Assembly: GCA_965285935.1 (NCBI GenBank)
Contig: OZ260667.1
Location: 50,034,001-50,098,000, forward strand
Length of the DNA: 64,000 nucleotides
From: Ophelia neglecta
Lineage: Eukaryota
Direction: 5' to 3'
The translations under genes and the position numbers were made by a program. Numbering within the stretch: position 1 is the first letter of the stretch; each line of letters starts with the position of its first letter. The notes beneath the pieces were generated by a model. The model ran no database searches, had not been told where the DNA came from, and saw only the letters and a program-made list of their open reading frames with translations. Shown here piece by piece: positions 1 through 64,000 of the stretch.

Positions 1-892
1 CCAAAAATCCTATGCGCATGCGCAAAGTGCAAAATTGGAAATTTCAACTTTCACTGCTTCGGCAAAAGCATATCAAGCGATTGAGAGAATAGAAACCCGG
101 TGGTCCCATAGACCAAAGGGACCATGAAGATAGGTGATGTAAGATAGATAAGATAAATCATGTTAACTTACCATGTATCATACCGCACCCGTCCATATCA
201 TAGCACATCCATATCTTTCAGTAAAGTGTTACACACAAAACAATACGAGTGACAGATGAAAATATAAATAACATCCATCATACCGCATTATTCGGGGCGT
301 ATTTGCAGTTTCTCAGAGTCCAAAGCTTCCTCAAACTTAGTGTAAGTTTGGTAAAATACTCCAAGTCCTGAATGTGAATATGTCCGAGTCTATTATCTGG
401 ACGGAAGATAATTTCTAATCTATATGGGCAGAATCTTCTCCGTCTTGTTCAATGATCGAATTGAATGATAAAATGGAGTAATTTGTTGTTCTGCCCTATA
501 GGTTAGAGATTCTTATATCTATTTTTTCACTTTTGATACTGTATTGTCGACTAGAGAATAGGTTTGACAGTGGTGTGTTTTATTTACCGCGAATGCATAA
601 TGTTATGCCGCATCTAGTATTGAATTTTTTGGTATTGTTGCACTCAGTAATAACAGTGAAGGTTACGAACCAGTAGAACATGCAGTAATGTTTATTCCGA
701 GGTATAATCCCATGCACTCGTATACAGGTAAACAATAATTACAATGAAAAGGTAAACGTTTGAAATTACAGGTAATATATGAAAATACAATCATTATTAA
801 CGTATCTGCGAATAAGGTAAATACATACCACCATACCGGGCTCAAAACCACGATGAAGCGACACATCATGAGGTACTAATACAGGGAATATC

Positions 893-1507
893 AACACACT
901 GTCAGTCCGCTGTACAATTTCAATATTACAGTTAATACATTGACACACTGTCAGTCCGCTGTACAATTCCAATATTACAGTCAATACATTGACACACTGT
1001 CAATCCGCTGTACAATTCCAATATTACAGTCAATACATTGACACAGTGTCAGTCCAGTGTACAATTCCAATATTACAGTCAATACATTGACACACTGTCA
1101 GTCCGCTGTACAATTCCAATATTACAGTCAATACATTGACACAGTGTCAGTCCAGTGTACAATTCCAATATTACAGTCAATACATTGACACACTGTCAGT
1201 CCGCTGTACAATTCCAATATTACAGTCAATACATTGACACAGTGTCAGTCCAGTGTACAATTCCAATATTACAGTCAATACATTGACACACTGTCAATCC
1301 GCTGTACAATTCCAATATTACAGTCAATACATTGACACAGTGTCAGTCCAGTGTACAATTCCAATATTACAGTCAATACATTGACACACTGTCAGTCCGC
1401 TGTACAATTCCAATATTACAGTCAATACATTGACACAGTGTCAGTCCAGTGTACAATTCCAATATTACAGTCAATACGTTGACACACTGTCAGTCCGCTG
1501 TACAATT
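893..1507. repeat. 49-bp minisatellite, ~12.5 copies
   Basis: Unit GACACACTGTCAGTCCGCTGTACAATTCCAATATTACAGTCAATACATT recurs at 942, 991, etc. Confidence 0.95.
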
Positions 1508-1835
1508 GCCATATCCCACAAACACGCTAGCACTCCGGACACACCGTCATGCCTGACTGAGGTCATGCCTGACTGACCAGGTAATGACCAGGTGGCTTGT
1601 AATGCAACACATAGAAATCATGCTGTATATACTTTTAAGAAAGAAAAAACGTACGTGTATAAATATGTGCCCGTCCAATACGTTATAAGGTAAATGGCGT
1701 GTTCAAGCATACCACAAATGAAGATCAGTTCATATGCACTTTATTTCTTTCATACATTATTCTAGGTTACAATACACCAACATACGTGCTTGCCAATCCA
1801 ACAAAAAACTAATGTTTATCTTATTCATACATTGA

Positions 1836-3160
1836 ACATAAGTGTGTAGTTTTTGGTGATTGTACCTACCGGAAGTCGCGCGTAATCTGGGAAAATACGT
1901 TTTTGAGGGTCCAATAGGCGTCAAATCACGAGGAGGCGTCGCACAGGAAAATGGCAGGTGCCATTCTGTCAGGTACGAAAAAGACAAAAAAAACGTAAAA
2001 AAGATTTTTTTCAAAAACGCCGTTTGGCGCTCAGAAGCTTAGTTTTCGAGATATGGCCCAAATATCGTTTCAACTCTCTTGGCCCATATCTCGCTTAATA
2101 ATAGCGTTAGAGACTTGAATTTAGTTTTAAACTGATTCTTATGGACCCTTATTTCGTTTGGTCGCCAAAATCCTATACGCGTGCCCAAAGTGCAAAATTT
2201 GAAATTTTGACTCCCACTGATTATTGGCCGCTTTGGCAAAATCACTCGGCACGAGCTACAGGTCGCAATTCCTGCCCGATCACCTTCAGATTTTCACACA
2301 GTATGTGTGATCGGTTGCCACATAAGTGTGTAGTTTTTGGTGGTTGTACCTACTGGAAGTCGCGAGTAATCTGGGAAAATACGTTTTTGAGGGTCCAATA
2401 GGCGCCAAATCACGAGGAAGCGTCGCACAGGAAAATGGCAGGTGCCATTCTGTCAGGTACAAAAAAGACAAAAAAAAAACGTACAAAATATTTAATTCAA
2501 AACGCCGTTTGGCGCTCAGAAGCTTAGTTTTCGAGATATGGCCCAAATCTCGTTTCAACTCTCTTGGCCCATATCTCGCTTAATAATAGCGTTAGAGACT
2601 TGAATTTAGTTTTAAACTGATTCTTTTGGCCCCTTCTTTCGTTTGGTCGCAAAAATCCTATGCGCATGTGCAAAGTGCAAAATTTCAAATTTTGACTTCC
2701 ACTGATTATTGGCCGCTTTGGCAAAATCACTCGGCACGAGCTACAGGTCGCAATTCCTACCCGATCACCTTCAGATTTTCACACAGTGTGTGTTATCTGT
2801 TGCAATATAAGTGTGTTGTTTTTTGTGATTGTACCTACCGGAAGTCGCGAGTAATCTGGGAAAATGCGTTTTTGAGGGTGCTATAGGCGCCAAATCACGA
2901 GGAGGCGTCGCACAGGAAAATGGCCGGTGCCATTCTGTCAGGTACGAAAAAGACAAAAAACACGTACAAAACATTTGTACAAAACGCCGTTTGGCGCTCA
3001 GAAGCTTAGTTTTCGAGATATGGCCCATATCTCGCTTAATAATAGAGTTAGAGACATGAATTTTTTGAACTGATTCTTTTGGACCGTCCTTTCGTTTGGT
3101 CGCCAAAAGTCCTATGCGCATGCGCAAAGTGCAAAATTGTAATTTTCAACTTTCACTGCT
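1836..3160. repeat. ~485-bp tandem repeat, ~2.7 copies (further partial copy at ~4540-4760)
   Basis: Blocks recur at offset 485 (e.g. ORFs 2141/2626 and 2039/2524). Confidence 0.9.
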
Positions 3161-4000
3161 TCGGCAAAAGCATATCAAGCGATTGAGGGAATAAAAACCC
3201 GGTGGTCCCATAGACCAAAGGGTCCATGGAGATAGGTGATGTAAGATAGATAAGATAAATCATGTTAACTAACCATGTATCATACCGCACCCGTCCCTAT
3301 CGTAGCACATCCATATCTTTCAGTAAAGTGTTACACACAAAACAATACGAGTGACAGATGAAAATATAAATAACATCCATCATACCGCATTATTCGGGGC
3401 GTGTTTGCAGTTTCTCACAGTCCAAAACTTCCTCAAACTTAGTGTAAGTTTGGTAAAATACTCCAAGTCCTGAATGTGAATGTGAATATGTCCGAGTCTA
3501 TTATCTGGACGGAAGATAATTTCTAATCTATATGGGCAGAATCTTCTCCGTCTTGTACAATTATCGAATTTAATGATAAAATGGAGTAATTTGTTGTTCT
3601 GCCCTATAGGTTAGAGATTCATATATCTAATTTTTCACTTTTGATACTGTATTGTCGACTAGAGAATAGGTTTGACAGTGGTGTGTTTTATATACCGCGA
3701 ATACATAATGTTATGTCGCATCTAGTATTGAATTTTTTGGTATTGTTGCACTCAGTAATAACAGTGAAGGTTACGAACCAGTAGAACATGCAGTAATGTT
3801 TATTCCGAGGTATAATCCCATGCACTCGTATACAGGTAAACTGTAATTACAATGAAAAGGAAAACGTTTGAAATTACAGGTAATATATGAACATACAATC
3901 ATTATTAACGTATCTGCGAATAAGGTAAATACATACCACCATACCGGGCTCAAAACCACGATGAAGCGACACATCATGAGGTACTAATGCAGGGAATATC

Positions 4001-4174
4001 GACACACTGTCAGTCCGCTGTACAATTCCAATATTACAGTCAATACATTGACACACTGTCAGTCCGCTGTACAATTCCAATATTACAGTCAATACATTGA
4101 CACAGTGTCAGTCCAGTGTACAATTCCAATATTACAGTCAATACATTGACACACTGTCAGTCCGCTGTACAATT
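4001..4174. repeat. 49-bp minisatellite, ~3.5 copies
   Basis: Same unit and flanks as 893-1507, with fewer copies. Confidence 0.95.
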
Positions 4175-4333
4175 GCCATATCCCACAAACACGCTAGCAC
4201 TCCGGACACACCGTCATGCCTGACTGAGGTCATGCCTGACTGACCAGGTAATGACCAGGTGGCTTGTAATGCAACACATAGAAATCATGCTGTATATACT
4301 TTTAAGAAAGAAAAAACGTACGTGTATAAATAT

Positions 4334-4538
4334 GTGCCCGTCCAATACGTTATAAGGTAAATGGCGTGTTCAAGCATACCACAAATGAAGATCAGTTCAT
4401 ATGCACGTTATTTCTTTCATACATTATTCTAGGTTACAATACACCAACATACGTGCTTGCCAATCCAACAAAAAACTAATGTTTATCTTATTCATACATT
4501 GAACACGCCATTAGCCTAATAACGTATTGGACGTGCAC
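4334..4538. mobile_element. MITE-like element with ~39-bp imperfect inverted ends
   Basis: GTGCCCGTCCAATACGTTATAAGGTAAATGGCGTGTTCAA at the left end; near reverse complement TTGAACACGCCATTAGCCTAATAACGTATTGGACGTGCAC at the right end. Confidence 0.6.
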
Positions 4539-4774
4539 GTTTTCGAAATATGGCCCGTATCACGCTTTAAAATGTAATTAGAGACTTGAACTTTTTTTTA
4601 AACTGATTCTTTTGGACCCTTCTTTCGTTTGGTCGCCAAAAATCCTATGCGCATGCGCAAAGTGCGAAATTTCAAACTTTCACTGATAATTGGGCCGCTT
4701 TGGCAAAATCACTCGGCACGAGCTACAGGTCGCAATTCTTGCCTGATCACCTTGATATTTTCAGATTCATGAAT

Positions 4775-5625
4775 GATATATGATGATTATATAATGATTA
4801 TATGTTTAAGTGAGTCATGGCAGACCCAGTTCGAAACACAGCTGCCAATTTGGGTTTCCGCTAGTTTCCACTAGGCCTATAACCAAGTAATGTTGTGCTT
4901 TAAAATGCTTGGGATTACAGAATGGAGACTTAAAGATGATAAAATCGTACTTCCTGTGTTTAAGTCTCTTCGCTGTATGGCATAGCTTGAAGAAGTATAC
5001 TGATAAAAATGTTTCAGATTGATAGAAAAAATGATTCTAAGACTGTTTTGTGTGATTATATGATGATAATACGCTTAAGCGAGTTGCGGCAACCCCAGCT
5101 GCCAGTTCGAAATTTCAGCTGCCAATTCAGGTTTCCGCTTGTTTCCGCTATAACCAAGTAATGTTGTGCATTGAAATGCTTCGGATACATGAAAGATGAC
5201 CTAAAGATGATGTTGGGGTTGTTTTCAAATGAATTAAATATAGTTTTATGTGTTCAGAACCATACTTCCTGTGTTTCACTCTTTCAGCTGTTAGGCATAG
5301 GTCGAAGTAGGATACTCATAAAAATGTTTCAGATTGATAGAAAAATTGATTTTAAGACTGTTTTGTGTGATTATATGATGATTATACGCTTAAGCGAGTC
5401 GTGGCAGACCCAGCTGCCAGTTCGAAATCTCAGCTGCCAATTCGGGTTTCCGCTAGTTTCCACTATAACCAAGTTATGTTTTGCTGTTTGACATAGGTCG
5501 AAGTAGTATACTCATAAAAAATGATACCGATTGATAGAAAAATTGATTTTAAGACTGTTTTGTGTGATTATTTGATGATTATATTCCTAAGCAAGTCGTG
5601 GCAGACCCAGCTGCCAATTCAATTT
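4775..5625. repeat. Degenerate tandem repeat (~200-310 bp units, 3-4 copies)
   Basis: Recurrent GGCAGACCCAGCTGCCAGTTCGAAA..CAGCTGCCAATT..GGTTTCCGCT and GATTGATAGAAAAATTGATTTTAAGACTGTTTTGTGTGATT blocks. Confidence 0.8.
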
Positions 5626-7365
5626 CCTAGCTCACAATTCAGGTCTCTGCTAAAATGAAACATAAATACATTGAAAAAATACAAGAAAACATAAAATATA
5701 ATAAAGAAGATTGTTTATTTGTTTCATGATCACCTTTTTGCTATTTTAGTTTCATTTTTGCGTAAAAAATTGAATTGGCAACTGGCTACTGGCAACTGGC
5801 AGCCAGCTTTATGTTCGTGTTACTCGTCGTTATTGCCCGTCCTGTGTACTCTCGTACAAGGTGATATACCCACACGAACAATACGATATACAACACTAGC
5901 CTGTACTTTGTGTACAGAAAGTCTTTAGCGGGTAACACGTTGGAATTAACTTAATGTTGGAAGTTCGGGCTAAGAACATATATTGAATGGTCTTTAAAAG
6001 GATAATAATACAAGATTTGAGTGTGTCACTGGGGGTTCAAACCTTGTGTGTCAATCTTGTTCAATCACCCGAGTATTGCTCTTATATGTGGCTCTTGTGC
6101 ATAATTATAACGTGTATCTATATTGCTAACCAGGCATACTAGCTTCACAGTAAATAAACTGATCAAGGATTCAATAGTCGAACGTACTTCGCACTTTTAC
6201 AGAATCCCTAGTACAAATAGCAAGCAAATCAGTGGCACGGCTTTAAATTGGAAGCTATTATATAAGTGTTTGGCCGTGCTGATCCGTTTAATAAAGCAAT
6301 AGTCAGAATTATGTTTGCTTGGCGTCGGCATGTTTGCTTCGAGAGGGGGTGAGGGGTGGGGTGGGGGGGGGGGGGGCTAACACGCCTGAAATAAATAAGT
6401 AGCGAGGAGTTCGGGACCAACGACTTTTGAGTCTTGATCACTTTCATCGCCCGTGTTTATTGTTAATTCCTATATATTTAAAGCATAGTGGACTTAACCC
6501 GGGGGACTGACCAAAGATGAATACTATTAGCATAACCATAGGCAACTTATTCATGGGTGTATCTCAATTGCCAACTATACCTATATATAATTCAAAGATA
6601 ATAATGCTGATAACGGCAGAAAGGAAGCAAAGGTATGTAAAGTATGTTGTCCCCCCCCCCTACCTCCAGCCGGGGACCTTAGAAACATGTAATAAGAAGT
6701 GCATGCCTTTTCCGCTATACCTTTGAAAAATGTAATTGTTAGTATAGCGTTCACATGGGCATATACACAGACCTTATTGCAGACTGGACTTTCTGCTAAT
6801 TGCTGTATATAAAATTATATTAATGCCAGCTGTGCTAACGGATTTGTTTAACTATTGTGCGGCCAAGTGCCAATCGGGTGTATTATTCCAATGGATTACC
6901 TAACCTGTATTCCTCGGACTCGAGTGGAGAAACGCACAGTCACCAAGGCCTGGGCTTACATCCACACTGTTAGTATTAGTACAGCATACTATATGACAGA
7001 GTAGAAAAATACTGACCGGTTTTTCTTTTTATAGGATATGAGCACAAATTATGTGTTGACCCAGAAATAGATACACGTGATAGTAATAGACAGTATACAG
7101 ATAAACATTAATGATGTTGCTTGTTCTATCAGTAATTGTCTTTTTCGGTTTGAGTCTCAATAAGGTCCTATATATACATGACTATTAAGAAGCAACCCTC
7201 AAGAGTTATTGTTCGTATTTTCATTAATATCTCATGATGAAATAGGGTCACTCTAATTGTCCCCTGCGAACCAGAAATGGTAGAAATGGCAACGTTCATG
7301 CCAAAAGAAAAACGGGGTTTATCAATTTAGATAATTATAAAACACCGAAGCCTATAGTTATACAT

Positions 7366-10288
7366 ATGGCGGACCGGACTTATTCCACTCGGCCTAGTAA
7401 TGACCCCGACCAGACTTCTAGACAAGACACCCAGGACTCCAAACGGACCAAGAAAGGCACCCAGGGACAGGCCAGGGCCGGGGGACAAAGCCGAAATGGA
7501 GCTGGGGCATCCGGCGGCGGATCTGGAGCTCCGTCTAGAGCCAGTCAGGGGACGCGACCAGGGGCAGATCAGGGCCGGTCACATAGGAGTGTAGTCAGGT
7601 CTGTGTCCGGTACTCCTGGGGCGGCCCCACCGTCTCTTCCCCCTTCTCAGCCTCAACCGACAGCCCCGAGCACCCGGGGACCTAGCCAGGCGCCGTCAGA
7701 ACAGCCCGAGGAGTACGACGCTCAGACTGAGGTAGGGAATTATTAAACAATAAATAAAACTCCCTTAAAGTGAGCGCATACACACACAGAATCATCAGGT
7801 GCTACTGCCGTTAGAGGAATATACAGAATTGTTTATAACGGTATACTTGACATTTTAATTAATTAAGACACAACCAACATTCTCGAAACATCCCTCAGAC
7901 GCATTTAGTTATATGTTGATCTTACAAACAGTTTTACCACATCTTAAACACTAAGCAACATACATGTAATTATACATAATATAAAAAGTATATAAAAATG
8001 TCACACTGACAAATAACGCTTATTTCTTAGCTTGTTAAATATATATTCCAGTGTCGTATTGTGATTATTGTATACAGGTGGGTACTATAGAGGAGTCAGT
8101 ACACGACGTGGCTTATGACATGGGAGGGTACATCTACCGCGGTAGGAGGGAGGAGGAGAGGGACGTGGACGGACCCTCTCCGCGGGCCGAGCTCCAGGAG
8201 AGCCGCGGATACTGCGACTGCTTCCCGCCCACTAGTAACAAGTAAGAGTAACTTTACACCTTTCAGACAATTACTAAACGAAATATATCGATTTGATGTA
8301 ATACAATTCCTCTTTTAAACGCTGTCCCTCTTTTTTTTTACTGAAACTCAATTTAATAGAATCATTTAATGATATCCTCCTCTTTAATTTAGGCACACAT
8401 GTGAACTAGAGCACAGTTATTTTTCAAGCATTAAGACCAAATGCAACATTCAGAAAATAAATCTATACACGGGTCTGGCTGGTTGAAATCTATTGAGCTG
8501 TCTATTGGTCTTTCCGCAATTCAAATTTTGGCAGGGGTTCATATTTTACAGAATAAGTAAACACTTTAACTGCAGCATTTAACAAATTCAAGCAGGGAGG
8601 AACTGGGTCTTTATATATTAGTGCAGTTGAACCCTGATCGCCACAACTCACCTACCCATCACCGTATGCTACTACTAACAACCCACTGCTCCTCCAACGA
8701 GAGGTGGCGCGCAATACTCACCGTGTTATATGCCGGGACCGATGATCGGAGTACGCGGTCACTGTCACCAGTGGCGGATCCAGGATTTCAGGAAGGGGGG
8801 GGGGGGCAAATTTTACAAGGCTGTCAAGGCAAATTTCTGGATTGTCCCCGTTACCAGCCCTCTGAAATCACCTTGCGTCGGTCCAGATATAGGCCCTGGT
8901 CCTGCCCCCCCCCCCCCCCCCCTAAGTCCGCCACTGGTACCGGTTTATAGTTCTTTTGCTTTCTTTCGGAAGAAAACTCAATACGAGATTAATATATTAT
9001 AATTAGTATAGTAGGAAACCCGTCACTAAACCGATAACACTTTGACCTTTTCCAGCGAGATACCCAGCATGCTTTACGAGAAGCTGCATTGTGTTCACCA
9101 CGGCGTGACCAATCTGACGCACGGTCCGGTCAGCAAGTTCTATGACAACTGGACTGCTCCCGGTAAACCCGCGCCAATACATGAAGCGGATTTTGTGAGA
9201 AATAAACAAAAAAGAATCGTTCAGCCTTCAGCCAAATACGTGTCGGGGTACCCTCCTCAGAAATATGGATATAATATACCTTGGGATAAGGAGTGGCAAG
9301 AATTTATGACCTCTGTGAATCATCAGCCGTCTGTGGAACAGCCCCAAAGTCAGGGCGGCGATCCCAGCTCTGGTAGTCAACAGGATATAAACAGTGTCGC
9401 CACCTCGCGTACACCTACAGGAACCGCACCGGAAAGGCAATCCCGGACAGGCACCTCACGACAAAATACTGCTCGCTTAGAAATCAGCGAGAAACGGCCG
9501 ACACAATCAAGACCATCTGTTCGCTCTCCGGTGAGAACCAATCAAGCGCCGGGCTCAGAACGAGGCTCTGACATACTTCCTCAGATTTCGCGCAAAGGCG
9601 GAACTCATCAGATGAATCTGTCGCGGCATGAGGCAGTGCCGGTTCTTCCTCCAGTTGTTAAGCCAGCTGATAGCGAGGTTGGCTCGGAACTGAAATACGG
9701 GCAGATCGCGGGTGAAGCAGACGATGGGTTTTACGATGAAGAACCAGAAGTCCGGGAGAACTCTGACCCCTACCTACAGTTCAGAAGCACCGAAAAGGTG
9801 GTGCAAGGCAAAATGTATGATCCGGGTATGTAAATGGCAACCTTTTTGCTTGAATTGATATATCAAGCAGGTAATTCAAAGCCGTATCATTGAGGATAAA
9901 TAAAACGTGTATAGCCTACATCCGATATAAAAGGAAGCGGGGTTTAAGAGTTTAATTGTATAACAGGCTATTAATAATATAATAAACTTTATCTATTATT
10001 AAAGTCAAACTTTATATTATTAAGGGGCGGATGTAGCGTTCATATTTCGGGAGGGGGATTGGTGGTGGGGGTTGGCGGGTGTGGGGTGGGGCATGCAGTG
10101 GAAACCTCACCCCACCCCCCACCCCCCACCCCCAACCTCATGTGACCTCCGATATTACCAGGAACTATTATCATCAAATATTGCATATGATATATATATT
10201 TATTTTTTTAGTTACTAAACAGATGATGTATTACCATATTCAACCTGGCGAAAAGAAATGGATAAGTCACCGAGAGTACAGGAACTGA
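7366..10288 (+). CDS. Uncharacterised ~458-aa, largely disordered protein; coding exons 7366-7731, 8078-8241, 9056-9825, 10212-10288
   Basis: GC-rich exons with GT-AG boundaries and matching phases (0, 2, 1), giving 1377 nt ending in TGA. The C-terminus YDPVTKQMMYYHIQPGEKKW is weakly WW-like. Confidence 0.75.
8769..8936. mobile_element. Short non-autonomous TIR element (MITE) in an intron
   Basis: Perfect 10-bp TIR CAGTGGCGGA...TCCGCCACTG with inner G-run and C-run. No clear TSD. Confidence 0.7.
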
Positions 10289-10719
10289 ACTAATATCGTG
10301 ATGGACTTGATGAGGCCAGTTATCTTAAACCCCCGATGAAGGTCTATAATTTCCATCTCAAACACTCTCAGGGAAACAATGTTCCTTGTTAGCTCACAGG
10401 TTCAGAGGTGTTTGGGAAATATCTGGATTGTGTAAAAATGATATATGTATATAGTTTGTGTATTATTCACGAAACACTTTGAAAAAATATGTTTGTCGGA
10501 AAATATACTTATTCTGATTCATTCATTTGTTTCTGTTTAGTTTATTGCGTATTAACAAGCCTTTTATTTAAATGGGATTCGCGAGTACAATTATCGCGCT
10601 AATAATCCTAATGCGCCATGATGCGACACACAGTTTATATAGTACCACCGACATTTGCCAGAAGGAAGGAACGCAATTCTAACAGTCTTAAGTGCGAACC
10701 ATGTAAGAACACGAGTGAC

Positions 10720-11760
10720 TACAATGTTATTATGTTCACAATTTATAATATCACGTTCACGAATTGGATTCTACAGCCAAAGTAAAAGACCCGAGTATCT
10801 AGTATATGATCAATCTTTTGTTAAAATTACGTACGTTTTTTATGACTTTGCATGGGGTGAGCCAATTCAAACGAGTTTAGTACAATCTTGTATCAATACC
10901 AAAGTTATGTACACGTCTATATACAAACAACATTATCAGGCGGGGATATAGGAGTGGACAGTAGCCCCATACGCTCAGGTAGCATAAAGAGGACAAGAAG
11001 CCCTGTGGTGAGGACACAAGCCGTTGAGGTGAGGTCTCATGCAGGGGAAGGGGCACCTTTAGGGAAAACCCCAAGCATGGGTAAGGATCCTTTTAGGGGA
11101 GGCCCCAATCAGAGGAAAGGATCCTTATAGGGGAGGTCCTAGGCAGAGGAAGTGATCCCTATAGGGGAGGCTCCAAGCAGGGGAAATGATCCTTTTAGGG
11201 GAGGCTCCAAGCAAGCGACAGGGTCATTTTAGGGGAGGCCCCAATCAGAGGAAAGGATCCTTAAGGGGAGGTCCCAAGCAAAGGAGAGGAGCCCTTGAGT
11301 GAAGGCCCCAAGCAGGGGATAGGGGCCCCTGAGGGGAGGCCCAAAGCAGGGGACAGATGTCCTTGAGGGGATAACCCATGCAGGGATCAGGACACGAACA
11401 CTGTAGGGTAGGCCCCAAGCAGGGGATAGGACAGGGGCCTCTGATGGGAGGCCCCAAGCAGGGGAACAGGAGCCCTTGAGGGGAGGCCCAAAATAGGGAA
11501 TACAACAGGAGTACCTGAGGGTAGGCCCCAAGCAGGGAACAGGAGCCCTTAAGCGGAGACGCCTAGCAGTAGGACAGGACAGGAACCCTGGAGGGGAGGC
11601 CCCAAGCAAGGACAATAGCCCTTGATTGGAAGCGCGAATAACCGGAAAAGGGTGGCCCCAACGACTGACCATGAACACTCATGGGCTCGAGGCCTCGAGG
11701 GGACAAGAGCCCTAATGAGGAGGCCTCAATGAGGAGACAAGAGCCGTTATGGAGTGGCCC
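10720..11760. repeat. Interspersed repeat, copy 1: AT-rich leader plus purine-rich ~35-bp degenerate minisatellite
   Basis: Anchor TACACGTCTATATACAAACAACAT..TCAGGC followed by GGGGAGGCCCCAAGCAGGGGACAGGAGCCCTT-like units. Related copies at ~49840 and ~52960. Confidence 0.8.
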
Positions 11761-13278
11761 GAAGAAGCGCTATTTTGATTGTATGCACTTCGTCTTTTGT
11801 CATCAGCACGAGACTGACCCCGTTCTCATAGAAAACCCAGTCTTTAAACGGCCAACTGTTCTCTGTGATATAGAGCATAAAACCCACGGGGAAGGGGCAG
11901 TCGGGTAACGTTAGTAGAGGATAAATGTTCTGTTTAAATCACTAACCATAAGATAACAGCTCTTTTTAAGATTAATGATTATGTAAGTGCTCCTAAGAGT
12001 AGATTAAGTGCAACTTAAGCACGCGCACGTGCGTATAAAATAATATGAGCCAACATTGTCTCTGCGAACAATGCCTAAACTTTGAACTTGTTGACTTGTG
12101 AAATAGTCCTGATACTTCGTATACTTTGGGACAACCTTTTGATAACCAACGTCAGATATATTACTTTTCCTAGTGCTTAGTACTGTTAGTATCGTTGATT
12201 TAACTTCACCAGGTTTGAGTGTTTTTTTTCTGGCAGTAAAGCAGGTTATGAGCTTGCCATGTATAACACAAGGCCAACATAGTACATAAGTACAGTACAA
12301 TTAAAGCCTATTAGTAACTTTAATTAAATTGACCGTCGTGCTATAAAAATAAATAAAGCAGAATACGAAATTACCATGGTTGAAGCTTCGCAAGTCTTAT
12401 TGATTTTTATACATGCCTAAATGGTAATGCAACTTCTTATATATGTAATTATAAGATTTGTGCTATTAATGCTGAGTGTAAGAACAATTTGCCAATCACT
12501 CAGTGTAATCACAACTTGTTAGGTTTTTAATTACACAATGAATTGTATAATAATATTGGTGGTAATTACCGTTCTTTTCAAGACAGGGTGTTGTTGAAAA
12601 TCACAGTGATATATATAATTTAAAAGACTCCTTCTATTCTTTTTAGAAAGAAATAATATATAGGAATTACTTCAAATGAAAAGGGAAGTTCTATACTATT
12701 GCTGAAGTCCTTTAATAAAGGCCTCTTTACTACCTGGTGTAATCTGTATAAAATAATAAGCGGCTGTATTTGGCATTATACTTAAAGTGTGAAGAAACAC
12801 ATATATACATATACGCAATGTAAAACATGAAGATCCTATAAATATCATCATCTATGGTTTTTCGTCAAAATTCATCGCGCAGAAAGCACCCTGCATATAC
12901 ATGTAATATCATACACCCCATTCAGAATGAATTGATCTATGAACTTAGTAAAATGTATCAACTGTAATGGTAGACCTTTGTTAAGTGGAAGCTCGAGTAT
13001 GGCATGTAAATGAGTCCGTTTAGTTTTAACTGCAATCTCAGACGCACAAAGTATTATGAGTGGTCCTTGTAACAGATAATGTATTATGTTACTCTTATCT
13101 TTTCGATGTTTTGCGGTTCATATGAAATGAAGGTGGTATGACACCGGTTTCAAAACGAGGATGGTTTGTCAGCCAGACTGAACTTTGCAATAGCCATATT
13201 TGTACGTATATTCAGTGAAGCTGTCCGCCGAAACGCATAGAGCTAGGTCTCTCATTTGTGTCACCTGTCGCTGCAAAC

Positions 13279-16200
13279 ATGGCAGACGGGGGTGAAAAGA
13301 TCGCGGATTCCTTTGATTTTGATTCATGGGTTAAAAAATATGAATTCACAGAGAAAACAGTTACCATTCTTCGAAAGAAAGAGTTAACATCCTTACAAGT
13401 TTTACGTGTACTTACGTTAGCAGACGTAAAAGAACTACGTTTGACAATGGGACAACGAAAAACTTTGCAAATGGCTCTTGAAAAGCTAAACAATGATAAT
13501 TGGCCAATATCTAACGTAATGAAACCTGCAGCTAGTGAAACCTGTTGCAAACAGCACCCTGATGCTGGCTTGCAGCATTGTCAACTAGAATCCAGGAGAA
13601 GGAACTTGAAGCAAGCCCAGCACGGCGAAATAGGTTATTAAATTTTTTATTAATTCTTTCAATTTAGTTTAATGTAATCGGCGAAAGCCAATACTATGGC
13701 GAATGCGAAAGTGACATCTTAGTATTGACTGATATGAACATAAACTTACATATACCATTAGCCATTCATACTTAATACAAATTGGCATGACTGGGCTGGT
13801 TCTGTTTAGGGAAGAGTTGTAATTTTGTAATATGAGTGGCTTAATACTATAGTGGTCTAAGTGACATTCAATCCAAAATGGAGTTAGCCATTGCTTTACG
13901 GAGGTAGTAGTATTAACTGTCATTGCTGGAAATTGCTAGCTAGCATCTCAATAGGAAAAGCTCCATCTGGCGAGTAAAACATAGGCGACTTTACAATTGT
14001 TTAAAACGCTTAGTGTAAGAGTAGCCGAAGTGATATTGTACTGTAATGGTCTAAGAGAATGCCAATTGATCGTGACGATACAAAGCAATTTCTTACACCA
14101 CTCCTATTCTAGAGCAATATTCCAGCTCCTAATGTCAAGAAAAATCATTCAAAAGATGCAGACATGGATGTTTAAATTAACATTATTAACATCTTTAAAA
14201 TTGAAATGGTTTTAGTGCAATAATAGACTAATTGCGTTGAGTGCAATAGTGGACTAATTGACAGTTCCTTAGCATAATCACCTTTACAGTAGCGAGATAT
14301 TTTGGCGTCATATAATATAACAAAATAATATTGCGTATATTGCTATATTAAATCCCTCATTGAAGACGATTGATATATTAATCCGATTTTCTTTATATAT
14401 TTTTTTCGTATATTTATATCATATCAAAGACATTTAGAATGATTATACATGTCTATGCTTCAGTATATTATGCTAGTTTTTCTAATTGGTCATTATGAAT
14501 AATTGAATTAATTATATTTATCATTCTTAAAATTGATCAGTCATTTCAACTTCTTTTTATTATGTTATCATTATTTTAAGTAAAGTATAACACTCAAACG
14601 AAAATTTTACAATGTAGTAAAAATTGCATTGACATTGCCATTGAACCTATTTTTATTTTTACTTTGACTATCAGCTGATTTAAGATATGCCCTTGACCCT
14701 TATTTGACCTTAAACTTGACACGAATAAAGTCCATTGTTTTCTTTTAAGATGATCAATTCCTATTATATGTAGAACGCGCCAAGCCCAGGTTGATTTTTT
14801 TTTTCATTTTTGTGATTGGCTAGAGTAATAAATTGTCTTATTCGTAACAGTGACATAAGTGACCATTCTAAATCAGTAGTGGTCTAAGTGACATATTTGT
14901 TGTCATAACAACGAGATATCACTTAACATATTTTTGTTCAGAAAGCCATTTCAAATTATTAGCAAATAGACAAAACCATGTTTCCATGCGGATTTATAAT
15001 AATAAACTCAGAACTTTGCACCTCTGCTGTTAAGAACAATGAAAATGTCACTCAGACCGTTATTGTTCTAAGCCACTCGTATATTTTTTTTATTATATTA
15101 TGATATTATAATCAGTTGCTCAGTCATTACATACTGCAGGAAATATGTATATAATTTGAGATAACTTTCAATACAAGTAACGTTTCATTTTACTTGCTTA
15201 GTGTGTTGTGTGTGCAGGGGAGGGGGGGGGGGGGGATTTCGTTTATTGGATTTTTATTGACACCAAGATTCAGCTAAAATAGCTGAGAAAGAGACCTTTC
15301 ACATGTTCTAATCTGTTCATCCCTACACAGAGAAAGTTTTGTGACTTTTGGGATTTGATTCAAAATCGAAAATCTAAATTTTAGTGTGATTAATAATCAT
15401 TGGAAATATATGTAATGTTTTTGCACATGTTATTATTGTAATAACAAGTTAAAAGTTTATCTGAACTATTTTCTACCTTCCTAGTATTATCTTCATGAAT
15501 TTCTGCTTTCATACCTTTGTAGAAAGAAATCTAACACTCCTTTCAATAATTCATAAAGATCTTAATTAATAATCGATTAAAACCTTGTAAACATAACTGT
15601 AACAAACGGTATAACGTTTTTCTGTCAAAACTATAATGCTTGTATCAGTTGAAACACAACTATCATTAAAATAGCGCTCCAAATATGAATGTGTATGAAA
15701 GGCATATGAAAATGCCTTATAATAAAGGATGTCTTTCTACAACGGTAAGAAAGCAGAAATTCATGAATTTAATACTGAAAAAGGTAGAAAATTATTAATC
15801 TTTAAAGAAATTTTCCGAATAAAATATGATTATAATGTATCATTACTAATCAATGAAAAGTATTTTGCTAAAAGTCATTTATTAATCTTGCACTCTTCCA
15901 ACAAACTAACTAATCGCGTTAATCGATATAAATAGTCATAAATAGAGAAAGGCAATGCCTCGGCAGTAATCATGCTTGTACACACATGGAATGGCTAATC
16001 ATCGGTACACATTAAATATAAAAAAGAACTAGCCCTCTGCTATTCGGACCCCGTAAAACTCCTTACGAAAGCAACCTCTTGCATGCACCGTGTGAATGGA
16101 AACATTAAAATACCATGTTTAATAAAATCGCATGAAATGGATTGAAAAAAATGTTACAATTGCACGCAAAAGAAGATTATTAACTTATTTCAGGAATAGA

Positions 16201-19200
16201 TGTATACTTGCATAAAAGCCATAAGATATGCTAAGATATGCTTTATCGAGTACTTTTGAACCAGACATTAAATGGTTAATCTTCATGCAGACACAATTAG
16301 CTTATGGTTCAACCATCAGCACGTCTGCTGTGTACTTGATCACGACAATTAAAATGGAGATATGTGTAACACAGGCAACTATCGAATAAGGTAAACAAAT
16401 CAAAAAGAATAGTGTATTTTATGGTAGCTTGTAAAAATGACGTGTTGTCAATGTTTTATTCTCGACTCATAATATCGTATATTCCAGATACAACACAAGT
16501 AGAAGAGGACAACGACAAGGATTCCCTTCCAGACATTCGTGAAGGTAAACTTTTTAGGGTAAACTTTCAATGTCAGTATAAAGCAACCCCCCCCCCCTCA
16601 GTCAAGTGAGGTTTAGCATTAATTTGAAGAGATAGAAGGTGTTGCCAGTTCTGTCCAGTTAATAAAGATCCCTTATCTATCTTCTTAGATCCTTTAAGCA
16701 GTGAATGCATACATCAATACCTAATTCAATTATCTTGTGCGACCGTCTATTCATATTCAATATAATGAAATATTCATATTCAACAGAATTGACATATAAT
16801 GTCTTAGTTATATTTGCTTCAGTGCATATGATATATTATAAATATGAATTCTGGTTTATTTGGTGAGTTCAGTTCGTACCTGGGTACGAGGATTGATAAT
16901 TCTATTTTTCAACACATTTTATGTATTTAATATAATAACTAAAAAAATAATTTGCAAAAAAATAATGTTTGTACTCGCACTTTAAAATTATTGAAGCGTG
17001 ACTCTAACTCAAAATAAATCATACATGAAAACCGTGGCAGTTCCCTGATAAATAGGCAAGAAGACTGTCATACACATTTTAAAGCTTTCCTTATTTTGAT
17101 AAAACCCTAGTTTTTTACAATCCATAGTTTGAGCTTTCATTTTTATTTAGAGACAGTGTATTAAATAGTTTTGTAATAATTAACATGTCATTGCAAGCAA
17201 CCATCTGTACTACACTCTCTTAAATGTGGCCCAAATGTGATCCAAAGGAGCACACAAGAAAGTCAGATATCCTGTTTCCTGGAAGCTGTGATATAAATTT
17301 AAAAATATGTGAACATCTTGAAAACTGTTTCACACATTACAATTTCTGAACTTCGTGATTCTCCTTCAAGCAAAAATGCTCCGACAACAATTATCTTGTC
17401 ATGTTTTACACAAATTGCATTTATATATATTTTATATACAAGAATATTTCTTTGTACCCTGTCTGCCGCAGTTGTTATCTGATCTGGACACGTTGCTCAT
17501 ATAAATTTAACCATAATGCTATTCAATTTCGCTAGGGGGATACAGCAATACATGCTAGGGAAAAAAATTCTTTGCATAAGGTATGTAAACTGCGATGACT
17601 TAACAGTTTGTATTTTCCCTACTGTTGTAAGGTTTCTAGACAGCCATAGTTTGGCTGCTGCACGACACTTTTCTAGTTTTTTAATTCAAAATTCAAAAGT
17701 GGTTAGAACATAATTGGAAATGTGATACTTATCAGTCAAATATATAATAATGGTCATGTCAATTATCGTGGGAATGTTTATTATGTTTATTAGGAAGTGG
17801 ATTGAGCACGGTATGGTATTCATATAAGATTTATTGTCAAATGGTGTGCCTTATTATTATACCATTACCCCTTATCAAATAAGTCACATCCTAGAGGTGT
17901 GTCAAGGCAGTTGTATGTATGTGCACTTGGCCTGTAGGTGCGAAACAGAATACGTATGGCAAAAAGACATGAAATATCACTCTATACTATGAAATCTTCT
18001 TATGAGTTACTGTAGCATTTTGTCGGCTGTGGTGGAACACACCTGTCAAACATTGTCAGAAATTTGTAAAGTGAAGAACGAAATATTAAAGCAGTAAATG
18101 GCGAATATACTCTAAGGCTTGTAAAACATAGTGTGTTTAATTGACTAACCTTTGAAAGAGGGAAGTAACTGATGTCTAAATGGTTTACCCAGGTATTCGA
18201 AGAAGGGCTACGCAATAAAATAACTAAAATACTTTATATCTTTGCATACTTGCAAGTATGAAGGCGACAAACCACAATAATACACATGTTAGCATCAAAC
18301 ATATGTTCGAATCAGACGGCAATTGACATTTTACATTGTTTATTATCACATACATAATATGAGTAAGATGATATGCCAATAGCTATTCACATCATTTATA
18401 ATTCCATGAGTCCGAGGTTGTTCATTGTTATGGGGTTCCCTATTTAAAAGATTGTTGATAATTTCCTATTGCAAAGATAAGTTCATATTTTAGCTTTATT
18501 GTCATTCAACAACTTATATCCTTACTTGAGAGAATTTTGTCACGATTGCACATTAACTCTTTCCAGTAAAAGAGGAAAAGAAAATGTAATTGACAGCATC
18601 GAACAATTCGTGCGAATTAACCATCTTCGTACATTGTCTTCTTTTCGCCTACAGGGAACTCAAGAGGATTCATTCAGAACAGTGGAATTGAATCGAGCTT
18701 CGATCAGATCACATGTCAAGCAAATATCAATCGTTCAAACGTCAAACAGTTGAGAAGCCTGATAAAACAGGACTCTGAAACTATCACGAACTCTTTTCGC
18801 CATGATGGGAAATTGGCAGAAGTAAGGAGCGTAACCAGAGACACTGGGCAAAATACTGACAACACCAACAGTATGGAAGTCGAATATTCTACCAGCATTG
18901 TAAAGAAATCTTCTGCATTGAAACCTACGTTCCGCAATCCTATTGTACTTGAAAGCAAAGAACAAGCTTTCAATGTTGAAGATATTCTAAGAATATTAGA
19001 TATCGAAAAGTATCATCCGAGCAAAATCAGTCTACAGCAAATCATGTCTATTTTAGTCGAACCAATCAAAAGCTACGGTCCAATACAAGTTTGTCCCTTA
19101 GCCTATTTAAGCCACTTACTAATGTTAGATTTTAGAACGAGGGATTTTTTATTACCACAACAAACTGGCGAGCAAACGAACATTTCTAACCAAATTCAAA

Positions 19201-22200
19201 GTATTTTTAACACGAATAATTTAAGTGTGGGTCGGTTCCATCCGCAAGATTTGTTTCTTCTTTTTTTCCAATGTTGTGATCTACCCCTGCGGCAGGTGCT
19301 AATGGCAAAATGTTTTTTGTGTCGATTAGCAATTCCGTTTATTTCCCCTGTGAATGATAAACTAGAATGCGCAATTTGGTCCTTGCGCAATATAGTCATT
19401 AATTATAAAACTGAGAAAAATAAAACTATCGAAAATAGTGTGCTAACCACGGAGCTGGATATCATAGGATTTTGTAGGGTACACGACATCCCAAATCTCT
19501 CCAAGTCCAAACTTCTGAATGAACTACTCAGCGAAAGCGCCCACCCTACATTTTACCATCGTGACTGTCTTGGAGGAAAGACCCAACGTCTAGTCTCCAA
19601 TGGGATAATAGAAGCATCCTGGTACCTACCCTCGGGAATATATAGCGATGTATTCAAAAGGTGCACTATGTTTTTGAACCTTCGTGGGGATTGCTTAGAG
19701 CATGAAAGGCAGGTCAGCATTATAAACAAAATTGCATCTATCACAGTATTATTTGTGAATGTCGAGGAATTGGCTGAACTTAAGATATGTAACGCGATAA
19801 AAGGCTTCATGCGAAATACGCTTACTATTTTGGTGATTAGCTATCAGGATAAAATGGAGATGAACAATCAGTTTGCTATAGATTTAAGACAAGAAAATGA
19901 ACGGCCGCTCAGTATTATATATACATTTACTGATGGCATGAAAAAAGATGCTTCCCAAATAAGAAAAGAAGTCCAGTCGTCGATTGACAACTATCTCACA
20001 CACAATGTGAACAGAAATACACTCGAAGCGTGTATAAAAGGTTTTCGTGAAGAGCATTGTATCATCGACGAAGATAACACTTTCTGCGAAGAGGGAAGGC
20101 AATGTGCCGATAAACTGTTTCGTTACATATGCAAAACGCCAACGAACATAGAAAGTGATATCCTTCCAATGCAAGAAGATCCCCGAAATAGATCGAAAAA
20201 GCCACAAAAAGCTGTAAAGGAGGAACGGAAGTGTACAGCTAGGGAAGACACGGACATATTGCAAATCATAATGGTTAATGCTATAGGTGACCAACTAGAA
20301 AGTTGCAAAACATCACACGATCGTCTTGATACATTCACCCAGATTATAGGAAATTTATCCACCACACACTTGTTGCCGTTCTCTCTCTGTTGGATAAAAT
20401 TATATTTTGATCGGCATTCACGTGACAACTTGCCATCATTGCGTCGTGCGTTTTACGACAATTGGAGAGAATTCCAGGAAGCTAAAAGAACAAATGATGT
20501 CCTTAATCTAAACAACAAAAGGGAGACAATGCATTTGGCTGAAAAATCTATTTTCGACGCCTCTTTTGGCCTAGAGCATCTTATCAGAAATTTGGGACAA
20601 ACGTACGAAGCAGGCTTTGAGAAAAAATCACAAGACATTGTGAGAAATAGGCTTGATGATCTTTCCGTGACAGTTGCACACATGTTGATCGGCGGACAAC
20701 CGTTTGAATTGATGGACGGGGACGCTGGAAACATTCCAATTAAATGGGTAAAGGCAATATTTACCAGTCTGGAGAATATACTGGGACAAAGCAGGGTCTT
20801 TATTGTAACCGTTCTCGGAATACAGAGCTCGGGGAAATCCACTTTGTTAAATACAATGTTCGGCGTACAGTTTTCCGTAAGTGCAGGTAGATGCACGCGA
20901 GGCATTTATATGCAAATGTTAAGAGTAGACAAAAAAAATTCGGACCTGCAGTTTGATTATGTTCTCGTCCTTGACACAGAAGGATTGAGAGCTCCAGAAT
21001 ATGAACCTCAGAATTACTACTATGATAATAAAATGGCGACTCTAGCTATTGGCCTCGGTGATGTAACCATGGTTAACATTAAAGGAGAAAATTATGCAGA
21101 ATTGAAAGATGTGTTCCAATCGGCAGTTCATGCATTTCTTCGACTGAAACATGTCACAGAAATTAATACAAGTCGCCGAAGATGGATATTTATTCACCAG
21201 AATGTACCTGCTATTAATGCAGAGGCCAAATTGCGGCATGGTTGTCAAAAGCTACTAGAGTGTCTCGACGACATGGCCCCGGACGCAGCATTACTAGAAG
21301 ACAGCCCCTGTAGCATCAGACGATTTTCTGATATAATAGATTTTGATTGTTTTTCTGATGTATGGTTCCTTCCAGGTCTTTGGAATGGTGATCCACCGAT
21401 GGCCCACCCCAACATTGGCTATATTGAAAAAGTTAAACTCCTCAAAAATGAAATAATCCAAGTTTCGAAAAGACGTAAATCATTTCTTCGTTTATGTGAT
21501 TTTTTCCAAACCATTGAAGGTCTTTGGGAAGGTATACAGTGTGATGACATTTTTAATTACCAGAATTTCAGAGTTCACAAAGCATACAATAATTCTGACA
21601 ACATGGTCATAAACATACAGCGGAATCTGGAACAAGATGTGAACCCGTTCATGAAGACACGTACCGAAACCCTTACGAGCTCCCGTGGAAGTCACGAAGA
21701 AGCCAGACAGTGTGGAATAAATTTGAATGCCGAACTACGAAATATCATTGACACACAGAGCAGAAAAAGAACAAAGTTACTGGCGGCATATTTTGACAGT
21801 AGTCCTTATGCAGACTACATTGCCCAATATCATGGTCAAAAAATACAAACTCTCAAATTATACACATTGGACTTGCTGGCTGATAAGAAATGTGCACTGA
21901 AGGTTTGTCAGTATGCCTTAACATTTTGTAATTTGCTAAAATGGAAAGAGTGCCAACAAAATCGTTCAACACAAAATGAAGCCCCTGTAGAATTCAGAGT
22001 TCGTATATGGGAGGGGATCATTGATCAGTTGATGTCTTCTTTTCCAGAACATGTAAAAATCGCATTAAACCAGCTTGATCAATGCCGAATACATTCAAGG
22101 TCCTATACCGGTAACCTGCAGTTTGATAATGTTCTCGTCCTTGACACAGAAGGATTGAGAGCTCCAGAATATGAACCTCAGAACTACAACCATGATAATA

Positions 22201-23963
22201 AAATGGCGACTCTAGCTATTGGCCTTGGTGATGTAACCATGGTTAACATTAAAGGAGAAAATTATGCAGAATTGAAAGATGTCTTCCAATCGGCAGTTCA
22301 TGCATTTCCTCGACTGAAACATGTCACAGAAATTAATATAAGTCGCCGAAGATGGATATTTGTTCACCAGAATGTACCTGCTATTAATGCAGAGGCCAAA
22401 TTGCGGCATGGTTGTCAAAAGCTACTAGCGTGTCTCGACGACATGGCCCCGGACGCAACAATACTAGAAGACAGCCCCTGCAGCATCAGACGATTTTCTG
22501 ATATAATAGATTTTGATTGTTCTTCCGATGTATGGTTCCTTCCAGGACTTTGGAATGGTGATCCACCGATGGCCCACCCCAACATTGGCTATATTGAAAA
22601 TGATAAACTCCTCAAAAATGAAATAATCCAAGTTTCAAAAAGACGTAAATCATTTCTTCGTTTATGTGATTTTTTCCAAACCATTGAAGGTCTTTGGGAA
22701 GGTATACAGTCTGATAACATTTTTGATTACCAGAATTTCAGAGTTCACAAAGCATACAATAATTCTGACAACATGGTCATAAACATACAGCGGAATCTGG
22801 AACAAGATGTGAACCCGTTCATGAAGACACGTACCGAAACCCTTATGAGCTCCTGTGGAAGTCACGAAGAAGCCAGACAGTGTGGAATAAATTTGAATGC
22901 CGAACTACGAAATATCATTGACACACAGAGCAGAAAAAGAACAAAGTTACTGGCGGCATATTTTGACAGTAGTCCTTATGCAGACTATATTGCCCAATAT
23001 CATGGTCAAAAAATACAAGCTCTCAAATTATACACATTGGACTGGCTGGCTTATAAGAAATTTGCACTGAAGGTTTGTCAGTATGCCTTAACATTTTGTA
23101 ATTGGCTAAAATGGAAAGAGTGCCAACAAAATCTTTCAACACAAAATGAGGCCCCTGTAGAATTCAGAGTTCGTATATGGGAGGGGATCAGTGATCAATT
23201 GATGTCTTCTTTTCTCGTATTAAACCAGCTTGATCAATGCCGAATACATTCAAGGTCCTATACCGGTAAGCTGGAAGTTAGCATAGAAATATATGTTATC
23301 AGCAAAGAGGAGGGCCATTTCACAGTGACCACAGCCCAAAAGCAGAAAAAGAAACTGGCGAAAGAAAAATTAGAAAAATTTAGTACATGCATTCTCTCAA
23401 AGCATTTCAATCAAAACTTGAGAAACGCCGACATTTATTTGCAAGATTTACAAATGACCGACAATTTCCTCACACCCAATATAACAGATGACCATATAAT
23501 GGAGCTAATAGCAAAGGCCACGAAACACCAGACTCCGTTATGCAGAAGCGAAGCATCAAACTATGAAATAAAAATCTTCCCCCCCTGGAAAATTAAAATT
23601 GCTCTGAAGGTTTGTCCATACAAAAGAAACCTTGGGCAAGAATGCGCTCAACTGGAAAATATTTACAAAAGTTTGACAACCGAAACAGTAAAATGGGAAG
23701 AGAAGATCGTATATGTGCCAATATTGGAAAAATTATGGGGTTGTGGGACTGTATGTCATTTCTGCTTAGAACCATGTCTTTGTAGCGAATGTCAGCACAA
23801 CGATAGAATGCCTCAAAAGTGTATACAGCAAAGACCTGGAGGAATCGTCGGGCGCTTTTCAAAAGACAACGACAAGTTGGTTATTACAGCGTGTAATAAA
23901 TGTGTTCTAACGGAAAATTCAGAATGCACTGAGAAATCCCCAAATGATCCCCAGCTGATCTAA
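13279..23963 (+). CDS. GVIN1: VLIG-A: SAM-domain very large inducible GTPase (GVIN1/URGCP family), ~1906 aa; exons 13279-13633, 16488-16544, 18655-23963; rearranged, possibly decaying
   Basis: SAM-like exon (FDSWVKKYEF..LTLADVKELRLTMGQRKTL). Phase-1 junctions are all in frame, although the exon-1 donor GTTATT is weak. Motifs: G1 GIQSSGKS (20817), G2 GRCTRG, G3 DTEGL (20973), FIHQNV, PFELMDGD, C-terminal GCxxxCxFCxxPC. Symbol is family-level only. Confidence 0.85.
15468..15792. mobile_element. Foldback/MITE-like element with ~63-bp inverted arms
   Basis: 15468-15530 (ATTTTCTACC..TTCATGAATTTCTGCTTTC..TTGTAGAAAGA) is the near reverse complement of 15729-15792. Confidence 0.65.
20944..23268 (+). 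repeat. In-frame 1170-bp intragenic tandem duplication in VLIG-A
   Basis: ACCTGCAGTTTGAT starts at 20944 and 22114. The copies are nearly identical; the second has a 15-bp deletion. Confidence 0.97.
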
Positions 23964-24165
23964 TATTTCACCGTTTTAAAGAGTACAAGAAACACCAACC
24001 CGATTGGGACCTACTACCTGCCATAAAAAAAGGAATCTAAATACTGGCTCTGGTATATGGCTAAGTATCAAAACCAAATAGCGGAAAAAAACTCAAAAAG
24101 CCCGCCGAAATTCCCGCTGCATGGAAAGAAATTACTAAAGAAGAAGCTTTAAAAAGCTTATTGTG
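23964..24165 (+). pseudogene. Frameshifted C-terminal remnant of VLIG-A
   Basis: Across three frames it reads FHRFKEYKKHQPDW / ESKYWLWYMAKYQ / KPAEIPAAWKEITKEEALKSL, matching the VLIG-B C-terminus. Confidence 0.9.
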
Positions 24166-26845
24166 TAGTTATACCCAAACTACATTGTTAAAGCACAATA
24201 AACACTGGCAAATTCCCAAACACGACACGCGTTTTGCGCTCGGCACATAATTATTACTGGAATTTAAACCGAATAGAATATACTTTATGTGCCCTCAACA
24301 CCAACTGTATGCTTTGCCTGTTTAAGATGGTAGGATACATAGTTAGACTCTGTTACTAAGCTAACTTTGTTTTAGTGCCATGTTTTATTGCCAGACACGA
24401 AAGTAATGTGTTTAACCGCTTAAAAATAATATCATACCTGCCAAATGAAAGAAACTAGATTTCAGTTATTAAAATAGAAACTAGTCTTTTACTTTAAATA
24501 CCTTTTGTTTTCCCATGTTTTTTGTTGGCATGCAAAATATTAATACAATTTGGTGATATTTGTTCTTTCTATATGCATGTCACAATTTCCGCTAACTAAA
24601 CCCATGTAATGGCATTTACCTTAATAATAAAAAATGGAAAGCCTGCGAAATAATTTGACTACTACAAACGGAAATCTGCAAAATAATAATGCCAAAAATT
24701 AGTTGAGACCAAAAATGAAAACATTTTATCGTAAAGCACGAACATGCTTTATTTAAATGTTATAAAAATATGGCATGAAAAATAAAACAATATGCTGCAG
24801 TTACATATGATCAGCGAATAGCGAATATTAAATTGATGTCAATTACTGTTCGCAGGCTTGAAATTTATATTGAATATTGTTTATATTACACATAACTACA
24901 CAGTCTTACGCTGGGCAAAAATTGTCGTTTTTACGTAGTTTAAATTTGCAAAAGATGTACATGTAACATGCGAATGACTTCTTACAATTTGTTCTCAAGT
25001 GACGTACTGTGCAGCAAGATTGTAGCACTTGTCTTTTCTATATATATTTTTCTTATTAGCGTAGCTTTACAAGCCACACTTGTTTCATATCGGCTATGAC
25101 AATTTGTATTACTCTGTTTATGTCCTAAATAAAAGTAATTATCACAAAATCAATCTGCTGTGTATCATGTAATGCTAGAATTACATTATAATTTGCGTCA
25201 CCCGTAATTGAAGTTTACCGCTAACTCATACTCTGTTATATAGTACCGTGGTATATGGTTAATAAAAGGGAGAACTATTGGCCATCTTATGAATTGTGTT
25301 ACTTAATTATGTTTACTTCGCAAATGCCTCTGTGACAACGTACCGGAATGCCAAAACGCCCGATTTAAATTTTTGTTATGAAAATTTGTTTATTGCTGTC
25401 TTATAGTTTTAATTCGAGGTTCAAATTAATTAGGACTTAATTAGCTGATTAACTATTTCATACTATATGTCAGTGACCTACTGTTTAATTATCGAACAAG
25501 ATTCGAGAAGTTGAGGGAATAACCACAACAACTACTATGGTGTAATGTCTAATATAATCCCGGTGTTGATGAGGTATTTTGGCTAGAATTTTGGCAGGAT
25601 CCAGCCTCGAGCTATGCTTGATATCAACGTCGCGTAAACGAGTTGCTATGTACTGATATATCTGCATTTGTTGATATTCGTTTTCTAGCCAATATACACT
25701 TTGAACACCGGGTCTATAATTAGGCATGATTCAAAGTGTAATTGACATATTGCTCTCTTAATGTCTGTTCACGGCTAGGTCATATATTTGTAAAAAAAAA
25801 AATGTCCACTGATATATCATAAACTGATATCATGTGTATGAGTATAAGCAATGTTGGGATCAGGATGTTTTTTTGCAAGTTATAAATTATGCGTTTATAA
25901 AATCATGTCGAGTTGATAATCATACTTTAACTTCACTAGTAATGTGACTTAATTAAAACCATTTATTTCCAATTAAGGATCTTTTAAAACTATGCCAAAT
26001 GATATACGATGATATTAATATGCTGCTTTGAATACTATTAATATTGTTGTATAAAATGGACTTTGTATCCTTTCCAAAAACTAGGCACCCTTCAGTTTTT
26101 CTCGACTCTGCTCTTTAGAAATAACTTTAAATTGCTACATAGGGAACAATGCCTTCCAGACCATCTGAGCAAATCGTACAATAATAAAAAGCGAAACATG
26201 TTTCAGGCAGACATAGTGTAGAAAACCATTCCCCGTGGTTTTGTTCGTGTGGTTTAACAACTAGAATATGGGGCACAATGCCTCAGTGTTCAACAGACAG
26301 GGATAAGTGACATATGCCTCATATATGCTTCGCTCTATCCTTGTTTATGCTAGTTGACCAATTGTTCAAAATCGTATTGTGGCAGTTGCTATGTAAATTT
26401 TGCATAGTAAAAAATTGGAAGCCATTATACCCCATATTCCACTTGTTTATCTTTTTGTAAACATGGCCACCGTGGATGTTTGTCTACATAGATTGTGTAT
26501 GCCTGAAACATATTTCTTTTTTCATAATAATTGTACCATAGGTAGGCGTGCCGTACGAGTTGTATGATAGCTGTGCAATATCCGCCAGCATGCACATAGT
26601 GCTGACGATTAACTAAACAGTTGTTCTTGAAATATAGAGCTGCATGAGGGCTGTTGAATTGGTCAGTATATTTCACTATGTTTCACTTCATAAATACTGT
26701 TACAGATTTATAAAAAGTGACAGATGCAGAGATACAGAGCAACTCACACACTTCTTTTCCCACTACAAACTACTTAACAATTTTCGACTCTTCGTGTTTT
26801 ATTTAGGCAAAAACACATAAGTATTGACAGCCTATAGCAAGAGAT

Positions 26846-27070
26846 GGCTTTGTGTTAACACGAAAGCGAAATCTTCGGCGAAAGCAGCATTGGCAATAAT
26901 CATAAATATCAGTTATTTTATAACCCAACCCTAACCCAGACATCTCAATTTTGTTTTTGATATAAATGGGTAAGGGTAGGGTTATTATTGTGTTCATACT
27001 ACATGTAGCTCAATTTAAGAGGCCATGCGGCTTTCGCCGAAGCTTTAGCTTTCGCCGTTAACACAGAGCC
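26846..27070. mobile_element. Palindromic MITE (~225 bp)
   Basis: Outer inverted arms GGCTTTGTGTTAAC..CGAAAGC..CTTCGGCGAAAGC and inner inverted AACCCAACCCTAACCCA / TGGGTAAGGGTAGGGTT. Confidence 0.75.
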
Positions 27071-28048
27071 CAAGAGATCGCCTCCGCGCTTCACTGAATT
27101 TGCCATTCGGTTCATCTGGCCGTAGTTTTTCAATAAACATGTGTTATTGCTTTTAGAACATTCTTGAACACCAACATCTTGCCAGAATACTAAGCGGTGA
27201 TTATTATGATTCGATAGCACTGCTGTTTTTCCGTGAACTAAACGAAGGTCACCTGTCATGAAGAACTCCCAGACTATTTTTACTAGGAAAATAACCCAAC
27301 CACACCCGCCCGAACCCTTAGCACTTTTATGTATCCATAATTATATTTATCATGGTCTCGTTAGGCAGACAATTGTTTCTTTTTTGTAAATCATTTATTT
27401 ATAAAATATTTATTAGAAATTCATATCCTAATATATCTAGGCGTAGAAATAATATATCGTAGAAATTTTAGTCCGGGTGACTGTAGGTACTAGTTTTTTA
27501 AGATGTTTGATTAAATATCCTAGTAGTTTTAGGCCTTCCTATCCAGATCACGGGACCTGGTATATTAATTTTTGAGGACTCTTCTTGGTTGGTTGGTTGG
27601 TTTATACAACATGCATTATACTTTATATGCTAGGCTTGCACATTGTCGCAATCATAGAAATAGTCACTATTATGACTATAATGCGATGTACGAATACTTG
27701 TAAATAGATCTGTGCTCGGAGCCGGTCCGACCAGAAGAGGAGGGTATGGAACACAGATTGCGGAAACCCGCATACTTTACACAATATTGCATTATAACTA
27801 AACGCTCGCGTACAACCTCTTTCAAAACTAGTTTTCAATCCTTGGGTAATTTTGGAGTTTGCTTGGGTAAACCCTTACAACAGGCCAGTAGATTTCAAGT
27901 TGGGAATGTACTATACAATTAAGGGGCCATAAATTTACTTTCATCAGTAACAATCGTCAGCATTATTTATCTTTTCTTCAAAGTAGTTTAGCTGGTATAT
28001 TACCAGATTAAAGCTTTGCTGCAATATCAGCATTAAATTATATATTAG

Positions 28049-28519
28049 ACACATGTATTGCATGACATGCATGTATGTATGACATACATGTATGTATGAC
28101 ATTCATGTATGTATAACATTCATGTATGTATGACATTCATGTATGTATGACATACATGTATGTTTGACATACATGTATGTTTGACATACATTTATGTATG
28201 TCATAAATGTATGTTTGACATACATGTATGTTTGACATACATGTATATATGACATTCATGTATGTATGACATACATGTATGTTTTACATACATGTATGTT
28301 TGACATACATTTATGTATGTCATACATGTATGTTTGACATACATGTATGTTTGACATACATGTATATATGACATTCATGTATGTATGACATGCATGTATG
28401 TTTGACATACATGTATGTTTGACATACATTTATGTATGTCATACATGTATGTATGACATACATGTATGATTGACATACATGTATATATGACATTCATGTA
28501 TGTATGACATTCATGTATG
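28049..28519. repeat. 17-bp minisatellite, ~27 copies
   Basis: Unit GACATACATGTATGT(A/T)T, containing the 14-bp palindrome ACATACATGTATGT. Confidence 0.95.
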
Positions 28520-31383
28520 GCCCATATGCTGCCCCTTTACTATTGTTAACTCGATTCATAAAGCACGAAATACCTATTTTCTTATGTATTACATCTTTTG
28601 GAGATCGAGCAACCTGGAGCTTGGATAAGTGAAAATGAACCGAAAAATATATGCAAAATTTGGTATCTAGAAAGGATCCTTAGGTGCTAAAACGCATAAA
28701 AAAACAATATCCTACACAATGTTAATTTTCAAAAAAATTCACGCCCCGGGGCTGGGGCAATATCCCCCAGTGGAAGGGTAGAAGAAAGTCAGACTATGCT
28801 GAGATAACCACTCAGGAATTAGGAATCGTGAACTATACACCAAATACATACTGTATTTTATTATTGGAATAATGAACCATAAACTCGGTGCCAACTTCAC
28901 ACTCCAGACCATTGTTCGAATAATGAACCATGAACTATGAACTTTGGTCCAACTTCACGCTGCTAGACATTTCAACTATACATAAAAACAAATTGGGAGT
29001 CGTAACATGAGCAACCCAGCTACCCGGCTAGGTCTTCCACCTATATAGAGCCTCAGCGTTACGCACAAGTAGTACATAGTACGCACTTATAGACATAACG
29101 TTTAGAATAAATACAGCGACTGGCGCTCTATAAATTATTAAGCATGTTAAATTAAGGGTAGCAGTTATTTTGATGGAGACAAAGTAAATTAAACTTCCAT
29201 AAGTTCATAAGGGGGAACTGACTGATGTAATCCCATCAAAAATTATGTATGCATAGGCAGTATGCATTAATTGGCAGACATGCAATTTTTTTTAATCCCA
29301 GCCAAATACGCTGAACTGCAGATACCGATTGCTATGCGGAAATTCATACCCATTTTGCAAAAAAATGTACGCTGTGACAATTAAGTCCTATGTGTATGTG
29401 TAAGTAATTGGGGTAATAAATTTAAAAAAAAATTGACTGTTGGCCATTGACTGTTGGCCTTTTTTGGGTTGAATCTGTATGAGATCATACTTCTAGTCAG
29501 GACTGATCTTTCATAGTGCGCATATAAAGGGGAATCCATTTATCGGGGGTCCCCAATGATCTGGTCTGATGCCACTTTCAGCTGGCTGGCAAAATAACAT
29601 CATAAAAACAGTTCAGCGTATGAACTTCTTGGCTGGTTGCCATCAGGTCATCCCCTTGAGACCACTAAATGGGCCTGTATGCGGCCGACACCCTTGTACT
29701 GACCTAGTGCAACTAACATTATATGTATTGCATGTGCTGCTTGGTTATGTCAGCTCTTACATCTGCCAGCTGGCTGCAAAGAAGAACAGCTAAGAATATT
29801 TAAGTCGTTTGGGACCCCTCATTCAATTGTGATCAGCAATTACATTTTTTCCACGTACTGCAAACTAGTGCCAAGGCAGTTTCTGGCCTACCTAGCGGTT
29901 CGTCCTTTTCCGACAGTAGATTACAACTTACATGACATTGTGTAGTTTCAGCATCACAGAGATGCTGCTTCATCAGTGGTTATCTCTTTATTTTTATAAG
30001 CGGCCCAAGAACGAATGAGAGGGCGGCAGATATGCATTCTATTTCTAAGATACTGACAAATGAGTAGCATCCATCCATAATCATAATACACTGGGCTGCG
30101 CCTTGTGCACTTATGACTATGGCCAAGAAAGCATAATCTTATCATGTCATTGCTTGTAATTTCAATATTTAGAAAACCCAACAAGACAACATCAAGAATA
30201 CCACTTTAATTAAACAAATACTTTTAATCCTTAACTATATCGTTACTGAGTCAAATGAGCTTCAATATGCCTAATAGCGAGGTCAACAATCATATTTACG
30301 TTAAAAAAAAAGACGAAAGTCATATCCAAATATGCTGATATGCACATCTGAACTAGGACATATATTGAGTTGGCGGTACAGGCAATTTTCGGCAGATAGG
30401 CTTCCTATTAGCCAAATATTAACCTTAACCAATATTTATCCGGTTGAAAGTTACCATCTCATATGTTTACGAGGGGAGGGGGGGGGGGGGTGGTGATAGG
30501 CAACAATAGCAGGATTAAACTCTTTATGTCTACCCTACACATGCGTACTACGTATCTTTCAAAAATAATATCGTCGCATAAGCCCTTGACCCCATTACTT
30601 CAGGCTAACTTGAATTATTTATTATGGTGTGCTTCTTATCGTCATATGCAATCGCGCTTTATAACAGACTGCAGGTAATTTTGATATAATGTATGGGGGC
30701 CCATTAAGTGTTGCACGACCTTAATAGGCAGCACTTGAATGTGTTGAAGAACGTTTGCTTTTAACTCATCACCACTTGGCTTCGTGGCGGTTTCAAAATA
30801 AAAATAAAAGCATATAATTTGAAATGTATGTCATTATTACCAAACTAAAATCATGGGCTTACTTCAGCATTCTGTTACATTGAACTCATTGCGTAGAGCT
30901 TCAACAATAGATCAGTCGAATTGGTCGTGTTGCGGTAGGTATCAAAGGTTGCTATGTACATTCTTAAGCAATTATCCTTTGGCATGTCAGGTTTGCTACA
31001 CGGTACACAGATTGTACAAGAAGCACGGATTTTTTCATTCACCTAAGACTCTTACGTTATCAATTTACTCTTACAATTTTGAAGTTATGTTGTGTATCTT
31101 GAGGTAAACCATTTGGGTTTGCTCTTTTTTGTTCTGTTTTGGGGAGGGAATGGGGTGGTGGTGGGGTGGGGGGGGGGGGGGGCGGGTGCCCGTATAAAAA
31201 AAACGTACCAATGTGCAATTACAAACCAATGCCGGGTAACAAAGCTTTTGTTAAATATTCCATGTTTCGAAGGAATATACCTAACCTTCCACCCCTCGGA
31301 AAAACTGAACGAGGGTTTGAACTATTCTGTAGTCAATATGTAAAGGGTTGGCGTTGGTTTTTGTTCAATTATACGCTGCAAAC

Positions 31384-31642
31384 ATGGCCCACAGGACAGA
31401 AGACATGTCCGATTGGTTTGATTTTGATTCTTGGGCTGTTGAATATAAACTCACAAAGAAAACAATTTGCCGTCTTCGAGAAGAGGATTTAAATACGGTT
31501 AATGTTTTACGTGAACTGGAGCCAGAAGACATAAAAGAACTAAATCTGAACTTAGGAGAACGCAAGCTTTTGTTGCTCGCGGTTGATAGCTTAAGAAATG
31601 GCACTAAGGATAACATCGAAGACACCCAGAGAGATTTGACAG
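31384..31642 (+). CDS. SAM-domain first exon of VLIG-B
   Basis: FDFDSWAVEYKLTKKTICRLREEDLNTVNVLRELEPEDIKELNLNLGERKLL; strong donor AG|GTAATT; paralogous to exon 13279-13633. Confidence 0.85.
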
Positions 31643-34600
31643 GTAATTAACGGCAGCATTCATATACATGTATTTACTTGCATGCAGCATACATACATGA
31701 AAGCCCTTAGGAAATGTATCGTAGTTTTGTTTTAAATTTTAGGTGCACATTTTGTTGCTTAAAGTGGACAAGTGATTTGATTACGTAACATGCGTGTTTT
31801 TCTGTAGCAAATATTAAGAAAATCCTATGTCCCCATCGGAACTATTTTCTGACATTTTAACATGTGTAAATGTAATTTTCTTCAACGGTATTCCTTCCTA
31901 TTGTCGCACATTTTAACATTTGGAAACATGAAATTCACTTTTAATTAATAATATAGCAACACGCGTTAAATGTGCCGACGATGACTGGCTGATGACTAGC
32001 TGTTCAGATCGGAGACTCAAATAAACTGCTCGTGATCTTCGACCCTCGTCGAAAGCACCTCGTGCAAAAAATGTAGGACTGGGTCCAATTAGTTGCCACA
32101 CTTAGAACCCTTTGAGTATATTAACAAGGCATGTGCAATCACAAGGACGGATTTGCGTGTTGTGTGATTATTGATTACTTATATAAATATCCCCCCCAAA
32201 CCCCCCCCCCCCCCCCACACACACACACACACACCCGCACACACACTCAACTTAGGGCAAATCACGCATTTGGTATGTTTCGTAATTAGTGATAGTGTTA
32301 ACAAAAATATTCAATTTCGACTGAAATTGTCATATATGAGCTGTTTATAAAGCGATTTTGACAGTATTTGGAAGGAATCTGGACTGTTCCTGATATGACG
32401 AAGCTCCGTATCCCACGGATAAACATTTAATTGGTTCTATTTCTACTGCTTTGAATCCAATGTAATAGCTAGAGAAACGGGCAAGCAGTCACTAGCCAAT
32501 GTCCAAGATATCCCCTTAATTATAATCAAACAATGTGCAAATGACCGACGTTTGTTTTCACCAACAGTCCTGCCGGCCGCTTGTTCTTGGCGTGGACGTG
32601 CTTCGGACGGGCAATGCTATATACACGTCCATATATACGCTACGGGCGATATGCTTTATACCGCTCACAGCGGTTCCTCCCACACGGGCCGTACAGATAT
32701 ATTTAAAAAAAAGTGCTGGCCACCTATATTGTTGTGTATAATGTCCGTTTAATGGCCGGTTGAACATACACATGCTTTCAAGTCAAGTAGTATTATACAC
32801 TTATATATTGCAGCCTCTGAAGAAGTGTCTTTTGATGCAATGCCCCGCCCCGTACCCTGGAATGGCTGCCACGCAGGAATTGAAATGATCAACACGTGCG
32901 CTGTTGATAATATGTTATATTTTTTCCACGTCTTACAACTTCAAAGAGATGACATGAGAACAGACTTTGCCAAAAGTGAAGAACAGGCCCTTAGGCTACT
33001 TTATGAAGTACACACCTGCTTTAAAGATAGTAGATTTTCCGAAGGCAAATATCTTTGGCTAAAACAATTTTTTTCAGTTGACTCTAATTTGAAAGAATGG
33101 GATGCATTTGGGCATGAAAGCAAGTATTCATTCTCTAAACTGCAGACAATCTTAAAATCATCATTCAACAGCACGTGTTCAGAAACAGGCTCTTGCAGTC
33201 AACCAGAGAAAATATTACATTCAACAATAATCGAAAGCAGGTATGTAAAATTTTATTATCTGTTTTCCAAATAAGGGCAGAGTATCTTGGTCTTGTGTAA
33301 TTTCATTATTTTCGATAGTTTATTTATGCGTGTTAATGTTTTTTTTTATAAAGAGAACTTATAAACTATAGCTGTAATTGTGATAAAAAAAATTGCCAAT
33401 TTAACAAATACCAGTTGAAAATTTATTTACTTTTCAACATCAGGGCGCAAATCATAAATCCTCAAAAGCCCCCACTACTAGTGGTACTATTGACTTTTGA
33501 TTTTTAAAATACTAGAAGCCAGGAACATGGGTCTAAAGATTTTGCAAATGGAGTCGAAACGTGGGTGATGAACAATCCCCAAACCAAATGCGGCTATAAA
33601 GAAAAAAATTCCGAACGACAGTATGTACTTGAACATATTAAACAAATATAATACTGATGCGCACATGTAAGAGAGAATGAGTTTTTAACCCCGCCTTCAA
33701 TTCTTGCTATAGCATTGAAAAACAGTATGTTGTTTAATTCCTTTTTTCAGGTGCGTTGGTGTTAGGAAAGAAACGCCCAGGAAGTTTAATTCAGAAGAAC
33801 CACCTTTCCTTCTAATTGACCTAGCTTCCTGTGACTGGAAAATATTACCTCTGTCCATGAATGTTCTAAACACAGAGTAAATATATTACCTTCATATTGC
33901 TTATAGTTTTAAATTTTCATTTGTTACATTTCAGCGAAAAGAACGGTTTTCTAAAACATATTATTATTCCTCTCATTTTCTGAAGTTTAGCAATTTCAAA
34001 ATGGCCATGCCTCTGACGAGTTTCATGGTGAATTGACTTCCCAGGAATCAATTTTTTTTTTAATCTACCCGTTTCATTGGGTCTACCTGGAGAAAAACAA
34101 CCGCACCTTTTTACCATTTCCTTCCACGCAGAAATAAAGATGGGTCGATTTTCGCTGAAATGCAATGTCCATGTAAATAAGCCAAAAATAACTCTATCAA
34201 ATCTTTTGGTTGAGTCTTTTGACACTGGATCGGAAGATGACTCACAAAAAGCAAAATATTGTTATTTTAAGCTGTATGAATCAAATTTAAAAGAAATTAA
34301 AGAATTAATTTTAAAGAAATGTTTGCAAAGCTATTTATGCTTTTGTTTGGACCAGAGGAATTTATCCAAACTTTTAAAGCAAATTTCCTTGCCACTTGTA
34401 TGCTGTAACCAGCTCAGTGGGTTTTTTTAATTATATATGGGATCTTTGAAAATGGTCTAGTAATTCTAAATTTCTTCTCTCTCCATAAATTTCTCACCAA
34501 AAATTGAAAAGTTTGATTCCCAAGGCTCCTAAAGATCTAAAATTTAGAGCGTCGGGGAAGATTTTACGAGTCGCAATATATTATGCTTATCTCTTTGAAT

Positions 34601-37600
34601 TATTCATATCTTAATGCCCAAATAAAATATAAGCAACCTGAAGTATGGTGAAGGAATATATTGCCTTTGTCATGAAATTGGAAATAAGCTTGCATGGAAC
34701 ATTCCTCAAGTTTATTAAGTCTTTTAAATGAGCAAAAGATGTAAAGAAATAGAAAAGAAGATAGTTCGCTTGAAACTGTCATGGACGGTTGAAGATGTGA
34801 GTGAGTTGTTGATAATATCCGTAAACCATGGAACCAGATCATCTAAGCAGCCCTTGAGGAGCCATATCGGCAGTGGATCTGCATCACATGACTTGGGGGA
34901 CAGCATGTTATCAGTTTATGCACCTCGGCTTGTGTGAGTAGTGCAAATTGTGGGAATGAAGTTTGCATTTTTTTGGGGGGACCACATACTGCCATATTCT
35001 TGAACGCTCAGTGAGATTGCCATATACACGAAGTTCATTTACATACTTACTAAATCATAAGTGTTTAGCGTATGTATATATGGCTGCTCATGGTTTCAGT
35101 ACTCATACATTTACATAAATTTAACAGTTATTTAATTGAACTTATTTTGTAATTCAGATACTCCCTCAAGATGATTACATATGGTAATAGTACACACTTC
35201 GTTGCTTCCATGAGGTTTCATGCTCAATGGTGGCTGTATGATGGGTATAAGGAGTACAAAAAAAAGGCTACAGGGTTGCAGAAACAGAAAGAGCCATTAC
35301 CCCCAGATGGATACATCAGAAGTTTCTGCGTATATACTAAACTACCTTCAGGTATGTTAAAGTTTGTAAAGGCCTAAGTTTATCATGAGCAGAGAAATTC
35401 CTACTTGTTTCTTCATGTGAAAGAATTTTTAGAGAAGTTTCCATGTTAACCCTCAAAATAAGGTGTTAATAAGTAATAAGAAATTAATTAATGTCATCCA
35501 TGTTTCGACATTCTGTATGATGATTGAACAAAGTTAATAAGTGATTTTGATCCACACAAAAATATACAGTGATGTGAAAAGACTAAAACAGGGTCAGGGT
35601 TATTGGTTATAGTCAATGTTACTTAAATAATTTCTGAAACGCCCTTCAAAGACTGAAAACGTTGGGGCAGTCTTTATGTACTTCTTAACGTAGTGAAAAC
35701 GCCCACACGAGGAAGAGCTTCTCCAAATAACGTGTCATACTGCACGCAGCGGGTCTTACATTTCACCTCTCCGGTCTATTGGCCTCTTTATTCACCAATA
35801 GACTGACCTTGTCATATTGTCAGGCTAAGACCTTAGTAAAGCATTTGACAAGGTCAGCCACCAACACCTGCTGCTGTTCTTAATGGTGAATTTTCAGAGG
35901 ACATCCGAGTAACCTCGGGTGTTCCACCGGGCTCTGTACTAGCCCTGTTCTATTATTGATTTATATTAATTACCTTTCTGACCACATTAGACACAGCAGG
36001 GTTCGGGTCTTTGCCGACTACGCCATTTTTTACCAAAGCATATAATTTTCTCAAGATATTCTCCTGATACATCAAGACCCCTCAGGCGATGGGGGTCTGA
36101 CTTGCACATGCATTTTAACCCTTCAAAGTATCACCCTGCATGTCTACAGACGGAAGCATTAAGGTCACAGCGACGCTTATTCCCTCCAAAACACTTCCCC
36201 GCTGAAGTAGTGGACAATGCCAAATGCCGAGGGTTTACTGTCCACAACAAACTTAGTTGGAATGACCATGTGAATGAGATAAGTGGCAAGGCGAGCAGGC
36301 ATGTTGAGTAGGAAGCTAAAGCCTGCTCTCCGTAAGATCAAAGAGCAGGCAAAACCGTCTATAATTTAATATAATAAATTAAAACCATTCTACTAAAAAT
36401 ATAAAATGTGTTAGATAATCCGTCGGTATTCACTTATTTCGGTATTCGGTATTCACCTGAATACCGAATAAGAAAGAACATTCTGATGAATAGGTATGAG
36501 CGATTCGGGCAAGCTATTTCATAGTTCTGGCGCTACTCGCACGTAGCTAATTTGCCGGATGTCTCTTACCTCTTACGTGGGACATTGAGAAGAAATTTCT
36601 TCTCGGACCTGAGTGATCGATTAACTATCTGCATCTGAAGAAGGTCGGCATCCTACATTGGCGCGTGTCCATTTAAGGTCTTATAAGTCATGAGCATCAC
36701 TTTGTATGCAACATGATGATGTACGTGCAACTTATGAAGCTGTTAAGATAGCGTTAATTCGAGCATAACGAGGCGTTTATAACAGTAGCAGCAATGCTCT
36801 GCAATATCTGCCAGCGCTCGACAAAAGCCTTCAATATTCCAGATAAGAAAATATCGCCATAAATAGTTATATAGTTATATAAGTTACCATCCTACCCATA
36901 CTAATTATATTAACTATAAAAATCGTTCTCGTTTCCACCCGTAGGTGACTTAAGACGAAGCATGGAGGGTCATGGCATAGATGTAGACTATTGGCAGGCC
37001 ATATTTCATGAACAACTAGAAATTTCAGCTATGAAACAGTTGAGTCATTTGACACAAAAGGAATTTAAAACGCTCGCAAGTTGTAGTCGCTCTGCGTTTG
37101 AACTGATATCTTTAAAGACAATGATCAAAGAAGCGGGGGGCATTATTTTTCATAATAATAGTAATGTTAATATTGAGGGCATATTGAAGGAACTCAATAT
37201 GGAAGAGTTTCATCCTGGAAAAATAAGTTTACCGCAAGTAATGTCAGTCATGACCGAGCCAACGAAAGGTCTAGCTCAATCTACATTTTGCCCATTAGTC
37301 TATTTGCATAATTTAATCATGTTAGGCTACAAAACAAGAGATGCTCATTTGCCAAAGCCACATAGTGAACAATCTGAAACTTCAAAGCAAACAACAGGAA
37401 TTAAAAGTGTTCTTAGCACGTGTAAATCAGGTGTAAGTGACTTCCACCCTCAGGATGTATTTCTGATGGTATTCCAATGCTGTAATCTACACTTGAGGCA
37501 GGTCCTAATGAAAAAATGTTTCTTGTGTCGATTAGCAATACCTTTTATTTCTCCTATGAATGGGAACCTTGAATGCGCAATTTGGTCGTTACGCAGTATA

Positions 37601-40600
37601 GTCGCTTATTACAAAAATGCAGAAAAAATAAATGTACAAAATGTTATTGTGAACGCCAGCCTGCACATCATAGGATTTTGCAGAATTAAAAGCAACAAAA
37701 ATCACTCAAAGTCCAAACTGTTAAATGAGTTGCTCAGCGACAGCGCCCACCCTACATTTTACCATCGTGACTGTCCACAAGGTATGACCAAACGTCTAGT
37801 CTCCAATGGAATGATAGAAGCATCCTGGTACCTACCTTCTGGGACCGATAGCGATTTATTCAAAACATGTACTATGTTTCTTAACCTTCGTGGGGATTGC
37901 TTAGAGCATAAACGGCAAGCTGGCATTATGCGCAAAATCGTAGCGGTCACAGTATTGTTTGTGAATGTAGAAGAATTGGGTGATCAAACCATTTGCCAAA
38001 ATATCAATTATTTTGCAAAGAAAACACAAGTTATTTTGGTAATCGGCTCCCAACTTAAGATGTGTAAACAAAAACTAGAACATATTCTTACTCAGTGCAG
38101 TAACCATTTGGGAGAAGAAAACGTAAGTCGACTCTATTTCATCTACACTTCTACCGTCAACATGGGCAAAGATGCTACCCAGATAAATTCCGAAATTCGT
38201 GCTTCGATTTCTGCGTGCCTCACACGTAATAATGTAAATACACTTGAGGCATGTTTAAATGTCTTTCGAGAAAAATGTTGTGACATCGATGAAGATATCA
38301 AAAGTAGCATAGAAGGGAAAATACATGCAGATGACATGCTTCAAAACTTATCTAAAAACACTTTGTCCAAGAAAAGCCTTATGCTGCCACTGCAAGATCT
38401 CTGGTTGCAATGGAGTAAACTTCAACAAAAACAAAGCCGTGCAGTAGGGAAGGGAACCTTAACTACTGCCATGGAAGAGACGGAAGATTTACGAAACGAA
38501 ATGGGCAAAATTAGAAAGGAGCAAGGACGATTATGCACAATTTCCTCCCCACTGGTGAAAAGATTTATCAAGATACTAACTAACGCATTTCGATCAGATG
38601 CCTTCTCAGAAATGACGCCATTCTTTCTCTGTTGGGTGAAATTGTGCCTTGATGGTCGTTCACGGGAAAACTTACAAGAAATGCAGCGTGCGTATGAAGA
38701 AAAGTTGAGAGATTTACAGAAAGTCAAAAACAAAAGAGACTTTACTGTGACTGGAGAAAAGGAGGCAATGCAGTTGGCAGAAAAACAACTTGTCGGTGCC
38801 TCTTTTGGCCTGGAACATCTTTTTAGGGAATTAGGGCAAATGTACGAAGCGGTTGCCGAGCATAAGACCAACGTTCAAGACATCATGAGAAAACAGCTGA
38901 ATGAAATGCCCATTATTGTTGCCCACATCTTGATAGGCGGGCAACCATTTGAATTGATGGACGGGGACGCCGGGAACATTCCAATTAAATGGATGAAAGC
39001 AATATTTACCAGTCTGGAGCATATATTGGGACAAAGCAAAATCTTTGTTGTGTCCGTCCTTGGAATTCAGAGCTCAGGGAAATCCACTCTGTTAAACACA
39101 ATGTTCGGTTTAGAGTTTTCAGTTAGTGCTGGTAGGTGCACGAGAGGCGTTTATATGCAAATGCTCAAGGTAGGAAAAGAATATTCTGACCTACCGTTTG
39201 ACTATGTTCTGGTCATTGATTCAGAAGGACTAAGAGCCCCTGAATTGGGAAAACAGAAATACGACCACGACAATGAAATTGCAACTCTAGTTATTGGCAT
39301 CAGTGATGTGACCATTATTAACGTCAAAGGAGAAAGTTATGCTGAAATGAAAGATATAATCCAAGTGGCCGTTCATGCTTTCCTTCGAATGAAACTTGTC
39401 TCATTTAGTCATACAAATCGCAGAAGGTGTATATTTGTTCACCAAAATGTACCGGCTACGAATGCAGAGGAGGCCATGCGACACGGCAGTCAAAAATTAC
39501 AGGATGGCCTTGACGAAATGGCTCAGGAAGCGGCGTCACAAGAAAATATTCTTGGGATAAACAGCTTTTCTAATATAATTGAGTTCAATTGCTTGTCAGA
39601 TGTGTGGTTTCTCCCCGATCTCTGGCATGGTAACCCGCCTATGGCTCACGTCAACATCGGGTACAGTGAAAAGGTCAAAAATATAAAACGTCAAGTACTG
39701 TTCCAATTTTCAAAAAGCCAAAAATCTTTTCTTAGTCTAGAAGATATTTACCAAAACATTGAAGAACTTTGGAAAGGTATACTATCAGACGACTTCGTGT
39801 TTAGTTTCCGAAATGTAATAGAGCTGAAGGCCTATAGTCATCTTGAAAGCACAATTATTGACATAACTTGGACACTAGAAGAAGAGCTAGACGACTGGCT
39901 AAATACTAAAGCTGAACCCCTAATGGGTTCTTGTCGAAACAACGAAGACGCAAAGAAATGTGGATTAGACTTGAAATCTGAAATAGACTCATTTATACAA
40001 AACAAGGCCGACTTAAATAAAGAAAAGTTGTCGATTTATTTTCTAAATAGCTCATATGCTGACATAATTGAAAAATGGCACGAGCAGAAGAAGAATGTTC
40101 TGCAATCACATTCTTGCGACATGCTCCTAAAAATGAAAGAAGAACTAATGGAATTGCAAACACGACACGAATTGCGATTACTTACCAATGAGAACCACAT
40201 GATACATAAGGACGACATAATGAGCAAAGCCCTCGACGTGGCTCTGGAATTGAAGGGAACTGCCTTAAGTGAAGATGCTTTGAGAGAAAAATTTGATCAC
40301 GTTTGGCTAAGCTGGCAAGCCTGCACTTCAGAAAATAAAATAAATATTATTTCCCCTGGCAACATTTTAAGACAGATGAGTGGCCTATTGTTTTCCCTGT
40401 TCCCACAACACCATCAAATTGTTAAATATCACCTAAACATCAACCCAATAGGAGTTAAAGCTAATTTTTCTCCCTTAGAAAACAGCATAGGAATAATTGA
40501 TATCAGACAGGAAGACGGCTATCTTAGTATCGAAGTTGCTGACTCCATAGACACCTTTTCGGCACAAAGGGAGGTGCTGGAATCAGGTCATCAAGTCGCG

Positions 40601-42028
40601 ATGAACATTATAAATGAGGCTTTAAAAAACGCCGATATTTTTTTGAAAGATTTATGTAAGACAGATACAAAATTCAGCAAGGTTCATGTCAAGAAACTGA
40701 TATCAATGATTCAGAAATGTCCTACTCAAAACATAGGTGAAGGAGAAAAATATAAAATGACTCTTCTTCCCCGGCTGTTAATCAAAGTATCTGTGCTTGT
40801 TTGTCAGTATGCCTACCCAATGTTATGCGAAATGCAGCAGGCATATGAAGAGAACAATAGTTTTTTTCCCATGATCAAGAGATCAACGTGGAAGTTGTTT
40901 AAAAACACTGTCTTGAGTCAGGAAGAAGAATTAGTTGCAGATCTGATTTGTGACTGTTTGCAAGAGCGAATTCGAACAGCTCTAAATGAACGTATCCATA
41001 GGAAAATATATCGACTTCAATCTAGACATTTCAAGACAAAAGCCCGTTTAATGTACAAAGTTTTGCATTCGTTTGCCATAAAGGATAGCTTTGGCACTTT
41101 TGATGGCTACATCCGTTCACCTAAGGAATCTGTTCTTCTGTGGTTGACAGATTACATCAATAAATATTATTTTACCAGGCAGGACTCGAAGCCTTCAAAG
41201 TATGCTGATCTGGCCATCGCGAATCTAAATGAGATAATGCAAAAGGTGCTAGAGAATATGAGCGAGGCCGTAAAGGAGTGTAGAAGTAATCATGCGGATC
41301 ATGACTCATTTATTGATGTGGGAAAATTAATAGATGCGTTCTGTAATTTGGCAAAATATAACATTTCAATCAGTCGGTCACATTTGCAGCACCTGGCACG
41401 TAGAAATATAGCAGACTTGTCAAGTTTTCTCGGGATCTTTAAAACCAAGCTTCAGGCCGAAAGAACGCTTTTGGCAGAATCTTTTACCAGCGTTACATGC
41501 GATACAATAAAGTGGGGAAAAAAGGCGGTAAACATGGCGGTATTGGAAAAACTGTGGGGCTGTGAGGCCATTTGTCCTTTCTGCAACGAACCCTGTCTTT
41601 ATAGCGATCCCAAACACATAGCGGATGACATGCCCCATACTTGTATTCAACACAGACCTGGTGGAGCCTCTGGTTGGCATTGGAAAAGTGACCAAAAATT
41701 GCTGAATACTGCATGTAATTACAATGTTAAACAAAATGCTAGATTTGTTTGCACTAAAGCAACTTGTATAACAAGTAAAACATGTGCAGCCCAATCGCCT
41801 AATATGCCCGTTTATCATCCATACAGGGAGTACAAAACACACCTCCCGGACTGGTCTATATCGCCAGACGAAGATATGGAATCTTCCAAATATTGGCTCT
41901 GGTTCATGGCTCGCTATCAAATTAAGTTAGCAAAAAAATATCATCTTAAACCAGCTCATATTCCCCCTTCCTGGAAGAACATCACGAAAGATGAAGCTAT
42001 AAAAAGCTTAGAAGGTTTTTATCTGTGA
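31384..42028 (+). CDS. GVIN1: VLIG-B: SAM + USP-like cysteine peptidase + very large inducible GTPase (GVIN1/URGCP family), ~2064 aa; exons 31384-31642, 32814-33240, 33516-33620, 33751-33876, 35158-35351, 36945-42028
   Basis: Five GT-AG introns with compatible phases (1,2,2,2,1), giving 6195 nt with no internal stop. The giant exon has a GVIN1-type N-terminal helical motif (GIDVDYWQAIF..LSHL), G1 GIQSSGKS (39062), GRCTRG, DSEGL (39218), FVHQNV and a C-terminal Cys/His cluster. Symbol is family-level only. Confidence 0.85.
32814..35351 (+). CDS. Four-exon USP-like (papain-fold, clan CA) cysteine peptidase module, 284 codons
   Basis: Cys box NTCAVDN (Cys 32897), PPFLLID, YSLKMITYGNSTHF (His 35195), WWLYDG (Asp 35240), terminal SFCVY, and Cys pairs compatible with a finger zinc site. 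Confidence 0.8.
34760..34906 (-). mobile_element. LINE (L2/CR1-like) ORF2 fragment in an intron
   Basis: KSCDADPLPIWLLKGCLDDLVPWFTDIINNSL..FKR resembles the pre-RT region of LINE ORF2. Confidence 0.7.
35820..36350 (+). mobile_element. Degenerate LINE reverse transcriptase fragment in an intron
   Basis: Frameshifted DLSKAFDKVSH, VTSGVPPGSVL, IYIN, FAD and KLSWNDHV motifs. Confidence 0.8.
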
Positions 42029-43476
42029 AGCTAATGGCCATAGTTTACCCTTTTGAGCCGAACTACTCATTCGAGAAACAACGGACTTATGGGCAAATAA
42101 TGCCGGCTCTTCGGTCGCAGGTTCGTAGGGCATACAATATGCACCTGCTATAACTACCCTTTAAATACGTGATAATGAACGATACCGAGTAGATGTATCA
42201 GGATTCGGAGTAAGTCGAGTGCTGGCTTTTAACTGTGTTCAGTTTCTGTGACTTATACGAACAAGAGAAACATGTGAACATATAAACACTTTTCTTATCG
42301 GAGCATGATTGTGATTAACGATTATATTAATACAGCTTGTTCATTTGATGCAGATCTGGAAAGTATACTTACTTTAGCCTCTCTTTTTGTACTTTTATCA
42401 TTTTTAAGCGTAGCATTTGTAAAGCATGCCGGACATGGCAACAAGGTACTACCAACGTAGTGATGGCATAACCGGTCTTTTCCAATGCATTTGACATTTT
42501 CTTTTTCTTCGTTGCATTGTTATATATAGATATTCATCGACAGAAGAGTACTCACAGTGTACTATGTATAATTCCCTATACGCATTTGTTATTTACTTAT
42601 TAGCATCTGCTGCTTTGGTTCTGAGGAAACATTCCTGTTGATGCCATTTTGATAGCAATCAAGTAGTATGTTATTTTTACTGTACAATGACTGCGTATTT
42701 CGCTCGAACCATGTGGGTTTGTTAATGCAGAAGTAATTAAGAAAAATACCTTTGTTCATACTTGTTTAACTCAGCCAATATGTATATATAAATAAAATAA
42801 ATTTATGAATTATTGATAAAAAGTTTGATTACTCTATACTGGATGCATGGTGGGTGAATATTAGGCGAAGACCCATTTAGGTAAATTTCTATAACTGTGC
42901 TCTTAATGAAATTTGATTATGTCCAATTGTATGGCTAACCTTTTGATTTAAGTTACCTGTACAAATGAATTATTAAGCTGTTAGTCGTTTTTTTGCCTTT
43001 TATTCAAATGTGGACAATAAGCGAGTTATTCTTCTGATATATAAAAAAAATTCTCACATGACTGCAACGTGAATACATATCAATGGAATTAACGGCTCTT
43101 AAAAACCAGTTCGTACACTGAATCGCGCAGTAGAAGTTTCATCATAGTGTTCAATATATTTAAAATGCACACTTATGTCTGACTATTTGTTGATATTAAG
43201 TTCAAAATCTTATGTAAATTGTGATTTATCCGAACTTATAACATTTTGGATGCACCACGGACCGCATAATAAGATACTTCTTAAAGTGTATAACAGGTAT
43301 AAAACGTTTGACGATATCTTTAGAGTGTGCATGCATTAGATAATTATCTTATAAATGGAAAAGAACAAAAGCCATAATCTGTGTTCGTTTTTATACATAA
43401 CGAGGTTTTAGAGAGTAATCTTGGCATTGTTTATAACGCGAAGAAATCGGCAGTTTCCGGCAATACTCAGCATGTA

Positions 43477-43496
43477 TGACGTCAGCGGAGTAAGTC
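43477..43496 (+). promoter_or_regulatory. 20-bp subterminal motif with CRE palindrome, upstream of the transposase
   Basis: TGACGTCAGCGGAGTAAGTC; exact inverted copy at 49608-49627. Confidence 0.6.
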
Positions 43497-43604
43497 CCGA
43501 GAGCAGTGTTTACATTGAGCAGGCCAGATCAACACATGTGATACCGCACGCGTTCAACACCTCTCTACTGATCACGGGAAAATAGTAGCTATTAACAGTG
43601 TGTC

Positions 43605-46600
43605 ATGCCTAATCGTTGTGTGGCACAAGGCTGTGATAATGTTCCTAGAACGGGAATTGCTTTTCTTCGGTTTCCTCACTCGAAACCACAGTTATTGCAA
43701 CAGTGGGTCAAGTTCGTTGAAGCCGACAGAGCAAATTTCCATGTCACAAAACATGTGCACCGGTGCTCATTGCATTTTCGCTCGGGTCCGGATGGAGACT
43801 TTGTGAATTGGATGAGCTACGAGATGGGCTATGACAAGGCACTTCGTTTGAGCGAAAACGCTGTGCCGACGATACACCCAGTTATCCCTGAAAAGCGGAA
43901 ACTTTTTACCGTCCCCGAGGTACATTTGCCGGCAAAGCAACCCCGGACGGCCGGTCGAAGTACAGCTCTTCGCAAGCTGGAGTCTAACAGAATGTTGGTA
44001 AGAATAAAATTTCAAACGCAATGATATGATTGTGGGCAAGTTAGCTGGGACACCAGCTAGTCATTAGATACAAATGATACATTTCATTATAATTAGAATA
44101 TCCAAGCCACTTTATATGATTTTAGACTTGCTAATTGACTCACGCTTGCATATTTAAAGGTATGTGCATTCGTAATGTTAAGTATAGGCTAAATCTATAT
44201 TATATGGAGCCGACAATAATTTGCCTGTAATTAATACATATTTTGATAACTAATGCAAGTGACAACCATATAGGCATACGCCTTAAAAATCGTCTCTCAT
44301 GCATTATAAACTATTATTATTAAAGGTGGATTCTAAGGCATCTGCATCAGTCACTTCTGAGCAATCGCCAGAGGAAGATACAGAAGCTGCCACACTTCAA
44401 AGAGATGTTGATACTGTGGAAGAAATGCACAACTCGCCAGAGAAGGTGTCTGTGGGGTGTAATACTGAAAGTAGGCATTGCAGACCAAGGTCCCAGCAGA
44501 CTGTCAGAACAAAGACTCTCAGTAAAGGTAAATCTGATTAATGTCCAAACCAGATATGTATTGTTGGATCTACCTCTTTACCAAGTAAAGGAACTTTCCA
44601 GTTAATTTACCTACAACGATAGACTTATAATATCTGTTTCAGGAATACGTGTTTGTGCTCAAATGCGCTCACTTTTAACCCAGACGTCTGAGAGCAGTTT
44701 CAGAACAGTCTCTAGGAGCCCCCCTCCCACTCCTGTGAAATCCCACAATTACCAGGAATCTGACGATTGTGAAAAGGATGAAGACTATTCTGTCATTCGA
44801 AGATTATGAAGGAGAAATGTTTGGAATAAATGAAATGAAGTAAGATTGATTTATTTCAATAAGGGCAGATAAATTTTTCATGCGTGCAGCTTGTTGAAGT
44901 GTACAAGTCTGAAAATTGTCCAATTTACACTCAATATTCTGTATTATACAGTCAAATCAACAACTCCATTTAGATCAAATATTCAAATATGCAATTTTAA
45001 ATTTGTTTAAGTCATTAAGTTAACATTTATGTACATGTTACACTTACTGTGCTAGTATTAGTATTTATTATGATTTTTTTTTATTAGACCTGCATCACCC
45101 AAAGATACCAGAGGTGACACCCCTGTTGACCTGGAGCAAAAATTTATTATCTTCCGCTCTTGTCTGGAGGAAGTTTTAGTCCCCTGTCAACTTTGCTCGA
45201 GGGAATGTATGCTCATATTCTCCAGCGACAAGTCCAGACGAGAGCAAAGATACGGAACTGCTCTTATGGTAGAGAGGCAGTGTCGAACGTGCTCATTCTC
45301 AGGCAGATGGTACAGCCAACCATTTACCAAAAAAAACCTGCAGTCAACCTACTTGCATCTTCCGCAATTGTGCTGACAGGAAATCAGTTCAGTAAGGTGG
45401 AGGCTCTCTGCAAACTTCTGAATATCCAATTTATATCACGGGAGACCCATAATGTTTATCAGAAAAATTATGTGTTCCCAAGGATTTTCAAGTCATGGAA
45501 ACTCATGCAAATAGCCTTGAACAACCAGTTAAAAGCTATGGATGGAGGACTGGTAATCAGTGCGGATGGCAGAGCAGATTCCCGGGCCATTGTGCTAAGT
45601 ATGGGTCTTACACTAGTATGGAGATGAGGCTCAATAAAATTATAGATATCCAGTTAGTGCAGGTAGGTGTTTTCTTCTGTGCCAGATCATGCTATTGGTA
45701 AAGGTTTACTATGGTTTAAATTTGTGCTCTTGTACACAATAACACTATCACAGGGCAAAAAATTTATGATTTGGCAACATGGTGTAGTATTAATTTTATT
45801 GAAGTAATTAGTCTATGTATAATCACTTTGGTTTAGAGCAATGAAGTGAAGTCCAGCTACTGGATGGAAAATCAGGGATTGGTTAGAAGCACCAAACATT
45901 TTAAGGAAGAAAAACTTGGCCTTGACATTATGGTGACAGACAGACAAAAGACCAATAACAAGTGGATAAGGGAAAATCTACCTGGAGTCAAACACTATTA
46001 TGATGTTTGGCATGTTGCCAAAGGTGATATTACATGCTGTGATTTAGAACTTATTAGTTTATCAGTTATAATAACACAGGTTGAGGAAATTTGTATTTAT
46101 ACACATAACATTAATCAAAAAATATTGTTCCTAGGTTTAAAGAAAACTGGATGCTTTGGCCCAACAGAAGGATTGTGAATTGGTTGGTGAATGGAAAACT
46201 TCTATTATCAAACATTTATATTGGTGTGCTAAATCTACCCCGGATGGAAATGGAGAAGTCATGCTGGCCAAATGGAGGTCATTACCCAACCATATGCACA
46301 ACTCCCACGTCCACAAGGACAGCCGGTTCCCAAAATGTCTCCACAAGGGACTACCTGCCCGTACAACGCGGATAAAATACCTGAAAAGAGGTGAGGCTTG
46401 AACAATTGACTAGCTGCCAACCTGACAAATTTGCAAACAAGAAAATTGTCAATGAATTTCAGTGTTTCATTTCAATGTTTATAATTTGCATTCTACCTCA
46501 ATTTTTATCAAATGACTGTAAACCATGCTCATGTGTTTATAAATAGCAATTTACACTATTTAACAGGGTCCCCTCTGTCTGGCAAGTTAGACAGTCTTCT

Positions 46601-47743
46601 GCTGAACCATTATCTCTTCAGTGATATCAAGAGGCTGTCACCACTTCACCAAACTTCCAATGTTGAGGGGTACCATAGCACAGTTATAAACTTTGCCCCT
46701 AAACACACCCATTTTGGTTATCTGAACATGAATTCTCGGTATGAACTTCTTAAACACAAATAAATTAAGCTTATATTGGTACAATACATTTTGGGTTTGT
46801 TGCTGAACGTGCGTACCAATAGGTTTTGGACAAAATATGTCTAGGTAAACTTTTAGCATAAGCATTCAATAGTTGTAGCATAAAATGGACAAATACCAAC
46901 ACCATCTTTAATATTATGTCAGAAGTTGAACAATGATTAGTTCCATAGCAGGAAAGGATATTATTGACATTTTTTTGCACTGCAGTTTGCTTCTTGCTGG
47001 CATGCATTACAATGAAAATTCTGAACGAACTTGCAAAACAGATGACACAGGCAACACAAGGCTGCAATGTTTTTTTAACAAGGTTAAGAAGGAGGTGCCA
47101 TCTTTCCGACCTGTTAAAGAGGCTTCCACAAACAGTAAATACTAATTTTATAGCTGCTTTGAAATTTGAATAGAGACCACCCAATGTACTATTAAATACT
47201 GCCTGCTTAAATAGGCTGGTCCTTTCCACAGGTTATTTTATACACTTGAAAGTTTACATTTTGGTTGTCTGAATATAGAGGTTGTCTTAGTTTTTACTGT
47301 ACCTGGTTTAAGCACCTTGCATTATTGTAGACACTTTTAATTACATTTGTACACTCCACTTGTATTATGATTGATTCAGTAATTCATGTATAATAAATTA
47401 GTTCAAATATGTTGCAGGAAACACAAAAATTTGGCATGAACAAACTTAATTTAACTTTTTTCAATTTCATTGTTCTATTTCTAGAAGCAATTAGTGAAGA
47501 TACTAGTTTGGTTGCTTCACATATTGATTCAAAACAATTGGATGCTTTCTTTCAGACTATGCTAGAGAAATAAATGCAAATCTTGTCGCAGACATCCATA
47601 GCAACAATGGGGCAGAGCTCAAAGAAGTGGTGAATAGAATCCAGTTACCCCCTCCACTGAGTCACAAATACAAACATGTGGACCGCAAGAAAGCAGAATC
47701 TGAATTCACAAGCAGGTTTAGAAAATACCGAAAAGACAATTGA
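43605..47743 (+). pseudogene. Kolobok THAP + DDE transposase, 9 exons (43605-43997, 44326-44527, 44643-44839, 45088-45662, 45837-46023, 46135-46390, 46567-46738, 46986-47134, 47556-47743), about 4 apparent frameshifts
   Basis: THAP domain MPNRCVAQGC..FP..W..CSLHF..AVPTI; DGRADS(P)GHCAKYGSY, VTDR, YDVWHVAK, HLYWC, HQTSNVEGYHS, HYNEN, PPPL..SRF. Confidence 0.85.
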
Positions 47744-48048
47744 TCATGTTTACCGCATACTGCATTAAGGAAATTTTACTCAGAAAAAGTATAAAATCAT
47801 ACGTATTAACATACTCCTAATATATTTAGTTGAAAACATCCTTTTCTCGCTATAAATGTATAAATTGTATGTCCTTGCATATATTAACAGTCAGAATAAA
47901 GGGAATCTTCTTGCTTACTGTTAATGTAAAAACAGAAGTATTAATAAAAAAAACCTTTTCAGGTGATCATGATCATTTAAGATACTTTTAGAAATAATCA
48001 TTTTATTACATTAAGATACATTTCTTTAATGTTTGATACAAAACACAT

Positions 48049-49577
48049 TTAAATTAGATTGGGTAGAGCCATCCTAGCCCTAGCCGCCTTGATTTCTCTA
48101 AATCCAACATAGCCCAGGTCATTAGGATTTGGGAATCGCTTCCTAATGGCAGTAACCACACATGATGGAAGGGGGATTCTGATGTCCTTGCCCAGAAAGT
48201 GCCAGCACCAGCGCACAAACTGACGATATGCCACATATCTGTATTTCCTAAAAATAACAAGGGGGGCACTGGAATAGTCACCTGTTGGGTAAATACCACC
48301 AGGACTTACAGGAGGCTGGGGTAAAAAAAATTTGAACAAAAATGTTGGAGGGGGATGGAAAGGTAGATGACAATCATAAATGAAGCAGCTAAAACATGGC
48401 TGTATTACCAAACTAGTCTGATTATTGATTTAATGAACTTACTTGTGGAGAGGACGGGCTACATTGCCCCTACTCTGCTGGCCATATTCCTGTTTATAAT
48501 GGTAGTAGGCTAACAGCAGCGCGAGTACAGAAAGACGGCCCTCAGCAAAGCCTGGATGGCTACAAATGCAATCTGGGACTGCCTGCCCTACTGGTAGATT
48601 ATCTGCCTTAGTCTGACAAACTTTGTCATACTCCTGGCAACACACAGACTCATAACCTGTCTCCATTGGTTGACACCCCTGACAGGTACACCTACAATGA
48701 ACAGTTTGATATGAATATAATTTTTTGTTACTAAATTTGGATTATACATTGCTCAATTTCAATAATTATGCTAAAACTAACAGTAAAATTCTACTACTGG
48801 AAAGGATCTGCAAATAATAATTTATATTTATATAAGTTTATTAAATGAGGGTCGAAATATTCATTGTATTCTCTTTTGTACAGAAAATAGTAAGTTTCTT
48901 TTATTAAAACTAATTTGTTTGGGGCAATAATTTTAAGGGGACCCGATTTATAAATGCCCTCCCCACCTCCCTCACAAGTGCTAGTTTCAGGATGGTAGAG
49001 TAGAAATAATGCCAAAAACTCGTTAATAACATATAATATGATATTTGTCAGGGGGGGGGGGGACTTTTTTAATGCCCATATTAATGACATGGTGGGTGAT
49101 CATACCAACTATACATGCATACATACGTCGGAGAGGAAGACAGCCATAAGGTTACAAGTAACTAAAGCCGTTACTACGAGTTTGTTTACATTTAGAAAGT
49201 TCGCAAAAATGATCATTTACTGAAAAAAAAACTCTCGAAATTTACTTTTTTCAGATAAAATAAAGCATGCTGAAGCTTTTAAATAATATGCCTAGCCTTT
49301 AAACGACGAAAAAGGTCACGAAATTAATAATGCTGTAAAGGTGTCTGTTTATATGCGTTCTGACATACCACGCGGTGTTTCCTGCTCGATCAGTGCTCTC
49401 GTCTTCTTCGCTCACGGCCTCCCATTCAGTGTCATCCAAATCCGCTACTGGTTCGTTTTGGTAGGGCAGTATTTCCCCTTCCAACAATTCCTCCAGCGAT
49501 GCCATGTCACTGTCGGAAGAGCTCAAACTTCCCTCATCAGAAGAGTCTCGATCGTAATTTTGGTCAGGAGTCCCCAT
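48049..49577 (-). CDS. KolX: KolX accessory protein (P2X7 C-terminal ballast-like Cys-rich domain), 218 aa; exons 49577-49369, 48691-48443, 48247-48049
   Basis: Acidic N-terminus with PYQNEP, then WCTCQGCQPM..ESVCCQE, CICSHPGF, YRYVAYRQFVRWCW..LGKDIRIPLPSCVV..IRKRFP. Phases 2,2; 657 nt intact. Confidence 0.88.
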
Positions 49578-49607
49578 TTTATCTAGCTCATGTGCGGTCA
49601 CTCAGAC

Positions 49608-49627
49608 GACTTACTCCGCTGACGTCA
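49608..49627 (-). promoter_or_regulatory. 20-bp subterminal motif with CRE palindrome, upstream of KolX
   Basis: GACTTACTCCGCTGACGTCA is the exact reverse complement of 43477-43496. Confidence 0.6.
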
Positions 49628-49839
49628 GCAGGTCAAAGGTCGCCGCCGGCAACCTAAGTGCTGGATTGCGCCCCGCGATGTTTAAATGTCCGATTTTACA
49701 TATTAACACTAATTTTCTTTAAAAATTATTTTACACGATGTTTCAAAAAAGTATTATCTACAGATTCAATTAAAAATGTAATTATCGCTGCCTAAACCTG
49801 TTATTTACTTTAATATAACATGAAAATTAATGGAGTGGG

Positions 49840-50700
49840 ACAAAGTAATTATTTTCTCTTCACAATACGAACGATTCTACAGCCAAAGAAAAAGCCATTT
49901 ATTATATGATCAAATTTTTATTTAAATGACGTATCAATTGCGCATCTTACATTCGTCGATTCAAAAGATTTAAATATGATCATGTATGTACACGTCTCTA
50001 TACAAACAACATGCTCAGGCAGGGTATAAGAGGGGACAGGAGCTCTTACGCCCAGACAGCAAGAAAGGAGAGTAACCCTTCCACTTAGGCAGCCGGAAGG
50101 GGAGAGCAGACTTTAAAGCAAAAAGGGGATAGAGGAATCCTTGAGGGACAGGAACGGGCAAAGGGTGGAACTAAGGACGGACCAGACGCACTAGTGGGGA
50201 GGCCCGAATTAGGTGACAAGTATCTGATGGGTTGGCCCTTAGCCATGGATGGACTGACGCCCCAATGTGACGGTCCAAACGAGGGAATAGGAACCCTTAA
50301 GGGCAGGCTCAAAAGAGGGTTCAGATGTTCATAAGGGGCAGCCTTATGAGAATACAGGATCCTTTATGGGGAGGACCCAAGTAGGGGAAAGATGCTTTAT
50401 AGGGAGGAGCCAAAGACCTAGAAGCCCTTATGGGTGTAGTCCTAAGAAGGGCACAATTAGGACGTGTAGGCCTAAGGGGAGCTTATGGAAGAGCAAGGGT
50501 CCCTTGTGAGAATACCCCTAATATCCTCTTAGGATATAACAGGTCCCAAAGAAAGTGACAGGAGCCCTTATTTAGTGGCCTATAATCAGAGGCGGGAGAC
50601 CTTATGGTTAGCCCCTTAGGAGGGTACCGGATCCGTTTAGGAGCGCCAAAATACCCCCCTTAGTTCAAAATAGTAAGATCAAGGGGGGGAGGGGGCGAGG
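49840..50700. repeat. Interspersed repeat, copy 2
   Basis: GATTCTACAGCCAAAG and TACACGTCTCTATACAAACAACAT anchors followed by the purine-rich degenerate array. Confidence 0.75.
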
Positions 50701-52959
50701 CCCCGAATGTTGCCCGAGCCTTGCCATGGACTGCGCAGTGCTACTACAAGATGGTGAATGGGACAAGTGTCAAGTCAGTAACCGGGGGCCAATGGATTTT
50801 ATTCACGAGGATGTTGGAAGCTTATCAGCTGTCAGCGAAGACGTGGTTGGTCAGTTTTTATCGCCCGAGCCAATCAAGACCATATAATTGACCTGCCAAA
50901 TTTGGTCACCTTGCTAATACGGTCACTTTTAGCCAGTCCCTTGGCTGATCTTAATAGACTCGATACCCCATTGCGCCCTCTTATTGATACTTTTCCATTG
51001 GCAGTTTTTTGTAAACCTTTCTAAACTATAGCCAACTCTATTCTCCACATCTACCGTACTTTTTAATAGTCATACTCCCAATAGATAAGTAAAAAATTCG
51101 GACTGCTAATTTATCCAACTTCGTGAGAGATTATTAGTCATGGTTGTATTATATTTAAACAGTGAAACCTTTGGATAATTATCAAGCAGAAAAATTAACA
51201 CTGCTCAGTTAAGTTGAATCAAGACATCCTAAATCCTCGCGATCTCGTTTTCGCTACGAGAGGCACAATGCGGCTAGGCCAAACCGCCCGCAAACCTAAA
51301 CGTAGCTGACCAATGCCAACCTGGTCGAGCTGTCATCAAAATGTCAGAGATTTAATAGCTTTAAAGTCGCCATTGCTGTTTTGAACCTAATTTATTTCCG
51401 GTTTGACTATGCTGTGGGAAATTTACAACTGTGCTGCCGGGACTGCGTCATGCCGCTTTGGTTATGGCCGGGTTAGTTGTTGCTCGGCGAATTCATGCAC
51501 ATTAACAGTTTGACCGGCAAATCGAAGAAAGCCGTGCAAAATAAATTCCTGCCAGTGAATGAATGGGTGTACAAAGAAAACGCGGTCAGTGGTGTAGTGA
51601 AAGATATAACATGTATACATGAAATAATTTTTAACGGTGATTCCGACCCTGGGACACATCCCCTTGACTTGAATTTACTCGAATTTGTTGGCAGGCTTAT
51701 CCCCGCGCCTCGATCCCCCCCGGCCCGGACATTAGTTTGAAACTATCCCTCCACCCCCGTCTCCGGACAGACTTTTTAAAATATGACTGTATTGATTGTA
51801 CATTATATTGGGCTAAATCTTGGGTGTATGGAAATGTGCCATTTATGAACACTTCGGTAGTGTACGAAAATGATGGCTGCTCTCGGATTAGTACCCATCG
51901 TAAGTGATCTGACAATTACGCATGTGTAAATTAAACGGCTTACTTCAAATAACGAAGTCTGCTGAAGAGAAAATGCCACAAAACGTACCGGGAATTTTTA
52001 TTTTATGATGGGTACATTAAAAGAAACATTTATATGGCTTAGTAACAAATGGCCTGAATAACGGATGGCGCAATGGCTACCAATGGGTAATGTGTTAGTA
52101 GTATATTGCCTTACGTGACAAACAGGAAACCAGTAGTAACGAGTCTAATTTGAAAAGTATGAAGTATTAACGTGCCAAATTAAAACTTTAACTTTTGGGT
52201 CTTGGTGATACCCCTGACCTGACCAATGACCCCTTCGTATACGCATATTAAACGACCATGCGACTGGTTTGCTTATCCTTAACCTGTTTAACTTAATAGC
52301 AAAGTGGCCTACTTAAAACAAGTAGTAACGTGTCACGCCGGAAACAAGTAGTATCGTATCAAACTGGAAATTAGAAGTATTTCTTTTAGAAACATGCATC
52401 CCAGAACGGATTAAAGGGGAGGTTTTAGGGAGGTTTTAAAGGAACAATGTCGGAAAAAATTAAGTCTAGATAAATTATATCATTTTGTTCCCTCGAAATA
52501 ATATTTCGTTCCCTCGAAATAGCATTCATCATTTCATTTTCTCGAAACGATATATCATTCCCTTAATAATGGTTTAGTTTCTACTCCCTAGAAAAAATTA
52601 TTTCGTTCCCCCAAAGAGCCAACAACTATATTATTACATTGGAAATCTACTGGTAACCTCATTTCATGCATCTTATGGAGTTTTTCTAAGAGAGAGTTGA
52701 ATGAGCCACTTGCTCTTGTCAGTCTAGACTTAGTTTCGAGGGAACGCCATATTCTTTCAGGGGAAGGCCATATCATATCGATGGAAGGTAATGATACCAT
52801 TATAAGGAGGGAATGATATAAAATATGGAGGGAACGAAAAAATAAAAAGAAAGGAATATGAAAGATCACATTTCTGGGTGTCACAGTTAAATCACACTGA
52901 CAGTTAACATTCAAATTATTTTGCTGTGTCTGCAGTGACATTGTGTCGACAGCCAATGA

Positions 52960-54030
52960 AAAAGAAGAAGCATTTAGTGTGATCAAACTTTTATTCAAAT
53001 TACATATCAACTGCACATCTTAAATGTATGCGGTTCGACCATTCAAAAGAGTTGAGTACATATATTCTTGTATAAATAACATAGCTATATACACGTCTAT
53101 ATACAAACAACATGATCAGGCGGGAAATATGAGGGGACATGAGCCCTTACGCTCAGGCAGCAAGAAGGGGTAGGGGTTCTCACACCCAGGCAGCAAGAAA
53201 AGGATGGGGGTCCAAAGAAAGGGATATGAGCCCTTGAGGAGAGTCCCAAGCAGGGAACAGGAGCCCTTGAAGGGAGGCCCAAGAGATGGACAGGAGCCAT
53301 TACGCTAAGGCAGCATGAAGGGGACCAGAGGGAGGAATTCCAAACAGGAGACATGAGTACTTGAAGGGTGTTCTAAGCAGGCGACATGCGCCCTTGAGAT
53401 GAGGCCCAGATCAGGGGACAGGAGCAAGCAATTTGGGGGAGACGGAGACGGCAAACCGGGCAAAGGATGGCGCTATGAGCGGACAAGATTCCCTATGGGA
53501 TGTCTCCAAGGAGAGGAATTGCGCTCCTATGAAGCGGCCCCGATGAGGGCATGGGATCCTTTAGGAGATGCCAAAAATAGGAGACAGGATTCTTTTGGGG
53601 GCTAGCCTCAATTAGAGCACAGTGTCCTTTATTGCGAAGACCCAAGTAGGGGAGAAATACTTTAGAGACAGAGGACAAAAGACACAGCATCTGTAACGGG
53701 GCACCCCTAAGAAGGGGACATGATCCCTTATGGGAAGGCCCCAAGGAGGGCACAGTTACTGTAGTCATTTAAGGGTATACCCATGAAAGAGCCAGGTGCC
53801 CTTATGATGAGACTCAAAGAAGGGAAAATTAGCCCTTTAAGGGCGACCCCGTAGAAATGATTGGAGCCCATATGGGCAGGCCCAAAAGAAGGAGACATGA
53901 GCCCTTATATGGTGACCAGCAATGAGAGGCAAGACACCTTACCATTAGACCCCTAAGAGTGTAGCGGATCCATTTTGGAGCGCCCAAATGCACACTTAGT
54001 TTAGAATGGTCAGCTCAAGGGGGGAAGAAA
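52960..54030. repeat. Interspersed repeat, copy 3
   Basis: Same anchor at ~53090, and the same distal end as copy 2 (CGGATCC..GGAGCGCC..CTTAGTT..TCAAGGGGGG). Confidence 0.75.
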
Positions 54031-54328
54031 AAGTAGGGTCGTGACCCCGCCGTCATCATGCCCGTGGGCAGACACCGGACCCTTCCGAACTCCGTGGCTC
54101 CGCCTATTGCTATAAATGAGATTGTGTAGTTCAAGTCAACTCTGAAATGCTAGCAGGGACGAGGAATGCGATTCTAAGTAGTATAGTTCTCAGTGCTGCT
54201 AGACTGCCGTCCCTGTTTCTTTCCCTATAGAATGAAATTTGGCACCATGCGTGCCTTGATTTGGTTATTGTTCGCTTTAACTTTACACCAAGTTTGTCAC
54301 CTGTTTGGGCTCTGCGCTGATTTACTGT

Positions 54329-57300
54329 TCAATCAATGCCGTTCGATTCGGTGTCGTTTATTTCGCTGAATTCGTCGTTTGGCGCGATCATCATCGCCAC
54401 CGATTTGAGTGACGAGTGAAGATGAACACTATTCCATTGAATTCCGTTCCGCACAAAGAAGTTTTTGTGGTCCCCCTGGTGGTAAAATACGCCATTAAGA
54501 TGGGACTCGAAACACGCTTTGAACCACCAGGCTCCGTGATAGTGTTTCGCGCAGTTGTCATAGAAACGATCATCGTTGTCTCTGTCGTGTGTGCTGAATG
54601 GTTGGTTGTTATGGTTACCCCAGTACGTTGTCAGGGAATCACCGGCGTTGCCATGGTAATCGTGCACATGCAGACGATATTGGTTTGCCTCGTTGTCGAT
54701 CCGGAAGTGTTCGTACTCGGCCCAGAATGCCTTGCCGGCCCAATCTTCCATTTCGACACGCAATTTGTAGTCACCTGTGAAAAGAAATTAAATAGGGGTA
54801 ATGTGTAGACTGCGCCCATTTTGCACACGACAAACAGAGTGTCAATTTAACGCTTGTAAAATAATACTTAAACTAACGGTATTTATCATCCAAATTAAAC
54901 AAGACTGTGAGACAGTAATAAGTATGCAAGCAATCATACACGAATTGTAGTTTAAAATGTTACTCATCTGGAATCCCCAAGATATTCATGAAAACACGTA
55001 TTTTACTCGGGTCTTCAAAATTTCTACGCTAGTTCTTGCAACTGATTTTAAGCAACGTTTCTGCTAAATTCTATACTATTGCATCTTAATTTAGCGTTGT
55101 GCAAAAAGAAAACATTCCGGAAGAATAATTGTCTTCCCGTTTGTCTCTTGCCCATTCGAGAGTTTCCTTGAAATGATCAAATTACAGCATCACATCATAA
55201 AATGCCCAGTCTTTAGAAACGGAACAAAGTTGGCGTGACATCTGACGGCCGCACCACCAAGGGGAGTGGTCGTCTGCTCCCGGGCGCAAGCAGTATAAAC
55301 AAGAAACCGTAACAATACGAGGGCTTAGTGCAATAACAGTGTTACTAAAAAAAATGGAAATAAATTTGATAACAGTAATGGTTTCTCGTTCTGTAATGTT
55401 TTCGAACAAAATGTCATTTGTAACTGAAGTTATAAAAAGAGGAAACAGGTGTAACTCCTTATCTATTGGGGTTGGCGTTTGTTGCACGCAAGAAAATGTC
55501 GTACGGATTGCGTTAGACCCATAGCGCTTTGAAATTCATTTTGCTTCTACTGCAAGATGACTAAAAGTCGGCTAGACCCTTACTGCACCCAGCCCACGAA
55601 TAACAAGTTTTGAAAATTGACGGCCGAACCACCAGAGGGAGTTGTCGTCTGTCCCGGGCGCATACATTGTAAATATAACCACTTCACAATAACAAAACTA
55701 TCACACAGAGAGCAAAAACAATGGGAAATACCATATATCAACCGGGATTCATTTACAACCGCTAAGTGGTCCATCCACACTCAGCTATGTGACTAATTCG
55801 CCCAAGTACCGGTGGGAAAACGACTCCCAATTTATGGGAGCATAAGTTGTTCCCGAGGTTGAACACGGTGGTTAGATTGCACTGCGGTTTGGACTTCCGG
55901 GGGTGCGGTCAGACCTCGGTTTGGACAGCCGGGGCGCGGTGGGAGCTCCTGCGTGAACGCCGCCCACATTGCAGGCCATGCTGGGGTTACAGCCCGAGTA
56001 CTGGATTACTATTTTAATCAATAACATTTATCTATACCCCGATTGATATTTAGCAATGTGAAAGATATCAGACTACCACGTTACACATGTGTCTAGTGTA
56101 CTCGTTTATCTCAACATTCTAAGCACCCCCAAGTGGATATGGAAGTAAGGGATTCATGTAAACTAAGTTTTTGTAAACGCCAAAATATTGTCCATAAGAT
56201 GTGAACTATAAACAGTTTGATGCAGCTAGGAATATATAATTTCAGAATCTGATGTACATATATAAATCTATATGTTCAATTCAATTTAGATATTACAAAC
56301 AGATCCAGATTTACGTTTTTGAAGTACTTGTAAATATAATATTACGAGTAAAACCCCTCCCTCATTTATTAATTTATATATTAGTCGAAATATTGTGAAT
56401 ATGTATTGTGAACTGACTAACTACTTATAACAAGTCCTACATTTGGATAATAAATTAAAAGATATGTCTTAGCATATCTTTTTGTTTGTTGTAAAATGAA
56501 ATAATAATAGGGCTAAGCGAAGATATGTGTTCGGCTTGATGCAAATTACGTCGCACTTAATACTTGATTTATTGACGTAAAATATGGTTGTTGGTATGGT
56601 TTGCTGTTCCCTGTTCAATTGATTTTGTGCACCCCCCCCCCCCCCGCCTCCCAAATGAGCGCCCCCTCCCTGTTTGATAAAAAAATGACACCCCACCCAT
56701 CCTTATCCCATTTTGTCCCATCCACTGGTGACAGGGCCCGGAGACATTGTTTACTTAGAGACAGATCTCGCGTCTCCACGGGGTAAGGTAATCCCTCTGA
56801 TGTTAAATTGTAGAACTGATCTTTTCATGAACCTCGGCCTTGGCAGAATGTCTCTGTAACGATCAGACGCCTCATCTGGGCACCAGCTACACAGATGAAA
56901 CGATGATTTGGCGGTTTTTAATATAGTTTGTGGGAGCCTTGTTGTTATTGCTACTGATATTTTAAGTTTTTGACTTGTTGAATGCAAGGTTACGGTGTTG
57001 TACTTAACCATGTGTTATTGGAGTGGAGAGTCTCTCCGTCAATATTCGGGGACTGAGTCCACATACCGCCTGTACCCCGGGCTTGTAATAACCTGGGAGG
57101 ATAGTGTGTAGGGGGGGGGGGGAAGGGCGCGACGGGAGAGGGGGGGGGGCAAGGTCATACCTTTGTTCTGATCGCCAAAATTTGGTTGAGGGGGATGGAA
57201 GCTGGGGGGGGGGGGGGGGGCGGGGTAGGCCGGCACGGGCGGGGCAGGTCTCCCCGTGAACATATCCCTAGCGTTCTTACTTCTCAACGTTAGTCCAACA

Positions 57301-60106
57301 ACAGACTGTTCCCACGTGAAAGATTCGTCTCGGACAACTCCCAAATATTTAGCATCATTGAAGCATGACAATTTTACCAGCAAAAACAACAATTAATTTG
57401 GCACACCTGTTAATTCTATATTTTTGTGCCATTTTCAGGGTACAACAGTTATTTTTATTCCATGTAAGGTGACTATCTACGTACCACGCGGCTAACCAGT
57501 CGGCCAGGTTCATAATGCAATGTTCTCTCGAAAAATTCATGACTTTGTAACGGATGGCAGAGCTATCAGTAAAAAGACTTTGTAACGGATGGCAGAGCTA
57601 TCAGTAAAAAAAGCTATAAATTGTTGTAATAATGGAGGTGATTGGGCAAGGCTTTGATCTTAATAAGATCCCATGTGTTGATATATCTTAAGAAGCGTGC
57701 TTGTGTGGGTTTTTGGAGGTACCCACCTCCTTTTAATTTTAAAAATCATACATCGTTGCTAACAATTAACACTTTTCATTTGATCTGGAATGGATCCATT
57801 TTTTTTGGTCTCATACATTCACGTATTGGTCTGATTTTCAAACAGCACTTTGAATTGAATTGAATTTTTGAATTTATTTGGCTCAAATAATATACAGAAG
57901 CAGGCTTAAAATATAGAAGAACTTGATACAAAATAGCTTGAGAGCCGAGGAGACCCACACTAAGGATTTATAAAAAATCCGCTATCATGAAGGCCACAAT
58001 CAGATCACCTAATAGCTAAGGCCAAAATCGCCAAGGGGCCACCTGGTGGCTATGTTGAATACTGCTGGACCAGTCCCTCGGTGATTCTCATAGCACACAT
58101 ACTCGAGGGATAGTTAACATAATAGGTCTCACAACATTTCACAAACAGCTGGAAACAACTGCGGCTAAAGCTTTCAACACAGAGTATTATCTAAAAATAC
58201 AATACGTGGCGAAAAACTCGGTTCGCAGACCAAAGATTGGTACAGAAACTAAAATATTTTTGCAACCATTAGGTATCGACGGCCTATTTCGTTATCGTTT
58301 TCTACATAAAGTGCCTAAAATTGCCTTCTATCCTTAGAAGGCAGTATATCTTTGGTTTCTAACTATTATTTAAATCATGTTTTGGGTTTATTTCAAATAT
58401 CAAGTGACTGGCAATGCGTAGAGCTAACGGGGATATATTTTGGCAAAGCTATGACCCATGGCAGGGAGTGTGTAATTGTAATTGGCGCCAAAAAGGAGAA
58501 ATTCGTGTGATGCAATATGAAATTATGGAATATAGGGATTAGAGGGAGTAAGGGACCAAAGCTCACCCCGGGATATCATGAACCAGGGCCAAGGGTCCGC
58601 TTTCCTGCACTGAACTTCCGCTTGACTTCTTGCGCAGCAAAACAACTTGCTATGAGGCCAAATATTACATTTTTGCCTTCCACGATAACGGTAATTATAA
58701 CAACCTCTCGCAGCCTCAGGGAATTCAATAGGCTTTGTGGGTGGCATTCCGAGCAATGTCTAGCTCGGCCTTTAAACCAGGCAAAGTGTGTCGGCCATGT
58801 TGTTTATCGTGACGTCATTTGTCATCCACCTGTTCTTTACCGCAACATAAAATGTATAAACAGAGTACAAATGTGAGTTGGGCGATGTCAGAGGTCTGCC
58901 AAAGGTTCAGCTAGGCAAGTGAGTGTTATGCAGAGCTGTCAACACCACCACAGGGCGGCCCATACACCATCGTTTATCACTCTAAAATGTGTCTACCCAG
59001 CTAATTATTTTCGTGGAAATCACGGCATTACTGTAAATCTACCTCCAGCAAAAGACGCTAAAATCCGATAACACACACAAAAAAGTTTAAAAACCGTGCA
59101 ATAAACGATAAAGCACTTTCTTCATCGTCTGCGAATACTTCTACGAGTAAGGTATGTGCACAAATGAAGAGGCGGATCAAGGAATTGGAGGGGGAGGGGG
59201 GTACGGGGCAAAGTTATAGTTTCCAATCTATCTCAACATACCCTGGAGTGCGGGATGGGAGTGATCTGGAAGTTGCCGAATAATAGCAGACGGCTAGATC
59301 GTAATCCTGTGTCTGGCCATGAACAATCAATACCGGTAGCCAAGAAAAATTCTCTCTCACATCAGTATAACTAGACCTGCATAATCCGGGGTTAAGGCAT
59401 TGGGTCCCCTAGCCAGAAGATCCCCCCAGAAATACAATAACCACGTAATTTCTTCATTGAGTTCTTCTTGAGGCCAAAATTTTAGGGACCCAAACTAGTA
59501 TAATAAATGATGGGGTCGAGATTAATTATTGGGGTCAAAAGAATGTCACAGCTCAAATGGAATAGAAGGAAAAAGTGCTACGTTAAAAAAAAGGGGGGGG
59601 GGGGTCAATCACTATATAATATATTATTCCCAAAAATAGGGGTCAAAACTATATATCATATGGCGACAAGTGGGTGGATAGGTATATGGAGCGCCCCCTA
59701 TAGGCCTAAAGGTATGAGCTGAGAGACAGCCCCGTGTCTTCAGAAAGGCTGGCGTGGGGGTACAATACATAAAATGTCAAGGATGACCTGCAAAGTAAGA
59801 CCAGCTGAGGACCACGTGTCACTCCGCTGTCGTCTAAAATAGTCCCGGAGCTTATTGGTGGGGCCAATGCCAACTTTAGTTCTATTCATGTATACAAGTT
59901 TCTTATCCCCGCGGAACCAGGAGTACATAGTTTCTTAAAAACTACACAAGATTGTTCTTTTGACCCACCTTGTCTGGTAAGGGCGTGAATCCGGTCGTTT
60001 CCCAGCCACATTTCGCCGGTGGCGGATCCAAAGCCCTCTCGGTACTCCGCCCACGTCCGGTAAAAGTCCACCGACCCGTCCATTCGTCTCTGGATCACCG
60101 TCCAAC
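54329..60106 (-). CDS. Fibrinogen C-terminal domain (FReD) protein, last two coding exons 60106-59969 and 54774-54329; 5' part not found in window
   Basis: [35 protein letters not shown] joined in phase 1 to [48 protein letters not shown]. Confidence 0.93.
57300..57530 (-). mobile_element. Degenerate LINE RT C-terminal fragment
   Basis: [14 protein letters not shown] motif, with an upstream [10 protein letters not shown]-like segment in another frame. Confidence 0.55.
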
Positions 60107-63100
60107 CTGCAAGCAGACGTTAGATGAAAGTAAGTTTCCACCCACTGTCAATACGCTTGCCCACCCGAGCCTCCCTGGGCAGGTACAAACTTAATAAAAA
60201 AAAACCCGAGCAGAGCAAACTGTATGTAATATTAAGCGCCAGACATAGCAATTTGTTTACAAAATAACGACTAAATGTAAACTACTATTAATCTTAAACA
60301 AAATGTTCGAAGTGCTTATCATGGTCATATCGTGAGTCCAAATAAAATGAATTAGAATTAGATGGATTTTTTTTGTTAAATGGGAAAAAATAGCTCCGCA
60401 CATTCCGCGGATAATTATATAGTGTAAAGACAGGTAAATCTCGTAGTGCGTGTAATAAGCCCATTTACCGCACGGAATTAAACTTGGAGTGTGATATCGC
60501 CCACCTTTGCCCTAGTAATGAATCCTGTCTCAAGCCCTACATTCCAGGCCGAGACAAATGTGAGGCAAAGCCGCGGGGAAGTGTGGGCCGGGTGGCCCGT
60601 GGAAAGCCGCTGTTAAGTCGCAGGTGGCACCTAAGCATGCAGGGATGGAAATTAACATTCGCCCAGTCGCCACTGTCGAAAAAGTTTAGGGCAGAGACAA
60701 ATGCAGTATCCACACTATTAACCCTGATGGCTAAAAAGATTTGACCGAGACATTATCACCAGGAAATGTCACTAATATTGGTAGTGACAACGGTGTGAAG
60801 ATCAGTATGTGTGCATTTTGCAACCTATAAGCAATAGGCCACCTAAAGTTACCAGAATGCCCAATTCAAAGTTCCAACTTTTCTCAATGCCGATTACATA
60901 TTCTTAACTCCATTTATAATGTAACAAGAAACAAAATATTTGTCACGATCTGATCTGTTTAATTTGTAATTTAATCACAAGTTTATGTCTTACAAGCGGA
61001 ATGAGCCGATAATGATTAATTTCACATGATAGTTTTGATTTTTTCTCACAGTGGCAGCCAAGATGGCGGGCGAGCCTGGAGGTACTGAGTCAGTATATCA
61101 GGTTTATTAGTTTGACATTGGCGGGCGCCCAGGGACGTTTGGTTATCAAAACACGCCAATAGCTGTTCGGCCACAATTTCCGTGTCTTGATGCTACAAGT
61201 TCCGGTGGGTTCTGTACTCCAGTTCGACTCAATGTGATCCAGACCAGATGGCTCAAAGGCACTTGGCACAATTGTGCAACTACTCTAACTCCATCACAAT
61301 CGAGGTCAAATCCTGAGCGGCAGGTAGATGAAGTTAAAATGGACATGTTGATGTTTACACAGTTGGAGTATAAATATTCATATGAATGCCAGCGGCAGTT
61401 TTCGAAGCATGCGGGGATATTTTATAAATATAAACCCTGTTTTATCGACTCATTTAACGCTGGACTGAGTTTGACTTCACGTTAAGTATATCGCCTGGTC
61501 CGATATCCTTCCGGCTTCACGGCCATACAGATTGTATAGTGTCCGTCTCAGTGATATAGTGATAGGTTGTTAAATTATATTATGACCATGGTTGGAATGA
61601 GCCGAGGGGCTGGGCCTGGGTAGGCTGGGAATAGACCAGCAACTTGTCCGACTATCGGCCATATGTATTCTGTAGTCTAACTGCCCGTCCACCGACCGCA
61701 CTGTGAACTGACTTACTCGTCTATAGTCAAGGCCTTTACCACGCGTGTTCATGTGCAAAATGCTTCCTGGTTTCTTTAATGAAATACTTGTTCTTAATGC
61801 ACAGATTCATGAGCATGTAATCAGTCAAGCTAAAAGTTAACATTTCATTCCAAAATTGTCTTTTACGCAGGGTACTGTATAACTTAAAAGTGTCAAGATT
61901 TGGACCATACATACATAAGCAGTCACAGGCCGTGATTGTAAAATATCGACCTTGAAGCAAAGGCTAAAGTTATATTTGTTGACTCCTGACAACCCCCTAG
62001 GAGCAAGTATTTGGAGAATTATTGATATATATTACCATGTTGTTTTTGTTCTGTGTTGTTCTTACTCGCATTGTTTTGATATATGTTTTATGTCAAATTT
62101 TGATTTTGGAGTGGGTACATACAGCTGTTGCTGTCTAACTCTCATTTTCATGTTACATTTGGTATTTTACAGTGTATATCTCACAGTGTACCATATACGT
62201 TGCCTATACATGACAGTAAATACTATACGTAATGAAATTGGAAATTAAAATATAAGATTCCATAAGCGTCAATAATTTAGTCGGTGAGTTAGAAAAATAA
62301 ATACACATTACACGAAAGGAGGACAGAGATAGAATTCCGAACTCTTAAAATTAACTCTCTTACGTGCCTTCTCACGGCCCTCCATTCATTGCCAACAGAA
62401 GACGTACCACTACTTTATGGGTGCTAAATTAGACCATTTGGCAAATCTGACTTCAGATTACTTAATTAATGTTCCCTTAATGTTCAATTTATGATTTATT
62501 AATGATGGCTAAAACCGTATCTACATGCCCGGGTCCTCTTGGAGTATATTATATATAAAAATTTATTTGCAACTGCTGTTTTGGATGCAAAACTATACAT
62601 ATCTTTCTCATTCTACATTGAGTAATATTTCCCAATATCGTGGTTTGCATTGAAAATAAGCTATTCATAGTTTTATTTAAAATAATTAAAAATCCAATTG
62701 AAATAAAGTGCAAGCGGTTTTTATGCTTTTAAGAAATGGTTAAAATGTTTGATGTTCTCAAGTTCCGCTATTCCGCAGTCAATTTTGGCGGGAAAAAAAT
62801 TGTTAGATCAAAGCTGCCATCTCAATAGCTCGCGTTCTATGGCGGGAGGGTAAACCTAATGTAGAGTGGCACACTGTCTGTTTTCAATTGAAGTGTGCAT
62901 TTCCCGAAATGCATTATGTGCTTGAAAACCAATAAAAGCACTCGAAAATGCGATGGGCAATAACATTACTAAGAGGTTAGACAGCTTACCCACTTTTCAC
63001 AGGTCGGGGTACCTGGTAAAACACATGGGTCCCCTCGAGAACTCCCATTTACTAAGTGTAAAACTGAACAAGTGTCCAACAAAACGGGCTTGAAAGCTCA

Positions 63101-64000
63101 ATCCATCGGAGTATGGAACTCGGTGTTTTCCAAGTTTATAATTTGTTGGTTTATGAAGGATTTTTGCTACACTGTATAATAATGGTAGTTTTTTTTAGAA
63201 ATGGATGCAGTATTAAACTAGCAAACCTAATAAAAGATGCTATTGAGCGCTGGGAATGTTACATCAAAACGCTGTCTGGCAATTACGACATATAGGATGG
63301 TATCCGTAAAACAAATTTTGCAAAAAAAAGCGGGATTTTAGCAGCGCGAGACCGAGCACGCATGCGTGAGGATTATATATGTACCCTAGCTGAAATGTCC
63401 CCAAATTCAAACCCTTGGACAACAAGACCCCGAGGACGGGATTAACCATGCAAGCCATGCAGTGTTTTGGGAGGGGGGGGGAGGGGGACTTCCCGACCTA
63501 TTCCTTGATATACTATAGATTTCGATACCCGCGGACTTTAAATACTAGTGTTTAAAGACAGGGGGTAGTGGTTAAAGCTAATAAATGGGGCATACCTACC
63601 AGGGATTACCATTTCTTTTACACCGACTATAAGTTCCCTTTTAATTCCTATTATCCTGCTGTTGTTATGTTCAATCGTTTATATCACTGCTGCCAGGACT
63701 GCCCCCCCCCCCCCCCCTCCTCCTCCTCCTTAACCCACACGCACACTATCCCTAATCAATGTCTCCTTATCTCAGAGGTAAGGCGAGGTAAGCTTCCAGT
63801 TAATCCCAGAGCACAAGAGAACGCCAAGGTCAGTCAGATAAACCCTGGATATTAAAGGCACTTTCCCAAGAACTACCCATAGAAATGGAGAAAACACCAA
63901 TATTTAACACACAAGCTTACATAAAACAGATAAAGCTGTATTTCTCTCTTAGACACGGCTTATCGCTTATGAATTAAAGATAATGTCAAGAGTGTCAGCA

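What the first reader, a model, noticed from the sequence alone, without database searches (positions are those of the whole stretch)
31384..42028. Hidden SAM - USP-like protease - VLIG GTPase fusion gene
Seen: four small exons between the SAM exon and the 5.1-kb VLIG exon have canonical GT-AG sites and consistent phases (31642|32814 ph1, 33240|33516 ph2, 33620|33751 ph2, 33876|35158 ph2, 35351|36945 ph1). They give one 2064-aa ORF. The inserted 284 aa carry NTCAVDN, PPFLLID, YSL..I.YG..THF, WWLYDG and FCVY in the order of the Cys box and His box of USP/C19-type deubiquitinases, with Cys, His and Asp intact. Known: VLIG/GVIN1 proteins are immunity-associated large GTPases, and SAM domains mediate oligomerisation. 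Inference: this is an immune GTPase with a built-in deubiquitinase/Ubl isopeptidase or self-processing protease, possibly activated by SAM/GTPase assembly. I am not aware of this architecture being described, but could not search for it.
Basis: partly seen in the sequence, partly recalled or inferred. Interest (0 to 1): 0.93.

Follow-up and report, generated by a model that had tools for sequence, protein, structure and literature searches.

The report
USP-like protease cassette inside a giant-GTPase gene
A complete, intact deubiquitinase-like (USP-fold, C14orf28-type) domain sits as four in-frame exons between the SAM exon and the giant VLIG GTPase exon of an invertebrate immune-type gene. 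Its normal stop codon has been replaced by a strong splice donor, so a protease-GTPase fusion not found in the databases searched is likely, but no RNA data exist to prove it.

Summary
All six exons have GT-AG borders and compatible phases, and they give one open 2064-codon frame.

**What the parts are**
- Exon 6 is a bona fide VLIG/URGCP giant GTPase with an intact P-loop.
- Exon 1 folds as a SAM domain.
- Exons 2-5 tile, without gap or overlap, a complete member of the uncharacterised C14orf28-like family. A close homologue folds confidently (pLDDT 90.7) and matches USP18, USP30, USPL1 and USP46 at Z about 15. A family profile hits only USP8 among PDB sequences.
- The Cys, His and Asp residues and the four zinc-ribbon cysteines are all kept.

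**Evidence for a fusion (indirect)**
- The copy is 5'-truncated just behind an in-phase acceptor.
- Every relative examined stops 1-9 residues after the last motif. This copy stays open there and carries a consensus donor in the phase the VLIG acceptor needs (about 0.005 expected by chance).
- The VLIG acceptor is conserved in three loci, and its ATG is not.

**Limits**
- No RNA run exists, so cassette skipping (SAM-VLIG) and a short SAM-USP-like isoform ending at TAA 35375-35377 remain possible.
- None of 108 family representatives carries VLIG domains.

The first-stage scan noted this same stretch twice more. My verdict is a probable new domain architecture built from known parts. Protease activity is untested.

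The parts
31384..31642 (+). Exon 1: start codon plus SAM domain (86 codons + 1 nt). Donor CAG|GTAATT, phase 1. Read-through hits a stop 2 codons later.
   Evidence: Pfam SAM_1 is only E 0.12. The AF2 model from 10 genomic paralogues has pLDDT 77 and five helices. The top Foldseek rows are almost all SAM domains (EphB2, SAMSN1, EphA7, ASK3, p73, tankyrase), TM by target 0.65-0.8. A profile hits Caskin, BICC1, SHANK and tankyrase SAMs at E 0.009-0.9.
32814..33240 (+). Exon 2 of the cassette: Cys box (NTCAVDN), helical thumb and first Cys pair of the zinc ribbon. Acceptor TTGCAG|CC, phase 1.
   Evidence: 108 relatives in the 1.84-billion-protein library, best 49-54% identity. Homology to the family begins at 32822-32840, 8-26 nt after the acceptor, and there is no N-terminal family region anywhere in the window. 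It aligns to family columns with T, C, D, N, K, W, E and both Cys kept.
33516..33620 (+). Exon 3 of the cassette: linker helix and third zinc-ribbon Cys.
   Evidence: Tiles the family alignment directly after exon 2. Weak BLAST match to P0017.
33751..33876 (+). Exon 4 of the cassette: fourth Cys (CVGVR), R..F motif, PPFLLID strand.
   Evidence: BLAST to P0018, P0022, P0017 and P0034 at E 1e-5 to 3e-7. Tiles the alignment.
35158..35351 (+). Exon 5 of the cassette: His box (YSL..TYGNSTHF), WWLYDG with the Asp, and the terminal FCVYTK motif. It ends in donor CAG|GTATGT, phase 1.
   Evidence: 60% identical to P0018 over 61 aa. The His/Asp region of the family profile aligns to the USP8 His box. 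The donor matches the consensus at 8 of 9 positions. Only 24 such sites lie on the + strand of 64 kb, giving 0.0045 expected in the right phase within the 36-nt tail.
35375..35377 (+). TAA reached if intron 5 is retained. It would end a 378-aa SAM-USP-like isoform with tail ...CVYTKLPSGMLKFVKA.
   Evidence: No AATAAA or ATTAAA occurs for about 1 kb downstream (first at about 36373).
36945..42028 (+). Exon 6: a 72-aa conserved leader, the URGCP domain (about 37445-38338), the URGCP-like GTPase (about 38462-39667, P-loop GIQSSGKS at 39062-39085), a C-terminal helical region and the stop. Acceptor CCCGTAG|GT, phase 1.
   Evidence: Pfam URGCP_GTPase 406 bits and URGCP 194 bits. P-loop and DSEG motif. 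The acceptor position and phase are shared with the paralogue at 18655 and with L033/L034. The ATG at 36962 aligns to Ile or Leu in those loci.
13279..23963 (+). Tandem paralogue without the cassette: SAM exon (13279 to about 13534) and VLIG exon (18655-23963). It shows the ancestral SAM-to-VLIG junction.
   Evidence: Exon 1 matches 13279-13494 at 46%. Exon 6 matches 18663-21890 at 49%. There are 84 open codons between the acceptor and the first ATG. No e2-e5 match lies between the two exons. Pfam.

Best explanation
This is a lineage-specific gene fusion. A 5'-truncated genomic copy holding only the catalytic domain of a C14orf28-like, USP-fold cysteine isopeptidase gene was captured in the phase-1 intron of a SAM-VLIG giant GTPase gene. 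It kept its three internal introns. It gained an in-phase acceptor at its truncated 5' end. It lost its stop codon to a strong phase-1 donor. The cassette can therefore be spliced SAM -> USP-like -> VLIG to give a 2064-aa protein, and skipping it still gives SAM-VLIG (1780 aa). Shown: the identity and completeness of each domain, the intact Cys/His/Asp and zinc-ribbon residues, the frame compatibility, the stop-to-donor replacement, and the conserved VLIG acceptor. Inferred: that the tri-domain mRNA is made, and that the module cleaves ubiquitin or a ubiquitin-like modifier. Most likely working model: GTP- and SAM-driven assembly of the giant GTPase concentrates the isopeptidase at the assembly site. 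Human GVIN1 forms a coat on cytosolic bacteria (bioRxiv 10.1101/2025.03.24.645074). There the isopeptidase would edit ubiquitin or Ubl marks on the target or on the coat itself.
For: - VLIG identity: Pfam URGCP_GTPase 1.8e-121 and URGCP 4.9e-57, with an intact P-loop.
- SAM fold.
- USP fold: family alignment A1 has invariant T-C-x-x-D-N and His, Tyr-Asp/Asn-Gly and four Cys. Its profile hits only USP8 catalytic domains in the PDB sequence set, E 0.005, aligning the zinc ribbon and His box. The AF2 model of homologue P0018 has pLDDT 90.7. Foldseek's top 40+ listed rows are all USPs, E about 1e-10. VIA-align gives Z 15.5-13.9 over 220-240 residues to USP18, USP30, USPL1, USP35, USP46 and USP7. 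The nearest Atlas cluster is C14orf28, TM 0.79.
- The window's exons tile this domain completely and keep every invariant residue.
- Long-term constraint: the copy is only 43% identical to its closest copies in the same genome and 49-54% to other species' copies, yet it is fully open. Visible polymorphisms in e1-e5 are 6 synonymous and 3 non-synonymous.
- Fusion: family homology starts 8-26 nt after the in-phase acceptor, and no N-terminal family region is present. Eleven relatives' proteins end 1-6 residues beyond the residue aligned to e5 position 61 (one further model, P0083, runs on), and seven genomic copies stop 1-7 residues after the C.Y.K motif. This copy stays open and has CAG|GTATGT five codons after the K, in phase 1 (0.0045 expected by chance).
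- The VLIG acceptor is at the same codon and phase in three loci. The paralogue has no ATG for 84 codons, so the VLIG exon is normally fed by an upstream coding exon.
- No poly(A) signal occurs for about 1 kb after the read-through stop.
Against: - There is no transcript evidence at all. No RNA run holds the stretch, and the three runs found are genomic contigs without splice joints.
- The cassette length is divisible by 3, so it can be skipped.
- A Met at residue 10 of exon 2 and the TAA at 35375-35377 would allow a stand-alone protein of about 283 aa, the size of free relatives such as P0018.
- The e2 acceptor is of ordinary quality (59% pyrimidines), so its phase match is only a one-in-three coincidence.
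- The architecture is unique. No other C14orf28-like copy in this genome has VLIG within 10 kb downstream, none of 108 family representatives has a URGCP domain, and none of 15 VLIG relatives has the module. There is thus no comparative support from another species.
- Pfam's UCH model does not detect the domain.
- The Asn five residues before the catalytic Cys of canonical USPs is Glu here and variable in the family.
- The fold was predicted for a homologue, not for the window's own joined protein.
Confidence: 0.6

Rival explanations
1. There are two products and no tri-domain protein. The cassette is used only in a short SAM-USP-like isoform (378 aa) that retains intron 5 and ends at TAA 35375-35377, or as a nested gene starting at the Met in exon 2. 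The GTPase is made only as SAM-VLIG by skipping the cassette.
For: The relatives' proteins examined end right after the C.Y.K motif, with one exception, so the domain works as a C-terminal or free module. Met at e2 residue 10 and a stop 8 codons past the donor exist. e1 and e6 are in phase with each other, and that junction is the ancestral one. No database protein shows the fusion.
Against: It leaves unexplained why the ancestral stop position is now sense codons followed by one of only 24 top-scoring donors in 64 kb, in exactly the phase of the VLIG acceptor. No canonical poly(A) signal occurs for about 1 kb after the TAA. A nested gene would need its own promoter inside a 1.2-kb intron, and the copy lacks the family's N-terminal region.
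Confidence: 0.27
2. The fusion protein is made, but the USP-like domain is not a protease. It would serve as a ubiquitin/Ubl-binding module or as an integrated decoy that baits pathogen effectors aimed at host deubiquitinases, as in plant NLR integrated domains.
For: The canonical oxyanion Asn at -5 is not conserved. The C14orf28 family has no demonstrated activity (PMC10318531 calls it of unknown function). Catalytically dead USP folds do exist: PAN2 appears among the structural matches at Z 14.1.
Against: Cys, His and Asp/Asn are invariant or nearly so across 14 divergent family members and are kept here. That pattern is typical of active enzymes rather than of binding-only pseudoenzymes.
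Confidence: 0.15
3. The cassette is a decaying gene fragment lying by chance in the intron, and the open frame is a coincidence.
For: It is a 5'-truncated copy. Other copies in this genome are broken (L003, L024, L030, L031).
Against: There are 284 codons over four exons without a stop or frameshift, at 43-54% identity to the nearest relatives. All invariant family residues and all six internal splice sites are intact. Polymorphism is mostly synonymous.
Confidence: 0.04

Closest known systems
C14orf28 (DRIP1) family of uncharacterised USP-fold proteins
   Same: Best structural match of the homologue model (Atlas cluster TM 0.79, 257 residues, rmsd 2.9). One of the exon-2 relatives is named 'C14orf28 homolog' by NCBI (P0110, Mercenaria). 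It shares the N-T-C..D-N Cys box, the four-Cys ribbon, the G.HF/Y His box, the YDG motif and the C.Y.K end. The family was classed computationally as a papain-like deubiquitinase-type domain (PMC10318531).
   Different: Known members are free proteins of about 280-550 aa, or carry the domain at the C-terminal end of proteins of about 1300 aa, and stop right after the domain. Here only the catalytic domain is present, as an internal cassette with its stop replaced by a splice donor, flanked by SAM and VLIG. I did not compare it with the human C14orf28 sequence itself.
Canonical USP/UBP deubiquitinases (MEROPS C19, Pfam PF00443), e.g. USP18, USP46, USP30, USPL1, USP8
   Same: Thumb-palm-fingers fold at Z about 15. 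Cys box, His box and Asp spacing (His to Asp is 16 residues). The zinc-ribbon cysteines align to those of USP8.
   Different: About 10-15% identity. It is below Pfam detection. It is compact at about 280 aa. The oxyanion Asn at -5 is not kept. The substrate (Ub, SUMO as for USPL1, ISG15 as for USP18, or other) is unknown.
VLIG / GVIN1 / URGCP giant GTPases
   Same: URGCP and URGCP_GTPase domains, GxQSSGKS P-loop, one very large coding exon, tandem paralogues. Human GVIN1 forms an antibacterial coat (bioRxiv 10.1101/2025.03.24.645074).
   Different: This is an invertebrate (mollusc-like) member only 35-36% identical to the nearest database proteins. It has an N-terminal SAM exon and, uniquely, a protease-like cassette. 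Nothing is known about its induction or targets.
Integrated enzymatic or decoy domains in immune receptors (plant NLR-IDs, SARM1 SAM-TIR)
   Same: An oligomerising scaffold (SAM, NTPase) joined to an effector or bait domain in one polypeptide. SAM-driven assembly activates the enzyme in SARM1. This comparison rests on my own knowledge.
   Different: There is no homology of the scaffold, and the analogy is untested here.

Membership tests
USP/UBP (MEROPS C19) | Cys box with the catalytic Cys at the start of the thumb helix | tested here: met
   INTCAVDN in exon 2. T-C-x-x-D-N is invariant in 14 family members, and the helix starts at the Cys in the homologue model.
USP/UBP (MEROPS C19) | His box with catalytic His, and Asp/Asn about 16-17 residues later | tested here: met
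   GNSTHF ... WWLYDG in exon 5. His is invariant and Asp is nearly so (Asn in one member). The region aligns to DGGHY ... FDD of USP8.
USP/UBP (MEROPS C19) | Thumb-palm-fingers fold | tested here: met
   Tested on homologue P0018 (48% and 60% identical to exons 2 and 5), which matches USPs at Foldseek E about 1e-10 and VIA Z 15.5-13.9. The window's own joined protein was not folded, by rule.
USP/UBP (MEROPS C19) | Four-Cys zinc ribbon in the fingers | tested here: met
   Two Cys pairs are nearly invariant, present in exons 2, 3 and 4, and aligned to the USP8 ribbon cysteines.
USP/UBP (MEROPS C19) | Reaches the Pfam UCH (PF00443) or UCH_1 gathering score | tested here: not met
   No Pfam hit on any cassette exon or on any of 108 relatives.
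USP/UBP (MEROPS C19) | Oxyanion-hole Asn five residues before the Cys | tested here: not met
   Glu here. The position varies in the family (E, N, K, M, V, T).
USP/UBP (MEROPS C19) | Isopeptidase activity on ubiquitin or a Ubl | not testable with these tools
   Needs activity-based probes or cleavage assays.
C14orf28-like family | Significant sequence similarity to proteins annotated as C14orf28 homologues | tested here: met
   P0110 (C14orf28 homolog, Mercenaria mercenaria) is among the phmmer hits of exon 2, E 1.3e-4. Closer unnamed members reach E 1e-37.
C14orf28-like family | Best structural neighbour is the C14orf28 cluster | tested here: met
   TM 0.79 by query, 257 residues aligned, ahead of giant-virus UCH clusters at 0.62-0.68. 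Feature search score 0.97. Tested on homologue P0018.
C14orf28-like family | Domain ends the protein (stop 1-9 residues after C.Y.K) | tested here: not met
   Relatives and the other copies in this genome stop there. This copy has sense codons and a splice donor instead.
VLIG/GVIN/URGCP giant GTPase | URGCP-like GTPase domain and URGCP domain above the Pfam cut-offs | tested here: met
   406 bits (cut-off 55) and 194 bits (cut-off 27).
VLIG/GVIN/URGCP giant GTPase | Intact G1 and G3 nucleotide-binding motifs | tested here: met
   GIQSSGKS at residue 706 and DSEG at 758 of the exon-6 translation.
VLIG/GVIN/URGCP giant GTPase | Immune or interferon-type induction | not testable with these tools
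   No RNA runs are available for this organism.
SAM domain | Reaches the Pfam SAM_1 or SAM_2 gathering score | tested here: not met
   SAM_1 scores 13.1 bits against a cut-off of 23, E 0.12.
SAM domain | Five-helix SAM fold | tested here: met
   AF2 model with pLDDT 77. Nearly all top Foldseek rows are SAM domains, rmsd 1.5-3 A over 55-70 residues. E-values are weak (0.3-2), as expected for a 60-residue domain.

The most novel reading that the evidence does not exclude
A giant VLIG GTPase that carries its own active USP-fold isopeptidase. SAM- and GTP-driven assembly of the GTPase, for example into a coat on a pathogen or membrane, would deliver or activate a deubiquitinase or Ubl-protease at that site. 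That would be a direct physical link between the two cell-autonomous defence layers, GTPase coats and ubiquitin coats. It would also give the orphan C14orf28 family, which has a human member, its first functional context.
Probability: 0.35. Interest if true: 0.75.

Novelty: new variant of a known kind. Interest (0 to 1): 0.58.

Why it matters
Giant VLIG/GVIN GTPases are the least understood class of immune dynamin-like GTPases. The first mechanism, a GVIN1 coat on Burkholderia, was reported only in 2025. C14orf28 is a conserved animal protein with a USP fold and no known activity or substrate.

A natural fusion of the two would be guilt-by-association evidence that C14orf28-type enzymes act in cell-autonomous defence. 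It would also suggest that ubiquitin or Ubl editing is coupled to GTPase assembly. Both ideas become testable with a single recombinant protein.

The locus also shows the intermediate steps of domain capture side by side:
- a tandem paralogue without the cassette;
- free family copies in the same genome that still carry their stop codon;
- the captured copy, in which that stop has become a splice donor.

If the fusion transcript does not exist, the finding reduces to a nested or alternative-isoform gene of an expanded invertebrate family, which is ordinary.

Tried and rejected
- **RNA evidence.** The look-up of sequencing runs (kind rna) returned only three runs of one sample, none on record as RNA. 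Laid on 31300-37200 they are genomic contigs running through the introns, with no splice joint. The one joint seen, 35654 to 35774, is an intronic 119-nt indel.
- **Pfam on each exon.** Nothing for the cassette, and only a sub-threshold SAM hit.
- **Pfam on 108 family relatives.** Only sporadic NAPRTase_N, PWP3A-B_C and PHD hits, with no immune domains and no URGCP.
- **Long family members.** P0146, an 1852-aa Mactra protein clustered with a family member, turned out to be a tyrosine-phosphatase gene model, not VLIG. P0031 and P0034 (about 1300 aa) have an N-terminal region with no Pfam match.
- **Fused relatives.** None of 15 VLIG homologues has exon 1-5 similarity. No other C14orf28-like copy in the genome has VLIG within 10 kb downstream.
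- **The search for homologous proteins with P0018.** It found only itself because of word-index and length limits.
- **Contigs of the closest relatives.** P0017 and P0018 sit on contigs too short (1.1-1.3 kb) to show neighbours.
- **Literature.** Searches for VLIG/GVIN with USP, SAM or molluscs found no description of such a fusion.
- **Transposable-element origin of the cassette.** Considered because L002 and L003 lie next to reverse-transcriptase fragments. I judged it unlikely: the genome holds few copies, the intron positions are conserved with L012 from another species, and the copies are deeply diverged.
- **Joined model.** By rule it was neither searched nor folded. I joined the six pieces only once, in a script, to check that the frame is open. 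All searches used single exons by reference or database homologues.

Full report
**1. Observation**

The six proposed exons are exactly as described. Every intron begins with GT and ends with AG. The phases are 1, 2, 2, 2, 1. The pieces add up to 6195 nt, which is 2064 codons and a stop with no internal stop. The four small exons total 852 nt, exactly 284 codons. I joined the pieces once, in a script, only to check that the frame is open. Every search used single exons by reference or database homologues.

The window is G000:C12:50034001-50098000 of a 762-Mb, 223-contig genome. The nearest VLIG proteins in the databases are bivalve ones (Mytilus, Ruditapes) at only about 35% identity. The organism is therefore probably a mollusc or another lophotrochozoan with no close relative in the collections.

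**2. The flanking domains**

Exon 6 (1693 aa) is an unambiguous VLIG/URGCP giant GTPase.
- URGCP_GTPase scores 406 bits and URGCP scores 194 bits.
- The P-loop GIQSSGKS and the DSEG motif are intact.

Exon 1 reaches only E 0.12 on Pfam SAM_1. The genome holds ten such exons.
- A profile built from them hits Caskin, BICC1, SHANK, ASK3 and tankyrase SAM domains.
- An AF2 model (pLDDT 77) has five helices.
- Its top Foldseek rows are almost all SAM domains, at rmsd 1.5-3 A.

I accept exon 1 as a SAM fold.

**3. The 284-aa insert**

Exon 2 alone finds 108 representatives in the 1.84-billion-protein library, the best at 49-54% identity. These are unnamed or "uncharacterized" proteins of bivalves, fish and metagenome-borne animals. 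One is named "C14orf28 homolog" by NCBI. None has a Pfam family covering this domain.

An alignment of 14 complete members shows these conserved features:
- an invariant T-C-x-x-D-N;
- an invariant His;
- Tyr-Asp/Asn-Gly;
- four nearly invariant Cys.

A profile of this alignment, searched against all PDB sequences, hits only USP8 catalytic domains (E 0.005). It aligns the two Cys pairs to the USP8 zinc ribbon and the G.HF ... YDG stretch to the USP8 His box.

Homologue P0018 is 283 aa, and is 48% and 60% identical to exons 2 and 5. It folds with pLDDT 90.7.
- Foldseek returns USPs only in its listed top rows, at E about 1e-10.
- VIA-align gives Z 15.5-13.9 over 220-240 residues for USP18, USP30, USPL1, USP35, USP46, USP12, USP7 and USP14.
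- In the ESM Atlas the nearest cluster is C14orf28 (TM 0.79), ahead of giant-virus UCH proteins.

A 2023 survey had already classed human C14orf28 as a papain-like, deubiquitinase-type domain of unknown function (PMC10318531).

Added one by one to the family alignment, exons 2, 3, 4 and 5 tile the whole domain with no gap or overlap, and they keep every invariant residue. This also verifies the three internal introns. The e2/e3 and e4/e5 boundaries coincide with exon boundaries in the family gene of another species (L012). So the cassette arose from a genomic copy, not a retrocopy.

Two departures from canonical USPs remain:
- the Pfam UCH model does not detect the domain;
- the Asn five residues before the Cys is Glu here and variable across the family.

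**4. Is it one gene?**

No RNA is available. The three public runs that hold the stretch are genomic contigs without splice joints. The case for a single gene is therefore indirect. It rests on five observations.

(a) *The ancestral junction is SAM to VLIG.*
- The tandem paralogue in the window has a SAM exon at 13279 and a VLIG exon whose acceptor (18655) lies at the same codon and phase as 36945.
- That paralogue has 84 open, homologous codons before its first ATG, and no cassette.
- Two further loci (L033, L034) pair a SAM exon with an exon homologous to the first 72 residues of exon 6, again with the acceptor at the same codon and phase.
- The ATG at 36962 aligns to Ile or Leu in those loci, so it is not a conserved start.
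- Exon 1 hits a stop two codons past its donor, so it must be spliced.

(b) *The cassette is a 5'-truncated copy.* Homology to the family begins 8-26 nt after the acceptor at 32814. The N-terminal region present in other copies (L002, L012, P0028, P0034) is absent from the window.

(c) *It has been kept open for a long time.*
- It is 43% identical to its nearest copies in the same genome and about 50% to other species' copies, yet has no stop or frameshift. Several other genomic copies are broken.
- Of the nine polymorphisms listed inside exons 1-5, six are synonymous.

(d) *The ancestral stop has been replaced by a donor.*
- Eleven relatives' proteins end 1-6 residues beyond the residue aligned to e5 position 61 (one further model, P0083, runs on), and seven genomic copies (six in this genome plus L012) stop 1-7 residues after the C.Y.K motif.
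- This copy reads ...CVYTKLPS and then CAG|GTATGT in phase 1, the phase the VLIG acceptor requires.
- Only 24 sites on the + strand of the 64-kb window match the donor consensus at 8 of 9 positions or better, and three of them are the donors of exons 1, 2 and 5.
- The expectation for such a site, in the right phase, within the 36-nt tail is 0.0045.

(e) *There is no nearby poly(A) signal.* No AATAAA or ATTAAA follows the read-through stop (TAA 35375-35377) for about 1 kb.

Three points count against the fusion:
- The e2 acceptor is unremarkable.
- A Met at residue 10 of exon 2 together with that TAA could give a free protein of about 283 aa.
- The cassette can be skipped in frame.

I put the existence of SAM-USP-like-VLIG transcripts at about 0.6-0.65. 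Cassette skipping probably occurs as well.

**5. How it most likely works**

*Shown.* The locus combines an oligomerisation-type SAM domain, a complete USP-fold module with its catalytic residues in place, and a giant dynamin/GBP-like GTPase.

*Inferred.* GTPase and SAM assembly would concentrate the isopeptidase where the GTPase assembles. There it would remove or trim ubiquitin or a ubiquitin-like modifier on the target or on the assembly itself. Human GVIN1 forms a coat on cytosolic Burkholderia (bioRxiv 10.1101/2025.03.24.645074).

The structural ties with USP18 (ISG15-specific) and USPL1 (SUMO-specific) are within noise of the other USPs. They say nothing about substrate.

Two alternatives remain: a non-catalytic binding or decoy module, and separate products.

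**6. Novelty**

Each part is known. The C14orf28-type domain is known only from computation. The combination was not found anywhere I could look:
- none of the 108 family representatives carries a URGCP domain;
- none of 15 VLIG relatives carries the module;
- no other family copy in this genome has VLIG within 10 kb downstream;
- no paper found describes it.

I did not run a full architecture search of eukaryotic protein databases, so absence elsewhere is not proven. Two other first-stage notes of this scan cover the same stretch: the phase 1-1 cassette (s1-734151) and the tandem SAM-VLIG pair (s1-734204). My checks agree with both.

**7. Verdict**

The fusion is probable but unproven, and its activity is unknown. 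I class it as a new variant of known kinds and score its interest as moderate to high.

Noticed in passing
window 13279-23963 (+): Tandem paralogue of the gene, with a SAM exon and a 5.3-kb VLIG exon (49% identical) but no cassette. Pfam reports two stretches of the URGCP GTPase domain, and a second BLAST segment overlaps the first, which suggests an internal duplication in its GTPase region.
   Followed up: partly
L033 (G000:C12:46809541-46819540) and L034 (G000:C12:46900703-46910702): Two near-identical loci pair a SAM-like exon with an exon homologous only to the first ~70 residues of the VLIG exon, with no VLIG body within 10 kb. The 70-residue leader therefore looks like a separate module that travels with the SAM exon. 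Its fold was not tested.
   Followed up: partly
G000:C5:28.87-28.95 Mb (L017-L019), C7:44.93 Mb, C1:120.68 Mb, C5:33.47 Mb: Further SAM-like exons of the same type, including a cluster of three on contig 5. No VLIG match lies within 10 kb downstream, so they belong to other genes or have longer introns.
   Followed up: partly
L002 / L003 (G000:C12:67.56 Mb and 74.20 Mb): Two nearly identical, oppositely oriented copies of a full-type C14orf28-like gene. Each has a long ORF on the opposite strand overlapping its 5' part and a reverse-transcriptase fragment nearby. One copy carries a stop and a deletion in the His-box exon. This may be a segmental duplication or transposon-mediated.
   Followed up: no
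window 43605-44024 (+): ATG-started 139-aa ORF with a THAP zinc-finger domain (Pfam E 6e-12) just downstream of the VLIG gene. It may be transposase-derived.
   Followed up: no
window 54329-54763 (-): Exon encoding a fibrinogen C-terminal globular domain (Pfam E 2e-34). This is a fibrinogen-related protein gene, another family often expanded in mollusc immunity, next to the VLIG pair.
   Followed up: no
contig of P0034 (ENA ERZ25070167, 18 kb): An intronless 1313-aa family member whose nearest neighbour, on the opposite strand, is a 370-aa protein with a tankyrase-type SAM domain. This is a second, independent SAM/C14orf28-like neighbourhood in another organism.
   Followed up: no
window 35654-35774: All three genomic runs contain a form lacking 119 nt of intron 5, and contigs break at 35626 and 35798. 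This points to a polymorphic indel or repeat in the intron.
   Followed up: no

Follow-up and report, generated by a model that had tools for sequence, protein, structure and literature searches.

A USP-fold protease exon block inside a VLIG-type GTPase gene of Ophelia neglecta, probably captured from a DNA transposon

Within a 64-kb window of the Ophelia neglecta genome (the whole stretch of DNA analyzed here), we identified a gene of six predicted exons in which a protease block separates a SAM-like exon from the one exon that encodes a VLIG/URGCP GTPase. We consider it probable (roughly 0.64) that the main product of this gene is a 2064-amino acid SAM-like/USP-fold protease/VLIG GTPase and that its protease was captured from a DNA transposon.

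Exon structure and reading frame

Each of the four protease exons is flanked by AG and GT, and the three introns between these exons are all in phase 2 (Table 1). An earlier note on this DNA had described an 852-nt block that begins and ends in phase 1; the exon coordinates (427 + 105 + 126 + 194 nt) and phases (1-2-2-2-1) confirm this. Joined to the SAM and VLIG exons, the block yields an open reading frame of 2064 codons with no internal stops. Two further statements in that note also held – that direct splicing from 31642 to 36945 is in frame (giving 1780 amino acids), and that reading through the donor at 35352 reaches a stop (TAA).

Table 1. Features of the gene and its tandem paralog. 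Positions are those of the window.
Feature	Positions	Strand	Details
Tandem paralog	13279..23963	+	SAM-like exon 13279-13633, 57-nt exon 16488-16544, VLIG exon 18655-23963
Coding exon 1, SAM-like domain, phase-1 end	31384..31642	+	Donor CAG/GTAATT
Protease exon A, 427 nt, phase 1 to 2	32814..33240	+	Cys box, helical part, first zinc-type Cys pair
Protease exon C, 105 nt, phase 2-2	33516..33620	+	Third zinc-type Cys (33589)
Protease exon B, 126 nt, phase 2-2	33751..33876	+	Fourth zinc-type Cys (33752)
Protease exon D, 194 nt, phase 2 to 1	35158..35351	+	His box, His319, Asp334, domain end
Phase-1 donor CAG/GTATGT (strong) and read-through stop TAA (35375-35377)	35352..35377	+	
Single large VLIG/GVIN1/URGCP-type very large GTPase exon	36945..42028	+	Pfam URGCP_GTPase, URGCP

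We searched the 2076 stop-to-stop frames of the window with a profile built from 13 protease relatives, leaving out the window's own module. The four protease exons were the four highest-ranking frames, in profile order (A, E = 9e-52; C, 5.7e-4; B, 8.5e-8; D, 9e-25), and the next match had an E of 0.29. By this sequence ranking, the block is more than a chance arrangement, and we predict that its exons are included in the transcript. Omitting exon C lowered the protease score from 330 to 294 bits. A three-exon model (A-B-D, 747 nt) is in frame but was rejected, as it loses a conserved cysteine and scores lower; a different 105-nt candidate exon, at 34802-34906, is bounded by poor splice sites, and Pfam gave no match to its frame.

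The VLIG exon matches Pfam URGCP_GTPase (E = 1.8e-121, 406 bits, cut-off 55) and URGCP (E = 4.9e-57, 194 bits, cut-off 27), and it shares 38–41% identity with named proteins from sea urchin, nemertean, and mussel. Its G motifs are intact (G1 GIQSSGKS at 39062, GRCTRG at 39131, and DSEG at 39218). In these respects, and in its single large exon, the gene resembles VLIG-1, GVIN1, and URGCP (PF25683, PF25496). Members of this family exchange N-terminal modules – DED, Death, MACPF/SNTX, and chromo modules occurred among the six that we scanned – and here the front end would be a SAM-like domain followed by a USP-fold protease. The SAM label is a weak one: exon 1 matches Pfam SAM_1 below the cut-off (E = 0.12, 13.1 bits against 23) and its best match among PDB sequences has an E of 0.56, though we take its residue pattern to resemble that of SAM domains. 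Exon 1 is 46% identical over 72 amino acids to the first exon of the tandem paralog. A prediction for a SAM–SAM complex scored 0.00, which gives no verdict either way.

Fold and active site of the protease domain

Judged by sequence, the four exons together encode a single, complete C14orf28-type papain-like domain with the USP fold. The predicted Cys115-His319-Asp334 triad is intact, as are four zinc-type cysteines (Cys208, 214, 254, and 265) whose columns are conserved among relatives. Exon A supplies Asn113 and the catalytic Cys115 (codon 32897-32899) within the Cys box, along with the zinc-type cysteines at 33176 and 33194, and exon D supplies His319 (35195) and Asp334 (35240). Of the 96 relatives spanning the catalytic column, 94 have a cysteine there. 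The domain is 45–47% identical to the intronless relatives P0010 and P0009 (over module residues 5-281 and 14-280, respectively), with identities of 48–53% for exon A (P0010 and P0009) and 53–61% for exon D (P0009, P0019, and P0010). At the end of exon D, 12 of 13 listed relatives terminate within a few residues of the same point.

To assign the fold we relied on relatives. A model of P0010, which is 45% identical to the window domain, had a pLDDT of 76.5 and matched 272 PDB chains at E ≤ 0.001, with USP18, USP46, and USP12 at the top; it was this relative, not the window protein, that was folded. In the ESM Atlas, the relative P0002 fell closest to a C14orf28 cluster (0.97, with 206 of 256 features shared), followed by UCH clusters (0.94 and 0.91), and the likeness to C14orf28 comes from these features rather than from a sequence alignment. 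C14orf28 (DRIP1) is reported to group with a USP-like cluster of papain-like deubiquitinase-type domains and to have a second, fingers-like domain (PMC10318531), whereas the window domain is internal to a GTPase.

With USP/UBP isopeptidases (MEROPS C19, Pfam UCH) and USPL1, the domain shares the modelled fold, the Cys-His-Asp order, an Asn two residues before the Cys, and the four zinc-type cysteines. It is shorter, however, the matches of the P0010 model to solved USPs have 10–16% identity, and neither the window's single exons nor whole relatives gave a Pfam UCH match. As modelled, the domain is thus USP-like by fold and residues yet lies outside Pfam UCH, and it would presumably be an active ubiquitin or ubiquitin-like isopeptidase. 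Among the exonic differences listed between alleles, two of four change a residue and two are silent, numbers that are uninformative on selection.

Relatives and origin of the module

Exon A identified 108 relatives at E ≤ 0.001. The closest (up to 45–49% identity) form the ends of long ORFs with DDE motifs; by motif, the carriers are Zator-like among the closest relatives and MULE-like among more distant ones. An occurrence in another genomic context, raised by the earlier note, was thereby borne out – the same module is seen on long transposase-like ORFs, in other genomes. Among the 15 best relatives with at least 40 amino acids of upstream sequence, 14 share that region with the 1300-amino acid ORFs P0021 and P0024 (two being self-matches), as do 25 of all 68 relatives with upstream sequence. 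ORFs of this type carry DDKA...DAG...E with a fixed 43-residue D–E gap (6 of 6 checked); because we found no literature report of a Zator with DD43E, we do not take the gap as a family mark.

The long ORFs matched an ISAzo13 transposase in the ESM Atlas at 0.84, which is sub-threshold and a lead only; Zator is reportedly paired with ISAzo13 (PMC5718144). No transposase match for them was found in Pfam, NCBIfam, a PDB sequence search, plasmid tblastn, or Foldseek, the last run with a model that had a pTM of 0.33 and lacked the first Asp, and that returned no informative match. Five more distant carriers all have D..D..CxxH..E, and their alignment contains an invariant W; MULE transposases are described as D..D..CxxH..W..E (PMC5225508). 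We found no terminal repeats in two carrier loci, L003 (7.1 kb, with ends that may lie beyond the contig) and L004; for the Zator-like donor type, the loci covered were fragments of 1–2 kb (L001 and L002). A quick tree placed the window domain in a 26-row group with 19 Zator-like carriers (SH-aLRT 92, below 95). On the basis of the motifs and the sub-threshold Atlas lead, the donor would be a DDE transposase gene. Within the 64-kb window, we found no transposase remnant and no convincing terminal repeat flanking the module. Viral and bacterial sources were rejected: none of 66 candidate stretches in viral contigs was a relative, nor was any of 17 among prokaryotic genomes.

Some intron positions are shared with relatives. 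In 22 of 81 relatives the ORF stops precisely at Cys+15, where the window's A/C intron splits the codon; any other ORF-end distance from the Cys is shared by at most four of the 81. Three phase-2 introns are present at locus L003: one occupies the column of the window's B/D intron, and the others are two and nine columns off the window's positions. From the relatives' intron position, it is probable that the domain arrived already carrying phase-2 introns.

Neither the tandem paralog nor VLIG relatives appear to carry the module. In the paralog, whose VLIG part is 49% identical to that of the gene, a 57-nt phase 1-1 exon links the SAM exon to VLIG, and its introns had no match to the protease profiles at E < 1. 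The protease profile matched none of 120 listed VLIG relatives (best E 0.16), about half of which are contig ORFs in which upstream exons would be missed, and the precomputed domains of these 120 include no SAM or peptidase family. Because the domain is missing from the paralog and these relatives and occurs elsewhere on transposase-like ORFs, gain is favoured over loss. The earlier note had suggested gain or loss by exon shuffling; movement of the module as a unit agrees with the first alternative, and the second is disfavoured. Together with the DDE-motif carriers and the shared intron position, this distribution argues for a probable gain from a DNA transposon.

A different origin, which we regard as unlikely, would be ordinary exon shuffling from a C14orf28-type host gene, or an old presence in the VLIG lineage followed by loss in the paralog, with the DDE-motif ORFs either not the donor or not transposases. 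A host family of this type has been described (C14orf28; PMC10318531), no library confirms the transposase, and the tree support falls under 95. However, the nearest relatives extend upstream into a long ORF and have no intron where the 5' border lies in the window, the catalytic-type D, D, and E motifs retain a fixed spacing, and the domain is absent from all 120 VLIG relatives.

Splice forms and proposed role

The earlier note had also proposed a three-isoform switch, in which regulated splicing and 3' end choice would produce SAM-protease-VLIG, SAM-VLIG, and SAM-protease forms that co-assemble via SAM. All three frames exist, and the paralog shows SAM-VLIG to be a natural architecture. In most complete relatives the protease sits at the C-terminus, so a SAM-protease form ending near 35377 would look like a first step of capture. 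Among young host-transposase fusions, 18 of 33 are reported to coexist with the parental transcript, though older ones are said generally to retain only the fusion transcript (bioRxiv 10.1101/2020.05.07.082677).

Several observations speak against this proposal. The SAM–VLIG intron has phase 1 in the gene and in its paralog, so an insert kept there must be 1-1. Five of the 16 possible exon combinations reach the VLIG end (none, AD, ACD, ABD, and ACBD), so the frame does not single out the forms that had been proposed. A stop follows within eight codons at 39% of positions in introns of this gene; neither the in-frame skip nor this early stop exceeds chance. The 35352 donor matches the consensus at eight of nine positions (a class that occurs at 0.375 per kb) and sits just past the end of the domain, with a phase that fits the VLIG acceptor, which suggests that it leads on to the GTPase. 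Beyond the read-through stop, AATAAA first occurs ~1 kb away, at 36373, inside a repeat-rich stretch, and skipping would have to silence four exons jointly. The switch is thus unsupported, and we consider it improbable, while minor isoforms are possible. Three contig runs of one sample span exons and introns alike, with no block-skipping joint among those listed. One contig is found at each listed exonic difference; such contigs show presence only and are silent on isoforms and copy number.

We see a slim chance that a bolder combination is right, namely that the GTPase domesticated a transposon's deubiquitinase-like tail as armour against destruction via ubiquitin while continuing to alternate among armed, unarmed, and SAM-protease forms co-polymerizing via SAM, with the protease family carried by at least three unrelated transposase types and human C14orf28 a candidate domesticated member. 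We give little credence to the reading in which the four exons form a nested gene of their own, or a transposon remnant, within one long intron of a plain SAM-VLIG gene: exon A has an early in-frame ATG and there are apparently standalone relatives of 276–283 amino acids, but these may be fragments because they lie on short contigs (1.8 kb for P0002) and P0002 starts within a transposase linker motif, and, against nesting, both outer splice sites are phase 1 like the host exons, a donor of the rare eight-of-nine class stands just behind the domain end, and no transposase sequence remains although the frame and the catalytic residues have stayed intact.

Under the preferred reading – capture of a transposon protease by the GTPase gene – SAM and VLIG would have been joined in an ancestral gene by splicing of a phase-1 intron. 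That intron would have received the 3' end of a gene from a DNA transposon, one that encoded a DDE transposase ending in a C14orf28-type protease and already contained phase-2 introns. After loss of the transposase part, the protease would have been joined in frame through phase-1 splice sites newly formed at both domain borders.

Elements of this route have precedents. Papain-fold ubiquitin/SUMO proteases are described at transposase C-termini and as repeatedly domesticated (Ginger1 OTU/Ulp1, Mutator Ulp1, Helitron OTU, and VTD; PMC2836005, PMC9741609), and a Trichomonas transposase is reported to carry a peptidase C19 domain (PMC2836005). The window domain differs from these in its class (C14orf28/USP type), its Zator-like carrier, and its capture by an immune-type GTPase; VTDs, unlike it, have an Asp-x-His site. 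KRABINER and SETMAR are likewise described as transposon exons in a host intron spliced to upstream host exons (bioRxiv 10.1101/2020.05.07.082677), but in those accounts a transposase, mostly its DNA-binding domain, was captured, whereas here just the protease tail would be retained, internally and spliced on both sides. Retention of only this tail as an internal exon block would represent a little-described domestication route. A literature search, whose coverage excludes most subscription journals and Repbase reports, turned up no description of this fusion.

A C14orf28-type domain on transposase-like ORFs also offers a lead on the origin of human C14orf28. A GTPase copy with an intact isopeptidase-like domain beside a paralog without one provides a natural comparison that could link this family to ubiquitin signalling.

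To our knowledge, VLIG/GVIN GTPases are infection-induced and have no established mechanism. Induction of a VLIG-type GTPase has been reported in frog (PMC4481470). The role we prefer is that an isopeptidase carried by an infection-induced GTPase would remove ubiquitin from the assembled GTPase or from proteins on the membrane that the GTPase coats. Its removal may guard the GTPase from degradation or edit a ubiquitin signal on the membrane, either of which would amount to a putative immune function. The sole Gly-Gly close to the module, considered with regard to self-cleavage, is at residue 435.

A protease block between SAM-like and GTPase exons

In this eukaryotic, intron-rich DNA, four protease exons (A, C, B and D, in that order) lie between a SAM-like exon and a large GTPase exon. 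The earlier note described an 852-nt block entered and left in phase 1. Exon borders and phases (1-2-2-2-1) confirm this, as does a profile made from 13 relatives with the window's own sequence left out, which ranked the four exons top among 2076 window frames, in profile order. Its reading frames also held: the six-exon product is 2064 aa, direct joining of the outer exons (31642 to 36945) stays in frame and gives 1780 aa, and read-through past the 35352 donor meets a stop at 35375-35377.

Features of the window
Feature	Position	Strand	Remark
First coding exon, SAM-like	31384-31642		
Exon A	32814-33240		AG/GT-bounded
Exon C	33516-33620		AG/GT-bounded
Exon B	33751-33876		AG/GT-bounded
Exon D	35158-35351		AG/GT-bounded
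Large GTPase exon	36945-42028		5084 nt
Tandem paralog	13279-23963	+	SAM-like exon, 57-nt exon, VLIG exon
THAP domain, then broken transposase-like frames	43599-48249	+	THAP E 6e-12; P2RX7_C exon (E 1.2e-6) on opposite strand
Fibrinogen C-terminal domain exon	54332-54787	-	E 1.6e-36
Short-unit tandem repeat (by eye)	28060-28520		
Purine-rich degenerate repeat	about 11000-11750		by eye

The block matched nothing in Pfam. Searched against 1.84 billion representatives, exon A had 108 relatives. Once spliced, the block can be aligned over its full length to relatives that lack introns (45% identity to P0010, 47% to P0009), so it comprises exactly one domain. The P0010 structure model (pLDDT 76.5) matched USP deubiquitinases in the PDB (272 chains at E<=0.001), with TM of about 0.41-0.53 and identities of 10-16% in the matches listed. 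In the ESM Atlas another relative, P0002, lies close to UCH clusters and, at 0.97, to one of C14orf28. PMC10318531 describes C14orf28 as a papain-like domain of the deubiquitinase type with an unknown function. The protein encoded here retains Cys115, His319, Asp334 and the four zinc-type cysteines, and the catalytic Cys column is kept in 94 of the 96 relatives covering it.

Pfam matches (E 1.8e-121 and 4.9e-57) identify the large exon as a VLIG/GVIN1/URGCP GTPase; its G motifs are intact, and it is 38-41% identical to named sea urchin, nemertean and mussel proteins. The first exon resembles SAM, with a Pfam score under the cut-off and a best PDB sequence match of only E 0.56. VLIG front ends vary: in the six relatives scanned (P0118, P0120, P0139, P0140, P0141 and P0182) the GTPase is fused to SNTX/MACPF, MACPF, DED, Death, Ig or chromo domains, which marks the family as a platform on which effector modules are exchanged. 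Within the gene's introns, a frame at 34734-34931 has a SAM-like start ('SWTVEDV') and no Pfam match; stretches 34640-34900 and 35500-36900 meet many loose-ended contigs, implying repeats common to other loci.

Origin of the protease block

Related domains end long ORFs that resemble transposases. Among the 68 relatives that extend 40 aa or more upstream, 25 have this region in common with P0021 and P0024, 1300-aa ORFs with the protease at their end (these two included), as do 14 of the best 15 of those 68. Such Zator-like ORFs have DDKA, then DAG, then Glu across a 43-residue gap. The nearest named ESM Atlas family to their core is the ISAzo13 transposase (0.84, a lead only), whose eukaryotic counterpart is reported to be Zator (PMC5718144; for its classification, PMC7386202, PMC8533490). 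In more distant relatives the protease ends ORFs with the MULE arrangement D..D..CxxH..E, as defined in PMC5225508. One such locus from another genome, L003 (401-4600), has a PHD finger, a MULE-like ORF and a four-exon protease; one acceptor is AA, so this copy is broken. A separate locus, L004 (791-4246), has an ORF of 1152 aa that includes a chromo domain and again closes with this protease; outside the protease it matches neither carrier group and is possibly a third transposase type. Because Pfam, NCBIfam, PDB, plasmid and Foldseek searches confirmed none of the carriers as transposases, we infer that identity from their motifs. A quick tree (78 rows covering most of exon A, near-copy P0003 excluded; the careful search did not finish) placed the window domain in a 26-row group including 19 Zator-like carriers (SH-aLRT 92).

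Intron positions make the block's inner introns look inherited. Called ORFs end exactly at anchor Cys+15, the codon split by the window's A/C intron, in 22 of the 81 relatives with that cysteine aligned, and at any other distance in at most four each. By inspection, each of the 22 end residues can be encoded by a codon with G in last place, which fits a phase-2 GTAA donor. Querying with exon A alone favours truncated matches but leaves this exact position unexplained. The L003 protease has three phase-2 introns: one coincides with the B/D column, and the others lie 2 columns from A/C and 9 from C/B. The outer phase-1 sites are new, since relatives enter the domain without an intron at its 5' border and stop soon past its end (12 of 13 listed).

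Gain or loss had both been proposed; the evidence favours gain. We found no protease in the tandem paralog, whose SAM-like and VLIG exons are 46% and 49% identical to those here and whose VLIG exon uses the same phase-1 acceptor. The protease profile matched none of the best 120 of 1132 VLIG relatives (best E 0.16), about half of which are unnamed ORFs called on contigs, where exons lying further upstream would be missed. Around the block, the window holds no detected transposase remnant or terminal repeat. Within 18655-24200, the paralog's VLIG exon has part of its GTPase region duplicated internally (second DTEG at aa 1163) and a stop at 23961-23963, with family C-terminal motifs directly behind in shifted frames; it is truncated, decaying or misassembled.

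Ubiquitin/SUMO proteases on Ginger1, Mutator and Helitron transposases, and their domestication, are already reported (PMC2836005, PMC9741609), as is splicing capture of transposon exons in host-transposase fusions (bioRxiv 10.1101/2020.05.07.082677). In the databases and literature listings searched, we found neither a VLIG with such a protease nor a C14orf28-type domain on Zator-like ORFs.

Splicing and possible function

The fusion of protease and VLIG is the finding; the alternative splicing proposed earlier, between SAM-protease-VLIG, SAM-VLIG and a short SAM-protease, is not supported. With the host intron in phase 1, an insert can be kept there only if it is 1-1, so the block's symmetry records its insertion, not its regulation. 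Five of the 16 possible exon combinations run through to the end of VLIG. Early stops are common too: in the introns of this gene, 39% of positions have one within eight codons. Past the read-through stop, AATAAA first occurs at 36373. The 35352 donor agrees with eight of the nine consensus bases. Given 0.375 such sites per kb, simple arithmetic puts the chance of one in the right phase, no more than about 30 nt from the end of the domain, near 0.004, which speaks for selection to splice on to the GTPase. In favour of the earlier proposal, young host-transposase fusions often retain the parental transcript (18 of 33), but older ones mostly do not, according to the same preprint (bioRxiv 10.1101/2020.05.07.082677). 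We consider a regulated three-way switch improbable, and the existence of some detectable skipped form doubtful to a lesser degree. The exon B acceptor CAG|GTGCGT (33748-33756) doubles as an 8/9 donor-like site, comparable to recursive splice sites; used as a donor, it would remove exon B and keep the frame.

The main product is predicted to be SAM-protease-VLIG. If it acts as dynamin-like immune GTPases do, the GTPase would assemble on foreign or damaged membranes, with the SAM-like domain helping clustering, and the putative protease could then strip ubiquitin or a ubiquitin-like tag locally. Alternatively, it may be a clustering-activated effector protease acting on another substrate. Some bacterial E3 ligases destroy GBP GTPases. 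With these ligases in mind, and because VTD enzymes of transposons and herpesviruses have been suggested to protect in a similar way (PMC9741609), we prefer a role in which the protease would shield its own GTPase from ubiquitin-driven degradation.

Downstream of the gene, the window also holds the fibrinogen-type exon. The layout of THAP domain, broken transposase-like frames and P2RX7_C exon is one that we take to be Kolobok-type.
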